Position numbers and translations under genes: made by a program. DNA of 52,099 nt from a bacterium (GTDB lineage Bacteria > Bacteroidota > Ignavibacteria > Kapaibacteriales > Kapaibacteriaceae). Below the pieces are notes generated by a model that had not been told where the DNA came from, made no database searches, and saw nothing but the letters and a program-made list of their open reading frames with translations. Each line of letters opens with the position of its first letter. Position 1 is the stretch's first letter. This document shows, one piece after another, positions 1 through 52,099 of this stretch. Location of the stretch: positions 1 through 52,099 of the forward strand of contig JANJTN010000146.1 of the NCBI GenBank assembly GCA_024711065.1, given 5' to 3'.

Positions 1-57
1 AGCGTGGCGCCAAGCATGATGGCAAACTTCATAGACCGCAAAAGTACGGCTTTGAGA

Positions 58-498
58 CTATGCAGTGAGGCGCTTGCTCAGAACCAGCGTATTGGGCTGC
101 CCGCCGGCACGGGCGGGCTGATACTCGATCCTGTCCATCACACGCGTCATCAGCAGAATGCCCAACCCATGATGCCGGCGTTCAGCGAAGTAAGCGCGCA
201 TATCCGGGAGGGCTGCAGTTCCCGGATCGAAAGGGGCTGCCCTGTCACTGATCTCTACGCGGACCTCTTGCGGCGTAAGGATGATCCGCACATCGATGGT
301 CTGGCTGGCGTCGTTCTTGTAGGCATGCTGGATCAGATTGGCACAGGCTTCGTCCACTGCCAGCACGATGTTATCCTCTTCCAGATCCGAGAACCCGATG
401 TCCGTGATCCGGGCACGCACAAACTCGCGGATCTCGGACAGCCGATCCGTTGATGCTGCGACGTGCAGGATATCGGTATCATAGAGTGGAGCCGTCAT
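58..498 (-). CDS. RsbW/SpoIIAB-type anti-sigma factor serine kinase (GHKL ATPase)
   Basis: 146-aa ORF. N-box-like DEACANLIQHAY and G-box-like HGLGILLM. 4-nt overlap with the upstream STAS gene. Confidence 0.8.
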   Translation of the reverse strand: MTAPLYDTDILHVAASTDRLSEIREFVRARITDIGFSDLEEDNIVLAVDEACANLIQHAYKNDASQTIDVRIILTPQEVRVEISDRAAPFDPGTAALPDMRAYFAERRHHGLGILLMTRVMDRIEYQPARAGGQPNTLVLSKRLTA

Positions 499-851
499 TG
501 GGCATCTGGGAATGCGCTCACCGCTCCGTGCACGGTGTCGTGGATCTCAAAGAGTACCGGGAAGCCCAACAGGTCGAAAACGGAGAATACGCGCTCCTTC
601 ATGGCGGCAAGTTTGATGTCTCCTCCGGCCTTTCGGACGGACTCGATGAAGACCATGAAGACGCCAAGGCCCGCACTACTGATGTACTCCAACTCGGTAA
701 AGTTGACTACCATCCGATGGCACCCTCCATTGATCGTCTCTTGCATCGTCCGTTCCAGGTCGGACGCCGTGTGCGCATCGAGGTACCCCACAAGAGAGAT
801 CACGCAGGCGCCATTGGGCTGCTTCTCTGTGGTGGTGTGAAATGAGGTCAT
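495..851 (-). CDS. STAS-domain anti-sigma-factor antagonist (RsbV/SpoIIAA type)
   Basis: 118-aa ORF. LEYISSAGLGVF motif carries the phosphorylatable Ser typical of STAS antagonists. Overlaps both neighbours by 4 nt. Confidence 0.85.
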   Translation of the reverse strand: MTSFHTTTEKQPNGACVISLVGYLDAHTASDLERTMQETINGGCHRMVVNFTELEYISSAGLGVFMVFIESVRKAGGDIKLAAMKERVFSVFDLLGFPVLFEIHDTVHGAVSAFPDAQ

Positions 852-2992
852 GTGCTAACTCCAACAGTGATGGTCATACGGTCGGGCTCCTGGCAGGTTT
901 CACAATCGTCGGGAAACGAGATGCCGACGATCGTGATATCATCGTGTTGATCGGTTCCGGTGCCATGCATGTCCACCACGCGCAGCGTCTCCCGTACCAG
1001 TTCCGTTCCCGACGAGGACGACATGCCCTTCATCATCTCCACTAACGGGTCGAATGTCATTTCGGCTAGTTTGGCGTTCCGACGTTCGTTCACCCCATCG
1101 GTGGTCAGCAGGCAAAGGTCGCCGGGACGGGTGTGAACGGTCACCTCCTCGATCAGCTCGCTGAATCGGCTTGGAGGTACGATGCCAATAGCCACCCCTT
1201 TCGGGGTGATCGTTCGCATCTCGCCGCCAAGGCGTAACAGCGCAGGCGTGTGTCCGGCCCGGGCAAGCCGAAGGGCGCGGCCATCGGAAGCCATCTCTGC
1301 GCACAACATCGTGATGTAGGTATGGCGTTCCATGGATCCATAAAGCGACAGGTTGATGCGGGTCAGCAGGTCGGCCGGACCGGTAGCCGAACGCATCTGT
1401 GCCAGTACCACGCCTTTTAACGTGGCCATATAAAGGGCTGCCGGGATCCCCTTGCCGGATACATCGGCGATGATGATCCCCAGGTTACCATTGGCAAAGC
1501 GGACATAGTCGTAGTAATCGCCTCCAACCTGGGCTGCAGGGATCGTTACGGCGTCGATACTGCAGCAATCCGTATCCGGACCCTTACGAGGAAGCAGCGA
1601 CTGCTGGATGTTGCGAGCCACATCGAACTCTTTCTGCATCCGCTCCTTCTCGATCGCTGTCTCGGTCAGCCGAGCCTGATCCAGGCCCACACTTACCGTG
1701 TCGCCAAATGCTGTCAGCAACTTCAGGTCGTCGGCTTCAAAGCCGAATTCAATGGTGCTGAACATCACCAACGTTCCGATCCGACGTGCGTCACTCACCA
1801 ACGGGATGGCGATAATGGAGCGGATCGCGCTCATGGACTCGCCGCCTTCAAAGGCATTGGGAATCGACTCGATGTGCACGGGTTGGTCACCCGTGGAGAG
1901 TAATCGATGGAACTGACGGTTGCCGTGTAGCGAGAGCACATACTCCTCGCTCACCAACTGTGCGCCTACCACTTGCACACGGTCGTCTTCGTAGATCTCG
2001 GCCCACGCTCCATGGGCACGACACACAGACAACGCGTGCTGGGTAACGGAGGAGAGCAGGTCGTTCACGCTCACCGATTCGGCAATGAACCGCGTGAGAG
2101 TAGACAAGGCCGATACTTCGCTGCTGCGTCGATCCACAATGCCACTGTTGGGCAGCGATGCCATGGTGGCAAAGAACAGGCGAACGAAGAACAGGAATCC
2201 GAACAGATTGAGTGCGGCCGGGAGTACACCCCCTCCACGCAGGAACATCTCCGTGGAGACCGTAACGTACGATTCCAGGTTGAACGCCAGCATCACCGCC
2301 AGCACGATACTAGCGAAGACCCCCATGGCGGTGAGCCAAAGCAGGCGGATCTTCTTGTCCAACGTGATCGTGGCCAGCCAATTCAGTCGCTTGATGTTCA
2401 TCAGGGTCACCACACCGCCGGTCAGCGCCAGCAGCACCGAGATCACGCCAAAGATGGCGTTCACGTCGTCGAAGACGGCAAAGACCCACGTGGCGCCCAG
2501 CAAAGCCCCCTGCAGCATCAGATACAGACGGGTGCGCTGATGTCGACGCAGTAGCAGCATCACGGTCAGGAATCCGGCCAGCGAGATACTGATCACGTAT
2601 ACACCAACAGCGATCAGATGCGACGTGACCACACCAACGATGTCGAGTGCTCGGCCGTGGCTGGCCCCATCAGGTACGATGGCTGCAAACAGCAGCAAGG
2701 CCAGGGTGGAGACCGCATAGGTGGTTACCGCCGAAGCGATCCGCTCATAGGTCATTTCGCCGGAGATGGTGCGGCCATAGTAGACCACGGCCGTTGCAAC
2801 GATCGATGCCAGGATCAGGCCCGACATCAGCCCGAGGCCGATCTCCACCCAGAGGCTCTCCTCGATGGCCTGTTCGCCTACCACGCTCCAGAGGACCACG
2901 CCCAGCATCCGTAGCAGCACCAACACGGCTCCGCTGACCACAAGTGTGGTCATCACAGGTCGCTGCGTCTGTTGGTCCATCGTGATCTTCAT
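848..2992 (-). CDS. membrane-anchored GAF + PP2C (SpoIIE/RsbU-type) serine phosphatase
   Basis: 714 aa. N-terminal ~290 aa of repeated hydrophobic helices, a central GAF-like region, and C-terminal PP2C motifs GGDYYDY, DVSGKGIPAAL, TDGVNE and HDDITIVG. Confidence 0.85.
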   Translation of the reverse strand: MKITMDQQTQRPVMTTLVVSGAVLVLLRMLGVVLWSVVGEQAIEESLWVEIGLGLMSGLILASIVATAVVYYGRTISGEMTYERIASAVTTYAVSTLALLLFAAIVPDGASHGRALDIVGVVTSHLIAVGVYVISISLAGFLTVMLLLRRHQRTRLYLMLQGALLGATWVFAVFDDVNAIFGVISVLLALTGGVVTLMNIKRLNWLATITLDKKIRLLWLTAMGVFASIVLAVMLAFNLESYVTVSTEMFLRGGGVLPAALNLFGFLFFVRLFFATMASLPNSGIVDRRSSEVSALSTLTRFIAESVSVNDLLSSVTQHALSVCRAHGAWAEIYEDDRVQVVGAQLVSEEYVLSLHGNRQFHRLLSTGDQPVHIESIPNAFEGGESMSAIRSIIAIPLVSDARRIGTLVMFSTIEFGFEADDLKLLTAFGDTVSVGLDQARLTETAIEKERMQKEFDVARNIQQSLLPRKGPDTDCCSIDAVTIPAAQVGGDYYDYVRFANGNLGIIIADVSGKGIPAALYMATLKGVVLAQMRSATGPADLLTRINLSLYGSMERHTYITMLCAEMASDGRALRLARAGHTPALLRLGGEMRTITPKGVAIGIVPPSRFSELIEEVTVHTRPGDLCLLTTDGVNERRNAKLAEMTFDPLVEMMKGMSSSSGTELVRETLRVVDMHGTGTDQHDDITIVGISFPDDCETCQEPDRMTITVGVST

Positions 2993-3055
2993 TTCCCGTC
3001 CCTATTCGGCGCGTGCGCTACGGATGCCACACGCAGGAGTTTCATCGGCACTGCA

Positions 3056-3505
3056 TCATTCTGCAGACATGCGCACACCGGTGGCCACCATCATGGCAAT
3101 GCGCTGATCACCCTCGATCGCCGCGATCGCTTCGTCACTCAGACCGATGCTTCCGCCGATGGCCTGGGCTACGTCCTGCTCCACGACGGATTCATTCACC
3201 ACACCGCGCACCACCACGGGTCCACTGAGTGTGGTGGGCACGTAGAAGGCCTCATCCTTGAACGTGACGCGCAGATACGACGTTCCGTCGGTGATCGACA
3301 TCCAGCACCCCTCGTCCTGACACACCTGATGGATCTGGCCCGACACGGTTATGGTGCGGCCGAACTGCTTGGGATCCAGCGCCTCGCTCACAGAGAGCAC
3401 GGGGCCATCCTTGGGAGGGGGCTCGCCAACATGGTCCTGTTTGGCGCACGAAGCCGCCAGCACGACCACCGCGATCACAACCATCACACGTCCGAAACCC
3501 AGCAT
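3056..3505 (-). CDS. DUF4920-like lipoprotein
   Basis: The ORF track gives 3056..3586. I prefer the ATG at 3505, which yields a lipoprotein signal MLGFGRVMVVIAVVVLAASC. Cys-containing core QVCQDEGCWM resembles DUF4920 proteins. Confidence 0.55.
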   Translation of the reverse strand: MLGFGRVMVVIAVVVLAASCAKQDHVGEPPPKDGPVLSVSEALDPKQFGRTITVSGQIHQVCQDEGCWMSITDGTSYLRVTFKDEAFYVPTTLSGPVVVRGVVNESVVEQDVAQAIGGSIGLSDEAIAAIEGDQRIAMMVATGVRMSAE

Positions 3506-3602
3506 GTTGTACCCTTCCTGATGCAACCGATCACAACGCCGCAGTCCAGCGCGCGCAACTCGCCGGTACGAGGCCAATCGGTTCAAATTACCGTTGTCGA
3601 CG

Positions 3603-3637
3603 AAAAAACCCTGACCGATGTGGATCGATCAGGGTTT
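3603..3637 (-). terminator. Rho-independent terminator downstream of tRNA-Thr
   Basis: On the minus strand, stem CCCTGATCGAT / ATCGGTCAGGG (11 bp, one mismatch), loop CCAC, followed by a T6 run (plus-strand A6 at 3603-3608). Confidence 0.7.
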
Positions 3638-3645
3638 CGCGTGTG

Positions 3646-3718
3646 AGCCAACTGCCGGACTTGAACCGGCGACCTGTTCATTACGAATGAACTGCTCTAC
3701 CAGCTGAGCTAAGTTGGC
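3646..3718 (-). tRNA. tRNA-Thr (anticodon CGT)
   Basis: Reverse complement folds as a cloverleaf. Acceptor GCCAACT/AGTTGGC, D-arm GCTC-AGCTGGTA-GAGC, anticodon stem GTTCA/TGAAC with loop TTCGTAA, T-arm GCCGG-TTCAAGT-CCGGC. Confidence 0.9.
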
Positions 3719-3755
3719 GCGATTGTTCGAGAACAGAGCTTCAAAGATACGGAAC

Positions 3756-4439
3756 CTACGATCGTATCCGCAAGAGGGTCTGGACATACTTGTCCACGTA
3801 TTCCTCCATCTGCCGACGTCGATACTGCATGATGAAGCGTGGGTGCTCGAGATACTCCACGGTGGTGTAGTCCAGATGCGGACGCAGCCGTTGTTCCATC
3901 ACTTCCCGGAGCCGCCCCGTTCCCAGGACCACACACCGGTCCGCCTGCAGACCAGCCCCCTGCTGCAGCTTGATCCAGGACAGGATCTGCGGCTGGATGC
4001 GGTTCAGGAAGTCCGCGTCATCATAAAAATTCACGTTGCGGCCTTCACGGATATAGCCCAATGGGCTCAGGGCCGACAGGTAGAAATCTCGAAAAAAGGC
4101 GGCCGGACCACCGTAGGCGTCGACCACCTTCCAGATGAACTCCGCAGAGATCTCTCGACGCCCCGTGATGGACGTGTCAAAGCCCAATACCTCGGTAAGG
4201 ACGAATGGATCGGTGAACGACAGTCCCGTCACACCCGCGCCGAACCGTCCGGGATTGATCCCCCAGATCGCCGTGCGGGGATGGTCGCCGGCATAGGCCA
4301 TTCGAACAAAGCGGTCCACTACCTTGCGTACCTCGGGGTCGCGGTAGGGATCCAACACCTCAAATCCGGGGGCAAGGGGCTCGTCGATCGTCAACGACGT
4401 CAGAAACGTCGCAATGCGATCCGCGAACTCAGAGGCCAT
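3756..4439 (-). CDS. uracil-DNA glycosylase superfamily protein (DUF4918/MUG-like)
   Basis: 227 aa. GINPGRFGAG resembles UDG motif A (GINPG of family 2). A C-terminal EHPRF resembles motif B. Confidence 0.6.
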   Translation of the reverse strand: MASEFADRIATFLTSLTIDEPLAPGFEVLDPYRDPEVRKVVDRFVRMAYAGDHPRTAIWGINPGRFGAGVTGLSFTDPFVLTEVLGFDTSITGRREISAEFIWKVVDAYGGPAAFFRDFYLSALSPLGYIREGRNVNFYDDADFLNRIQPQILSWIKLQQGAGLQADRCVVLGTGRLREVMEQRLRPHLDYTTVEYLEHPRFIMQYRRRQMEEYVDKYVQTLLRIRS

Positions 4440-5925
4440 AGACGTGGTGCGCCTTGGTGCTCACGTAGCTAAGGAAATCCGTCTCCGTGAGCGGCCGGCC
4501 GGCGATACGCTGGATGATCTCGTTCGGTGTTTCCGTGCGACCGTAATCGTGGATCTTCAGTCGCAGCCAGCTGAGCACCGGCGTGAAGTCGCCATTGGCA
4601 ATGCGGTCTCTCACATCCGGGATCTCCTGCTGCATCACGTTCCATTCCATGGCGGCGTACAGTTTGCCGAGGGCGTAGGATGGGAAGTAACCGATGCCGC
4701 CGAAGGACCAATGCACATCCTGCAGGCAGCCTTCAGCGTCGTTGGACGGCATCACTCCGAGCAGGTCGTGCATCTTCTGATTCCAGATCTCGGGGATCTC
4801 TGCCACGCTGATGGTACCGGCCATCAGGTCTCGCTCCAGTTCAAAACGCAGGATGATGTGCAGGTTGTACGTCAGCTCGTCGCTCTCTACGCGATTGAGT
4901 GACGGCTGCATCTTGTTGATCGCGCGGTAGAAGCTCTGAACGGACTGGTCTTTAAGCTGGTCCGGGAAGGCATCGCGAAGGATCGGAAATGCCCACGACC
5001 AGAATTCTTCGCTCCTGGCCACGACGTTCTCCCAGAACAGCGACTGCGACTCGTGGATGCCCATGCTGGCTCCTTGAGCCGACGGTGTGCGGGCCAGCTC
5101 TGCCGAAACGCCCTGCTCGTACATGCCGTGACCGGCTTCGTGGATCAGTCCAAACAGACACGACCGTAGGTCCGTCTCCCGGATCCGAGTGGTCAATCGA
5201 ACATCCGTGTGGGCAAAGTGCGTACAGAAGGGATGCTCGCTCAGGTCCACCCGTCCGGTGGTGCCCGAGAATCCGAGATGCGAAATGATCGTCTTCGCGA
5301 CGGACAGCTGCCGATCCTTAGGATACGAGCGGTACAGGACCAGGTCGTCCACCGCAGACTGAGCCGGTGTGATCTGGTCGAGGATCTCCTTGGTGCCCTT
5401 CTGAAGTCGATCGAAGACAGGTGTGAGCTGCGCCGTTGTCAAACCGGGTTCATACGTGTCGAGCATCGCATCGTATGGATGCTCCCCACCGCCGAGGATA
5501 CTGGACTCCTGCCGTTTCAGGTCGACGATCTTTTCCAGAAGAGGCTGGAAGACCGTGAAATCACTCTTCGCCTTGGCTCGCTTCCAGGCATCCTGTGCCA
5601 GCGAAGCGGTGCGGGCCATATCGAGTACGAATGATTCCGGTAGCTTCAGATCGCGCTCATGATCGCGGATGAACATCTCGGCCACACGGCGCTTGCGCTC
5701 CGGCAGCGAAGCCAGGTCCACCCTGACGGCTTCGACGGCTGCCTGGGCCTCGTCGTTCACCATGTGGTGATGCTGTAAACCCGAGAGCGTAGCCAACTGC
5801 TCGGCTCTGGCTTCCACCGCACCATCGGGCATGAACGTCTCCTGGTCCCAACCCAGCACAGACGCCGCAGCGCCAAGGTCTACGACCGTGTTCATCACCT
5901 TTGTCAGACGTTCATAGGAAGTCAT
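4429..5925 (-). CDS. M32 carboxypeptidase (carboxypeptidase Taq family)
   Basis: HEAGHGMYEQG zinc motif, HPFCT, HESQS, DVHW and GYFPSYALG. The track start at 6006 translates the heptamer array, so I use the ATG at 5925 (MTSYERL...). Confidence 0.9.
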   Translation of the reverse strand: MTSYERLTKVMNTVVDLGAAASVLGWDQETFMPDGAVEARAEQLATLSGLQHHHMVNDEAQAAVEAVRVDLASLPERKRRVAEMFIRDHERDLKLPESFVLDMARTASLAQDAWKRAKAKSDFTVFQPLLEKIVDLKRQESSILGGGEHPYDAMLDTYEPGLTTAQLTPVFDRLQKGTKEILDQITPAQSAVDDLVLYRSYPKDRQLSVAKTIISHLGFSGTTGRVDLSEHPFCTHFAHTDVRLTTRIRETDLRSCLFGLIHEAGHGMYEQGVSAELARTPSAQGASMGIHESQSLFWENVVARSEEFWSWAFPILRDAFPDQLKDQSVQSFYRAINKMQPSLNRVESDELTYNLHIILRFELERDLMAGTISVAEIPEIWNQKMHDLLGVMPSNDAEGCLQDVHWSFGGIGYFPSYALGKLYAAMEWNVMQQEIPDVRDRIANGDFTPVLSWLRLKIHDYGRTETPNEIIQRIAGRPLTETDFLSYVSTKAHHVYGL

Positions 5926-5941
5926 ATCCGTTGCCTCATCA

Positions 5942-6013
5942 GTCGTTGCTTGTTGCTCGTTGTTCGCCCTTCGCCCTTCGCCCCTCGCCCCTCGCCCCTC
6001 GCCCATCGCCCCT
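5942..6013. repeat. two abutting heptamer tandem arrays: (CTYGTTG)x3 then (CGCCCYT)x7
   Basis: Read directly: CGCCCTT CGCCCTT CGCCCCT CGCCCCT CGCCCCT CGCCCAT CGCCCCT at 5965-6013, preceded by three CTYGTTG-like units. Fills the queA-stop to carboxypeptidase-start spacer. Confidence 0.9.
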
Positions 6014-7058
6014 AGATGATCAACATCGCGTCGCCATAGGCAAAGAAGCGGTAGTCGGTCTTGGCGGCGCGCTTGTAGGCCTTGAACAGTTCTTCCTTGT
6101 CGCCAAGGAAGGCCGTGGCCATCAGCAAGCCCGGAGAGGCCGGCGTGTGGAAGTTCGTGATGAACCGGTTGGCGATCTTGAATTCATAGGGCGGGTGCAC
6201 GAACTTGTCGGTCCAGCCCTTGTTCGGCTTGACGATGCCGGACGTCAGCACGCTGGACTCTAACGCTCGCACCACGGAGCAGCCAACGGCGTAGACATTC
6301 TTCTTGGCCTTGAGGGCCTTGTTGATGGTGTCGGCCGACGACTTCGTGATCTCGAAGTACTCGCTATACATCCGGTGCTTGGTCAGATCCTCGACCTCGA
6401 TGGTCTCGAACACCCCTTGGCCGATGTTCAGCTGGATCGGAGCGATCTGCACACCCTTCTTCTCCAGAGCCTTCAGGAGCTTCTTGCTGAAGTGCAGGCC
6501 GGAGGTGGCTGGTGCGATCGAGCCGACCTTATCCGGGTTGGCGAAAATCGACTGATACGACTCTTTATCCTCTTCGGTAGGCTCCCGCTTGATGTACTCC
6601 GGCAGCGGCATCTGGCCGATGCGCTCGATCACTTCGTGCAGATCACCTTCGTACGAGAAGCGGACGGTGCGGCCACGCGACGTGGTATTGTCGATGATCT
6701 CGCAATAGAAATTGCCGTCGTCAAAGTAGATCTTGTTCCCGATGCGGACCTTGCGAGCCGGTTCCACCAGAACGTCCCAGATGCGCTCCGCCGCCTTGAG
6801 CTCGCGCAGCAACATCACCTCGATCTTCGCGTTGGTCTTCTCCTTTTTGCCGAACAGACGGGCCGGGAACACCTTGGACTCGTTCACCACGATCACATCG
6901 CCCTTCTGCATGTAGGAAACGATGTTCTTGAACTGCTTGTCTTCGACCTCGCCGGTCTCTCGGTTGATCACCATCATTTTGGCGTTCTCACGAGGATCGG
7001 CGGGATACTTTGCCACTGCAGTTCTGGGGACCGAGAATTTGAATTCGGACAGTTTCAT
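6012..7058 (-). CDS. queA: S-adenosylmethionine:tRNA ribosyltransferase-isomerase
   Basis: 348 aa. N-terminus MKLSEFKFSVPRTAVAKYP...VVNESKVFPARL and overall length are typical of QueA. Confidence 0.9.
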   Translation of the reverse strand: MKLSEFKFSVPRTAVAKYPADPRENAKMMVINRETGEVEDKQFKNIVSYMQKGDVIVVNESKVFPARLFGKKEKTNAKIEVMLLRELKAAERIWDVLVEPARKVRIGNKIYFDDGNFYCEIIDNTTSRGRTVRFSYEGDLHEVIERIGQMPLPEYIKREPTEEDKESYQSIFANPDKVGSIAPATSGLHFSKKLLKALEKKGVQIAPIQLNIGQGVFETIEVEDLTKHRMYSEYFEITKSSADTINKALKAKKNVYAVGCSVVRALESSVLTSGIVKPNKGWTDKFVHPPYEFKIANRFITNFHTPASPGLLMATAFLGDKEELFKAYKRAAKTDYRFFAYGDAMLII

Positions 7059-7234
7059 GGTTCTCCGCGGGGGTTTCGCTTGTAAGTCGTGTAAAACGGC
7101 AAAGATACGGCGTTCTGAGGGGGGGCGTCAAATAAGTTTTCTGTCATGGACAACGTGGAGAGCCCCTTTCCACTCCCCTTGCACATCGTTGTTCTGGTTC
7201 CGACCTTTACAGCTTGTCCAGAATCGAACACACG

Positions 7235-9234
<2,000 letters not shown>

Positions 9235-9262
<28 letters not shown>

Positions 9263-10485
9263 GCTTGCTCCAGCGCTGCGGTCGCCGCCGGCCACGAATA
9301 CCGGTCCTCAATGCAGGTTCGACCCGCCTGTCCCAGTGTTCTGGCAAGGGGCTCGTCGTTGATCAATCGCAGGCAGGCGTCAGCAAATCGCTCCGGGCCA
9401 TCGGCGATCAATAGTTGCTCGCCGTCGGCTACGGCCAGACCTTCGGCGCCGAGCGTGGTCGACACCATGGCACAGCCGTTGGCCAGACCTTCCAGGACCT
9501 TGATCCGCACGCCGCTGCCACTCAAGACCGGCACCACCACGATATCCAGGGAAGCCAGGAACTCCGCTGCCGAATCCACCGGGCCATGCACGATCACCGT
9601 CGAGCCGTTGTGCAGGGCCTGGACCTCGGCAACCGGTGAACGTCCGGCGATATGTAGTTGAAGGTCGGGATGGCGTTGGAGCACACGCGGCAGCACCTGA
9701 CGCACGAACCAGATCGCCCCTTCTACATTCGGTGCCCACTCCAGCGAACCAAGCATGCCGATCCGGATCTGGCCCGATCGCGAACGGAGGTCCCGAGGCA
9801 CCAAGGGCAGGTCCATTCCCGGAGTGATGGCCACCACCGGCGTCTCCGGCGCCATGCCGCGGAAGACCTCGGCGTCGGGCTCGGAGACCGTGGCGATACC
9901 CTGCACGGCTCGTGCCACCGCCGTCTCATAGCGGACCGTCTGCCCGGCCAGCAGTCGGTAGTACCGTTGGTGCAGCCAGGACCGTGTCCGGTCGGCCGCA
10001 GTGTGCTCCAGGATGCGGTACTCCACATTGTGTGCCCGCAACAGGACGGGTGGGCACGCATCCACGGCGGAACGGATCGCCAGGGCATACCAGGCCATGG
10101 CCAGATAGTCGGCATGGATCACGTCGAACGAACCCGTACCAACGGCATCGATCAAACGCCCCGCCAACCTCGCATGGATGAATCGCCGAAGGTTGTAGGG
10201 GGCTGGTGGTAGCCCGGATCGATAGGGCTCCGTCGATATCATGAGCGCTCGAAGAGCGCCAAGGGCGGAAATGGACGTGTCCACGTCCTCCATTACCAGC
10301 GTATCGCACAGCTCCAGAGCGTCGGTTTCCGTGGCTCGGTGCCGAGACGTGTTGGTCACTCCGAGCGTGACGTGGTGTCCGGCCCGGCGCAGATCTCGTA
10401 ATTGATGCACGATGCTGTACCCTCCCCCATCAAAGGGTGGCGTGGGGATCCGTGGAGCCAGGTACAGGATTCGAAGTGGGCGCAT
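9235..10485 (-). CDS. GT4-family (GT-B fold) glycosyltransferase
   Basis: [15 protein letters not shown]-terminus from the ATG at 10485. EX7E-type motif [21 protein letters not shown]. The 3' end overlaps the uvrB 3' end by 28 nt (convergent). Confidence 0.8.
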
Positions 10486-10577
10486 GCTTGGCCTCGAATT
10501 TACCCCAATAGTCCCGCCGATCGCCCGTCGCAATTCGCCGTATCTTTGCGGGATTTTCAACACCACTCTCAGGCCCC

Positions 10578-11732
10578 ATGGCGGAAACTTTTTCGACGGC
10601 GGCATCCGTGCGGCTGTTGCTACGATTCAAATGGCTGATCCTCGGCGTCAGCCTGGTCGCAGCCGTTGGCATGTATCTGTACACGCGGACCCTGCCGAAC
10701 TATTACAAGTCCACGATCAACTGCGTACCGGCTGCCAGCGACCAGGGTGTGATGGGTGGAGCCTTGAGCGGGTTGAGCACGGCTCTAAAAGACTTTGGCC
10801 TGAACAAGATCAGCGGCAAACAGGGTGAGCAGTACGAGTTCATCGTAGTGCTGTTCACGCGGCAGATCCGCGACTCGATGATCGCGCGCTTTGGCCTGGT
10901 GGACGAGTATGAACTGGCCGGCCGGCCGATGAAGGATGTCCGTGGTGCGTTTGAAGACAACCTGGACATCGAGCTCCACGCTGAAGGCAACTACGAGATC
11001 TCGATCTGGAGTCGCGATTCAGTCAAGGCCGCCGAGATGTGCCGTGCCTTCGTTGGTTACGCCAATGCCATCGCGAATGACATCCATCGGAAAGACGCCA
11101 GCAAAACGTATTCCTACGTAAGCCAACGGATCGCCATGATCGACTCCACGCTGGATCGCATCACCGATTCGCTGTCCAAGTTCTCCCGAGAGCACCTGAT
11201 GTTCGCGCCGGAAGAACAGGCCAAAGCATCAGCGTCGGCTCTGGCCGATGCCAAGGTAGACCTGATGAAGCAACAGACCATTCTGGGCTTGTTGCGATCG
11301 AGCTATGGCGAGGACGATCCCCAGGTGCGCTCGCAGGCCACGATGGTTCGACAGATGCAGGAACAGTTCGACAAGGCACAGAACCAGCCGGGCTTTGCCG
11401 GCAACTTCGCGATCACGGATGCTGCCGGGATCGGTGCGAACTACATGCGGATGCTGGGCGACTTCGAAGCGCATGCAAAGCTGAAAGCTTTCCTCATGCC
11501 CACGCTTGAACAAGCCGAGCTGGATCGGATGAAGTCGACCCCCTCTTTGCTGGTGGTCGACGATCCGATCCCTGCCGAAAAGAAGGACCGACCCAAGCGC
11601 GCCATGATCGCCGCCGGTACCGGCCTTGGCGCAGGGATCCTGGTGATCATTCTGCTCCTGGGCCGCCATGCCTATGTGGGCTTCATGGGGCCGTCGAAAC
11701 CGAAGTCGACCACCCCGACCCCAGAGGCATGA
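10578..11732 (+). CDS. polysaccharide co-polymerase / chain-length determinant (Wzz-like, no kinase domain)
   Basis: 384 aa. N-terminal TM (WLILGVSLVAAVGMYLY), a long coiled periplasmic region and a C-terminal TM (AMIAAGTGLGAGILVIILLLG). Confidence 0.7.
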   Translation: MAETFSTAASVRLLLRFKWLILGVSLVAAVGMYLYTRTLPNYYKSTINCVPAASDQGVMGGALSGLSTALKDFGLNKISGKQGEQYEFIVVLFTRQIRDSMIARFGLVDEYELAGRPMKDVRGAFEDNLDIELHAEGNYEISIWSRDSVKAAEMCRAFVGYANAIANDIHRKDASKTYSYVSQRIAMIDSTLDRITDSLSKFSREHLMFAPEEQAKASASALADAKVDLMKQQTILGLLRSSYGEDDPQVRSQATMVRQMQEQFDKAQNQPGFAGNFAITDAAGIGANYMRMLGDFEAHAKLKAFLMPTLEQAELDRMKSTPSLLVVDDPIPAEKKDRPKRAMIAAGTGLGAGILVIILLLGRHAYVGFMGPSKPKSTTPTPEA

Positions 11733-13078
11733 ACCTCGAACTCACCGCAGCCCTGATCCCCGTGATCATGCTCGGGATCGGCATGCTCGTTGCCATGGTG
11801 AAGTGGCCTAAGCTCTGGCTTGGCACGGTGATCCTGACGCTTCCGGTCTTTCTGTTCGACACCGGCATTGGCCTGTCGGCATCCGAGGTCATTCTCGGCG
11901 GATTCATTCTGGGCTCGCTGCTCGTGTGGTTGACCTTCCGGATCGGTAGTGGTCAGAAAGTGATCCGTTGGTGGGGCGACTTCTTGATCTTTCTCTTCCT
12001 GGCGCTGTCCATCACCAACGTGGTGATCGCTCTATTGAACGAGGTGGAGCTGCTGGACTGGATCCTTGAGTGGACCCTGTTCCTGCTCATCCTGTATCAC
12101 TTCCCTCTCCGCGAGTATTTCGGCAAGGACGATCGCTCCCTGAAGCAGCTCCTTATTCTGCTGGCGATCTCCACGGTGATCATGGCCGCCTATTCGGCCT
12201 GGCACTACAAGACCCGCTCCGGTGCGGGCGGCATGGTGTACGCCTATCAGATCCTGGCCTCCCGCAGCCGATTGTTCGCACCGGCTTTCGTGATGGCTCT
12301 CGTGGTGGCCATTGCCATGTTGTTCCATACGCGTTCGTGGAAGGTGCGCCTGCCTCTTCTCGGCCTGATCCTGATCGACCTGGGCGGACTGTTGCAGTCG
12401 TTCACACGCTCGCTCTGGGTGGTCTTTGCTCTGTCTGTGGTCTTGATGACGATCTATCTGTCGTGGCGTCAGAACATCGCTCTGGCTGTCGGCAGCGTCC
12501 TGATCATCCTCTCCGGCTACTACGCGGCCAACGCCTGGAATCCGCGTCTCACGGCGATCGGCGTGCGCATCATCGAACAGCGGATCTCTTCGTCCACCCA
12601 GCTCACCGGGGGCGACCGATCCTTTGAGACCCGCCTGATCGAGGCTGATGCCGCCGAACAGTATATTCGGATGTATCCGATGGGTGGGAACGGACTCCGG
12701 GCACCCCTGCTCTCGTGGGATCCGATCGACCAGTTCACCTGGCGCAAGACCTTCATCCATATCGGCTACGTTTCCCTCATCTTCAAACTCGGCATCCCCC
12801 TGGCGCTGATCATGATGGCCTTTGTCCTGATGTTTTCCTGGCGTGCGGCAGCAGATTCCTTTCGGTTGTTCCGACGCGACGTCGCGCCGCCGCTCGATCG
12901 TGCCATTGCGATCGGCATGGCCACCTTTCTGCCGGCGCTGTACGTGACCATTCTCACCGCGGGCTTTATCGACCAACGCTACGGCAACGTGATGCTCGGT
13001 GTCTTCTTTGCCCTGGTCTCCATCGTCCATGATCGCGCCATGGCCCGACGTGCCGATAGGCAGGGGGCCTTGGTATGA
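11729..13078 (+). CDS. O-antigen ligase / Wzy_C-family polytopic membrane protein
   Basis: 449 aa, about 10-12 TM. SFTRSLWVVFAL, a periplasmic loop RMYPMGGNGLRA and IHIGYVSLIFKLGIP resemble Wzy_C motifs. ATGA overlaps with both neighbours. Confidence 0.7.
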   Translation: MNLELTAALIPVIMLGIGMLVAMVKWPKLWLGTVILTLPVFLFDTGIGLSASEVILGGFILGSLLVWLTFRIGSGQKVIRWWGDFLIFLFLALSITNVVIALLNEVELLDWILEWTLFLLILYHFPLREYFGKDDRSLKQLLILLAISTVIMAAYSAWHYKTRSGAGGMVYAYQILASRSRLFAPAFVMALVVAIAMLFHTRSWKVRLPLLGLILIDLGGLLQSFTRSLWVVFALSVVLMTIYLSWRQNIALAVGSVLIILSGYYAANAWNPRLTAIGVRIIEQRISSSTQLTGGDRSFETRLIEADAAEQYIRMYPMGGNGLRAPLLSWDPIDQFTWRKTFIHIGYVSLIFKLGIPLALIMMAFVLMFSWRAAADSFRLFRRDVAPPLDRAIAIGMATFLPALYVTILTAGFIDQRYGNVMLGVFFALVSIVHDRAMARRADRQGALV

Positions 13079-15162
13079 ACCGCATCATTGGCGACGAGCA
13101 CTTCGGCTCTGTGTCCCGACAGCGCATCTTCCGCTACGCGGTGATGCTGCTGGCACTGATCTTCATCCTCCGACTAGGATGGCTGCAGATCGTACAGGGC
13201 GGCGCGTATCGATTGAAGGCCGAAGCCCAGGCCATCAAACAGATCAAGATCGAACCATTCCGCGGGATGATGTTCGACCGGCATGGACGCGCCATCGTGC
13301 AGAACGTGGGTGGCTTCTCCATTATCGTGACGCCCTACGAATTCACGGAGGTCTCTCGCCAGCGCCTGTCCAAACTGCTGGGCGTGTCGGATTCCGCGAT
13401 CGCCGTAGAAGTTGCGAAAGCGGCACGGCTGAACAAGTTCAGTCCCTTCAAGATCTCCTTTGGTCGCGACGTACCGAACGAGATCCTGGCTCTGATCGAA
13501 GAACAGCGGGAATGGTTGCCGGGCGTGGATGTGATCACCGATCCAAAGCGGTACTACGCCTTTGACGGCAACGCCGCCCACCTGCTTGGCTATACGCGCG
13601 AGGTGAGCGAAGACGAGCTGCAACGCTTCGGCGATGCGTATGATCCTGGTGATATCACGGGTAAGGTAGGACTGGAACGCTCGTATGAGTCCTACATCCG
13701 CGGACAGAAAGGTTTTGAGTTTGTCGCCGTGAATAATCGCGGTCAACGCGTTGCCAGCTTCAACGATCGCAAGAGCGACATCCAGGCACGGGAGGGCTTC
13801 GACCTCTACCTTGGCATGGATGCCGACGTGCAGGTATTGGCCGAGAAAGCCCTACAGGGCAAGCGAGGAGCCGTAGTGGCCCTTGATCCGCGCAACGGCG
13901 AGATCATCGCCTTTGCTTCCATGCCCGACTTCGATCTCCGAGAACTGACCGGACGGACCACGCGATCCTACTTTAACCAACTCTTCCGGGATCCTGAGAA
14001 GCCCCTTCTCAATCGGGGCTCCATTTCGCAGTATCCACCAGGATCAACCTGGAAGATGCTGGTTGCGATCGCCTGTCTGGAAGAGGGATTGATCACACCC
14101 CAGACACGACTCTCGTGTTCCGGTGCCTATTACTACGGCAACCGCTCCATGGCCTGCCACGGGGCACACGGAGCGATCACTGTGGAGCGGGCCATTCAAG
14201 CCTCCTGCAACGTGTTCTTTGCCCAATGCGGCATGAAACTGGGACCCGACCTGATGGAGAAATGGGGCGAACGCTTCGGATTTGGGGCCCGCACCTTGGC
14301 CGATATCTCCGAGGAGAAGTTGGGGCTTGTACCGAGCACGGCCTACATGGACAAGGTCTATGGCGAGCGCGGCTGGAGCAAGTACGCCGCAGCGAACTGG
14401 GGTATCGGTCAGGGCGAATTGTTGGTCACTCCTCTGCAGATGGCTCGGTATACGGCTGCTCTGGCCAATGGCGGAACGTTGTTCCAACCTCATGCCGTGC
14501 GGGCGATCCAGAACAAGGCCTTGGGTCGCAAACAGTGGGTCGCGTACGACTCCACGGACCTGCAGATCTCGGCACAGACGATGGAGATCGTGCGCCAGGG
14601 CATGTACCTGGTGGTGAACCAACCGGGCGGTACGGCCGGCAACGTGAAGCTGCCCACCACGGTGGTGTGCGGCAAGACCGGTACGGCCCAGAACCCCCAC
14701 GGCAAAGACCACTCCTGGTTCGTAGCCTTTGCGCCAATGGAGAACCCCACGATCGCCGTCTGCGCGATGGTCGAAAATGCCGGCTTTGGTTCCACCGTTG
14801 CCGCTCCGATCGTACGCGACGTGATCAACCTGTATTTGAACCGGGTCTGGCCCGACGGCATGAAGCCAACAGGATCGGATAGTTTGCCGACACCTGCGGA
14901 CAGTGCGGTACTGGTCAAGGACGAGATCCCGATCCAGGGTCCGTTCCTTGTAGAACGCCCGGGACGTCGGACGCAACCGGCAGTAGCAGTGGCTTCGTCC
15001 ACTCCGACCGCCGCCGTTGCCGCTGCTCCCAGCGGGGCCGCTCGCCCGGCAGCAACACCATCCGATAGCCGCCCCGCAGCACCTGCCTCCGGTGCTGCTG
15101 TCACACCCAAGCCTGCAGCAGGCACCCGCGAAGATCCGGTAACGCCGGGTCCGCGACGGTGA
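13075..15162 (+). CDS. mrdA: penicillin-binding protein 2 (class B transpeptidase)
   Basis: 695 aa. N-terminal TM, then SxxK (GSTWK), SxN (SCN) and KTG(T) (GKTGTA) motifs. Pro/Ala-rich C-terminal tail. Confidence 0.9.
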   Translation: MNRIIGDEHFGSVSRQRIFRYAVMLLALIFILRLGWLQIVQGGAYRLKAEAQAIKQIKIEPFRGMMFDRHGRAIVQNVGGFSIIVTPYEFTEVSRQRLSKLLGVSDSAIAVEVAKAARLNKFSPFKISFGRDVPNEILALIEEQREWLPGVDVITDPKRYYAFDGNAAHLLGYTREVSEDELQRFGDAYDPGDITGKVGLERSYESYIRGQKGFEFVAVNNRGQRVASFNDRKSDIQAREGFDLYLGMDADVQVLAEKALQGKRGAVVALDPRNGEIIAFASMPDFDLRELTGRTTRSYFNQLFRDPEKPLLNRGSISQYPPGSTWKMLVAIACLEEGLITPQTRLSCSGAYYYGNRSMACHGAHGAITVERAIQASCNVFFAQCGMKLGPDLMEKWGERFGFGARTLADISEEKLGLVPSTAYMDKVYGERGWSKYAAANWGIGQGELLVTPLQMARYTAALANGGTLFQPHAVRAIQNKALGRKQWVAYDSTDLQISAQTMEIVRQGMYLVVNQPGGTAGNVKLPTTVVCGKTGTAQNPHGKDHSWFVAFAPMENPTIAVCAMVENAGFGSTVAAPIVRDVINLYLNRVWPDGMKPTGSDSLPTPADSAVLVKDEIPIQGPFLVERPGRRTQPAVAVASSTPTAAVAAAPSGAARPAATPSDSRPAAPASGAAVTPKPAAGTREDPVTPGPRR

Positions 15163-16235
15163 TCGCTCGGCTCACACTCCTGTTGGTCGCAGGGCTGGTA
15201 TTGGGGTGCACCGACAAGCCCCCTGCCACCTCGATCACATTCTGGCACTTCTGGTCGGAACCGGCACAAGAGCAGGCGCTGCTCGAGCTGTTACACACCT
15301 ACGAGGCCACACATCCTGGTATCACCGTCGAGCCAGTGCCATTGAGTTGGGCCGACGGCAAGCAGAAACTGCAATTGGCCTTCAATGCCGGTACCCAGCC
15401 AGACATCGTCCATCTGGGTATGGACTGGTTCGCGGAATTCGATGCCTCCGGCGTGTTCGCCCCGCTCGAACACCCCAACACTATCGCCGATCGTGCGGCA
15501 TTGTGGGTGCTGAACGCCCGTGCGCTGGTGCATTGGACCGGAGCTCCGGCACGGCATCGATGGGGACTGGCCCGATCGGATGCGCACAACATCCTGAAGC
15601 GTTCGCTGCCCCTGCTCTGGCAGGCGGGAGCAACCGAGTTCTACACCAGAACGCCGATCGCGGCCGACATGAACGACCAGCTCGTTCAGGCCTTGTGGGC
15701 TCTTCGGGACACGATTCGGCAAGGGGCTCTCCTGGAACCCTCCAGATCGCTGGACGAGCGCTTTCTCCGAGGGGAGATCGAATACCTCTACACGGGCGCC
15801 TGGATCATCGACATGGCCAATGCTCGCAACGTCACATCGTTCGAAGTCCTTCCTACACCATCGATCCTGAACGGCGACGTCCTCTGTATCAGCAAGGGTA
15901 GCCGCTTGTCCAGGCAGGCCGCCGACCTGATCGCCTGGCTTACGGAGTATCGGCAGTCCGCACAGTTCTGCCACCAGGTGTCCGACGCAGGATTCCCGGC
16001 CTCGGACCTGGTTTTCAGCGACGCAGAGTTCCAATTGGACAACATCCAGCGCGGGTTCCTGCTCACAGCCAAGGAGTCACGCCCCCTTCCCGCCTCACCG
16101 GTCCTTCTTCGCATCGAGCCGATCATCGAAGACCTCATCGAGCGGTGTTATGCTGCCGCGTCCAGAAGAGAAATGGCGGAGTTGGTCGAATCTGCCAGAG
16201 TGCAAGTTCAATCGATCGAGCAATCGCAAGACTGA
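15159..16235 (+). CDS. extracellular solute-binding lipoprotein (ABC SBP family 1-like)
   Basis: GTG start overlaps the mrdA stop (GTGA). Lipobox LVLGC. ITFWHFW...GITVEPVPLSWADGKQKLQLAFNAGTQPDIVHLG is typical of SBP_bac_1. No permease or ATPase genes adjacent. Confidence 0.7.
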   Translation: MIARLTLLLVAGLVLGCTDKPPATSITFWHFWSEPAQEQALLELLHTYEATHPGITVEPVPLSWADGKQKLQLAFNAGTQPDIVHLGMDWFAEFDASGVFAPLEHPNTIADRAALWVLNARALVHWTGAPARHRWGLARSDAHNILKRSLPLLWQAGATEFYTRTPIAADMNDQLVQALWALRDTIRQGALLEPSRSLDERFLRGEIEYLYTGAWIIDMANARNVTSFEVLPTPSILNGDVLCISKGSRLSRQAADLIAWLTEYRQSAQFCHQVSDAGFPASDLVFSDAEFQLDNIQRGFLLTAKESRPLPASPVLLRIEPIIEDLIERCYAAASRREMAELVESARVQVQSIEQSQD

Positions 16236-16250
16236 ACAACGTTGGAGCAT

Positions 16251-16272
16251 TTGAACGCTGGAGGGCTTGAGG
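16251..16272. repeat. left arm of a 22-bp imperfect inverted repeat flanking the low-GC island
   Basis: The reverse complement CCTCAAGCCCTCCAGCGTTCAA matches GCTCAAGCCCTCGAGCGCTCAA at 20051-20072 in 19 of 22 positions (11-mer core GAGGGCTTGAG). Confidence 0.7.
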
Positions 16273-16394
16273 GATCAACTCCTACTACATCGTTCCTAAC
16301 CGCTATCGACAAGTGTGGGTAGAGCCCGACGTAGTTGTATATGCCTCAAATAGCAGAATAGATCTCAGTCCTGCTTTTTACTTGCGTATTTCTA

Positions 16395-16409
16395 CCCCCC
16401 CCCCCCCCC
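16395..16409. repeat. C15 homopolymer tract
   Basis: Counted directly: 15 consecutive C, 82 nt upstream of the ATG at 16491. Confidence 0.95.
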
Positions 16410-16490
16410 TTACATTACGGGTGCGGCTTTTGAATGACTGCAGCATCTGAATGTCGCCTCATTCATCACCCACATATTAAGGAGGGCATT

Positions 16491-17105
16491 ATGCGATGTC
16501 CAACCTATACCACACGAGGGATCTTTGTTGCGCTTGTTTTCACGTTCCTGGCTGTAGCCGCTTCGGTGCAGCCACTGACAGCGAGCGACTGCGAGTGTAC
16601 GACCGTGACAGACACCATCGTAGCCACGATATGCATCGGCGGAGCGGACTACGACATGGAAATCTACCTATGTGACGTAGGGACACCGGGAACGGGTGGA
16701 TCATGCAACTCGTCTTATGTTCAGAATCGGTTCTCTGTGCTCCATAAGATCTGTTTCCTTGATCCGCGACCGGCTGGGCTGACCAATGTGCAGATCATCA
16801 GCGCGATACTCTGTGACATCAAGAACTCTGCATGCGACCCCACGAACCAATGGGGCATCAACGTACCCAATGGCAGTGTCTACTGCTGGGAGATCCGAAC
16901 TCCCAAGTGCACGACGACGGACATGAATGGCTGCATCGTACCCTGTGGCACTGACATTCCGTGTTGCAGAATGGAGCTGCGCTGGAAACGAGAATCTGGC
17001 AACTGTTACTGGGATCCTCTGCCGGTGTATACATGCGAAGACCCTGGTACCTGCACGCAGGGCTGTGAACAGGGATGTCCGACGGTTACGGGCTGCTGCG
17101 AGTAA
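16491..17105 (+). CDS. secreted cysteine-rich protein of unknown function
   Basis: AGGAGG at 16480-16485, 5 nt before the ATG. Signal peptide MRCPTYTTRGIFVALVFTFLAVAAS. 22 Cys in 204 aa, ending GCCE. No motif I recognise. Confidence 0.7.
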   Translation: MRCPTYTTRGIFVALVFTFLAVAASVQPLTASDCECTTVTDTIVATICIGGADYDMEIYLCDVGTPGTGGSCNSSYVQNRFSVLHKICFLDPRPAGLTNVQIISAILCDIKNSACDPTNQWGINVPNGSVYCWEIRTPKCTTTDMNGCIVPCGTDIPCCRMELRWKRESGNCYWDPLPVYTCEDPGTCTQGCEQGCPTVTGCCE

Positions 17106-17506
17106 TGAATACGTGCTTTCAAAACTGTGCATGGCTGGGGCTGCGGACACTCGCAGCTCCAGCGTGCACGGTGTTGTGCCTGGCATCTGTCGCGCTGGTG
17201 CTACTGCTCTCCGTTGACATGCAAGCTGTCCCGCCGTCTTTTACTGTGTCGGCGAAGCATACAGTCATCAGGGACAACATTGATATTGAGGTCTACAACG
17301 CAGCACTGTCCTACGGCAAGATTCGCTCCGCCAAAGTATTTTCTGTTGACGGTTCCGTCATCGCAGACTTTCTGGCTGAGATCAACCCATCGTTGTTTGG
17401 GCTCCAGTCAATCATTATTGACATGCAATCGTCGGCGAGAGGTGTGTACCTTGTGGTGGTCGAGACAGAGCGTGAACAGCTGGTTGTAAAGGTGATAAAG
17501 GAGTAG
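17105..17506 (+). CDS. small protein: hydrophobic N-terminus + T9SS C-terminal sorting domain only
   Basis: The ATG overlaps the upstream stop (TAATG). The C-terminal ~85 aa (...IDIEVYNAA...AKVFSVDGSVIADF...MQSSARGVYLVVVETEREQLVVKVIKE) looks like a type A Por sorting domain. The start codon is uncertain (17075, 17105 or later). Confidence 0.55.
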   Translation: MNTCFQNCAWLGLRTLAAPACTVLCLASVALVLLLSVDMQAVPPSFTVSAKHTVIRDNIDIEVYNAALSYGKIRSAKVFSVDGSVIADFLAEINPSLFGLQSIIIDMQSSARGVYLVVVETEREQLVVKVIKE

Positions 17507-17512
17507 GCGACA

Positions 17513-20008
17513 ATGTCTTGTCATGATCAGTCATATGCCACTACTGCATTTACGTTGTTCGTGTTGCTCGTTGCACCGTTGGTGCAGACAAGGGTCACAG
17601 GGCAGGAGCTTCTGTACTCACAACGCACCACGAGTTCGTCGACTGTCGGTTTGATCAATGACGTTGTCGAGTATCAGGATACCAACCTGTTGATACACGT
17701 GAAGCACAACCACCTTTTTGTTGTCAATCTCGTTGATGGTGTTGCCCGCCGTTTCGAGCAGTTGGATGCTTCCTTCTGGCCATATGGATATTTTGGTTTT
17801 GCTGGGGATCACCGACTGTTCTTTACTCGTACTGAGGGTATGAACCGGATGTATCTGATCGGTCCTGATGGGAGTGTACAAGGTGACCAGCTGGATGACA
17901 GCGTTCAAACCGCGAACCATTCGTATGATCACACACCTGATGGAGTCGTGCGCCTTGGGCGTGGTTCAAAGGAATACACCAGTGTGGACTATGGTGTGAC
18001 GTGGAACATTCATGATCGCCAAGGTTCTGTCCCTTTAGGCGTGTCAAGCCAGGGGAGTGGAGCCGCGCTGTGCGTTATCGAGAGTGGTCGTCAGTTCTAC
18101 GAGTGTCTGCTGCCCGATCGAGGGGACGCTTGGGTTCAGAGCCCGATGACACGAACGGATCCGTATGGCGGCGAACTGATGCGGATCGTCCACCTTGGGT
18201 CTGATTCACTCGCATGGCTGACAACGAGGGTTATCGAGGGGGACAGCTCACAACTACGGCTGTACGTGGGTGCCCTTGGTGATACGGTTGCTCAACGTGT
18301 CGACTCCGCTCTTCTGAATGGAACGATTGTACGTCTAGACCCCTTGCAGATCTTCGAGACGTCAGATAGGTGTGTGTTTTATCTTGACAAGATGGGGTGG
18401 ACAGCAACGTACTGTGATGGATCGTGGACTCTCCACGAGTGGCGTCCCAGAGAGGCATTCCTGGACGGTAGAGGAGACCACAATCGGTATTCGTCTCAGA
18501 AGCGTGGTTGGGCTTACCTGCGAATCAAGGAAGAATCTCCCATGGTGATGTATCGGATCGACCTGAGGCATCCCGTGTCCGTTGACTCGATCATCCTGCC
18601 CGTCGGCGTAAAGGATCACTTAGTGCCGGCACCAGCTCAACTGCAGGGGCTTGGTTACCTGAATTCGGGGCTGGAGAACCAGCAGGAACTCATTTACTGG
18701 CCGGACAGAAGTGTATATGCGTTTGGGTCATTCATTCGAGAGATCGACATCTTCCCACTGAAGCGAATGCTATTCACATGGGAGGACGGCGAACAGCTGT
18801 GTGTCGTCACCGACTTGGAGCAGCTCGTCCGGCCCGACGCGTACGGAAGAGGCCGCGTCGTACGTGGACTTCTTCTCAGCGATGAGACTAGACAGCCAAA
18901 CGTCGGGTATCATGGGCAGCACCCAGACGGTGATCTTCGGGAACGGGGTGCATCCGTACCAGCCGTTCTTGCGCAAGGCAGGATCTTTAGTGGTCCGGTT
19001 GTGCGAGTGACCAGTAGTGACGGTACGCGAGCGGACACCTTGTTGAATGCGCCAACGTCGTTTGGGGCAGTACTCAGAGACGGACGGTTTGCGACCGGGT
19101 GGAAGGGCGTGTTGCGCCTGCATAGGCAACACACCATCGACACGTTCGACATCTCATCTGTGAATTCGTCTGCTGACTCTATGGGCTACCCTTCCCATGT
19201 AGTACAGTGCACTGCCGGTACACTGGTTGCTTCAGTCCTTGGAACCCATCGCATCGATCCAGCAACTAACGTTACTCGGGCATTCCGGTGGGGAGGCATT
19301 CTGCGCTCCACCGATGATGGAGCAACGTGGGTGTCAACCCCTCTTCCCACTGACGATGCAACGTATGTGATGAGCCTTGCCGAAACACGGGATGGGACGC
19401 TGCTAGCCACGACGATGCGTATGGTTGAGGATACCGTTGTTGGAGAGCGTACTCAGTCATCCTACCAAGCAAATCGTGTCTGCATTTTGCGTTCCTCAGA
19501 TTGTGGCCAAACGTGGAACGCAGTCCATCAGCCCGTGTTTTCAGGGTCATGGCAGATCACTTCTGGTAACATCGTCCAGCATCCAGATGGCACGTTGTAC
19601 GCAGCATTGATTTCCGGCATTTACTACAGTACAAATGACGGACAGTCCTGGGTTCTTGACGAACGTCTGCCACTCACCACCAATCCGGCGAGCATTGCTC
19701 TCTCCAGTTCAGGCGCGATCCTTGTGGCGGCTTCCGATGGAGTGTATCGGCTGGATCACGTTACGAGCGTGAACGATGCAACTGCGTTGCCAGCACAACA
19801 ACCAATGCGGATCCTGTCCGTCGATCAGCTGTCTCGATACCTCGAACAACGTCAGATAAATGACTTCAGCCTGAGCGATGCTCACGGTAGGACAATTTCG
19901 ATGCAGCGAAGGAATTTCCCAGGCATGATGGCACATTCAAGTATTCCCGGCTTGTACGTGCTGTTCGCCGAAGGACAAAGGGAAATTATCTTGCTCGTCG
20001 ATGACTAA
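17513..20008 (+). CDS. large secreted Asp-box (BNR) repeat protein with probable T9SS sorting domain
   Basis: 831 aa. Signal-like N-terminus. Asp boxes SVDYGVTW, STDDGATW, SSDCGQTW and STNDGQSW. C-terminus ...IPGLYVLFAEGQREIILLVDD resembles a T9SS sorting domain. Confidence 0.7.
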   Translation: MSCHDQSYATTAFTLFVLLVAPLVQTRVTGQELLYSQRTTSSSTVGLINDVVEYQDTNLLIHVKHNHLFVVNLVDGVARRFEQLDASFWPYGYFGFAGDHRLFFTRTEGMNRMYLIGPDGSVQGDQLDDSVQTANHSYDHTPDGVVRLGRGSKEYTSVDYGVTWNIHDRQGSVPLGVSSQGSGAALCVIESGRQFYECLLPDRGDAWVQSPMTRTDPYGGELMRIVHLGSDSLAWLTTRVIEGDSSQLRLYVGALGDTVAQRVDSALLNGTIVRLDPLQIFETSDRCVFYLDKMGWTATYCDGSWTLHEWRPREAFLDGRGDHNRYSSQKRGWAYLRIKEESPMVMYRIDLRHPVSVDSIILPVGVKDHLVPAPAQLQGLGYLNSGLENQQELIYWPDRSVYAFGSFIREIDIFPLKRMLFTWEDGEQLCVVTDLEQLVRPDAYGRGRVVRGLLLSDETRQPNVGYHGQHPDGDLRERGASVPAVLAQGRIFSGPVVRVTSSDGTRADTLLNAPTSFGAVLRDGRFATGWKGVLRLHRQHTIDTFDISSVNSSADSMGYPSHVVQCTAGTLVASVLGTHRIDPATNVTRAFRWGGILRSTDDGATWVSTPLPTDDATYVMSLAETRDGTLLATTMRMVEDTVVGERTQSSYQANRVCILRSSDCGQTWNAVHQPVFSGSWQITSGNIVQHPDGTLYAALISGIYYSTNDGQSWVLDERLPLTTNPASIALSSSGAILVAASDGVYRLDHVTSVNDATALPAQQPMRILSVDQLSRYLEQRQINDFSLSDAHGRTISMQRRNFPGMMAHSSIPGLYVLFAEGQREIILLVDD

Positions 20009-20009
20009 C

Positions 20010-20080
20010 GCCCTCAAACGCTAAAGCCTTCTAGCCCTTAAGCCCTTAGCGCTCAAGCCCTCGAGCGCTCAAGGATCTCC
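20010..20080. repeat. degenerate 7-8-nt tandem repeats (T[CT][AG]AGC[CG]C-like), containing the right arm of the island inverted repeat
   Basis: ...CTAGCCC TTAAGCCC TTAGCGC TCAAGCCC TCGAGCGC TCAAGG. Extends into the last codons (ERSRA) of the minus-strand SRPBCC gene. Confidence 0.7.
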
Positions 20081-20508
20081 TTCGTCTTCGCCTGCCGGAA
20101 GGCGAACATCGTGCGGATCTGGCGGTTGATCACCAGTATGTCTGCTAGGCGGCCCAGAAGACCCAACGGTGGAGTGTACTCTACGATGTCGGTGAGTTCC
20201 GTTCCACGGTCCACCGTGCGGAACTCCCGGATCTGTTTCCACGTCGCAAACGGACCGGAGATCTGCTCGTCGATCATCAGGTGTGGTGGTTCATAGACCG
20301 TGATCCTTACGTGCCAGCGCATCGTAAAGAGTCCGAACTGGCGGACCTTCAGGAGTACTTCGTAGCCAGGACCCGGCGTCCCCATGGCTTCGATCTGCAC
20401 CCTAATGTTGGGTGGTGTGATCCGGAGCAGGTTGGCGGTGTCGTCGTGAAAATGGAAGACCTGTTCGATCGGAGCTTCGATCCGGACCGTGCGTTCGTAA
20501 CGCGTCAT
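20053..20508 (-). CDS. SRPBCC (cyclase/dehydrase, START-like) family protein
   Basis: 151 aa from the ATG at 20508 ([23 protein letters not shown]...). ATGA overlap with the NUDIX stop. The track's longer version runs through the NUDIX gene. Confidence 0.7.
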   Translation of the reverse strand: MTRYERTVRIEAPIEQVFHFHDDTANLLRITPPNIRVQIEAMGTPGPGYEVLLKVRQFGLFTMRWHVRITVYEPPHLMIDEQISGPFATWKQIREFRTVDRGTELTDIVEYTPPLGLLGRLADILVINRQIRTMFAFRQAKTKEILERSRA

Positions 20509-21080
20509 GGAAACAACTCGGGGTTGAAGAACATCCACTTGCGAGCCATCCGCAGCATGGATTCTTCGGTGGTATAGGGGTGGATCTGCGAGACATTCAC
20601 CCAGGCAAGGTCGTTGGACTCGGAGCTCACCACATGATCCATGTGCAGGGCGCGGCACACATAACGCACGTCGAAGTGCAGGTGTTCCGGATCGGTTCCC
20701 CGAGCCGGGATCGGGTGAATATCGATGTCGAAGATCTCGGCAGTGAGTGGTACGACCTCTGTGATCCCCGACTCCTCCCGCGCTTCGCTCAGCGCTACCT
20801 CCAGCACATTGCCGTTGCCGTCGGCATGGCCTCCAACATGCAGCCACTTGTCAAGTTTGCGGTGGTGATTCAGCAATACCTGGCGGCCGTCGGGTCCCAC
20901 CAGCCATGCTGAACCCGTCACGTGACCTTCCACCGTAAAACGCTCAAAGCAGTCCGGCTCGCGTCCGATGAACTCCATCATGCGGTCGATGGTTGTTAGC
21001 TCTTGTGGCCATAGGCGTCTATACCGGCCAAGGGCCGACAGTAAGAGTTGCCGCCATTCGTCCCGTTCCATCACATCCAC
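20505..21080 (-). CDS. NUDIX hydrolase
   Basis: 191 aa. NUDIX-box-like [24 protein letters not shown]. Confidence 0.8.
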
Positions 21081-21097
21081 GTTGTAGGTTGCATACT

Positions 21098-21643
21098 ATG
21101 CGTTCCACTCTGCTGACCGCTCTGACCGTGCTGGCATTCACGGTTGCCTGCACGGCACAATCATCCACCGGCGACGTATCGACCAAGCCCCTTTCCACCA
21201 CGGATTCTACTGGAGCCACCATCATGAAGACCGACGAACAATGGCAAGCCGAGCTCACACCCGAAGAATACCGGATCCTGCGTCAGAAAGGTACGGAACG
21301 TGCCTTCACAGGCAAGTACTGGGATCACCATGCAGACGGGACCTACACCTGCCGTGGGTGTGGAGCTCCGCTGTTCACCAGCGAACAGAAATACGATTCC
21401 GGCTGCGGTTGGCCGAGCTACTATGATGCGATCGACAGTGGAGCCATCGTCACGCGTCCGGACTACAGCCATGGAATGACCCGCACCGAGATCGTGTGCG
21501 CTCGTTGTGGGGGCCACCTCGGACATGTGTTCGATGATGGCCCCATGCCAACGGGACTGCGATACTGCGTGAACTCGGCGTCGCTGGGATTCGAACAGGC
21601 CAAGCCTGAAACTGACCCAACGAACGAGCCCGAAAAACCCTAG
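21098..21643 (+). CDS. msrB: peptide-methionine (R)-S-oxide reductase, exported lipoprotein form
   Basis: ATG at 21098 gives signal [18 protein letters not shown]. SelR motifs [21 protein letters not shown] and RYCVNS. Confidence 0.9.
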
Positions 21644-24600
21644 TCGCGGTCAGCCAGTTGCCAGCGGAAGCGTAGCCGCTGCACTTTCAGGGTGATCACG
21701 ATCAGAGAATAGTACAGACACGGCACCACCACCAGGGTGAGGAAGGTGGAGAAGCCGAGTCCGAAGATGATGGACCATGCCAATGGACCCCAGAACGCCA
21801 CAGAGTCCGAACCGATGTGCAGATGCGGATCCTGGAGGTTGAGCAGGCTCATGAAGTCCAGGTTCAGGCCGATGGCCAGTGGCACCAGGCCCAGGATCGT
21901 GGACGCGGCCGTCAGGATCACGGGGTTGAAGCGGATCGCGCCCCCTTCGATCAGGGCTTTCCTGGTCTTGTACCCCTGTTTCCGCAGGACATCCGTGAAG
22001 TCGACCAGCACGATCCCGTTTCGCACCACGATACCGCCGAGCGCTACGATGCCAACGCCGGTGATCACGATGGAGAACTGCAACTGGAAGATCACAAAGC
22101 CCAGCAACACACCGATCACCGAGAACAACACGGTGGACATGATGAGAAGGGGCTTGGCGATCGAATTGAACTGCGTGACCATGATCAACAGGATGATCAT
22201 GGCTGCCACACCGAACGCAAAGGCCAGGAAGTCCGCTGACTCCTGCTGCTCTTCCTGAGCACCGGTCAGCCGGATCGTATAACCCTCGGGCACCGGGAAG
22301 CCGTCGATGGCCTGCTGGATCTGACGGTTCACATCCGTGGGGTTGTAGCCCTGCTCCTTGAGCACGTTGGACGACAGCGTGACCACGCGCTGCTGATTCT
22401 TGCGGTTGATGCCGGAGAATGTGGAGGAGTATTCCACCTTGGCGATGGACGCCACCGGCACCTGGCGGAAGTTTCCGGAACTCATCTCCCGGTACGTGAT
22501 CGGCAAATTCAACAGGGCATTCATGTCGTCCCTCGTAGCCTCGGCTGCCCGCACCTGGATCGGATACTCATCCTCGCCAACGCGAAGCTTGCTGGCTTCT
22601 ACACCATACAAGGCGCTCCGCAACGCCATTCCGATCTGACCCGATGTGATCCCCTCGGCATTCGCTTTCTGACGATCTACCAGGATGCTGATCTCGGGCT
22701 TGTTGCGTTCCAGGTCGCTCTTGAGTCGCTCGATACCGGGGATCTTCAATGAGTCGGCGATCAACGTGTACACTTCGCGGGACAATGCCGTGAGCTGGTC
22801 GAAGTCATCTCCGGCGATCTCGATGTTCACATCCTTGCCCTGCGGTGGACCATTGGCCTCTTTTTCAACCACGATCTCAGCGCCAGGAATGTCGGCGACC
22901 GCCTCGCGGAACATGGTCAGATACCGGCTGGTCAGCGGATTCCCCCGCTCGGCATACGGCTTGAAGGCAACGGTCACCTTACCCTTGTGCGGCGTAATGG
23001 TCCGGTCAGGATTCTGTGGGTCACCGGCACCGATACCCACGTTGGCTACCACGGTATTCACATCCGGGTTGTTCTCCCCGATCAGCGCTTTCACACGCTG
23101 CTCCACCACACGGGTGATCGAGTCGGTGACCGTGGCATCGGTACCGATCGGCATCTTGATGTACACGTACGCGTAGTTCGGCTCGCCGCTTGGGAAGAAG
23201 ACCGGCGACTGACCGAACATTCCCGTGATCACCACCGTCAGGACAAACAAGAGCACCATCCCGACGATCACCAGATAGGGTCGCCACCCCTGCAGCACGA
23301 ATCGCAGCGTAGCTCGATAACGGTCCATGATCCACGGCAGGGTCCGCTCCTGGAACGGTGTGATCAGCTTGGGCGTGATGAAGACGCGGTTCAGGAAGTA
23401 GAAGGCCGTACTGATCAGCGTCAGCGTCACGAACCACGTTGCACCGGCCAGCAGGCTGATACCGACCAACAAGCCAACAGCTCCGCCGGTGATGATCAGT
23501 CGACGACCATTGAAGGCCTTCGGCTTCTTGTCCATGAAGTCGACGGCGAACACCGGGTTGATGATGTAGGCTACGACCAGGGACGCCGTTAACGTGATGA
23601 TCAGAACGGCCGGCAGGTAGACCATGAACTCCCCTACCAGTCCCGGCCAGAAGAGCAGCGGGAAGAACGGGGCGAGTGTGGTAAGCGTGCCGGCGACCAC
23701 CGGTGCAAACACCTCTGCTGCCGCGTATTTGGCGGCGGTCTTGACGTCGATGCCCTCCTTGGTATGCAGGCGGTGAGTGTTCTCGATCACCACGATGGCA
23801 TCATCCACAATGATGCCGAGCGCTAACAGGAAGGCGAAGGTTACCACGATGTTGAAGGTGAAGTCCATGCCCGGCAGCACCATGAAGGCCAGGAAGGACG
23901 ACAGCGGCGTGGCCAGACCAACGAACAAGGCGTTCTGCACCCCCATGAAGAACATCAGTACGATGGTCACCAGGATGAAGCCGATGATGATCGAGTTGAT
24001 CAGGTCGGCGATGTTCGTGCGCGTAGCCACGGACATGTCGTTGGTGAGCACGATGCTCACATTGTCCGGTAGCCGCTTGGCCTCATATTCGGCAACGATG
24101 CTCTGGATCTGGTCGGACGCGTCGATCAGGTTCTCGCCGGCTTTTTTCAATACCGACAGGGTGATCACCGGCTTGCCGTCCAGGCGCGCAAAGGATTGCT
24201 GCTCCTGATTGGTCTCCACAACGGTTGCGATGTCGCGCAGGTACACCCAGTTGCCTCGACTACCCTTGACCACCACCAGGCTGATCTCGTCGGCGCTCTT
24301 GAATTCACCCGAGAGCTGCACGTTGCGCCGCACACCGTCCACCACCAGATCACCGCCCGAAACGTTGATGTTCTCGTTGCGGATGGCATTGGCTACATCG
24401 CTGAACGAGATACCGAGGGTTTGCATCCGGTTGGGATCAAGGTCCACCCGCACTTCCTTCTCCAGCGCACCGATGATATCCACGCGGCGGATCTCTTTCA
24501 TCGACTCGATCCGATCCTGCAGCTCATCGGCATACTTCTTCAGGTTGTCCAGGCCGATGTCTCCGGCAATGTTCACGAACATGATCGGGAACTCGGAGAA

Positions 24601-25017
24601 GTCGATCTCCTGCACGTCCGGACCCTGCGTCAGATCCGTTGGCAGATCCGCCTTGGATCGGTCCACGGCGTCAGTAACGCGTTGCTTGGCAACGGTGGGC
24701 GTGATGTCCGTGGTGAATTCGACCACGATGATCGAAGCGTCCTGCAGCGACTGTGAGGTGACCTTCTTGACGTCGGCCACCGACTTGATCTGCTTCTCGA
24801 TCTGCCGCGTGATCAGGTTTTCGACGTCGATCGGCGACGTGCCGGCATTGATCGTGGTCACCAGAATGGTCGGTACCACGATATCCGGGAACTGCTCCTT
24901 AGGCAGACGCGAATACGTCAGCGCTCCGATGATGCAGATCAATGCCGTGAGCACATAGATGGTGGTCTTGTTCTCCACCGCCCACGACGTGATCGGAAAT
25001 TTCTTGTGAAGTGACAT
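21640..25017 (-). CDS. RND efflux transporter permease (AcrB/HAE family)
   Basis: 1125 aa. Twelve-TM architecture with two large periplasmic loops and the typical N-terminus ...[31 protein letters not shown]. Confidence 0.9.
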
Positions 25018-25053
25018 GGTGATGTGACTGTTCTGGTGGAAGGGGGCTGGTGG

Positions 25054-26163
25054 TTATTCGATCACACGAACGTTCTGGCCGTCGGCAACGTCCTGATTAC
25101 CGCGAACGACCACGCGGTCGCCCGCTTCAAGTCCGCTGGTAACCTGGACCTCGGCTCCGGAGACCAGACCCGTGGTGATCTCGCGACGATGGGCAACGCC
25201 GGCGGTATCAAGCACCCAGACATACTGGACAGCCCCTTCCCGCAGAATGGCGGCCAGCGGGATCCCGATGGTGTTGTCGATTGTTTGATCGTTCAGCAGA
25301 ACATCGGCCGTAGTGTTCGGACGCAGCAGTGGTGGCACCGGACGGATCGGGATCTCCACACGGAAGGTGCGGTTCACGCTGTTCACCGTGCGGGCTACGA
25401 TGCCGACGGTGGTGGTGATGGAATGGTCGATGTCCCCGAAGGACACGGTAGCGGCATCGCCCACGTTCACCGTGCTGATGTACGGCTCGGCCAGGTCGGC
25501 CACCACGCGCATGTCCGACGTGTTTACGATCGTCAGCAGGGGCATGCCCGGCATGGCCATTTCTCCGGTAGCATGGGTCAGGTTGTCCACGGTTCCACTT
25601 GTTGGAGCGGTAATGCGGGCCAGGGCGAGTTGTTCACGCAGGGATTCCAGCCGCCGCTCCAGCGATTCCTTGTTGTTCTTGGCCTGGAGGTACTGGATCT
25701 CCGACCCCGCCTGTTTGTCATAGATGCGCTTCTGCTTGTCGTAGAGCGTGGTAGCGAACTCGAGCTGCGTCTGCACCTCGTCGATCCCGCGCTTCACCAC
25801 TTCGGCGTCCAGTTCCAGAAGGAGCTGCCCTTTGGAAACGGACTGTCCGTTCGCCACATGGATCGCTACGATACGTCCGCCCGCCTGCGGAGCAACGTCC
25901 ACCGTCGAACGCGAGTCCACGGTGCCTTTTACCGAGATCATGTGCCGGAACGGACCAACGGCAACGGTGTGGATCGTGACCGGTATGGCCGACCCGTTGT
26001 TCTCTGTACCGAGCTCACGCTCCAGGTCACGGATCTGTTCGTCGATCTTGGCCTTCTCCGCGCGGAGCTGTTCCAACCGCTGTTCCGGCGGAACGTCCGT
26101 CGGCTGACAGGCGGCAAGCGTGATGACGGCAAGGACGCCGATCATCGTGAAGCGAGACATCAT
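25054..26163 (-). CDS. RND periplasmic adaptor (membrane fusion protein, HlyD family)
   Basis: ATG at 26163 gives lipoprotein signal MMSRFTMIGVLAVITLAAC. Coiled-coil hairpin plus beta-barrel regions. Confidence 0.85.
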   Translation of the reverse strand: MMSRFTMIGVLAVITLAACQPTDVPPEQRLEQLRAEKAKIDEQIRDLERELGTENNGSAIPVTIHTVAVGPFRHMISVKGTVDSRSTVDVAPQAGGRIVAIHVANGQSVSKGQLLLELDAEVVKRGIDEVQTQLEFATTLYDKQKRIYDKQAGSEIQYLQAKNNKESLERRLESLREQLALARITAPTSGTVDNLTHATGEMAMPGMPLLTIVNTSDMRVVADLAEPYISTVNVGDAATVSFGDIDHSITTTVGIVARTVNSVNRTFRVEIPIRPVPPLLRPNTTADVLLNDQTIDNTIGIPLAAILREGAVQYVWVLDTAGVAHRREITTGLVSGAEVQVTSGLEAGDRVVVRGNQDVADGQNVRVIE

Positions 26164-26189
26164 GGGAATACCTTGAGTGGAATGTGTGT

Positions 26190-26849
26190 TTAGTTCGATG
26201 TTGGGAGAGGGCACTTTAGCCCCCTGATGAAGAGCTTGACCGTGTCGTTGAGGATCTTGCCGGGGTCGACCTTGGCCCACTCCGGCGGGACCATGCCGTT
26301 CCGTAGGATCACCATTGTCCCCTTCAACGCGAACAGCAGCTGGAGCACCACATACTGTACCGGATGCTCGAGTTGGTAGAGCCCCTTATCAACGCCTTCC
26401 TGGATCAAGCCGATCATGATCTGCATCATCCGATCGTTCAGTTGCGTGAACTGCGTTACGGATTCGCTGGGTCCACAATCCTGTGGGCACATCAGGTGCC
26501 GCATATCCATCTGCGTCATCACCTGGTACAGGAAGGCATTCTCGGAGGAGTAGGTATGAAAGGTAGAGACAGCCTTGACCAGCTTTTTGTCCGGCGCGTC
26601 CTTCGACGTGGTCACCTTTTCCAAACGTTCGATCAGGCCCACGAGGTCTTCGGCGATCAGCGCCATCAGCAGCTCGTCTCGATTCTTGTAGTACAGGTAC
26701 AGCGTACCCTTGGCCAGCTCCGCCTCTTCGGCGATCTTGTCCATGGAAGCATGCTGGATCCCGTACTTCTCGAACGCTTGCCGCGCCGACGCCAGGATGT
26801 CCTGCCGACGCTGCTCGCGCTCGCGTTCTTTGCGTTCCCGTACACCCAT
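26190..26849 (-). CDS. TetR/AcrR family transcriptional regulator
   Basis: N-terminal HTH ASMDKIAEEAELAKGTLYLYYKNRDEL. Sits between the tolC-like and MFP genes. Confidence 0.85.
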   Translation of the reverse strand: MGVRERKEREREQRRQDILASARQAFEKYGIQHASMDKIAEEAELAKGTLYLYYKNRDELLMALIAEDLVGLIERLEKVTTSKDAPDKKLVKAVSTFHTYSSENAFLYQVMTQMDMRHLMCPQDCGPSESVTQFTQLNDRMMQIMIGLIQEGVDKGLYQLEHPVQYVVLQLLFALKGTMVILRNGMVPPEWAKVDPGKILNDTVKLFIRGLKCPLPTSN

Positions 26850-26853
26850 GGCG

Positions 26854-28185
26854 TTACTCCGCCATCCGGAGATATCGTTCGTCCACGTTGCCCACCACTC
26901 GGTCGAATTCCGCCCGCTTGGTGTAGTAGTCCAGCAATGCCGACAGACGGTTCACCTGCGCACGCGAAAGGGCTACCTGGGCATCATTGATCTCCAGCAG
27001 ACTACCGGTGCCTTCGGTGTACCGGATCCGCGAGATCTCGAAACCGCGCTCGGCTTGTTGTACCGTGGACTGCTGCGCCTCGATGCGCTGCAATGCCGAA
27101 CGCAGGTCGTTGATGATCACCCGCACCTGCAGCCGCACGTTGTTCTGCAGCATGGCATACTGCTCACTCACCGAAGCAAAGTCGGCCTTGGCCTGGTCGA
27201 TCTGAGCCAGCGTCTTGGTCCCGTTGAAAATGTTGAAGCTGAAGTTCAACCCCACAAAGGATGAGGTGGCGCTGAGCCAGTTGTTGAACGTGTTGCTCTG
27301 GCCCTGGTTCTGCCATTGCCCCACAAAGGTCAGCGTGGGATAGTACGAGGAGCGGTAGACGTCGATCATCCCGTCGGCTACCTGCATCTGGAGTTCGAGT
27401 GCTTTCAGGTCGTAGTTCTCCTGGATCGCCTTGATGATGGCCGCATCCTCGTCGGGCAAGGCCTCGGGAGCACCAAGGTCCGTCGTGGTCAGCTCCACGG
27501 TGTCCGCAAGGTCCATCGACAGGTAGGTCATCAACGCCGAGACGGCGTTGTTGTAGCCGGCTTCGGCATTGGTAACCTCCGGACGGACGTTCTCGACGGC
27601 AACCTGCGAGCGGATCTGATCGAACTCGGCGACCAGCCCTTCGTTGAAGAGCGCTGAGATGGTGCGGTAGTTCTCTTCCGTATTCGCCAGGGTCTGCTCT
27701 GCGATCCCCACGAACTGCTTTGCTGCCAGAGCGTTGTAGTACCGACGTTTGGTCTCGGTCACCACCGTGGCAACGGCCGACTTGTAGTTGGCCCGTGCTG
27801 CGTCCTGATAGATCTTGGATGTGCCAATGCCGTTGAAGACGGCACTGTTGAACAGGATCTGCGTCAGCGTAGCGCTGGCCTGATAGGCATTGTCCAGCCC
27901 GAACCGCACAGGGGTCAGCGTTCCGTTCACCGGAAAGAAGAACACCGGCAATTCGATGTTGCGGTTAAAGCCCGCAGACACGTTCAGCGTTGGGAGCGCA
28001 TTGCCCACGGCCTCCTGGGCCTGAGCGTCGGCCTTGGACACGCCATACTGTGCGATCTTGACCTGTTGGTTCTGCTTGAGCGCCAGTTCGATAGCCTGGT
28101 CGAGCGAAAGAGGTGTTCCGGCAACGGCAGCTGCTCCAGCTGCACACAAAAGAATCGCCGCAATGGCGGCGGATCGAGCTAGCAT
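26854..28185 (-). CDS. TolC-family outer membrane efflux protein
   Basis: ATG at 28185 gives signal MLARSAAIAAILLCAAGAAAVAG. Two OEP repeats. First gene of the efflux operon. Confidence 0.85.
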   Translation of the reverse strand: MLARSAAIAAILLCAAGAAAVAGTPLSLDQAIELALKQNQQVKIAQYGVSKADAQAQEAVGNALPTLNVSAGFNRNIELPVFFFPVNGTLTPVRFGLDNAYQASATLTQILFNSAVFNGIGTSKIYQDAARANYKSAVATVVTETKRRYYNALAAKQFVGIAEQTLANTEENYRTISALFNEGLVAEFDQIRSQVAVENVRPEVTNAEAGYNNAVSALMTYLSMDLADTVELTTTDLGAPEALPDEDAAIIKAIQENYDLKALELQMQVADGMIDVYRSSYYPTLTFVGQWQNQGQSNTFNNWLSATSSFVGLNFSFNIFNGTKTLAQIDQAKADFASVSEQYAMLQNNVRLQVRVIINDLRSALQRIEAQQSTVQQAERGFEISRIRYTEGTGSLLEINDAQVALSRAQVNRLSALLDYYTKRAEFDRVVGNVDERYLRMAE

Positions 28186-28229
28186 ATCACGGTCCTTGTA
28201 GCAGGATGAGTTGACCAATGACAAATTTT

Positions 28230-28281
28230 ATGACTAACGGTCACAAAACTAACTGCGGTCAGCTATAAAACCAATAGTCAT
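28230..28281. promoter_or_regulatory. candidate operator pair in the tolC/GT divergent promoter region
   Basis: ATGACTAACGGTCA (28230-28243, internally TGAC-N5-GTCA) and AACCAATAGTCAT (28269-28281) are inverted relative to each other. A related TGACCAATGACA lies at 28212-28223. Confidence 0.3.
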
Positions 28282-28302
28282 TTCGGCGGCGCAGAACGAA
28301 CC

Positions 28303-29649
28303 ATGTCTCTCAAAGTTTCAGTCCACCAACGCGAAGGTGCTCGAAACCTATCTTTGCCGATGCGTTCTCCTCTGCTCTGGCTGTGCCTGGCTTCGGCTGC
28401 GTTAAGGATCGCCGTGTTGTTCGCGGCCCCCATGGCCGACCCTCAGGAGTACGAACAGGTGGTGATCGCCCGGAACCTGCTGGCCGGCGACGGATTCGCC
28501 ATGGCGTGGCCGTATCAGCCGGTGGATTCCACAAGGGCTGTCCTCTGGGCGTCCGACCCCACCCCCCACCCCAGCGCCTTCATGCCACCGTTCGTTCCGG
28601 CTGTGGCAGCTCTGGTCTTCAGCGTAACCGGCTCCGGTACCACCGGGATCCTCGCCCTTCTGATCCTGCAGAGCCTGGTGGGTGCCGCGGTCCCGTGGTT
28701 GGTGTATCGGATCGCCCGTCGAATGGCGTCGCATCGAGCATCGCTGATGGCCGCTGCCTGGTCGTTGTTGTACCTGCCGGGCCTGCTTTCTTCGGCTACG
28801 CCATCGGGAGCAGTCTGGTATGCGGTGGGTGGCCTTGTGGTGGTCTACGTAGCTCAGGATGTCTTGCAGACCCAACGCCGGTATTGGCTCCTTGGCGTAG
28901 CGATCGGACTGCTGGCCCTGATGCGTTCTGAATTCGTGGCTCTGGGCCTGGTCCTCTGCGCCGTACCGCTCTTGCAGCGTCGGTGGAAGGGGGCTCTGGT
29001 GGCCGCCGCCATGCTGTTCGTGGTGGTCTCTCCGTGGGTGATCCGCAATACCGTCGAATTCGGCAAGCCCGTGGGGATGATCTCCCACCCCTGGCGCGAG
29101 ATCTGGCGTGGCGCCAACCCGTATGCCTCGGGCAGTGGCTATGCAGCCGACGGTGTGAGCATCTGGGAAGGCGATCGCTATCCGGAGATCGTGGCCCGGC
29201 TGGACGCTTTGCCGGTAACACAGACTTACGAGGTCGAGGCCGACACGATCTTTCGAGAAGCTGCTTCGGGCTATATCGCCGCCGATCCGATGCGATGGGT
29301 CGTGCTTGGGTGCAAGAAAGCACTGATGCTCTGGACCATCGATCCCTACTACCCCAAGGCAAAGAGTGTCCTGTATGTGGTGCCCACGCTGCTGACGGGA
29401 CTGACGCTGCTGCTGGGTCTTGGTCTTGCCATCCGTACCCTGCTGCGGTCTCGATCGTGGACGTCCGGGCTGACGCCGCTCGTGTTGGTTTGCCTGGGTC
29501 TGACGGGTGTCTTTGCGGTCACCTACGTGCTACCGCGGTATCAGACCTACCTCTTTACGATCGCCTTGCCACTGATCGCTCTGGTGGCGGACCTTTTGCC
29601 ACGGCGCTGGCTGAGCGCTTCGTTCGGTGCCGAGTCGGCTGGTCACTGA
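28303..29649 (+). CDS. ArnT/PMT-like (GT39/GT83-type) polytopic glycosyltransferase
   Basis: 448 aa, many TM helices. N-terminal ...AAPMADPQEYEQVVIARNLLAGDGFAM loop resembles the first periplasmic loop of GT-C enzymes. The start could be 28360. Confidence 0.55.
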   Translation: MSLKVSVHQREGARNLSLPMRSPLLWLCLASAALRIAVLFAAPMADPQEYEQVVIARNLLAGDGFAMAWPYQPVDSTRAVLWASDPTPHPSAFMPPFVPAVAALVFSVTGSGTTGILALLILQSLVGAAVPWLVYRIARRMASHRASLMAAAWSLLYLPGLLSSATPSGAVWYAVGGLVVVYVAQDVLQTQRRYWLLGVAIGLLALMRSEFVALGLVLCAVPLLQRRWKGALVAAAMLFVVVSPWVIRNTVEFGKPVGMISHPWREIWRGANPYASGSGYAADGVSIWEGDRYPEIVARLDALPVTQTYEVEADTIFREAASGYIAADPMRWVVLGCKKALMLWTIDPYYPKAKSVLYVVPTLLTGLTLLLGLGLAIRTLLRSRSWTSGLTPLVLVCLGLTGVFAVTYVLPRYQTYLFTIALPLIALVADLLPRRWLSASFGAESAGH

Positions 29650-30155
29650 ATCAGCGGCAGCACGTCGCTCAAGCTCTGCACCACCACGTCGGCAGCGGTG
29701 GACGGATGTTCGCCGAGCAGGATCGTTCGCACACCGGCACGTCTCCCCGCTTCGGCATCGGTGAGAGCATCTCCCAGGAACCAGCACTGCTCCGGATCCA
29801 GATCCAGCTCGGCGATCGCCTCGAGCAGCATCCCGGGTTCGGGCTTACGGCGTGGATCCCCGTCTGATGCCAGCGACGTACAGTCGTACACCGCATCCAG
29901 GGCAAAGCCGAGTCGGTCCATCAACAGGTCGTGCAGATGACGATGCAGGGCATCCAGGTCTGCGCGGGACATCAGCCCCTTGCCAACCCCCTGTTGATTG
30001 GTGATCAGCACAAGCCGGTATCCGGCAGCATGCGCTGCTTGTAGCACCGGGAGAATGTCCTCGATAAGGTGGAATTCTTCCACGGTTCGTACATAGCCCC
30101 CAACGATCCGCTCGTTGATCACGCCATCGCGGTCCAGGAACAGCGCTTTGTTCAT
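29643..30155 (-). CDS. gmhB: HAD-IIIA phosphatase, D,D-heptose 1,7-bisphosphate phosphatase-like
   Basis: FLDRDGVIN, ITNQQG, RKPEPGML and GDALTDAEAG motifs. ATGA overlap with the upstream GT4 gene. Confidence 0.75.
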   Translation of the reverse strand: MNKALFLDRDGVINERIVGGYVRTVEEFHLIEDILPVLQAAHAAGYRLVLITNQQGVGKGLMSRADLDALHRHLHDLLMDRLGFALDAVYDCTSLASDGDPRRKPEPGMLLEAIAELDLDPEQCWFLGDALTDAEAGRRAGVRTILLGEHPSTAADVVVQSLSDVLPLIQ

Positions 30156-31360
30156 TGCGCCCTCCTTGAGTGGCCCGACAGCACGTCGGCGATCACGGCA
30201 TCGATCTGGGCATCCACATGCGCCCAGGAGTGTGTGTGTTCCATCAGCCTTCGTGCCTGCTCGGCCAGGCGTTGCCGCTCTTCGGGATGGGCGAGCAACC
30301 AGGCTACATGGTCGGCCAGGTCCGTAGCCCGTTCACCGATCAGACAATGCACGCCGTGCTGGGCATCGATCCCCTGCAGGCCGGAGGGCGTGGTTACCAC
30401 GGCACAGCCGGCGCTCATGGCTTCGAGGACCTTGTTCTGGATACCGCTGCCGCCCCGATGCGGATGCAGGAACACGGCATGGCGGTGCAGGTACGGCACC
30501 AGGTCCGGTACATCGGCTTCGAGCTGCATACCCTCGCGGATCAGGGATCGAAGCTCGGAACGTGGGCGTGCACCGGCAATGGTCAGGCGTGCTTCCGGAC
30601 GCAGCACTTGCACCATGGGAAAGATGTCTTCGATCACAGCACTGGCCATCAGGTGGTTTGCCTGCACATCGAGTTTTCCGGCAAAGAGCACGCCGGTCCG
30701 ATCCTGTTGGTCCGCGTTATACGAGAACCGGTCCAGATCCACGCCATTGGTCACCACAGCATACCGGGCATGGTTGTTCAGGTCCCGCATGGCGGCCACA
30801 TCCTCGGTGCTGACGAACGTGGTCAGGTCAAAATCGTCCACCACCTCCGGCTCGTACCGCAGCAGCTTTCGGGTCTCCCACCATCGCACGAGTTGTTGAA
30901 GGGGGCTCTTGCTCGATGCCGTAGAGCGGCTCTGGTATTCTACGCGACAGTCCTCGGCAACCAGGATGCGTGGCAGGCCGGGCAGCTGGCGGATGTATTC
31001 AGCGGTGCGCATGAAGAAGCTGATGGCCACATCCACTTCGTTGTCCGCCAGGAAGGCTTCTACCGCCCGCCGGAACGCCGGCCGTGTATAGAACGCGATC
31101 TCCAGCGGCAGATCGGTCCATAGTGTGCGGACCGACAAGCCCCCTGCCACCAGTGGCTGCAGCGGGATCACGGTAACCTGCACACCCAGTTCGTGCATGG
31201 CATGGAGTTGTTCGGCCGACGCCGGACCGCCATGGTTGAACGTGATCAGGTGCACGGAGTTGGACCGCGCCAGATGCTTGAGCAGGAAATACGCCTTTAC
31301 CCGGTCGCCGCCCACCAGGGGCCAGGGAAATCGCGGGGAGAGGAACAGGATCGACGTCAA
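30152..31360 (-). CDS. GT4-family glycosyltransferase
   Basis: The track start (31504) lies inside the upstream gene. A TTG at 31360 gives a TTGA overlap with that gene's stop and an N-terminus LTSILFLSPRFPWPLVGGD typical of GT4. EX7E-like NKVLEAMSAGCAVVTTPSGLQGI. Confidence 0.75.
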   Translation of the reverse strand: MTSILFLSPRFPWPLVGGDRVKAYFLLKHLARSNSVHLITFNHGGPASAEQLHAMHELGVQVTVIPLQPLVAGGLSVRTLWTDLPLEIAFYTRPAFRRAVEAFLADNEVDVAISFFMRTAEYIRQLPGLPRILVAEDCRVEYQSRSTASSKSPLQQLVRWWETRKLLRYEPEVVDDFDLTTFVSTEDVAAMRDLNNHARYAVVTNGVDLDRFSYNADQQDRTGVLFAGKLDVQANHLMASAVIEDIFPMVQVLRPEARLTIAGARPRSELRSLIREGMQLEADVPDLVPYLHRHAVFLHPHRGGSGIQNKVLEAMSAGCAVVTTPSGLQGIDAQHGVHCLIGERATDLADHVAWLLAHPEERQRLAEQARRLMEHTHSWAHVDAQIDAVIADVLSGHSRRAQ

Positions 31361-32856
31361 TAGGCACCCCGCCCCGTCATCACCACGCCCACCGTTCGCA
31401 GCAGGATGTAGATGTCGAGGAAGAGCGACCAGTTGCGCATGTAGTACAGGTCTACATGGGTCCGCACGTCGAATTCGGCATCGTTGCGAACGGTCACCTG
31501 CCACAGGCCGGTCAGACCGGGCTTGGTGCTGTGATACATGGACAGGTAGGCACGGCGCCCTTCAAAGTCGAAGGCGGCCATTTCGCCCGCCAGGAACGGA
31601 CGGGAGCCCACCAGGGTCATCTCGCCCTTGAGGACGTTCCAGAGCTGAGGGAGTTCATCCAGCGAATACTTCCGCAACCAGTGGCCGATTCCGGTGATCC
31701 GTGGGTCGGACTTGAGCTTGTGGAACCGAGCCCATTCATCGGCCGATGTGGGGTCGGCCTCCAACAGGTCCTGCAACACCTCATCGGCATTGGTGACCAT
31801 GGTGCGGAACTTGAGCACGCTGAACATGCGGCCCTTTTCGCCGACGCGCTTCTGACGGTACAGCACCGGCCCGCGGGACGTAAGCTTGATCGCCACGGCG
31901 ATGGCCACCATCAAGGGTAGCGACAGCAGGAAGAGCGGCACCGTGACGATCACGTCGAACAAGCGCTTCTTGAACCGCAGCTCGGGATGGCGCAGCCGTT
32001 GTTCGATCTCGGCGCTCAGCAGCACATCGCTGTTGGCATTAGAGATCCAGACCACGGACGGGTGGACGTGATCGCCCACAAAGGTCACGTGCTGCAGGTT
32101 GGTGCAGTGTTCTTCGAGGATCTCGTTCAGAGTTTCGGAGTTGGTGTGCGGCATGGCCACGATGCCGTGCGTCAGGCCATACCGTTTGGTCAGCGGACCC
32201 ACGTGGTCCAACCCACCGATCACCGGAACACCCTCGTAGTACCCATACTCGGCTGTGTTGGCATCGGGCTCGATGATCACCAGCGGACGCAGGCCGATCT
32301 GCACATTGCGGCGCAATGTGTCCACGATCCGCGTGGCCATAGAGTGCTTCCCGACGATCACCGTAGGAATGCCGAACCAGCCGTGCCGGCTCAGGAACCG
32401 CCGGGTGGCCATGCGGCTGATCGCCAGCAGCGGTACCGAGAAGAACCACGAGATCAGCAGGATCGAGCGCGCGTATGGCAGCACGCCGCGCGTAAAGAAG
32501 CTCACGGCGATCACGGCGGCAAACACGCCGGTAACGGTATAGAACGTAGACCGGAGCTCGGCGATCGCACAGGAACCGTATCCGGGATAGATCCCCCGCC
32601 AGGCCGAAGCGAAGGCATTGCTGAACACGATCGCTGCACCAACGATCAGGTAGGATTCCACCGGAACGGGGCTAGGGCTGTTGAGGGTGCGCAGGAAGAT
32701 CACACCGGTCAGCACCGCTACCAGGGTCAGCGCATCGCTTACCACAAGGGCCATGGAGGCTTTGATGCGGCTGGAGCGGATGGAAGCATGCGTAGAACGA
32801 TGGGGCGTAGGCCGAACAAGAGCCTCGCCGAGTTCCTGCAACGTCGGTTGGTGCAT
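31357..32856 (-). CDS. polyprenyl-phosphate sugar phosphotransferase (WbaP/exopolysaccharide initiating enzyme type)
   Basis: N-terminal TM helices plus the bacterial sugar-transferase domain: RLFDVIVTVPLFLLSLP...GPVLYRQKRVG...LKFRTM...SDPRIT...SLDELPQLWNVLKGEMTLVGSRP. The start is either the ATG at 32856 or the GTG at 32901. Confidence 0.85.
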   Translation of the reverse strand: MHQPTLQELGEALVRPTPHRSTHASIRSSRIKASMALVVSDALTLVAVLTGVIFLRTLNSPSPVPVESYLIVGAAIVFSNAFASAWRGIYPGYGSCAIAELRSTFYTVTGVFAAVIAVSFFTRGVLPYARSILLISWFFSVPLLAISRMATRRFLSRHGWFGIPTVIVGKHSMATRIVDTLRRNVQIGLRPLVIIEPDANTAEYGYYEGVPVIGGLDHVGPLTKRYGLTHGIVAMPHTNSETLNEILEEHCTNLQHVTFVGDHVHPSVVWISNANSDVLLSAEIEQRLRHPELRFKKRLFDVIVTVPLFLLSLPLMVAIAVAIKLTSRGPVLYRQKRVGEKGRMFSVLKFRTMVTNADEVLQDLLEADPTSADEWARFHKLKSDPRITGIGHWLRKYSLDELPQLWNVLKGEMTLVGSRPFLAGEMAAFDFEGRRAYLSMYHSTKPGLTGLWQVTVRNDAEFDVRTHVDLYYMRNWSLFLDIYILLRTVGVVMTGRGAY

Positions 32857-32934
32857 GCTACCCCTTGGAAATTCCACCCTTTTGCCTACCCCATCCCCCA
32901 CATACCAGCGCTGAAAATACGCATTACGAAGAGA

Positions 32935-34926
32935 TTACGATGGGTCGGCCTCGGTATCCGACGTGTCCTCGGTAAGAAAGAATTGCGGGAACCGCTCCTC
33001 GTTGATGGGCTCCAGGAAACGGCTTGGGCGTCCCAGCACGTCGGTATGCTCCCACTCCAGCATCACGGCGGGATATGTGAGCACCAGGCGCTGCTTGGCG
33101 CGTGTGCAGGCTACATACAGCAGCCGCCGTTCTTCTTCCAGCGAGGCTTCACTGTCGGCGCTGCGGGCCGAAGGCAGGCGCCCCTCGTTCACCCAGATCA
33201 GGAAGACCGTGTTCCACTCCAGCCCCTTGGCCGAGTGAATGGTCGAAAGGGTCATGAACTCATCCTCCCGGTCATCCTCCTCCAGGTCGTCCAGCGTCTC
33301 CTGTGGTGGATCCAGGGCAATGTCGGCCAGGAACGCTTCCACGGTGGGATATCGCGAACCGATCGCCATCACCGTCTCAACGTCCCGCCAGCGCTTGGCA
33401 TGGTCGTCGTAAGCTTTCTCGAATCCCGGACGATACCCCTCGGCCAGGATGCGCAGGCGTTCTTGCGGATCTGCGATGGTGCGGGCGCGTACAAGAAGGT
33501 CTCGAAGGGGGCTGGCCTTGATGGGAAACGCCACGTCGGCCGACAGCGGATCGGCTACATCGGCAAAGCCGTCGATGATCTGCTGGGCCGTTTTCTGCCC
33601 CACACCGGGCTGCAGCAGCAGCACCCGGTACCACGAGATCACGTCGCGGGGATTGGCCGTGATCCTGAGCAGTGCCAGCAGGTCCTTCACATGCGCGGCC
33701 TCGGTGAACTTCATCCCGCCATACTTCACGAAAGGGATGTTCGACCGGCGCAAGGCGATCTCCAGATCAAAGGACAAAAAGCCGCTGCGGAACAACACGG
33801 CGATCTCCGACAACGGTACACCGGACTCGCGAAGCTCCAGGATCTGCTGCACCACAAACTCGCTCTGTTGCCGCTCATTGGTGCACGACACCAGCATCGG
33901 AGGTTCGCCGGTGGTCACATCGGAGAACAACTCTTTTTCGAACATCTGCGGAGCATCGCGCAGGATGTCGTTGCACATATCCAGGATAGGCTGCGTGCTG
34001 CGATAGTTATGCTCCAGACGGATCACGTGGCAGTCGTCGAAGGAATCCGGAAAGGCATGGATGTTGCGGACGTCGGCTCCCCGAAACGAATAGATACTCT
34101 GAGCATCATCGCCAACAGCCATCACGTTGCCACGCCGCCCGGCCAAGCCCATGATGATGGCATGCTGCAGCGCATTGGTGTCCTGGTACTCATCCACCAT
34201 CACGAAACGATAGCGATCGCGCAGGGTGGGTCCGACCTCGGGGTGCCGCGTCATGGACAGCAAGTAGAGCAGCAGATCGTCGTAATCGAACAGTCCGTGC
34301 TGGCGTTTGTACTGGTGATAGGCCTGGATCACCTGTCGAATGCCTTCCAGATCGGCCAGGAACTGGGGATAGAGCTGCGCCACCACATCGTCGATCGGTG
34401 TGATCGTGTTCACCGCCGTACTGGCCATGGCCACCAAGGTCTGCTTCTTGGGAAAGCGCCGACGAGCCCCCTTCACGTCGAAACGGCCTCGGACCAGGTT
34501 CATCACGTCCTCGGCATCGGCTTGATCAAGCACGGACATCGGGCGCGTGGACTCGCTGCCGGCCTGCTCTACACTGCCAAATCGCTGCAGCACGCCAAAG
34601 GCAAAGGAATGGAACGTGCCTCCGGCCACGCGTTCACAACGTCCATCCAGCAAGCCCCCTGCCCGACGCAGCATTTCGCGAGCGGCCTTGCGGGTGAACG
34701 TCAGCAACAAGATCGATGCCGGGTCCACACCGTCCTCTACCAACCGCGCTACGCGAAACGTGAGCGTGCGGGTCTTTCCGGTGCCGGCACCGGCAAGTAC
34801 CAAAGCCGGGCCGTTGGTATGCATCACGGCCTCGAGCTGGGCCGGATTGAGTTCCTGGTCGTAGGCGATGCGATAGCTCTTCCCGGAAGGGACTGGGGTG
34901 GCCTTCTTGAGGACGAGTTTCTTCAT
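32935..34926 (-). CDS. UvrD/PcrA/Rep-family ATP-dependent DNA helicase
   Basis: 663 aa. LNPAQLEAV, Walker A LAGAGTGKTRTL, VDEYQDTN and the later helicase motifs. Confidence 0.9.
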   Translation of the reverse strand: MKKLVLKKATPVPSGKSYRIAYDQELNPAQLEAVMHTNGPALVLAGAGTGKTRTLTFRVARLVEDGVDPASILLLTFTRKAAREMLRRAGGLLDGRCERVAGGTFHSFAFGVLQRFGSVEQAGSESTRPMSVLDQADAEDVMNLVRGRFDVKGARRRFPKKQTLVAMASTAVNTITPIDDVVAQLYPQFLADLEGIRQVIQAYHQYKRQHGLFDYDDLLLYLLSMTRHPEVGPTLRDRYRFVMVDEYQDTNALQHAIIMGLAGRRGNVMAVGDDAQSIYSFRGADVRNIHAFPDSFDDCHVIRLEHNYRSTQPILDMCNDILRDAPQMFEKELFSDVTTGEPPMLVSCTNERQQSEFVVQQILELRESGVPLSEIAVLFRSGFLSFDLEIALRRSNIPFVKYGGMKFTEAAHVKDLLALLRITANPRDVISWYRVLLLQPGVGQKTAQQIIDGFADVADPLSADVAFPIKASPLRDLLVRARTIADPQERLRILAEGYRPGFEKAYDDHAKRWRDVETVMAIGSRYPTVEAFLADIALDPPQETLDDLEEDDREDEFMTLSTIHSAKGLEWNTVFLIWVNEGRLPSARSADSEASLEEERRLLYVACTRAKQRLVLTYPAVMLEWEHTDVLGRPSRFLEPINEERFPQFFLTEDTSDTEADPS

Positions 34927-34935
34927 CGATGTCGA

Positions 34936-36984
34936 TCAGAAAGCGGTCAGCCGCGTGATCTCGGCAGCGATGCTGTCTACCGTTGGGATCACCACATTCA
35001 TCATGCCTTTGTTGTACGGGATGGGCACATCAGGTGTGGCCATGCGCACCACGGGAGCATCCAACAGATCGAAGGCTTCCTGCCCGATGGTGGCAGCGAT
35101 CTCCGCGCCGAATCCGCAGGTGAGGCCATCCTCGTGCACGATCAGACAGCGATTGGTCTTGGCCAGGCTCTGCAGCACGGCGTCTTTATCCCACGGCACG
35201 ATCGTGCGCAGGTCGATGATCTCGGCATCGGCTCCGGCTTGTTCGACGGCTTCGCTGGCGCGGTGTACCATTTCGCCCCATGCCACAATGGTCAGGCGCG
35301 AGCCTTCGCGGTGGATGCGGGCTTTGCCGAACGGCACCACAAAGTCATCACCCGGATACTTCCCGCGGCCGGGTTTGGTGTCCTGAATGTCGCGGTGTTC
35401 CAGGAAGAACGTCGGGTCGTTCCCCCGCAGGGCTGTACGCAGCAGACCTACGGCGTCCTGGGCATTGGACGGGATGGCGATGCGCCAACCGATGGTGTGG
35501 GCAAAGATGGCTTCGCCGCTCACCGAGTGCCACGGATCTCCCGTCCGCTTGGAGTAACCGATCGGGATCCGCACCACCATGGGTGCAGCATAGTCGCCGT
35601 TGGTGCGCCAACGCACCGTGCCGGTATCATTGATCTGCTCGGTGGCCGGGTCGAGGTACTTGCGGAACTGGATCTCCGGAACGGGCATCAGACCGGCCAG
35701 GGCCATACCCTGCGCGCGGCCGATGATGCCTTCTTCGGACAGCGAGGTGTCGAACACCCGGTCGGCGCCGTGTTTGATCTGCAGGTCGACCGTGGCGCCG
35801 TGGACGCCACCCTTAACGCCAACGTCTTCGCCAAAGACCACCACGCGCGGATTGATCTCGAGTTCGCGGTCCAGCGTGCGTTTGACAGCTTCGATCAGAT
35901 TGATGCGGGGACCATCTTCCTTCAGCTCGCCGCTGGCTGAAGGGGGCTCTGCACCATCGCCCATCAGGCCGCCATGTTTGGGTGCTTCGCCGTCAAAGAA
36001 GACATGGGCAAACGCGCTGTAGGGATCCGGCTCGGCTTGAGCTACGGCGGCTTCGGCAGCGGCACGAACCTCGGCATCGACCTCGGCCACCAGTGCGTCC
36101 CACCCGTCGGCGTCCAGATAGCCCTTCTTGAGGAAGTAGGCCTGGAGTTTATCGATCGGATCGTTTTCGCGGTCGAACTGCCGCTGAGCGTCGGACTTGT
36201 ACGACTGGTTGTCGGCACCGGAGTGACCGCAGATGCGGGGCACGTGGGCATGGATCAGCGCCGGCGTTCCGGCGTCCCGCACGTGCTCGATGGTCTTGTC
36301 GATCATGCGCGCCGCTTCGTCGGGATTGGTGCCATCGAATTCCACGATGCGCAGGCTGGCGAACGAGGCCAGGTTGGCCGAGATGTTGCCGCCCGGCGTC
36401 TGGAAGGTGCCCGGCACGCTGATGCCAAGCTGATTGTCCTCGATGAAGAAGACCATCGGCAGTTTCTGCGTGGTGGCGATGTTCAACGCCGCCCAGAACC
36501 CGTTGGTCGCTGTAGAGCCATCACCACCGAGGGCAACCGCCACAGCCCCTTTCCAGTCGCTTTCGTTCATCACGGTAGACCGGTACCGAATGGTTTGGGC
36601 CCAGCCCACGGCCGGAGTATACTGCGCTCCCACATCGCCGGAGGCTGGCAGCACCGTTACGCCTCTACGATTCGGCAAATGGTGCACCACGCCGATGTCG
36701 CGTCCACCGTTGCGGCTGCCCACACGCGCAAGGGGTCCGGCAAAGGCTTCTTCGTACGTCATGCCGGCACCGATCACAAAGGGCCGCGACCGGTAATACA
36801 CCGTGGCCGCGTCGCGTCCCTGGCGCAACACCTGCGACAGAATGGCCTGGATCAGCTCGTGACCCTTGGCCGAGAATTGATAGGTGACCTTTCCGGAGGG
36901 GGCTAGTTCCTGCTCCTCGATCTCGTCGATCCGGCGCGAGGCGAGCATGGTACGGGCAACGTCGAACCAGTCTGATTTCTTCAT
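34936..36984 (-). CDS. 2-oxoacid dehydrogenase E1 component, fused alpha+beta subunits (TPP-dependent)
   Basis: ATG at 36984 (MKKSDWFDVARTMLASRRIDE). Alpha-type TPP motif GDGSTATNGFWAALNIA, followed by a beta/transketolase-like half (VVFGEDVG...GRAQGMALAGLMPVPEIQF). Confidence 0.85.
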   Translation of the reverse strand: MKKSDWFDVARTMLASRRIDEIEEQELAPSGKVTYQFSAKGHELIQAILSQVLRQGRDAATVYYRSRPFVIGAGMTYEEAFAGPLARVGSRNGGRDIGVVHHLPNRRGVTVLPASGDVGAQYTPAVGWAQTIRYRSTVMNESDWKGAVAVALGGDGSTATNGFWAALNIATTQKLPMVFFIEDNQLGISVPGTFQTPGGNISANLASFASLRIVEFDGTNPDEAARMIDKTIEHVRDAGTPALIHAHVPRICGHSGADNQSYKSDAQRQFDRENDPIDKLQAYFLKKGYLDADGWDALVAEVDAEVRAAAEAAVAQAEPDPYSAFAHVFFDGEAPKHGGLMGDGAEPPSASGELKEDGPRINLIEAVKRTLDRELEINPRVVVFGEDVGVKGGVHGATVDLQIKHGADRVFDTSLSEEGIIGRAQGMALAGLMPVPEIQFRKYLDPATEQINDTGTVRWRTNGDYAAPMVVRIPIGYSKRTGDPWHSVSGEAIFAHTIGWRIAIPSNAQDAVGLLRTALRGNDPTFFLEHRDIQDTKPGRGKYPGDDFVVPFGKARIHREGSRLTIVAWGEMVHRASEAVEQAGADAEIIDLRTIVPWDKDAVLQSLAKTNRCLIVHEDGLTCGFGAEIAATIGQEAFDLLDAPVVRMATPDVPIPYNKGMMNVVIPTVDSIAAEITRLTAF

Positions 36985-37130
36985 GATCTCGATGTGAGTT
37001 GGCGGAGTGGACGTGGGCTTCGTGCAGCGAAGCCACAAAGTTACAACAGCCCGTCGGCCTGGGGTAGGCCGGAACAGCCGACCAATGCCCTTGCCGTGGT
37101 ACATTTGCGAGTATCATCCACGGAGTGTTC

Positions 37131-38048
37131 ATGTTGATCCGCACCCTGTTCGCTACCCTGCTCGTGGCCGCCTTTATGTGGACGGCAGCCTCGGCCCAGT
37201 TGTTCACCGGCTATCAGCCGCAACAATGCCTGACCTCGGCCAAGGCCAGCATCGAAGGGGCTTCCGACGGCGAGGTGATCGCCATCCTGTCTGTTGGCAC
37301 CACCATCGAACTCGGCCCGGCACCGTTGAACATCGGCATGGATCTGGCCAATGGTACCTCGCCGTTGTGGTTGTACCTGGTTTACAGCCAGTCTCTGGAC
37401 ACGGTCGCCGTGGTCCCCTTCATTCGTGTCCTCGGCTCCTGTACAGCCCCGCCGCTGGGCGATGTAGCACCGGACTTCGGCGATACCGAGGGACTGCGTC
37501 TGGTACCGGTTCCCGCCAATTTTGTGCAGGGGGCTGCCCTGATCACCGCCCTGGATGCCAACGGCGACTATGCCGCCTGGAAAGCAGCACATCCGGACAG
37601 TACGCCAACGATCACGATGCTGGCCACCAGCGACGAAGAGGCCTTTGGCTTCCCTGCCGGCACACCGTTCTGGGTGATGAACTGGATCAGCAACGAACCC
37701 GACGCGCTGCCGTTCATTTGTCTGGTGCACGCCACCACGTCGCAGACCATCTGCTTTGGCGAGGAGATCGTGTCGGTGGACGATCAAGGCAAGGACGGAC
37801 TCTTTGCCATGGCACCCAACCCTGCATCTGACGACCTGGTGATCAGTTTACCCGCATCCTGGCTGAACCGACCCGTATCTGTCGAAGCCGTGAACGTGAC
37901 CGGCCAGCGCGTCGTACTCCGCGACCTGAGTCCAACCGCCGGACCTCAAGTCTTTGTGAGCACCCACACGCTCAACACCGGCACCTGGATGGTTCGCATC
38001 ACGGACGGTCGCGTGGTCTCGACGATGCCGCTCGTAATTGCACGCTAG
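37131..38048 (+). CDS. secreted hypothetical protein with T9SS C-terminal sorting domain
   Basis: Signal MLIRTLFATLLVAAFMWTAASAQ. C-terminus FAMAPNPASDDLVISLP...VEAVNVTGQRVVL...LNTGTWMVRITDGRVVSTMPLVIAR is a typical Por sorting domain. A GTG at 37125 is also possible. Confidence 0.7.
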   Translation: MLIRTLFATLLVAAFMWTAASAQLFTGYQPQQCLTSAKASIEGASDGEVIAILSVGTTIELGPAPLNIGMDLANGTSPLWLYLVYSQSLDTVAVVPFIRVLGSCTAPPLGDVAPDFGDTEGLRLVPVPANFVQGAALITALDANGDYAAWKAAHPDSTPTITMLATSDEEAFGFPAGTPFWVMNWISNEPDALPFICLVHATTSQTICFGEEIVSVDDQGKDGLFAMAPNPASDDLVISLPASWLNRPVSVEAVNVTGQRVVLRDLSPTAGPQVFVSTHTLNTGTWMVRITDGRVVSTMPLVIAR

Positions 38049-38088
38049 CGGGACTAGCGGTTAGCGGCTAGCGTCTAGCGTCTAGCTC
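38045..38088. repeat. heptamer tandem array (CTAGCGK)x6
   Basis: CTAGCGG ga CTAGCGG t TAGCGG CTAGCGT CTAGCGT CTAGCTC. Starts at the stop codon of the preceding gene. Five CTAG tetramers in 44 nt. Confidence 0.9.
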
Positions 38089-38097
38089 ATTTGGATA

Positions 38098-38153
38098 CAG
38101 CAGATTGGCACATTAGCACATTAGCAGATTAGCAGATCAGCAGATTAGCACCC
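38098..38153. repeat. octamer tandem array (YAGCASAT)x7 abutting the glyA ATG
   Basis: CAGCAGAT TGGCACAT TAGCACAT TAGCAGAT TAGCAGAT CAGCAGAT TAGCACCC, then ATG at 38154. Confidence 0.9.
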
Positions 38154-39566
38154 ATGTACACACACGTCAAACACTCGGATCCAGAACTCTACCGCAGCCT
38201 GATCGGTGAATTCGAGCGTCAGCGCGACAAGGTCGAGCTCATCGCTTCCGAAAACTTTACGTCGCTCGCCGTGATGGAAGCCCAGGGCAGCATCATGACC
38301 AACAAGTATGCCGAAGGGTATCCCGGCAAGCGGTACTATGGCGGATGCGAATGGGTGGACGTGGCAGAACAGCTTGCGATCGACCGGCTGAAGGCCTTGT
38401 TCGGAGCCGAGTACGCCAATGTGCAGCCCCATTCCGGATCCGGCGCCAACATGGGTGTGTACTTCACGTACCTGCAGCCGGGCGATACCGTGCTGGGCAT
38501 GGACCTGGCGCACGGTGGTCACCTCACGCACGGCTCTCCGGTGAACTTTTCCGGCATCTTCTACAACTTCATCGGCTATGGTCTGGATCTGGAGACCGGC
38601 AGGATCGACTACGACATGGTCGAGACGCTGGCCAAGCAGCATAAGCCCAAGATGATCACCGCCGGTGCCAGCGCGTACTCGCGGGAGATCGACTACAAGG
38701 CCCTGCGGGAGATCGCCGACAAGGTGGGAGCGTTCCTGCTGGCCGATATTGCCCACCCGGCCGGACTCATCGCCAAAGGACGCCTGATGAGCCCCGTTCC
38801 CTATTGCGACGTGGTCACCTCCACCACGCACAAGACCTTGCGGGGTCCACGTGGCGGCCTGATCATGATGGGCAAGGACTACGAGAATCCCTTCGGCAAG
38901 GTGGCACCCAAGAGCGGCCGCGTGAAGAACATGAGCGAGTTGATCGACTCTATGGTGATGCCGGGCATCCAGGGCGGTCCCCTGATGCACGTGATCGCTG
39001 CCAAAGCCGTAGCGTTCGGCGAAGCCCTCACGGACACGTTCGATGTCTACACCAAACAGGTGATCAAGAACGCCCAGGCGATGGCCGACGAGCTGATGAA
39101 GCTGGACTACAATGTGATCTCCGGCGGTACGGACAACCACGTGATGCTCGTTGATCTGCGCAACAAAGGTGTGACCGGCAAGAAGGCCGAGAATGCCCTG
39201 GATGCTGCTGGGATCACCTGCAACAAGAACTCGGTCCCGAACGACGATAAGTCGCCCCTCATCACCTCCGGCATCCGCCTCGGATCGGCAGCCATGACGT
39301 CTCGCGGGATGACCGAAGACGACATGCGGCACATCGTACGCCTGATCGACCGTGTGGTGACCAACGCCGACGACGAGTCTGTCCACGCCGCCGTCAAGGA
39401 CGACGTGAAGCACTTCTGCCGTCGGTTCGACCTGTACCCTGCCCTGAACTACTCTGCCGACGAAGTGGGCAAGCGCATCGGTGAGACCATCGACGACGCC
39501 GTGGAAGGCCTGGAGCAAACCGTCAAGAGCGTGGTCGACGAGGTGAAGGACGCGTTCAAGCGCTAG
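38154..39566 (+). CDS. glyA: serine hydroxymethyltransferase with ~41-aa C-terminal extension
   Basis: [25 protein letters not shown] and the PLP-lysine motif [12 protein letters not shown]. 470 aa versus about 417-430 for typical GlyA. Confidence 0.95.
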
Positions 39567-40449
39567 CAGCCTGCCGCACGGCGTGCTGAAGTTCGGGGAT
39601 TAGGGAGGCTTCTTCTGCTGGAAGAAAGAAGAAGTTATTCACGTAATCGGCCGTGGTCAGGTGTTCCAGATCCTGGTACTGTTCCACGGTGAAGTCTACG
39701 AGCGGGCGCAATTCACCCGCTCTTGTGTCTACGAACCACCCGAGATACCCCCGCTCCTGCAGGTCTTCAAAGACGTGCAGGATCGGCTCGCTGTGGTGCC
39801 GCTGTTCGATCTCGATCAACAGTCGTGGACGCAGCGATTCCAACACGTGGAGTCCGCCGCGTACCACGTGACCTTCGTGGCCTTCCACATCGATCTTGAT
39901 GAAGTCCACCCGAGTCCAGCCACGATCCACCACCACACGGTCCAGGGTTGACAGTTGCACCTGGATATGACGGGCGTCGGTCTCACCGACATCTACGAAG
40001 CGCTCCAGTGTCGCTCGTGACGTGTACACCTGTTCGCCCATGATCGGAACCTTGATCTCGGCCGTTCCTTCCTGATCCGACAGCGCCAACCCCAACAGGA
40101 CCACGTTCGGGAAGTACTGTCGAAGGTGGGCGGCATTGGTGGGTTCCGGCTCGATGGCCAGGATGTTCTCCGATGCCGTGAGTTGCTCCATCGCATACAG
40201 GTAGTGCCCGCGGTTTGCACCGACATCGATACAGACCGGCTGGTGTTTGCCGCTGAGCAGGACCGGCAGCAGCACTAACTCCGGCTCCACCGGCTTTGCG
40301 ATGCGCAGGTCGGAGAGGTGATAGCGACGCACGATCCGGAACTCCCGATCCTTGACCCTGCGCGGGAACAATCTTCGCTCCAGCCCGCGGCTGCTCTTAC
40401 GGAGCCAGTGTTTGAACATCATGTCAACGGCATCAAGTAATAGTCTCAT
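39556..40449 (-). CDS. FkbM-family SAM-dependent methyltransferase
   Basis: [27 protein letters not shown] and [10 protein letters not shown] motifs. The 3' end overlaps the glyA 3' end by 11 nt. Confidence 0.8.
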
Positions 40450-40573
40450 TGAAAAGATACACCGAAGGCTCGCTGTTCATGCCCTACCTCTCCCTGTCGC
40501 TTCGCGACATCCCTCTCCAGCCTGGAGTGGAAACCATTACTCCCGTGGAGCTCGTCTGCGAGCTATACTCTGT

Positions 40574-40614
40574 AACGGCAACAGCCAACAGCTCACAGCA
40601 ACAGCCAACAGCTA
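40574..40614. repeat. tandem ACAGCNN heptamers with a 20-nt higher-order repeat
   Basis: The 16-mer GCAACAGCCAACAGCT occurs twice (40578-40593 and 40598-40613). The array runs into the tsaD stop codon. Confidence 0.85.
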
Positions 40615-41604
40615 CCGAGCACGCAAGGCTTTAGGGTTCACCATAAAGTCCAGCGCCGACGGCGCAGCAGCGCCGGCACGCGCCGCCGCGAGAAAGCCGA
40701 TCATGGCTGCATTGTCCACGCAATAGTCCATGCGTGGCGCTACAAACGTTAGCCCCCTTCGATCACATTCGGACTGCATGGTGGCACGGAGTTCGGAGTT
40801 AGCGCTCACACCGCCGGCAATGGACAAAGCGCCAACGTTGAATTGTTCGGCAGCGCGCATCGTCTTGGTTACCAGCACCTCCACGATGGCGCGTTGCGCC
40901 GAGGCGCAGACGTCTTCGATCCGTGCTGCACCAGCAGCGTCGCGCAGGTAGTAGCGGACGGCCGTCTTGAGTCCACTGAACGAAAAGTCAAAACTGTCAT
41001 CTCGCAATAGACCTCTGGGAAACGCGATCGCTTCCGGATCGCCATCGCGTGCCAGACGATCGATGTGGGGTCCACCCGGATACCCCAGTCCCAACAGCTT
41101 GGAGATCTTGTCGAAGGCCTCCCCTGCCGCATCGTCGCGCGTAGAACCCAGGATCTCGAAGTGCTCGTACGACCGCACCAGAAAGATGCTGGTATGACCG
41201 CCACTCACAACCAGGGCGATGGACGGAAAGGGCAGGTCCGAGTGCTCCAGATATCCGGAGTACACATGCGCTTCGATGTGATGCACCGGATACACCGGCA
41301 ACTGATGGCGCAGGGCCAGACCCTTGGCCACGTGCGTACCCACCAGCAGCGAACCGGCAAGGCCAGGACCGCTGGTGACGGCAATGGCCTGGACGTCTTC
41401 GATGCCGACTCCAGCCTGTGCCAGTGCAGCATGCGTGATCGGTCCGATGGCCCGCACATGTTCGCGCGATGCCAGCTCCGGTACAATGCCGCCCCAATCG
41501 TTATGGATGGGTTGCGACGAGATCACGTTGCTCAGCACTTCGCGGTCGCGCACCACGGCTACCGACGTGTCGTCGCAGGATGTTTCTATCGCCAGAATGG
41601 TCAC
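40612..41604 (-). CDS. tsaD: tRNA N6-adenosine threonylcarbamoyltransferase
   Basis: ILAIETSCDDTSVAVV and VHHIEAHV motifs. A GTG at 41604 gives a GTGA overlap with the cinA stop and an N-terminus matching other TsaD proteins. The track start is 41619. Confidence 0.9.
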   Translation of the reverse strand: MTILAIETSCDDTSVAVVRDREVLSNVISSQPIHNDWGGIVPELASREHVRAIGPITHAALAQAGVGIEDVQAIAVTSGPGLAGSLLVGTHVAKGLALRHQLPVYPVHHIEAHVYSGYLEHSDLPFPSIALVVSGGHTSIFLVRSYEHFEILGSTRDDAAGEAFDKISKLLGLGYPGGPHIDRLARDGDPEAIAFPRGLLRDDSFDFSFSGLKTAVRYYLRDAAGAARIEDVCASAQRAIVEVLVTKTMRAAEQFNVGALSIAGGVSANSELRATMQSECDRRGLTFVAPRMDYCVDNAAMIGFLAAARAGAAAPSALDFMVNPKALRAR

Positions 41605-42842
41605 CGTAGCTCTCCCCACAGCATACCAAGAGCAGCGCCCACGGATCGCTCACGATTGGTACGCCGCTCGGAACCGAACTGGTGACGCATAGCGCGGGTG
41701 CCCTTTGGACCGCTCACGGCGATCCACACCGTGCCCACGGGTTTATCCGGCGAGCCCCCACCCGGTCCGGCCACGCCGGTGATCCCGATCCCCCAGGTGG
41801 TGTTCATGCGCTGCCGGATGCCCTCGGCCATTTGCCGGGCCACCTCTTCGCTTACGGCACCAACGCGTTCGAGCGCAGCAGGCTCTACACCGAGATGGCC
41901 GATCTTGATACGATTGTCATAGGAGATCACCCCACCCGGGAACCACGAGCTGGAGCCGGCCACATCCGTGATGGCAGCACCAAGCAAACCACCGGTGCAA
42001 GACTCTGCAACAGCAAGTGTCTCGTTCCGCTCGTTCAGGCGTTGTCCAACGGCCTGGCTGAGCGAGATCTCACCGGTACCGAAGATGAAGCGTCCCACAC
42101 GCTCTTCGAGCACGGCGATGATGCGTTCGGCTTCCCGTGCGCGTTCTTCGACGGAACGACCTTCGACGCCGATCCGCAACCGCACCCCCTGAAGGTTGGG
42201 CAGGAAGGCCAGCGTAGCACTACCAAGGAACGCTGTGGGGTCGCCGATCAGATCTGCCAGGTTGCTCTCGGCAATGCCGGTGGTCTGCAGCACGTGATAC
42301 GATCGAAGGGGGCCTTCTTCGAGCGCGATGCGCTCTTGCAGCCGCGGCAGCACCTGATCGGTCATGATCGCCTTCATCTCCTGGGGTACGCCGGGCATGG
42401 CGATCACCGTGGTACCGGCGATCGACATCATCAGTCCCGGGGCCGTACCGATCGGATTCCACAGCACGGTGGCCGTCGAAGGTACTTCGGCTTGGGCGGC
42501 ATTCCGCTCGGTCAGTTCGCGTCCACGCTGCTGCATCCACGCGCGCAAATGTGCGAGCCAATCAGGGTGCACCACCATGTGGTCGTTGGCCATGGAACAC
42601 AGCACCTGCGCGGTGATATCGTCGTGCGTCGGTCCCAAGCCCCCTGTCAGCAAAAGCATGGCACATCGTGCGCCAAGACGCGTGATCTCTTGTTGCAGGT
42701 CGTGGGCATCATCGCCCACCACACTATGGGCCACCACGCGTGCGCCCAATGCCGTACATTGCTCGGCGATCCAGGCGGCGTTGCGATTCACGACCTGACC
42801 GATCAGGAGCTCGTCGCCAATGGTGATCACTGCGATATCCAT
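41601..42842 (-). CDS. cinA: CinA-family protein (MoCF-binding domain + nicotinamide-nucleotide amidase domain)
   Basis: 413 aa. MDIAVITIGDELLIGQVVNRNAAWIA N-terminus and a C-terminal PncC-like domain (LAVAESCTGGLLG). Confidence 0.9.
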   Translation of the reverse strand: MDIAVITIGDELLIGQVVNRNAAWIAEQCTALGARVVAHSVVGDDAHDLQQEITRLGARCAMLLLTGGLGPTHDDITAQVLCSMANDHMVVHPDWLAHLRAWMQQRGRELTERNAAQAEVPSTATVLWNPIGTAPGLMMSIAGTTVIAMPGVPQEMKAIMTDQVLPRLQERIALEEGPLRSYHVLQTTGIAESNLADLIGDPTAFLGSATLAFLPNLQGVRLRIGVEGRSVEERAREAERIIAVLEERVGRFIFGTGEISLSQAVGQRLNERNETLAVAESCTGGLLGAAITDVAGSSSWFPGGVISYDNRIKIGHLGVEPAALERVGAVSEEVARQMAEGIRQRMNTTWGIGITGVAGPGGGSPDKPVGTVWIAVSGPKGTRAMRHQFGSERRTNRERSVGAALGMLWGELR

Positions 42843-42869
42843 GTTCCAAATCTACGGTATGCGGTCCCC

Positions 42870-44318
42870 ATGGAACTTGTCCTCATTCACGGCTACTCCT
42901 CCAGCGCCCGGGCCTTCGAGGAGTCCTTTGGTGCAACACTGCTCAACGCCAATGCCGACCGCGGTAGCAGCGCCATATCGGATCTGCGGCTGCGCTATGC
43001 CGACTACGTCTCCCTGGACGACCAGGTGTGCCTGGAAGACGTGGCCGAGAGTCTCTATCTGGAGTTGGAGCGGACCGGATTGCTGCAAGGGGCTGGTCGA
43101 ACGCTGCGCTTCATCGTGCACAGCACCGGTGGCATCGTGGTACGGCAGCTGCTCAAGCAGTATGCGTGGGCACGCATCGACGAGCGCATCGCCTCCATCG
43201 TCTTCCTGGCACCGGCCAACTTTGGTTCGCCGCTGGCCCACAAAGGCCGCAGTCAGCTGGGACGTCTGAAAACGATGGTGGTGGATGGATTGATGGAAGG
43301 CGATACGTATGTAACGCCGTGGCAGTTCGGCGAGGTGGGCGAGCCGATCCTGAAGGATCTGGAGATGGCTTCTCCTCGACAATGGGATCTGTCCGACCAC
43401 GACCTGCTGCATCCACAGCGAGGCAGTCTGTATGGCCCCGACGGGATCAATGCCTGGGTCTTCACCGGCGCCAAGGCTGGCGGGCTGGTGGCCTTGATCG
43501 CCGACGTGCGCGGTACCGACGGTGTGATCACCACTAGTGGTGCCGGCCTGAGTATTCGGCGTCTGACGTTGGACCTTGTGCACGGGCGGCGCACTCAGCG
43601 CGATACCGATCCGGGATGGTCGAAACAACAGCGAGCGGACCGGCTGCCGATGGTGCCGCAGGTTGTGCTGGACGACCTGGATCACGGAACGATCCTGACC
43701 GATGTCGAAGTAGCCGACGTCGTGCTGGATGCCGTGATGGCTGACACCGAAGCGGACCGGAGCGCTGTGGCAGAACGGATCGAGAAGATCCATGCCAAGC
43801 ATCGAACGGCAACGGCAGATGTCTATCAGCAATTCGTGTTTCGCGTGCGCGACGATCGAGGCAACCCTGTGCCGGACTATGACGTGAGCTTTCAGGTCTG
43901 GTCGCTATCGCGCCTGACCTCCTCCGGTGTGGCTCCCCAGGTCGGACAAGCACTATTCTCGGCTTCCGTGCCGGTACAACAGCGGCTGTCGTACCGCGAT
44001 GCCCAGCGAACGCTCACCCTAGACGCCTCTCTGCGCAAAGGTGCTCATCGGCATTCCGAAGGCCACCATTTCCGACGGTTCCTGGTGAATCTTACCGAGT
44101 TGGAGACCCTGCTTGGAGCCGATACCGTGCTGACGTTCAGTCTGGTAGCCACCACCGGCGACGAACGGATCCACTACGCCAGTGAGGACGTGACCGATAT
44201 CGTGATCCATCCATCCGGTGCCGGCGAGCCGTCGTTGTTCTATCCGCATACCACCACACAGGTGGACGTGACCATCGACCGTTGGTCCGATCAGGGGTCG
44301 GTGGTCCTCCTCAAATAG
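42870..44318 (+). CDS. alpha/beta-hydrolase (lipase/esterase-like) with ~280-aa C-terminal region of unknown function
   Basis: Real start taken as the ATG at 42870, just past the cinA start. The upstream part of the 878-aa track ORF is antisense to cinA. LVLIHGYSSS and nucleophile elbow VHSTGG. The C-terminal half has no motif I recognise. Confidence 0.65.
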   Translation: MELVLIHGYSSSARAFEESFGATLLNANADRGSSAISDLRLRYADYVSLDDQVCLEDVAESLYLELERTGLLQGAGRTLRFIVHSTGGIVVRQLLKQYAWARIDERIASIVFLAPANFGSPLAHKGRSQLGRLKTMVVDGLMEGDTYVTPWQFGEVGEPILKDLEMASPRQWDLSDHDLLHPQRGSLYGPDGINAWVFTGAKAGGLVALIADVRGTDGVITTSGAGLSIRRLTLDLVHGRRTQRDTDPGWSKQQRADRLPMVPQVVLDDLDHGTILTDVEVADVVLDAVMADTEADRSAVAERIEKIHAKHRTATADVYQQFVFRVRDDRGNPVPDYDVSFQVWSLSRLTSSGVAPQVGQALFSASVPVQQRLSYRDAQRTLTLDASLRKGAHRHSEGHHFRRFLVNLTELETLLGADTVLTFSLVATTGDERIHYASEDVTDIVIHPSGAGEPSLFYPHTTTQVDVTIDRWSDQGSVVLLK

Positions 44319-44323
44319 CAAAC

Positions 44324-44348
44324 GGCCGCACGCCAAAGGCGAACGGCC
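44324..44348. terminator. hairpin between convergent genes (possible bidirectional terminator)
   Basis: GGCCGCACGCC-AAA-GGCGAACGGCC: 9 of 11 stem positions pair. No clear U-tract. Confidence 0.35.
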
Positions 44349-44374
44349 GTGAAGTTGGACCGTTGTTGAGGATC

Positions 44375-44758
44375 TTACGACAGTTTCTGCCGGATCTTCT
44401 TGTCGCTCATACCGCGCAGGTAGTACAGCTTAGCGCGACGAACGCTGCCACGCTTGACCACTTCCAGGCTCTGGATGATGGGAGAGTTGATCGGGAAGAT
44501 CCGCTCTACACCAACACCGTTGGAGATCTTGCGGACGCGGAACGTTTCGTTGATGCCGGAACCGCGACGTGCGATCACCACACCCTGGAAGTTCTGGATC
44601 CGCTCTTTTTCGCCCTCGACCACGCGGACAGCGATCTTCACCGTGTCGCCCGGACGGAAGTCCGGAATGTCCGGCGAACCTTCGCCACCGCTTGCCTTGC
44701 GCATCTCGAATGCGGCAGCGGCCGAGGCCTTTTCGATGTTCTTGACTTTGGGATGCAT
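44375..44758 (-). CDS. rplS: 50S ribosomal protein L19
   Basis: ATG at 44758. [57 protein letters not shown] is a classic L19 core. Confidence 0.95.
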
Positions 44759-44956
44759 GGAATGACTCCGAGTATCTAGCGTTGTTGACCTTGGAATAGG
44801 ACAGCAAACATACGGAAGGAATCCCATTCCCCACAAGTGCCTATTCAACAAGTGGTTACGGGTACCAGCCCCCTACCTGACTTCGGTCAGGATAATCGCC
44901 TCCGATTTTCCCTATGTTCATCCTCAATCAACCAACTCATTTCGAGGGGATCACCG

Positions 44957-47089
44957 ATGAAAAACTATGATGCACACCATATCAGGAACATCGCCCTACT
45001 CGGGCATGCAGGCTCCGGCAAGACGACGATCGCCGAGGCCATGCTGTTCGAGTCGGGCGAGATCAGTCGACGTGGCGCCGTAGAAGACGGTTCGACGGTC
45101 TCGGACTATCACGAGATCGAGCACGAGCGCAGCGGCTCGGTGTTCGGCACTCCCCTATTTGCCGAGTGGCGAGACTACAAGATCAACATCATCGACACAC
45201 CCGGATACGTGGACTACGTGGGCGAGGTGATCAGCGCCTTGCGTGTGGTGGACACCGGCATTATGGTGTTGAACGCTCACCACGGCGTAGAGGTCGGCAC
45301 AGAAACGATCTGGAAGTACACCAAGGAGTTCAACACACCGATCATCTTAGTGGTGAACAAGGTGGACCACGACCAGAGCAACTTCTGGCGAACGGTGGAG
45401 CAGGCCAAGGACCGGTTCGGCCGCGAGGTCACCGTCGTGCAGTATCCCATGAACGAAGGCAATGGCTTCAACACGATCATCGACGTGCTAAAGATGACGG
45501 CCTATGTGTTCCCACCGTCCGGCGGCAAACCCGAAAAACAGCCGATCCCGGAATCGGAACAGGAACGCGCCAAGCAACTACACAATGAGCTGATCGAGAT
45601 CGTGGCCGAGAACGACGAGAATCTGATGGACCACTATCTCGAAAAGGGCGAACTCGACGAAGACGAGATGCGCCACGGCTTGACCACCACGCTCATCAAG
45701 CGCCAGATCTTTCCGGTCTTCTGCACGTCGGCCCGGAACGACATGGGCACCGGACGTCTGATGACGTTCATTGACAATGTGATCCCCGCCCCGGTGGAAA
45801 TGCCGCCGATCGCCACCGTGTCCGGCGCCGAGCTCTCGGCCGATCCGAACGGCAAGACCTGCCTATTCGTGTTCAAGTCCATCTCCGAACCGAACGTTGG
45901 CGACATGTCGTTCTTCCGGGTGTACTCCGGCACGGTGAAGCACGGCATGGACGTTGTGAACGAGCAGACCGGCGTGACCGAACGTCTTGGCCAGCTCTTC
46001 GTGGTCAACGGCAAGAATCGCAGCGAGGTGTCGGAGCTCCAAGCCGGCGACATTGGCGCAGTGGTCAAGCTGAAGAACACGCACGTGAACAATACGCTGC
46101 ACGACAAGGGTTTCAACCTGGTCCTACCCGCCATCGAGTTCCCGGCGCCGAAAGTGCGCGCATCTGTGGTGTCCAACCGCAAAGGCGATGAAGACAAACT
46201 GGGGCTCGCCCTGCACAGTCTGCATGAAGAGGATCCCACGCTGGTGATCGAGCACTCCCAGGAACTCAAGCAGGTGATCCTATATGGCCAGGGAGAGATG
46301 CACCTGCAGACCGCCAAACACCGACTGGAGCATCGCCATAAACTGGATGTGCACTTCGAGTCGGCGCGCGTCCCCTTTCGTGAGTCGATCCGCAAGACGG
46401 TCAACAGCATGTACCGGCACAAGAAGCAATCGGGGGGGGCCGGTCAGTTCGCCGAGGTCCATATGCGCGTCGAACCCTTCAGCGAAGGCATGCCCGCGCC
46501 GGAAGGTCTCACGGTCCGCGGTACCGAAGAGCACCCACTGCCCTGGGGCGGCAAGCTCGTGTTCATCAACAGCATCGTTGGTGGCGTGATCGACCAGCGC
46601 TTCCTGCCCGCGATCCTCAAGGGCGTGATGGAGCGGATGCACGAAGGACCGGTGACCGGCTCCTACGTTCGCGATATCCGTGTGACGGTCTTCGACGGCA
46701 AGATGCATGCCGTGGATTCCAACGAAGCAGCCTTCAAGACCGCCGGACGTATGGCGTTCCGCGATGCCTTCATCCAGGCCGACCCGTACCTGCTGGAACC
46801 GATCTACCATGTGCAGATCATCACTCCGGAAGAACAGGTCGGAGAGATCATGAGCGACCTACCGCTGCGGCGCGCCGAGATCGTTGGCATCGATGCCGAT
46901 GGCCACTATCAGATCGTGCGTACGCGCATGCCGCTGGCTGAGCTGGATCGATACTCAACGGTCCTCCGCAGCCTCACGGCCGGACGTGCAACCTTTTCCG
47001 CCGAATTCACGGAGTACGCCCCGGTGCCGGGCAACATTCAACACGACCTGCACCAGGAGTATCTCAAACACCAGTCAGAGGAGGAGTAA
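44957..47089 (+). CDS. elongation factor G paralog (EF-G-like translational GTPase)
   Basis: ATG at 44957. G1 GHAGSGKTT (canonical EF-G has AHIDAGKTT), G3 DTPG, G4 NKVD, and domain IV motif HKKQSGGAGQF. Not located in an rpsL-rpsG-fusA-tuf context. Confidence 0.85.
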   Translation: MKNYDAHHIRNIALLGHAGSGKTTIAEAMLFESGEISRRGAVEDGSTVSDYHEIEHERSGSVFGTPLFAEWRDYKINIIDTPGYVDYVGEVISALRVVDTGIMVLNAHHGVEVGTETIWKYTKEFNTPIILVVNKVDHDQSNFWRTVEQAKDRFGREVTVVQYPMNEGNGFNTIIDVLKMTAYVFPPSGGKPEKQPIPESEQERAKQLHNELIEIVAENDENLMDHYLEKGELDEDEMRHGLTTTLIKRQIFPVFCTSARNDMGTGRLMTFIDNVIPAPVEMPPIATVSGAELSADPNGKTCLFVFKSISEPNVGDMSFFRVYSGTVKHGMDVVNEQTGVTERLGQLFVVNGKNRSEVSELQAGDIGAVVKLKNTHVNNTLHDKGFNLVLPAIEFPAPKVRASVVSNRKGDEDKLGLALHSLHEEDPTLVIEHSQELKQVILYGQGEMHLQTAKHRLEHRHKLDVHFESARVPFRESIRKTVNSMYRHKKQSGGAGQFAEVHMRVEPFSEGMPAPEGLTVRGTEEHPLPWGGKLVFINSIVGGVIDQRFLPAILKGVMERMHEGPVTGSYVRDIRVTVFDGKMHAVDSNEAAFKTAGRMAFRDAFIQADPYLLEPIYHVQIITPEEQVGEIMSDLPLRRAEIVGIDADGHYQIVRTRMPLAELDRYSTVLRSLTAGRATFSAEFTEYAPVPGNIQHDLHQEYLKHQSEEE

Positions 47090-47892
47090 TGCCACATCCA
47101 GGACAGTTCGTCTGGTACGAACTGATGACCCGCAACCTGACGGCCGCCCAGGAATTCTACGGCGCGGTGGTCGGTTGGCACTTTACACCATGGGAGGGAG
47201 GCGACGGCGTGCCCTATCTCATGATGAGTCGCACCAGCGACCCCAAGGATTCGTTAGGGGGCTTGATGGAGATGCGAGAACCGGAGTTTCCCAAGGAACT
47301 CCCCACGCACTTCATGGGCTACATCAGTGTGGATAGCGCCGATGATACAGCTGCTCAAGTGCGTGAACTGGGTGGGACCGTGATCCACGGACCGGAGGAT
47401 ATTCCGAAGGTTGGACGGTTCGCGATCCTTGCCGATCCGCAAGGTGCCGCGTTTGCCGTACTGCAGTCGCTGAACAACGAATGGGAGAAAGAGCCGGCAA
47501 CGATCGGCGACGTGTCGTGGGTGGAACTATCCACCACGGACCATGAAGCCGCCTTTGGGTTCTATCAGGCACTGTTCGGCTGGGAGGTCAAGGTAGACAT
47601 GGACATGGGCGGAGGAAACATCTACCGACTCGTCTCCTGCCCCGGCAGTCCGGCCGAGGAAGCATCCTACGGTTTTGGCGGTATGTTCACCAGAACGGCG
47701 GACATGCCGGGACCAACGGCATGGACCTACTTCTTCTGGGTGGCAGACCTGAACGCGTCGCTGCAGACGGCCACCGCCTTGGGCGGAACGATCTTGATCG
47801 GACCAATGGATGTGCCGGGCGGTTCTCGCGTGGCCTATCTCACGGATCCCGAAGGAACCGTTTTTGCCCTGCAGGGTATGGGTGCCGCGTAG
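47089..47892 (+). CDS. VOC (glyoxalase/bleomycin-resistance fold) family protein, two tandem domains
   Basis: 267 aa. FVWYELMT...FYGAVVGWHF and a second VSWVELST...FYQALFGWEV module. The start overlaps the EF-G-like stop (TAATG). Confidence 0.8.
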   Translation: MPHPGQFVWYELMTRNLTAAQEFYGAVVGWHFTPWEGGDGVPYLMMSRTSDPKDSLGGLMEMREPEFPKELPTHFMGYISVDSADDTAAQVRELGGTVIHGPEDIPKVGRFAILADPQGAAFAVLQSLNNEWEKEPATIGDVSWVELSTTDHEAAFGFYQALFGWEVKVDMDMGGGNIYRLVSCPGSPAEEASYGFGGMFTRTADMPGPTAWTYFFWVADLNASLQTATALGGTILIGPMDVPGGSRVAYLTDPEGTVFALQGMGAA

Positions 47893-47904
47893 GTCGGTGG
47901 GCTG

Positions 47905-48624
47905 TCACTCAGCCTCGAGTGCCAGCACCGTCCCTTGTTCGTCGATGAGTTTCAAGGCCGAGCCAACGCGCTCGGCCTTGTACGTTAGCATCCGGCCTGA
48001 CGGTTGTTCCACCGTCAGGATCACGTCGTGGGTCGTAGGATCCACGTCCACATGGGTCTGCACCCGAGCCCCTTTCCATTCAGCGGTCATGTTCGTGCTG
48101 AACTGGTAGCGAGCGCCCGTAGCATCGCGATAGGCCCCGTAGAGCACGGCGGCATTGATGATCCGCTCCATCAGGAACAAGGCGTCCTGGCGTTCGGATG
48201 GAAGACGTCCGAGCACCACGGGCATTCCACCGAGGTTGCCCACGTCGTACAGGGCAATGAACGATGCCGAGCGGTCATCGAGCGAGAGGGACCACTCCGG
48301 GGAGTGTTCGGTGCCCATCACCCACCGCAGGTCGTCGCCATGCAGCCGCGTTTTGCGGAGGACCTGCTCCTCCATGGCACCAAAGCCGTAGCCAACCTTG
48401 ATCAGGCCTTCGGCATTGGTACTGTCGATCTCTACCCAGAACGGATGTCCCTGACCAACCTCCTTCATGGCCAGCGGCACCGAAGCGGTCTGCTTGAGGG
48501 CCTGAATGAATCCGGCATGGATCCAGGCACCGTCCAGCTGACCGTACGTCTGTGCTGATAGGATCGGTGCGCTGCTGAACAACAACGCACACATGGCGAA
48601 CAGTCTCACGAGTAGTGGTTGCAT
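47905..48624 (-). CDS. secreted hypothetical protein
   Basis: Signal MQPLLVRLFAMCALLFSSAPILSAQ. No recognisable motif. The start overlaps the P5C-dehydrogenase stop (TGATG). Confidence 0.6.
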   Translation of the reverse strand: MQPLLVRLFAMCALLFSSAPILSAQTYGQLDGAWIHAGFIQALKQTASVPLAMKEVGQGHPFWVEIDSTNAEGLIKVGYGFGAMEEQVLRKTRLHGDDLRWVMGTEHSPEWSLSLDDRSASFIALYDVGNLGGMPVVLGRLPSERQDALFLMERIINAAVLYGAYRDATGARYQFSTNMTAEWKGARVQTHVDVDPTTHDVILTVEQPSGRMLTYKAERVGSALKLIDEQGTVLALEAE

Positions 48625-50171
48625 CAGATCGGCTTCTTGCTGACGGATTTGGCTTGCAGGAAGAGCAACAGATAGTCGCGCCCACCGGCCTTGGAGTCCG
48701 TCCCGCTCATATTGAAGCCACCGAACGGATTACCACCCACCAGGGCTCCGGTACACTTGCGGTTCAGGTACAGGTTGCCCACATGGAACTCCTGGCGAGC
48801 GCGCTCGAGCTTCTTGGCATTGCGGGAGTATACCGCACCGGTAAGACCGTAGATGGTGTTGTTGGCGATCTTCAGAGCATCGTCGAAGTCTTTGGCTTTG
48901 CATACGGCCAGGATCGGCCCGAAGACCTCTTCCTGCATGATGCGCGATGTAGGCTTGACACCTACCACTACCGTTGGCTGAAGGTAGTATCCTTTACTGC
49001 CGCGGACCTTGCCGCCGCCACAAATGATGCGACCTTCTTTCTTGGCGATCCGCATGTAGTTCAGGATGCTCTTCTCGGCACCTTCGTTCACCACCGGACC
49101 GAAATAGGCGTTGTCGGCAGGATCGCCAATGGACAAGGCATCCACTGCCACCTTGAGCTTGGCCACGAACTCGTCGTACACCTTGGCATCCACGATGGCA
49201 CGTGAACAGGCCGAACACTTTTGTCCCTGAAAGCCATACGCTGCAGCAACCACGCCTTGCACAGCGTCGTCGATGTTCGCCTCACTATCCACCACGATGC
49301 CGTCCTTGCCGCCCATCTCGGCCACCACCCGCTTGATCCAGATCTGTCCCGGATTGGTCTTGGCCGCACGTTCATTGATGCGCAGGCCTACTTCCATCGA
49401 ACCCGTGAACGAAATGAACCGCGTGTCCGGATGATCCACCAGGTAGTCCCCCGCCTCGGCACCGCTGGCCACCAGGTAATTGATCACGCCATTGGGTAGG
49501 CCGGCTTCCTTCATGATCTCCATGAAGATCTGGCCCATCATCGGCGAGTCGCTCGACGGTTTCAGCACCACGGTATTTCCGCACACCACGGCAGCCGTGG
49601 TCATCCCGGCCAGAATGGCAAAGGGGAAGTTCCACGGTGGGATCACCACGCCCACACCAAGTGGGATGTAGAACATCTCGTTCTTCTCGCCCGGGAGCGG
49701 CGTGATCGGCTGCTCGCCACCGTAGCGCAGCGCTTCGCGTCCGTAAAACTCCAGGAAGTCGATCGCTTCACACGTATCGGCGTCGGCTTCGAGATAGTTC
49801 TTGCCCACCTCGCTGATCATCCAGGCATTGATCTCCAGCCGACGGCGGCGCATGATCTTGGCGGCACGGAACAACAGATCGGCCCGGTTCTTCCAGGACT
49901 CGTTCTTCCAGGTCTCGAACGCCTTCTTGGCGGCCTTCATCGCTTTCTCGGCATCGTCGCGTCCGGACTTCTGGAACACCCCGATGATCTCTTCGGGGTT
50001 GGCCGGATTGCGGCTGAAGGTCTTCTTCTCCGTGACCACGCGCTTGCCGTTGATCACATTCGGATACTCCTTGCCGAAGCGCTTGCGGACGTCGTCAATG
50101 GCCGCGCGCTGCTTGGCAGCGATCGCCGGTTTGGTGAAATCGAGATACACTTCATTCGCGAAGGTCTTCAT
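48624..50171 (-). CDS. pruA: L-glutamate gamma-semialdehyde (1-pyrroline-5-carboxylate) dehydrogenase
   Basis: ATG at 50171 (MKTFANEVYLDFTKP). Aldehyde dehydrogenase motifs VVAEMGGKD and FGFQGQKCSACSR. Confidence 0.9.
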   Translation of the reverse strand: MKTFANEVYLDFTKPAIAAKQRAAIDDVRKRFGKEYPNVINGKRVVTEKKTFSRNPANPEEIIGVFQKSGRDDAEKAMKAAKKAFETWKNESWKNRADLLFRAAKIMRRRRLEINAWMISEVGKNYLEADADTCEAIDFLEFYGREALRYGGEQPITPLPGEKNEMFYIPLGVGVVIPPWNFPFAILAGMTTAAVVCGNTVVLKPSSDSPMMGQIFMEIMKEAGLPNGVINYLVASGAEAGDYLVDHPDTRFISFTGSMEVGLRINERAAKTNPGQIWIKRVVAEMGGKDGIVVDSEANIDDAVQGVVAAAYGFQGQKCSACSRAIVDAKVYDEFVAKLKVAVDALSIGDPADNAYFGPVVNEGAEKSILNYMRIAKKEGRIICGGGKVRGSKGYYLQPTVVVGVKPTSRIMQEEVFGPILAVCKAKDFDDALKIANNTIYGLTGAVYSRNAKKLERARQEFHVGNLYLNRKCTGALVGGNPFGGFNMSGTDSKAGGRDYLLLFLQAKSVSKKPI

Positions 50172-50278
50172 CCTGGTAACTCCGATCGGTGACACGGTAA
50201 GGGGCTTGTTGTTCGTCTCTGAACGCGCAAATTACGGCGCAATTCCGAACCACTCCGACCACAGCCCCCTATCTACCT

Positions 50279-50932
50279 ATGGTTGAGTCCTTTGTCGAAC
50301 TGATGCAGCAGCTACCCGTATGGGCGATCCTGCTCAGCACTTTTGTGGTGGCCTACATCGAGAATCTGTTCCCACCATCGCCGAGTGATCTGCTGATCGC
50401 CTTTATCGGAACGCTCGTTGGGATCGGCACGGTAGGGATGACCACCACGCTGCTGGTGGCCACGGCCGGATCTGTTACGGGCTTTGCTTCGGCGTATTGG
50501 ATCGGGCGCCGGTACGGCCGGGCCCTGTTGGAAAGCCGGTGGGTACCGTTCGTGACGGCATCGATGATCGACCGCGTGAACGTATGGTTCGATCGCTACC
50601 ACGGACTGATCATCGTGGGCAACCGGTTCCTGGCCGGTACGCGAGCGGTGATCGCCTTTGCTGCCGGGATCGCCCGCCTGCCGTTCCCCCGCACCGTGAT
50701 CTATTGCGCCGTCAGTGCACTGGCCTGGAACTTCGTACTGCTCTTCGTTGGCACACAGCTCGGCTCGCGGTGGCAGGAGATCGATCAGTTCCTATCGATC
50801 TATGGTTGGGTAGTGGTAGGCCTTCTGGCCGGGCTGGTAGCCGTGCTCCTGGTCCGCACATGGAAACGGCGATCCCAGGGGACCGCCGTTCATGATATTG
50901 ACCACATTGATGATGTCGACGACATCGAGTAA
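50279..50932 (+). CDS. DedA/VTT-domain membrane protein
   Basis: 217 aa. ENLFPPSPSDLL and FLAGTRAVIAFAAG motifs are typical of the DedA family. Confidence 0.8.
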   Translation: MVESFVELMQQLPVWAILLSTFVVAYIENLFPPSPSDLLIAFIGTLVGIGTVGMTTTLLVATAGSVTGFASAYWIGRRYGRALLESRWVPFVTASMIDRVNVWFDRYHGLIIVGNRFLAGTRAVIAFAAGIARLPFPRTVIYCAVSALAWNFVLLFVGTQLGSRWQEIDQFLSIYGWVVVGLLAGLVAVLLVRTWKRRSQGTAVHDIDHIDDVDDIE

Positions 50933-50937
50933 GGGGC

Positions 50938-52008
50938 TTACTGCTCCACTCCCCAGTCCACGATCAGCGAGAATCGCAGCGTGTTCGCCAGCGGATGGTT
51001 GTCTTCCACCGTGAGGATGTAGGAGAAGTCCAGCACGAAGACATCGTAGGTTACGCCGGCACCCAGCGTGAAGAAGTTCCGAGCGCCGGCCGCCTTGGGC
51101 TCGCTAAAGTAGCCGCCGCGGAGTGCCACCGCCTGGTCATAGATGTACTCGAGTCCGATGCCGGTCTCGATACCGCCCACGCCCCACGCGGAGACAAAGG
51201 ACTTCGGAATAGCATCGGAGCCTAGCGAGTCCCGGCGAACCAGGAGCTTCGCAAAATCGGCAGAGATCAGCAGGTCGTTGAATTCATCTTCGACCAGCTT
51301 GAAGCCGATCCCCATGCGGAGCGACGTTGGCAGCGGATCCGACTCGTTCAGGTAGGTCATCTTCGGACCAACGTTCTGCAGGTTCACACCAAGAGCGAGA
51401 ACGTTGTCCAGGTCGGCACCCAGGATATTCAGCTTGGTCGGCTTCCACTGGAAACCAATGTCGAAGGCCGCCGACACACCGGTACCGGCACTCGCCTGCT
51501 GTCCGCCCGCCGGAGCCAGGTTCGACTGGATATACTTGATCTGCACACCGGCGGTCACATCCTTCCCGATCTGGGTTCCGTAGGACACGCCGATCGAGAA
51601 CTCGTTCGAACGGAACTTGCCCAGCTCCGTGCCGTCGTCGGCCGTTCGCGTGAACTCGCCCAGGTTCATGAAGATGAAGGTGCCGGCGATCGTTCCGTCG
51701 AGCGCTTCGACGTACTGACCATAGGTTCCGTAGGAGTAGAACAGATCCGCATTGAATTGCGGCAACCACTTGGAGAAGCTCAGTGCGATCTGACGAGTGT
51801 TCGTTTGAAATCCGAGGCCTGCCGGATTCCAGAACACGGCATTGATGTCGTCGGCGATGGCCGTTCCGACTTCGCCCATGCCGCTGGCGCGGGCATCCGG
51901 GGCAATGAGCAGGAACGGTACGGCGGCGCCGCCGGCCTGACCATAGCTGGTTACGGCAAGCGTACACATCAGTGTGAGGATCGCTCCGCTGGTGCGGATC
52001 ATCGACAT
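50938..52008 (-). CDS. PorV/PorQ-family T9SS outer-membrane beta-barrel protein
   Basis: Signal peptide, then FLLIAPDARASGMGEVGTAIADDINAVFWNPAGL, the characteristic N-terminal motif of the PorV/PorQ family. Beta-strand-rich remainder. Confidence 0.8.
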   Translation of the reverse strand: MSMIRTSGAILTLMCTLAVTSYGQAGGAAVPFLLIAPDARASGMGEVGTAIADDINAVFWNPAGLGFQTNTRQIALSFSKWLPQFNADLFYSYGTYGQYVEALDGTIAGTFIFMNLGEFTRTADDGTELGKFRSNEFSIGVSYGTQIGKDVTAGVQIKYIQSNLAPAGGQQASAGTGVSAAFDIGFQWKPTKLNILGADLDNVLALGVNLQNVGPKMTYLNESDPLPTSLRMGIGFKLVEDEFNDLLISADFAKLLVRRDSLGSDAIPKSFVSAWGVGGIETGIGLEYIYDQAVALRGGYFSEPKAAGARNFFTLGAGVTYDVFVLDFSYILTVEDNHPLANTLRFSLIVDWGVEQ

Positions 52009-52099
52009 ACGGTTGCTTCCTGGTTTAGGGTGAGAAAGTCAAAGTTAGCGAATGAGGGCAAGTTTCCCTCTGACGTCGTAGGTAGCTCCGGCAGCGTCC

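Follow-up and report, generated by a model that had tools for sequence, protein, structure and literature searches.

An island of three genes, about 3.8 kb long, was found between two housekeeping genes (encoding a solute-binding protein, SBP, and an SRPBCC protein) of an uncultured Kapaibacterium-like bacterium, within a 52-kb stretch of DNA that was analyzed as a whole (the window). The explanation that is favored, tentatively and at somewhat less than an even chance, is that the three genes form a horizontally acquired, self-contained surface module of undescribed function that depends on type IX secretion (T9SS). The initial annotation had already suggested horizontal acquisition, which is now supported by a foreign composition, an empty site in relatives and a recurrence of the genes in other neighborhoods. 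It had also regarded the proteins as T9SS cargo, in agreement with weak, but consistent homology of the second and third protein (G2 and G3) to C-terminal sorting domains (CTDs) and the presence of PorV in the host.

The island had been described as a low-GC region with a probably different codon usage, and the computed profiles of sliding G+C, GC3 and tetranucleotides all depart from the rest of the window. The G+C content of positions 16236–20052 is 53.7%, compared to 60.0% in the remaining window, and is the lowest of all 3.8-kb sliding windows (outside of the island: mean 60.1%, sd 1.1, minimum 58.1%). The dip is real, but its size is about 6 points, less than the 15–20 points suggested by the earlier hand counts of single 60-nt lines. 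The GC3 values are 0.63 for G1, 0.63 for G2 and 0.56 for G3, versus 0.74 ± 0.06 for the 30 other genes of the window, and the synonymous-codon fit yielded z values of −0.9, −2.5 and −2.9, respectively. The tetranucleotide distance of the island is the greatest in the window. The antisense open reading frames are indeed smaller, with 85–161 aa within the island versus 247–332 aa in the left flank.

The initial annotation had raised the question of whether the SBP gene adjoins the SRPBCC gene in relatives. In three related genomes (L001, L002, L004), both genes meet directly and overlap tail to tail by 9–21 nt, and the trio is missing; therefore, the block is an insertion in this genome relative to its relatives. 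At least two separate lineages of relatives have this empty site with physically overlapping flanking genes. The insertion may be old, because PBP2 of the relatives in the synteny comparison is only 64–75% identical to that of the window (about 86% for UvrB). None of the three genes had a tblastn match in any of 68 related loci, and the trio could lie elsewhere in these genomes, because the comparison covered 10 kb on either side of the site.

The island is bracketed by a 21-nt inverted repeat, the arms of which are located at 16251–16271 (plus strand) and 20052–20072 (minus strand). Nineteen of the 21 positions are complementary, both arms are the sole copies in the window, and such a match was found in 0 of 100 shuffles. 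The right arm spans the SRPBCC stop codon together with the six codons before it, and it is exactly there that the C-terminus of the encoded protein (…LERSRA*) starts to diverge from those of relatives (…LLEAST*, …LLEST*). Inspection of the 44-nt downstream spacer (20009–20052) revealed degenerate AGCCCT-type repeats and no terminator-like site. The borders contain no integrase, transposase, tRNA or direct repeat, as had been stated earlier for integrases, transposases and flanking tRNAs, and mobility genes are missing from the window. The sole tRNA of the window is located at 3645–3718, and Rfam yielded no matches.

An addition to the earlier account is that the trio forms a module that is both conserved and portable. 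At least eight unrelated contigs from metagenomes carry it, in different neighborhoods (recA, ftsZ, IS3 transposase) and in two gene orders. The order G1-G2-G3 of the window is also found in L069, where the trio adjoins recA, recX and a GH57 gene, and in L073, L076 and L077. The order G1-G3-G2 is found in L079, beside ftsZ, ftsA and ftsQ, and G3-G2 in L075 and L078, the latter with an IS3 transposase directly upstream. G3 has no G2 beside it in L074 and L081, and L074 also lacks G1. The trio has a G+C content of 44–54% in these contigs and the hosts of 48–53%; the trio is slightly under the local value, e.g., with 43–47% for G2. L073 is colinear with the window trio over 1,436 nt at 87.5% nucleotide identity. 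The dN/dS values versus L073 are 0.20 for G1, 0.15 for G2 and 0.27 for G3, and thus the trio is under purifying selection.

The genes are preceded by a spacer of 255 nt (16236–16490, plus strand) without an open reading frame or Rfam match, which presumably contains the promoter and leader of the trio. It may be the largest non-coding stretch of the window, as had been stated earlier, depending on whether weak open reading frames in other candidate gaps (e.g., 31505–31986) are genes. No convincing sigma-70 site was found in the 255-nt spacer, and no promoter elements could be assigned. It contains the motif ACTTGCGTA (16380–16388), which is shared with L069, L076 and L079, where AACACT(T/A)G(C)GTA precedes the G1 start by about 100–120 nt; L072 has a related copy. 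A C15 homopolymer follows directly (16395–16409), the only long homopolymer of the window and a candidate slippage-prone spacer. Its counterpart is T13 in L069/L070/L071 and T6 in L076, and all three samples with the L069 allele read T13. The AGGAGG ribosome-binding site of G1 (16480–16485) ends 5 nt ahead of the ATG at 16491, so that both features reported before were recovered. The G1 homologue of L076 likewise begins with MRCP. The tight linkage of the genes was verified by the coordinates: the stop codon TAA of G1 (17103–17105) shares one base with the ATG of G2 (17105–17107), and the gap between the G2 stop codon and the ATG of G3 (17513) is 6 nt.

G1 (16491–17105, plus strand) encodes a secreted protein of 204 aa without a CTD. 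It contains the 22 cysteines counted earlier, one of which is inside the signal peptide, and has a conserved C-terminal CC-x. The cysteine columns are conserved in the homologues, i.e., P0003 (55%), P0004 (41%) and open reading frames in L073, L076, L077, L079 and L081. No match was found in Pfam, NCBIfam, PADLOC, PHROG or PDB sequences. An AlphaFold2 model from an alignment of three sequences reached a pLDDT of 72.9, and it had no Foldseek match below E 0.25; the faint likeness to phytocystatins (probability 0.15–0.30) and fetuin-B was not significant (E ≥ 0.25, TM ≤ 0.43). In sum, the 21 cysteines of mature G1 are conserved, and no relative with a known function or fold was detected.

G2 (17105–17506, plus strand; 133 aa, or 143 aa with a start at 17075) is essentially a secretion-tag-like domain behind a signal peptide, without a passenger. 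The resemblance to T9SS type-A CTDs is below the cutoffs for both Por_Secre_tail (Pfam, E 2e-3) and TIGR04183 (E 3e-4), but all six members of the G2 family match Por_Secre_tail (best 1e-4), weakly and consistently, in line with the earlier notion of a cargo-less sorting domain. With hhalign, G2 aligned onto the C-terminal domain of G3 (E 2e-4), and the G2 HMM matches the C-termini of five G3-family proteins.

G3 (17513–20008, plus strand) encodes a protein of 831 aa, for which model and profiles indicate a signal peptide, two tandem beta-propellers (residues about 31–750) and a CTD-like domain (about 765–831). The fold of two Asp-box propellers was predicted confidently by AlphaFold2 (34-sequence alignment; pLDDT 83.5, pTM 0.82), and the top Foldseek matches are the double propellers BT4663, BT4673 and BT3049 and GH74 enzymes. 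The Asp-box protein with a sorting-domain-like C-terminus of the initial annotation is recognizable in four Asp-boxes (157, 599, 661, 706) and in a family profile that matches the RgpB CTD (2e-3), GH74 Asp-box regions (1e-17 to 1e-14) and sialidases (6e-9). The Sortilin-Vps10 model is matched by 21 of 34 relatives (best 1e-12). The family is small: about 40 relatives, each of about 800 aa, are full-length, and 1.8 billion representatives contained about 40 clusters of it. Its small C-terminal domain seems to be weakly homologous to T9SS sorting domains: Por_Secre_tail is matched by 5 of 34 homologues, and the AlphaFold2 model contains two helices, unlike the canonical all-beta CTD. As anticipated in the initial annotation, confident homology is lacking, i.e., all three proteins score below the curated thresholds of characterized families.

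The host context fits to a T9SS function. A homologue of the T9SS shuttle protein PorV is encoded at 50938–52008 on the minus strand (Pfam PorV, E 1.3e-33, 117 bits with a cutoff of 27), and a second CTD-bearing protein at 37125–38048 (Por_Secre_tail, E 1.2e-5). All CTD matches of G2 and G3 of the window itself fall below the curated thresholds, and the homology suggests a link of the trio to the T9SS that is weak but consistent.

Several other explanations were considered. The lack of mobility genes and direct repeats at the borders would also fit to a native operon specific to the lineage, which has been lost or moved elsewhere in the relatives and owes its low G+C content to weak codon selection on rarely expressed genes. 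The slightly reduced G+C content of the trio in other hosts and the close copy L073 in another sample, which is consistent with vertical descent within a genus, point in the same direction. Nevertheless, such an origin is unlikely in view of the empty site with overlapping genes in at least two lineages, the G+C content of the island, which matches that of other carriers and not that of its own host, and the neighborhood, which differs among all carriers and includes an IS3 element. Similarly low is the probability of G3 acting as a glycoside hydrolase (GH74-type endoglucanase or sialidase), with the trio being a small operon for polysaccharide or glycoconjugate breakdown. In addition to the profile matches mentioned above, the model aligned over its whole length with GH74 tandem propellers in Foldseek (E about 1e-12), the NCBIfam F510_1955 glycosylhydrolase model matches G3 (E 1e-8), and the relative P0007 is named "sialidase family protein" by NCBI. 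However, the Foldseek TM-scores are just 0.25–0.35, the sequence matches are restricted to Asp-box stretches (residues about 580–720), and the scores are far under the cutoffs (34.8 versus 175 bits; 20.6 versus 31.4 for BNR_2). The invariant or near-invariant polar residues of the 34 relatives are Asp-box positions only, and outside of these boxes no acidic residue reaches 90% conservation among them; with D640 conserved in 28 and D555 in 21 of the 34, a catalytic role retains a small probability. The N-terminal propeller, which in GH74 enzymes carries one of the two catalytic Asp residues, is poorly conserved. The sialidase FRIP motif is missing in G3 and occurs in 1 of 34 family members, and neither SusC/SusD nor other CAZyme genes recur beside the trio. 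The labels "sialidase" and GH74 are unsupported for G3, because it has no family-wide catalytic residues.

It is rather improbable that the trio serves as an accessory device for T9SS attachment or export, in which G3 would be PorZ-like and G2 would provide the tag-less G1 with a sorting or anchoring signal in trans. G3 shares the domain plan and the nearest structures of PorZ, G2 lacks a cargo and G1 a tag, their overlapping stop and start codons couple them translationally, and the three families co-occur among distant homologues. Yet the top 50 Foldseek matches do not include PorZ (5M11), none of the 34 relatives matches a PorZ-named Pfam model, the incomplete sets of L074 and L081 speak against it, and a core T9SS part would not be expected to be rare and patchy, nor to be missing at the corresponding site in relatives. 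Still more doubtful, indeed very improbable, is an antagonism module in which G1 is the effector, a disulfide-rich toxin or protease inhibitor, that is delivered or protected by G2 and G3. Many extracellular effectors and inhibitors are, like G1, small, secreted and cysteine-rich, and the sole, faint fold likenesses of G1 are to cystatin-type inhibitors. These matches are not significant and the model rests on three sequences, a PADLOC or PHROGs match and a toxin domain are lacking, and there is no immunity-like cytoplasmic partner.

According to the favored reading of an acquired surface module, the operon would have entered the host by horizontal transfer, at the point where two convergent housekeeping genes overlap with their 3′ ends. 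All three proteins would cross the inner membrane via Sec, and G3 would be exported by the T9SS and then displayed at the surface of the cell, where its double propeller would bind a glycan or protein ligand without catalysis. A putative action at the cell surface, e.g., in adhesion, antagonism or polymer binding, had also been proposed in the initial annotation. G1 could be a dedicated partner or ligand of G3, and its cysteines most likely form disulfide bonds, as would suit a periplasmic or extracellular life. G2 is more likely a retained docking or adaptor domain, like the uncleaved CTD of PorZ, than a signal that is cut off, since no cargo would then be left. Expression of the trio may be set by the conserved upstream motif together with the slippage-prone homopolymer.

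The trio resembles several known systems in part. Bordetella fim promoters carry a poly-C stretch and exhibit homopolymer-tract phase variation, which is reminiscent of the 15-nt poly-C directly behind the conserved motif; at the trio, however, promoter elements are not assignable and no length heterogeneity was seen (L069 allele, three samples). In sortilin/Vps10 an Asp-box propeller is packed against cysteine-rich 10CC modules, and G3 together with the cysteine-rich G1 recalls this arrangement, by analogy only. Sortilin has a single ten-bladed propeller with the cysteine-rich part on the same chain, and G1 matches no Pfam family, Sortilin_C included. The GH74 xyloglucanases, e.g., Xgh74A of Clostridium thermocellum (PDB 2CN3), share tandem Asp-box propellers with G3. 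They differ in that the similarity is restricted to these repeats at a low TM-score, that G3 lacks a conserved catalytic acid pair and has an additional CTD-like domain, and that the trio has no carbohydrate-utilization neighbors.

T9SS type-A CTDs (Por_Secre_tail/TIGR04183; RgpB CTD, PDB 5AG8 and 5HFS) match G2 and the last about 70 residues of G3 in the region of D...G and G-x-Y-x-V close to the C-terminus. Differences are the scores below the curated cutoffs, the missing passenger of G2, and the shortness of the G3 domain with its two predicted helices. PorZ of the T9SS attachment complex of Porphyromonas gingivalis is a double propeller with a retained, uncleaved CTD, and its nearest solved architectures are the sensor domains BT4663, BT4673 and BT3049 (PMC5121618), the same that were retrieved with G3. 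These BT4663-type sensor propellers contain Reg_prop-type repeats, in contrast to the BNR/Asp-boxes of G3. PorZ differs from G3 in having no detectable sequence homology to it and no dedicated partners, where G3 has two, and in being encoded by a core T9SS gene instead of a rare, patchy and island-borne one. Nevertheless, both proteins are of similar size (776 versus 831 aa) and combine a Sec signal, two tandem beta-propellers and a C-terminal sorting-type domain, and PorZ, with its retained CTD, provides a precedent for such a domain staying on the protein uncleaved.

The initial annotation had pointed to a low-G+C island that carries three genes on the forward strand, G1 (16491-17105, 204 aa), G2 (17105-17506, 133 aa) and G3 (17513-20008, 831 aa). 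The compositional analyses verified that the dip is real. The G+C content was 53.7% in 16236-20052 and 60.0% in the rest of the 52-kb window, and no 3.8-kb sliding window had a lower value; those outside the segment had a mean of 60.1% (standard deviation 1.1) and a minimum of 58.1%. The GC3 values of G1, G2 and G3 were 0.63, 0.63 and 0.56, compared with 0.74 ± 0.06 for the 30 other genes, their synonymous codons fitted poorly to the window (z of -0.9, -2.5 and -2.9, respectively), and the tetranucleotide distance had its highest peak in the window at the island. The size of the dip had been overestimated; it is about 6 percentage points and not the 15-20 points that single-line counts had yielded. 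The antisense ORFs were indeed shorter in this region (85-161 aa, compared with 247-332 aa in the left flank). The anatomy was as had been described, including a C15 tract at 16395-16409, which is the sole long homopolymer of the window, an AGGAGG 5 nt ahead of the G1 ATG at 16491, one base shared by the G1 TAA (17103-17105) and the G2 ATG (17105-17107), and a 6-nt gap ahead of the G3 ATG at 17513. Neither a sigma-70 promoter nor an intrinsic terminator could be assigned at the island, and no Rfam match was found in the window.

The island is flanked by housekeeping genes, namely those for UvrB, PBP2 (mrdA) and a solute-binding-protein-like (SBP-like) protein on the left, and a Nudix-SRPBCC pair, MsrB and an RND efflux operon on the right. 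A genome scan revealed that the nearest relatives of PBP2 (64-75% identity) are encoded in MAGs labelled Candidatus Kapaibacterium, some of them plainly mislabelled, and that the farther matches are from Chlorobiota and Ignavibacteria MAGs. Three related loci (L001, L002 and L004) were colinear with the window from UvrB to the RND pump. It had been proposed to determine whether the SBP gene directly meets the SRPBCC gene elsewhere, and this was the case at all three loci, where the two convergent genes overlap by 9-21 nt and the island is missing. No trace of G1, G2 or G3 was present in any of 68 related loci. The overlap in the relatives and the missing trio show that the 3.8 kb were inserted where the 3' ends of the two genes overlap. 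At the junctions, the C-termini of both flanking proteins diverge from those of the relatives.

Genomic islands are recognized by a deviating composition and by their absence from the corresponding site of relatives, and both apply to this region. The borders do not fit a classical genomic island or mobile element, being devoid of an integrase, a transposase, a nearby tRNA and flanking direct repeats. As had been noted before, no recombinase is close by; the sole tRNA of the window is 12 kb away. The trio had no match in collections of viral contigs and plasmids or in PADLOC and PHROGs, and together with the negative Rfam search this led to the rejection of phage, plasmid, defence-system and riboswitch readings for lack of evidence. 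The island is bracketed exactly by a 21-nt inverted repeat (16251-16271 and 20052-20072), the arms of which are complementary at 19 of 21 positions. They are the only copies in the window, and none of 100 shuffles matched. The right arm coincides with the 3' end of the SRPBCC coding sequence (six codons and the stop codon). No comparable flanking repeat was found at four other carriers of the trio, indicating that it is a scar or a split hairpin that is particular to the locus in the window. For the same reason a terminal inverted repeat of a mobile element was rejected, and a genome-wide REP-like element was rejected because only two copies occur in 52 kb.

Several observations were made on the surrounding genes. 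A Nudix hydrolase gene (20505-21080, reverse strand, Pfam E-value 9e-7) shares 4 nt with the SRPBCC gene at the true start of the latter (ATG at 20508). In the naive ORF list the Nudix gene was hidden by 113 spurious codons at the N-terminus of the SRPBCC ORF (20053-20847). A long SRPBCC-MsrB spacer, which had seemed to conflict with the initial annotation, was rejected because the Nudix gene lies inside. The SBP-like gene (15159-16235) overlaps the stop codon of PBP2 (mrdA) by 4 nt, an order that is kept in the relatives, and the Pfam SBP match of its product is limited to residues 44-110. The position after mrdA is commonly occupied by rodA. A TetR-family regulator gene (26190-26849, reverse strand) lies between the outer-membrane factor and membrane-fusion genes of the RND efflux operon. 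Another uncharacterised block (31987-36906) consists of a 1317-aa ORF followed by a 310-aa ORF, which had no Pfam match even at an E-value of 0.01 and the GC3 values of which (0.64-0.66) are the next-lowest in the window after the island.

Homologues of the trio were found in metagenomic contigs. G1 had homologues with 55% and 41% identity, and G2 had one with 88% identity. A word-indexed search returned only G3 itself, and an exhaustive HMMER scan was needed to reveal a family of proteins of about 800 aa, with 14 members at E-values below 1e-30, about 40 full-length members, and identities down to about 20%. A metagenome scan with an 8-sequence G3 alignment yielded one locus. The carrier contigs were searched as six-frame ORFs with HMMs of the three families. 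The order G1-G2-G3 was found in L069, where the trio adjoins recA, recX and a GH57 gene, and in L073, L076 and L077, while L079 has the order G1-G3-G2 next to ftsZ, ftsA and ftsQ. [quoted passage not shown] No recurrent neighbour gene was found among the carriers, and the different surroundings show that the trio is portable. The carriers have 48-53% G+C, and there the trio is near the composition of its host, which fits a lower-G+C donor for the copy in the window. The window and L073 align colinearly along 1,436 nt (87.5% identity), and the dN/dS ratios of this pair were 0.20 (G1), 0.15 (G2) and 0.27 (G3), showing that all three are functional genes under purifying selection. Fusions of G1 with G3 or with a CTD were not found among 155 retrieved proteins.

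Individual carriers had further features. In L078 an IS3-family transposase gene (391-1625; HTH_Tnp_1 and rve) lies directly upstream of the G3 homologue, in the usual place of G1, and a PhD/PIN toxin-antitoxin pair is encoded 2 kb downstream. The G2 homologue of L076 (1115-1450) was called with a length of 111 aa and is no longer similar beyond about residue 100, possibly due to a frameshift or decay. In one carrier, L077, a gene for a DCC1-like thiol-disulfide oxidoreductase (3307-3780, reverse strand) immediately follows the trio, which could have a bearing on the cysteine-rich partner or be a coincidence.

By inspection, all three proteins have signal-peptide features, i.e., an n-region, a hydrophobic stretch and an A/G-Q type cleavage context. 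The 22 cysteines that had been counted in G1 were verified; 21 of them lie in the roughly 170 residues after the putative signal peptide. In the full-length homologues, 19 cysteines of the mature protein are invariant and two are displaced by 1-2 positions, and the conserved C-terminus is CC-x (CCE, CCS, CCP, CCQ or CCN). From the odd number and the CC-x end, either a single unpaired thiol, a vicinal disulfide or a metal site is predicted. G1 has no CTD, no match in Pfam, NCBIfam or among PDB sequences, and, by inspection, no heme-binding CxxCH motif. A model of moderate confidence was obtained from a 3-sequence alignment (pLDDT 72.9); Foldseek returned nothing better than an E-value of 0.25, and a faint resemblance to a cystatin-like fold was rejected as not significant.

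The host has a T9SS, as indicated by a PorV homologue (50938-52008, reverse strand, E-value 1.3e-33) and a 307-aa CTD-bearing protein (37125-38048, forward strand, Por_Secre_tail E-value 1.2e-5) in the window. The mature part of G2, about 90 aa, aligned as a whole to a T9SS type-A sorting domain. G2 itself stayed below the cutoffs (18.9 bits versus 27 for Pfam Por_Secre_tail, 20.7 bits versus 23 for TIGR04183), while six of six homologues matched the CTD model. It could be aligned to the C-terminal domain of G3 with hhalign (E-value 2e-4), and the G2 HMM matched the C-termini of five G3 relatives. This agrees with the earlier designation as a cargo-less sorting-domain protein, as the CTD-like region (about residues 45-133) makes up the entire mature protein and no passenger is left. 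A cleaved signal that carries no passenger would be of little use, and G2 is more economically explained as a docking or adaptor domain that is retained.

The structure of G3 was modelled with AlphaFold2 from a 34-sequence alignment (pLDDT 83.5, pTM 0.82). The model contains a putative signal helix (residues 7-24), about 60 beta-strands within residues 31-747 and a small domain (765-831), and G3 is confidently predicted to consist of two tandem beta-propellers and a small C-terminal domain. The best whole-chain Foldseek matches were the periplasmic double propellers BT4663, BT4673 and BT3049 of Bacteroides hybrid sensors and GH74 xyloglucanases, with E-values of about 1e-13 to 1e-11 and low TM-scores of 0.2-0.35, and a fold search of BFVD yielded generic propellers only. 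The family profile matched GH74 proteins and sialidases over Asp-box stretches only; four Asp-boxes were found in G3, as expected from its description as an Asp-box protein. A sorting-domain-like C-terminus had also been proposed, and G3 has a passenger domain upstream of it. The family profile matched the RgpB sorting domain over 745-825 (E-value 2e-3), and 5 of the 34 relatives matched Por_Secre_tail (best E-value 1.4e-7), next to 32 with BNR and 21 with Sortilin-Vps10; G3 itself had no Pfam match to the CTD model.

Residues kept in at least 90% of the 34-member family were Asp-box and glycine positions only; D640 was kept in 28 of the 34 and D555 in 21. No acidic residue outside the Asp-boxes was conserved at this level, none was conserved in the N-terminal propeller, and this propeller is poorly conserved in the family. 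The sialidase FRIP pattern ([FYWL]R[IV]P) occurred in 1 of 34 members and was absent from G3, and the BNR_2 score was 20.6 bits (cutoff 31.4). To judge from these patterns, a non-catalytic binding role of G3 is more likely. One relative, P0007 in L074 (GCA_035299365.1, DATGWS010000324.1), carries the NCBI name "sialidase family protein [Candidatus Didemnitutus sp.]"; as the same contig holds three Por_Secre_tail proteins, this label and the assignment of the bin to Verrucomicrobia look doubtful.

A motif, AACACT(T/A)G(C)GTA, was found about 100-120 nt ahead of the G1 start codon in L069, L076 and L079, with a related copy in L072. The copy in the window, ACTTGCGTA, lies at 16380-16388 upstream of G1. 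It is followed by a homopolymer, which is C15 in the window, T13 in L069 and T6 in L076; the site lies at 16380-16409 in the window, 5019-5047 in L069, 440-470 in L076 and about 333-350 in L079. In addition, four loci have CTGCAG about 50-60 nt ahead of the start codon. The motif and the homopolymer look like a conserved regulatory site with a spacer that is prone to slippage, and phase-variable or spacing-sensitive regulation is possible. Variation of the homopolymer length was not seen in samples of the L069 allele, and the window gave no evidence for a regulon of the motif.

Taken together, the best-supported interpretation is that the trio is an operon complete in itself, which was gained by horizontal transfer and encodes a surface module dependent on the T9SS. 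In this module, G3 would be displayed as a double propeller that binds a ligand, with G1 as its disulfide-rich partner and G2 as a free-standing adaptor with the CTD fold. Insertion and portability of the trio, the folds, and purifying selection on the genes are shown by the data; the route of export, the location of the proteins, their interactions and their ligand are inferred. That the island is a native operon that was relocated would agree with the missing integrase and transposase; it is the weaker explanation in view of the composition and of the related loci, none of which retains the genes. An effector function of G1 would suit a secreted, cysteine-rich protein, and is likewise the weaker explanation. 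It is tempting to go further and to regard the trio as a portable "split cargo" T9SS device, in which G2 binds the tag-less, disulfide-rich G1 and carries or anchors it in trans, the PorZ-like G3 is its own surface receptor or attachment factor, and homopolymer slippage switches the device on and off; we consider this improbable. In the current view, a T9SS substrate is one polypeptide chain that combines a passenger with a sorting domain at the C-terminus. If the split-cargo reading were true, it would be the first T9SS signal to be provided by a polypeptide of its own.

In the island, a sorting-type domain is a free-standing conserved gene that is tied to a tag-less cysteine-rich protein and a PorZ-like double propeller. 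If the three work together, either the CTD fold would be put to a new use, for docking or as a signal in trans, or the trio would be a new accessory complex at the surface, and G1 would found a protein family without known fold relatives. No description of this trio, or of a conserved CTD partner that stands alone, was found in the literature; within the known class of T9SS cargo, the cysteine-rich family is new and the free-standing sorting domain is unusual. The G3 family is rare and occurs in uncultured bacteria only, and therefore the immediate impact is limited. A practical consequence is that G3 relatives are automatically annotated as "sialidase family protein", a label that is unsupported by the present evidence, i.e., conservation of the Asp-boxes only and the missing FRIP motif.

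An enzymatic function of G3, either GH74-like or as a sialidase, was weighed against the binding role and is weaker. GH74 enzymes consist of tandem seven-bladed propellers with a catalytic Asp pair in the cleft, one from each propeller. Tandem propellers with Asp-boxes are also predicted for G3, but a conserved catalytic Asp pair appears to be missing from the alignment of the 34 relatives. GH33 sialidases have a single six-bladed propeller, a FRIP motif and an arginine triad, in contrast to the modelled double propeller of G3 with neither FRIP nor a BNR_2 score above the cutoff. Hybrid sensors of the BT4663 type combine a double propeller with a Y_Y_Y domain, a transmembrane helix and kinase/regulator domains, whereas the chain of G3 stops after the CTD-like domain and had no matches to Y_Y_Y, HisKA or HATPase. 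The trio might also be an accessory device resembling PorZ, with the CTD working in trans, which is again weaker than the surface module. PorZ belongs to the core of the T9SS, is conserved where relatives have this system, interacts with PorQ and anionic LPS and retains its CTD; the G3 family is rare, and it is missing from the syntenic site of the relatives. The PorZ structure 5M11 was not among the best 50 Foldseek matches of G3, and no PorZ model was among the nine Pfam families matched by the 34 relatives. The likeness lies in the architecture: PorZ is composed of two tandem seven-bladed propellers and a retained CTD, with BT4663 as the closest architecture (PMC5121618), and this domain plan, a tandem double propeller followed by a CTD, equals that predicted by the G3 model.
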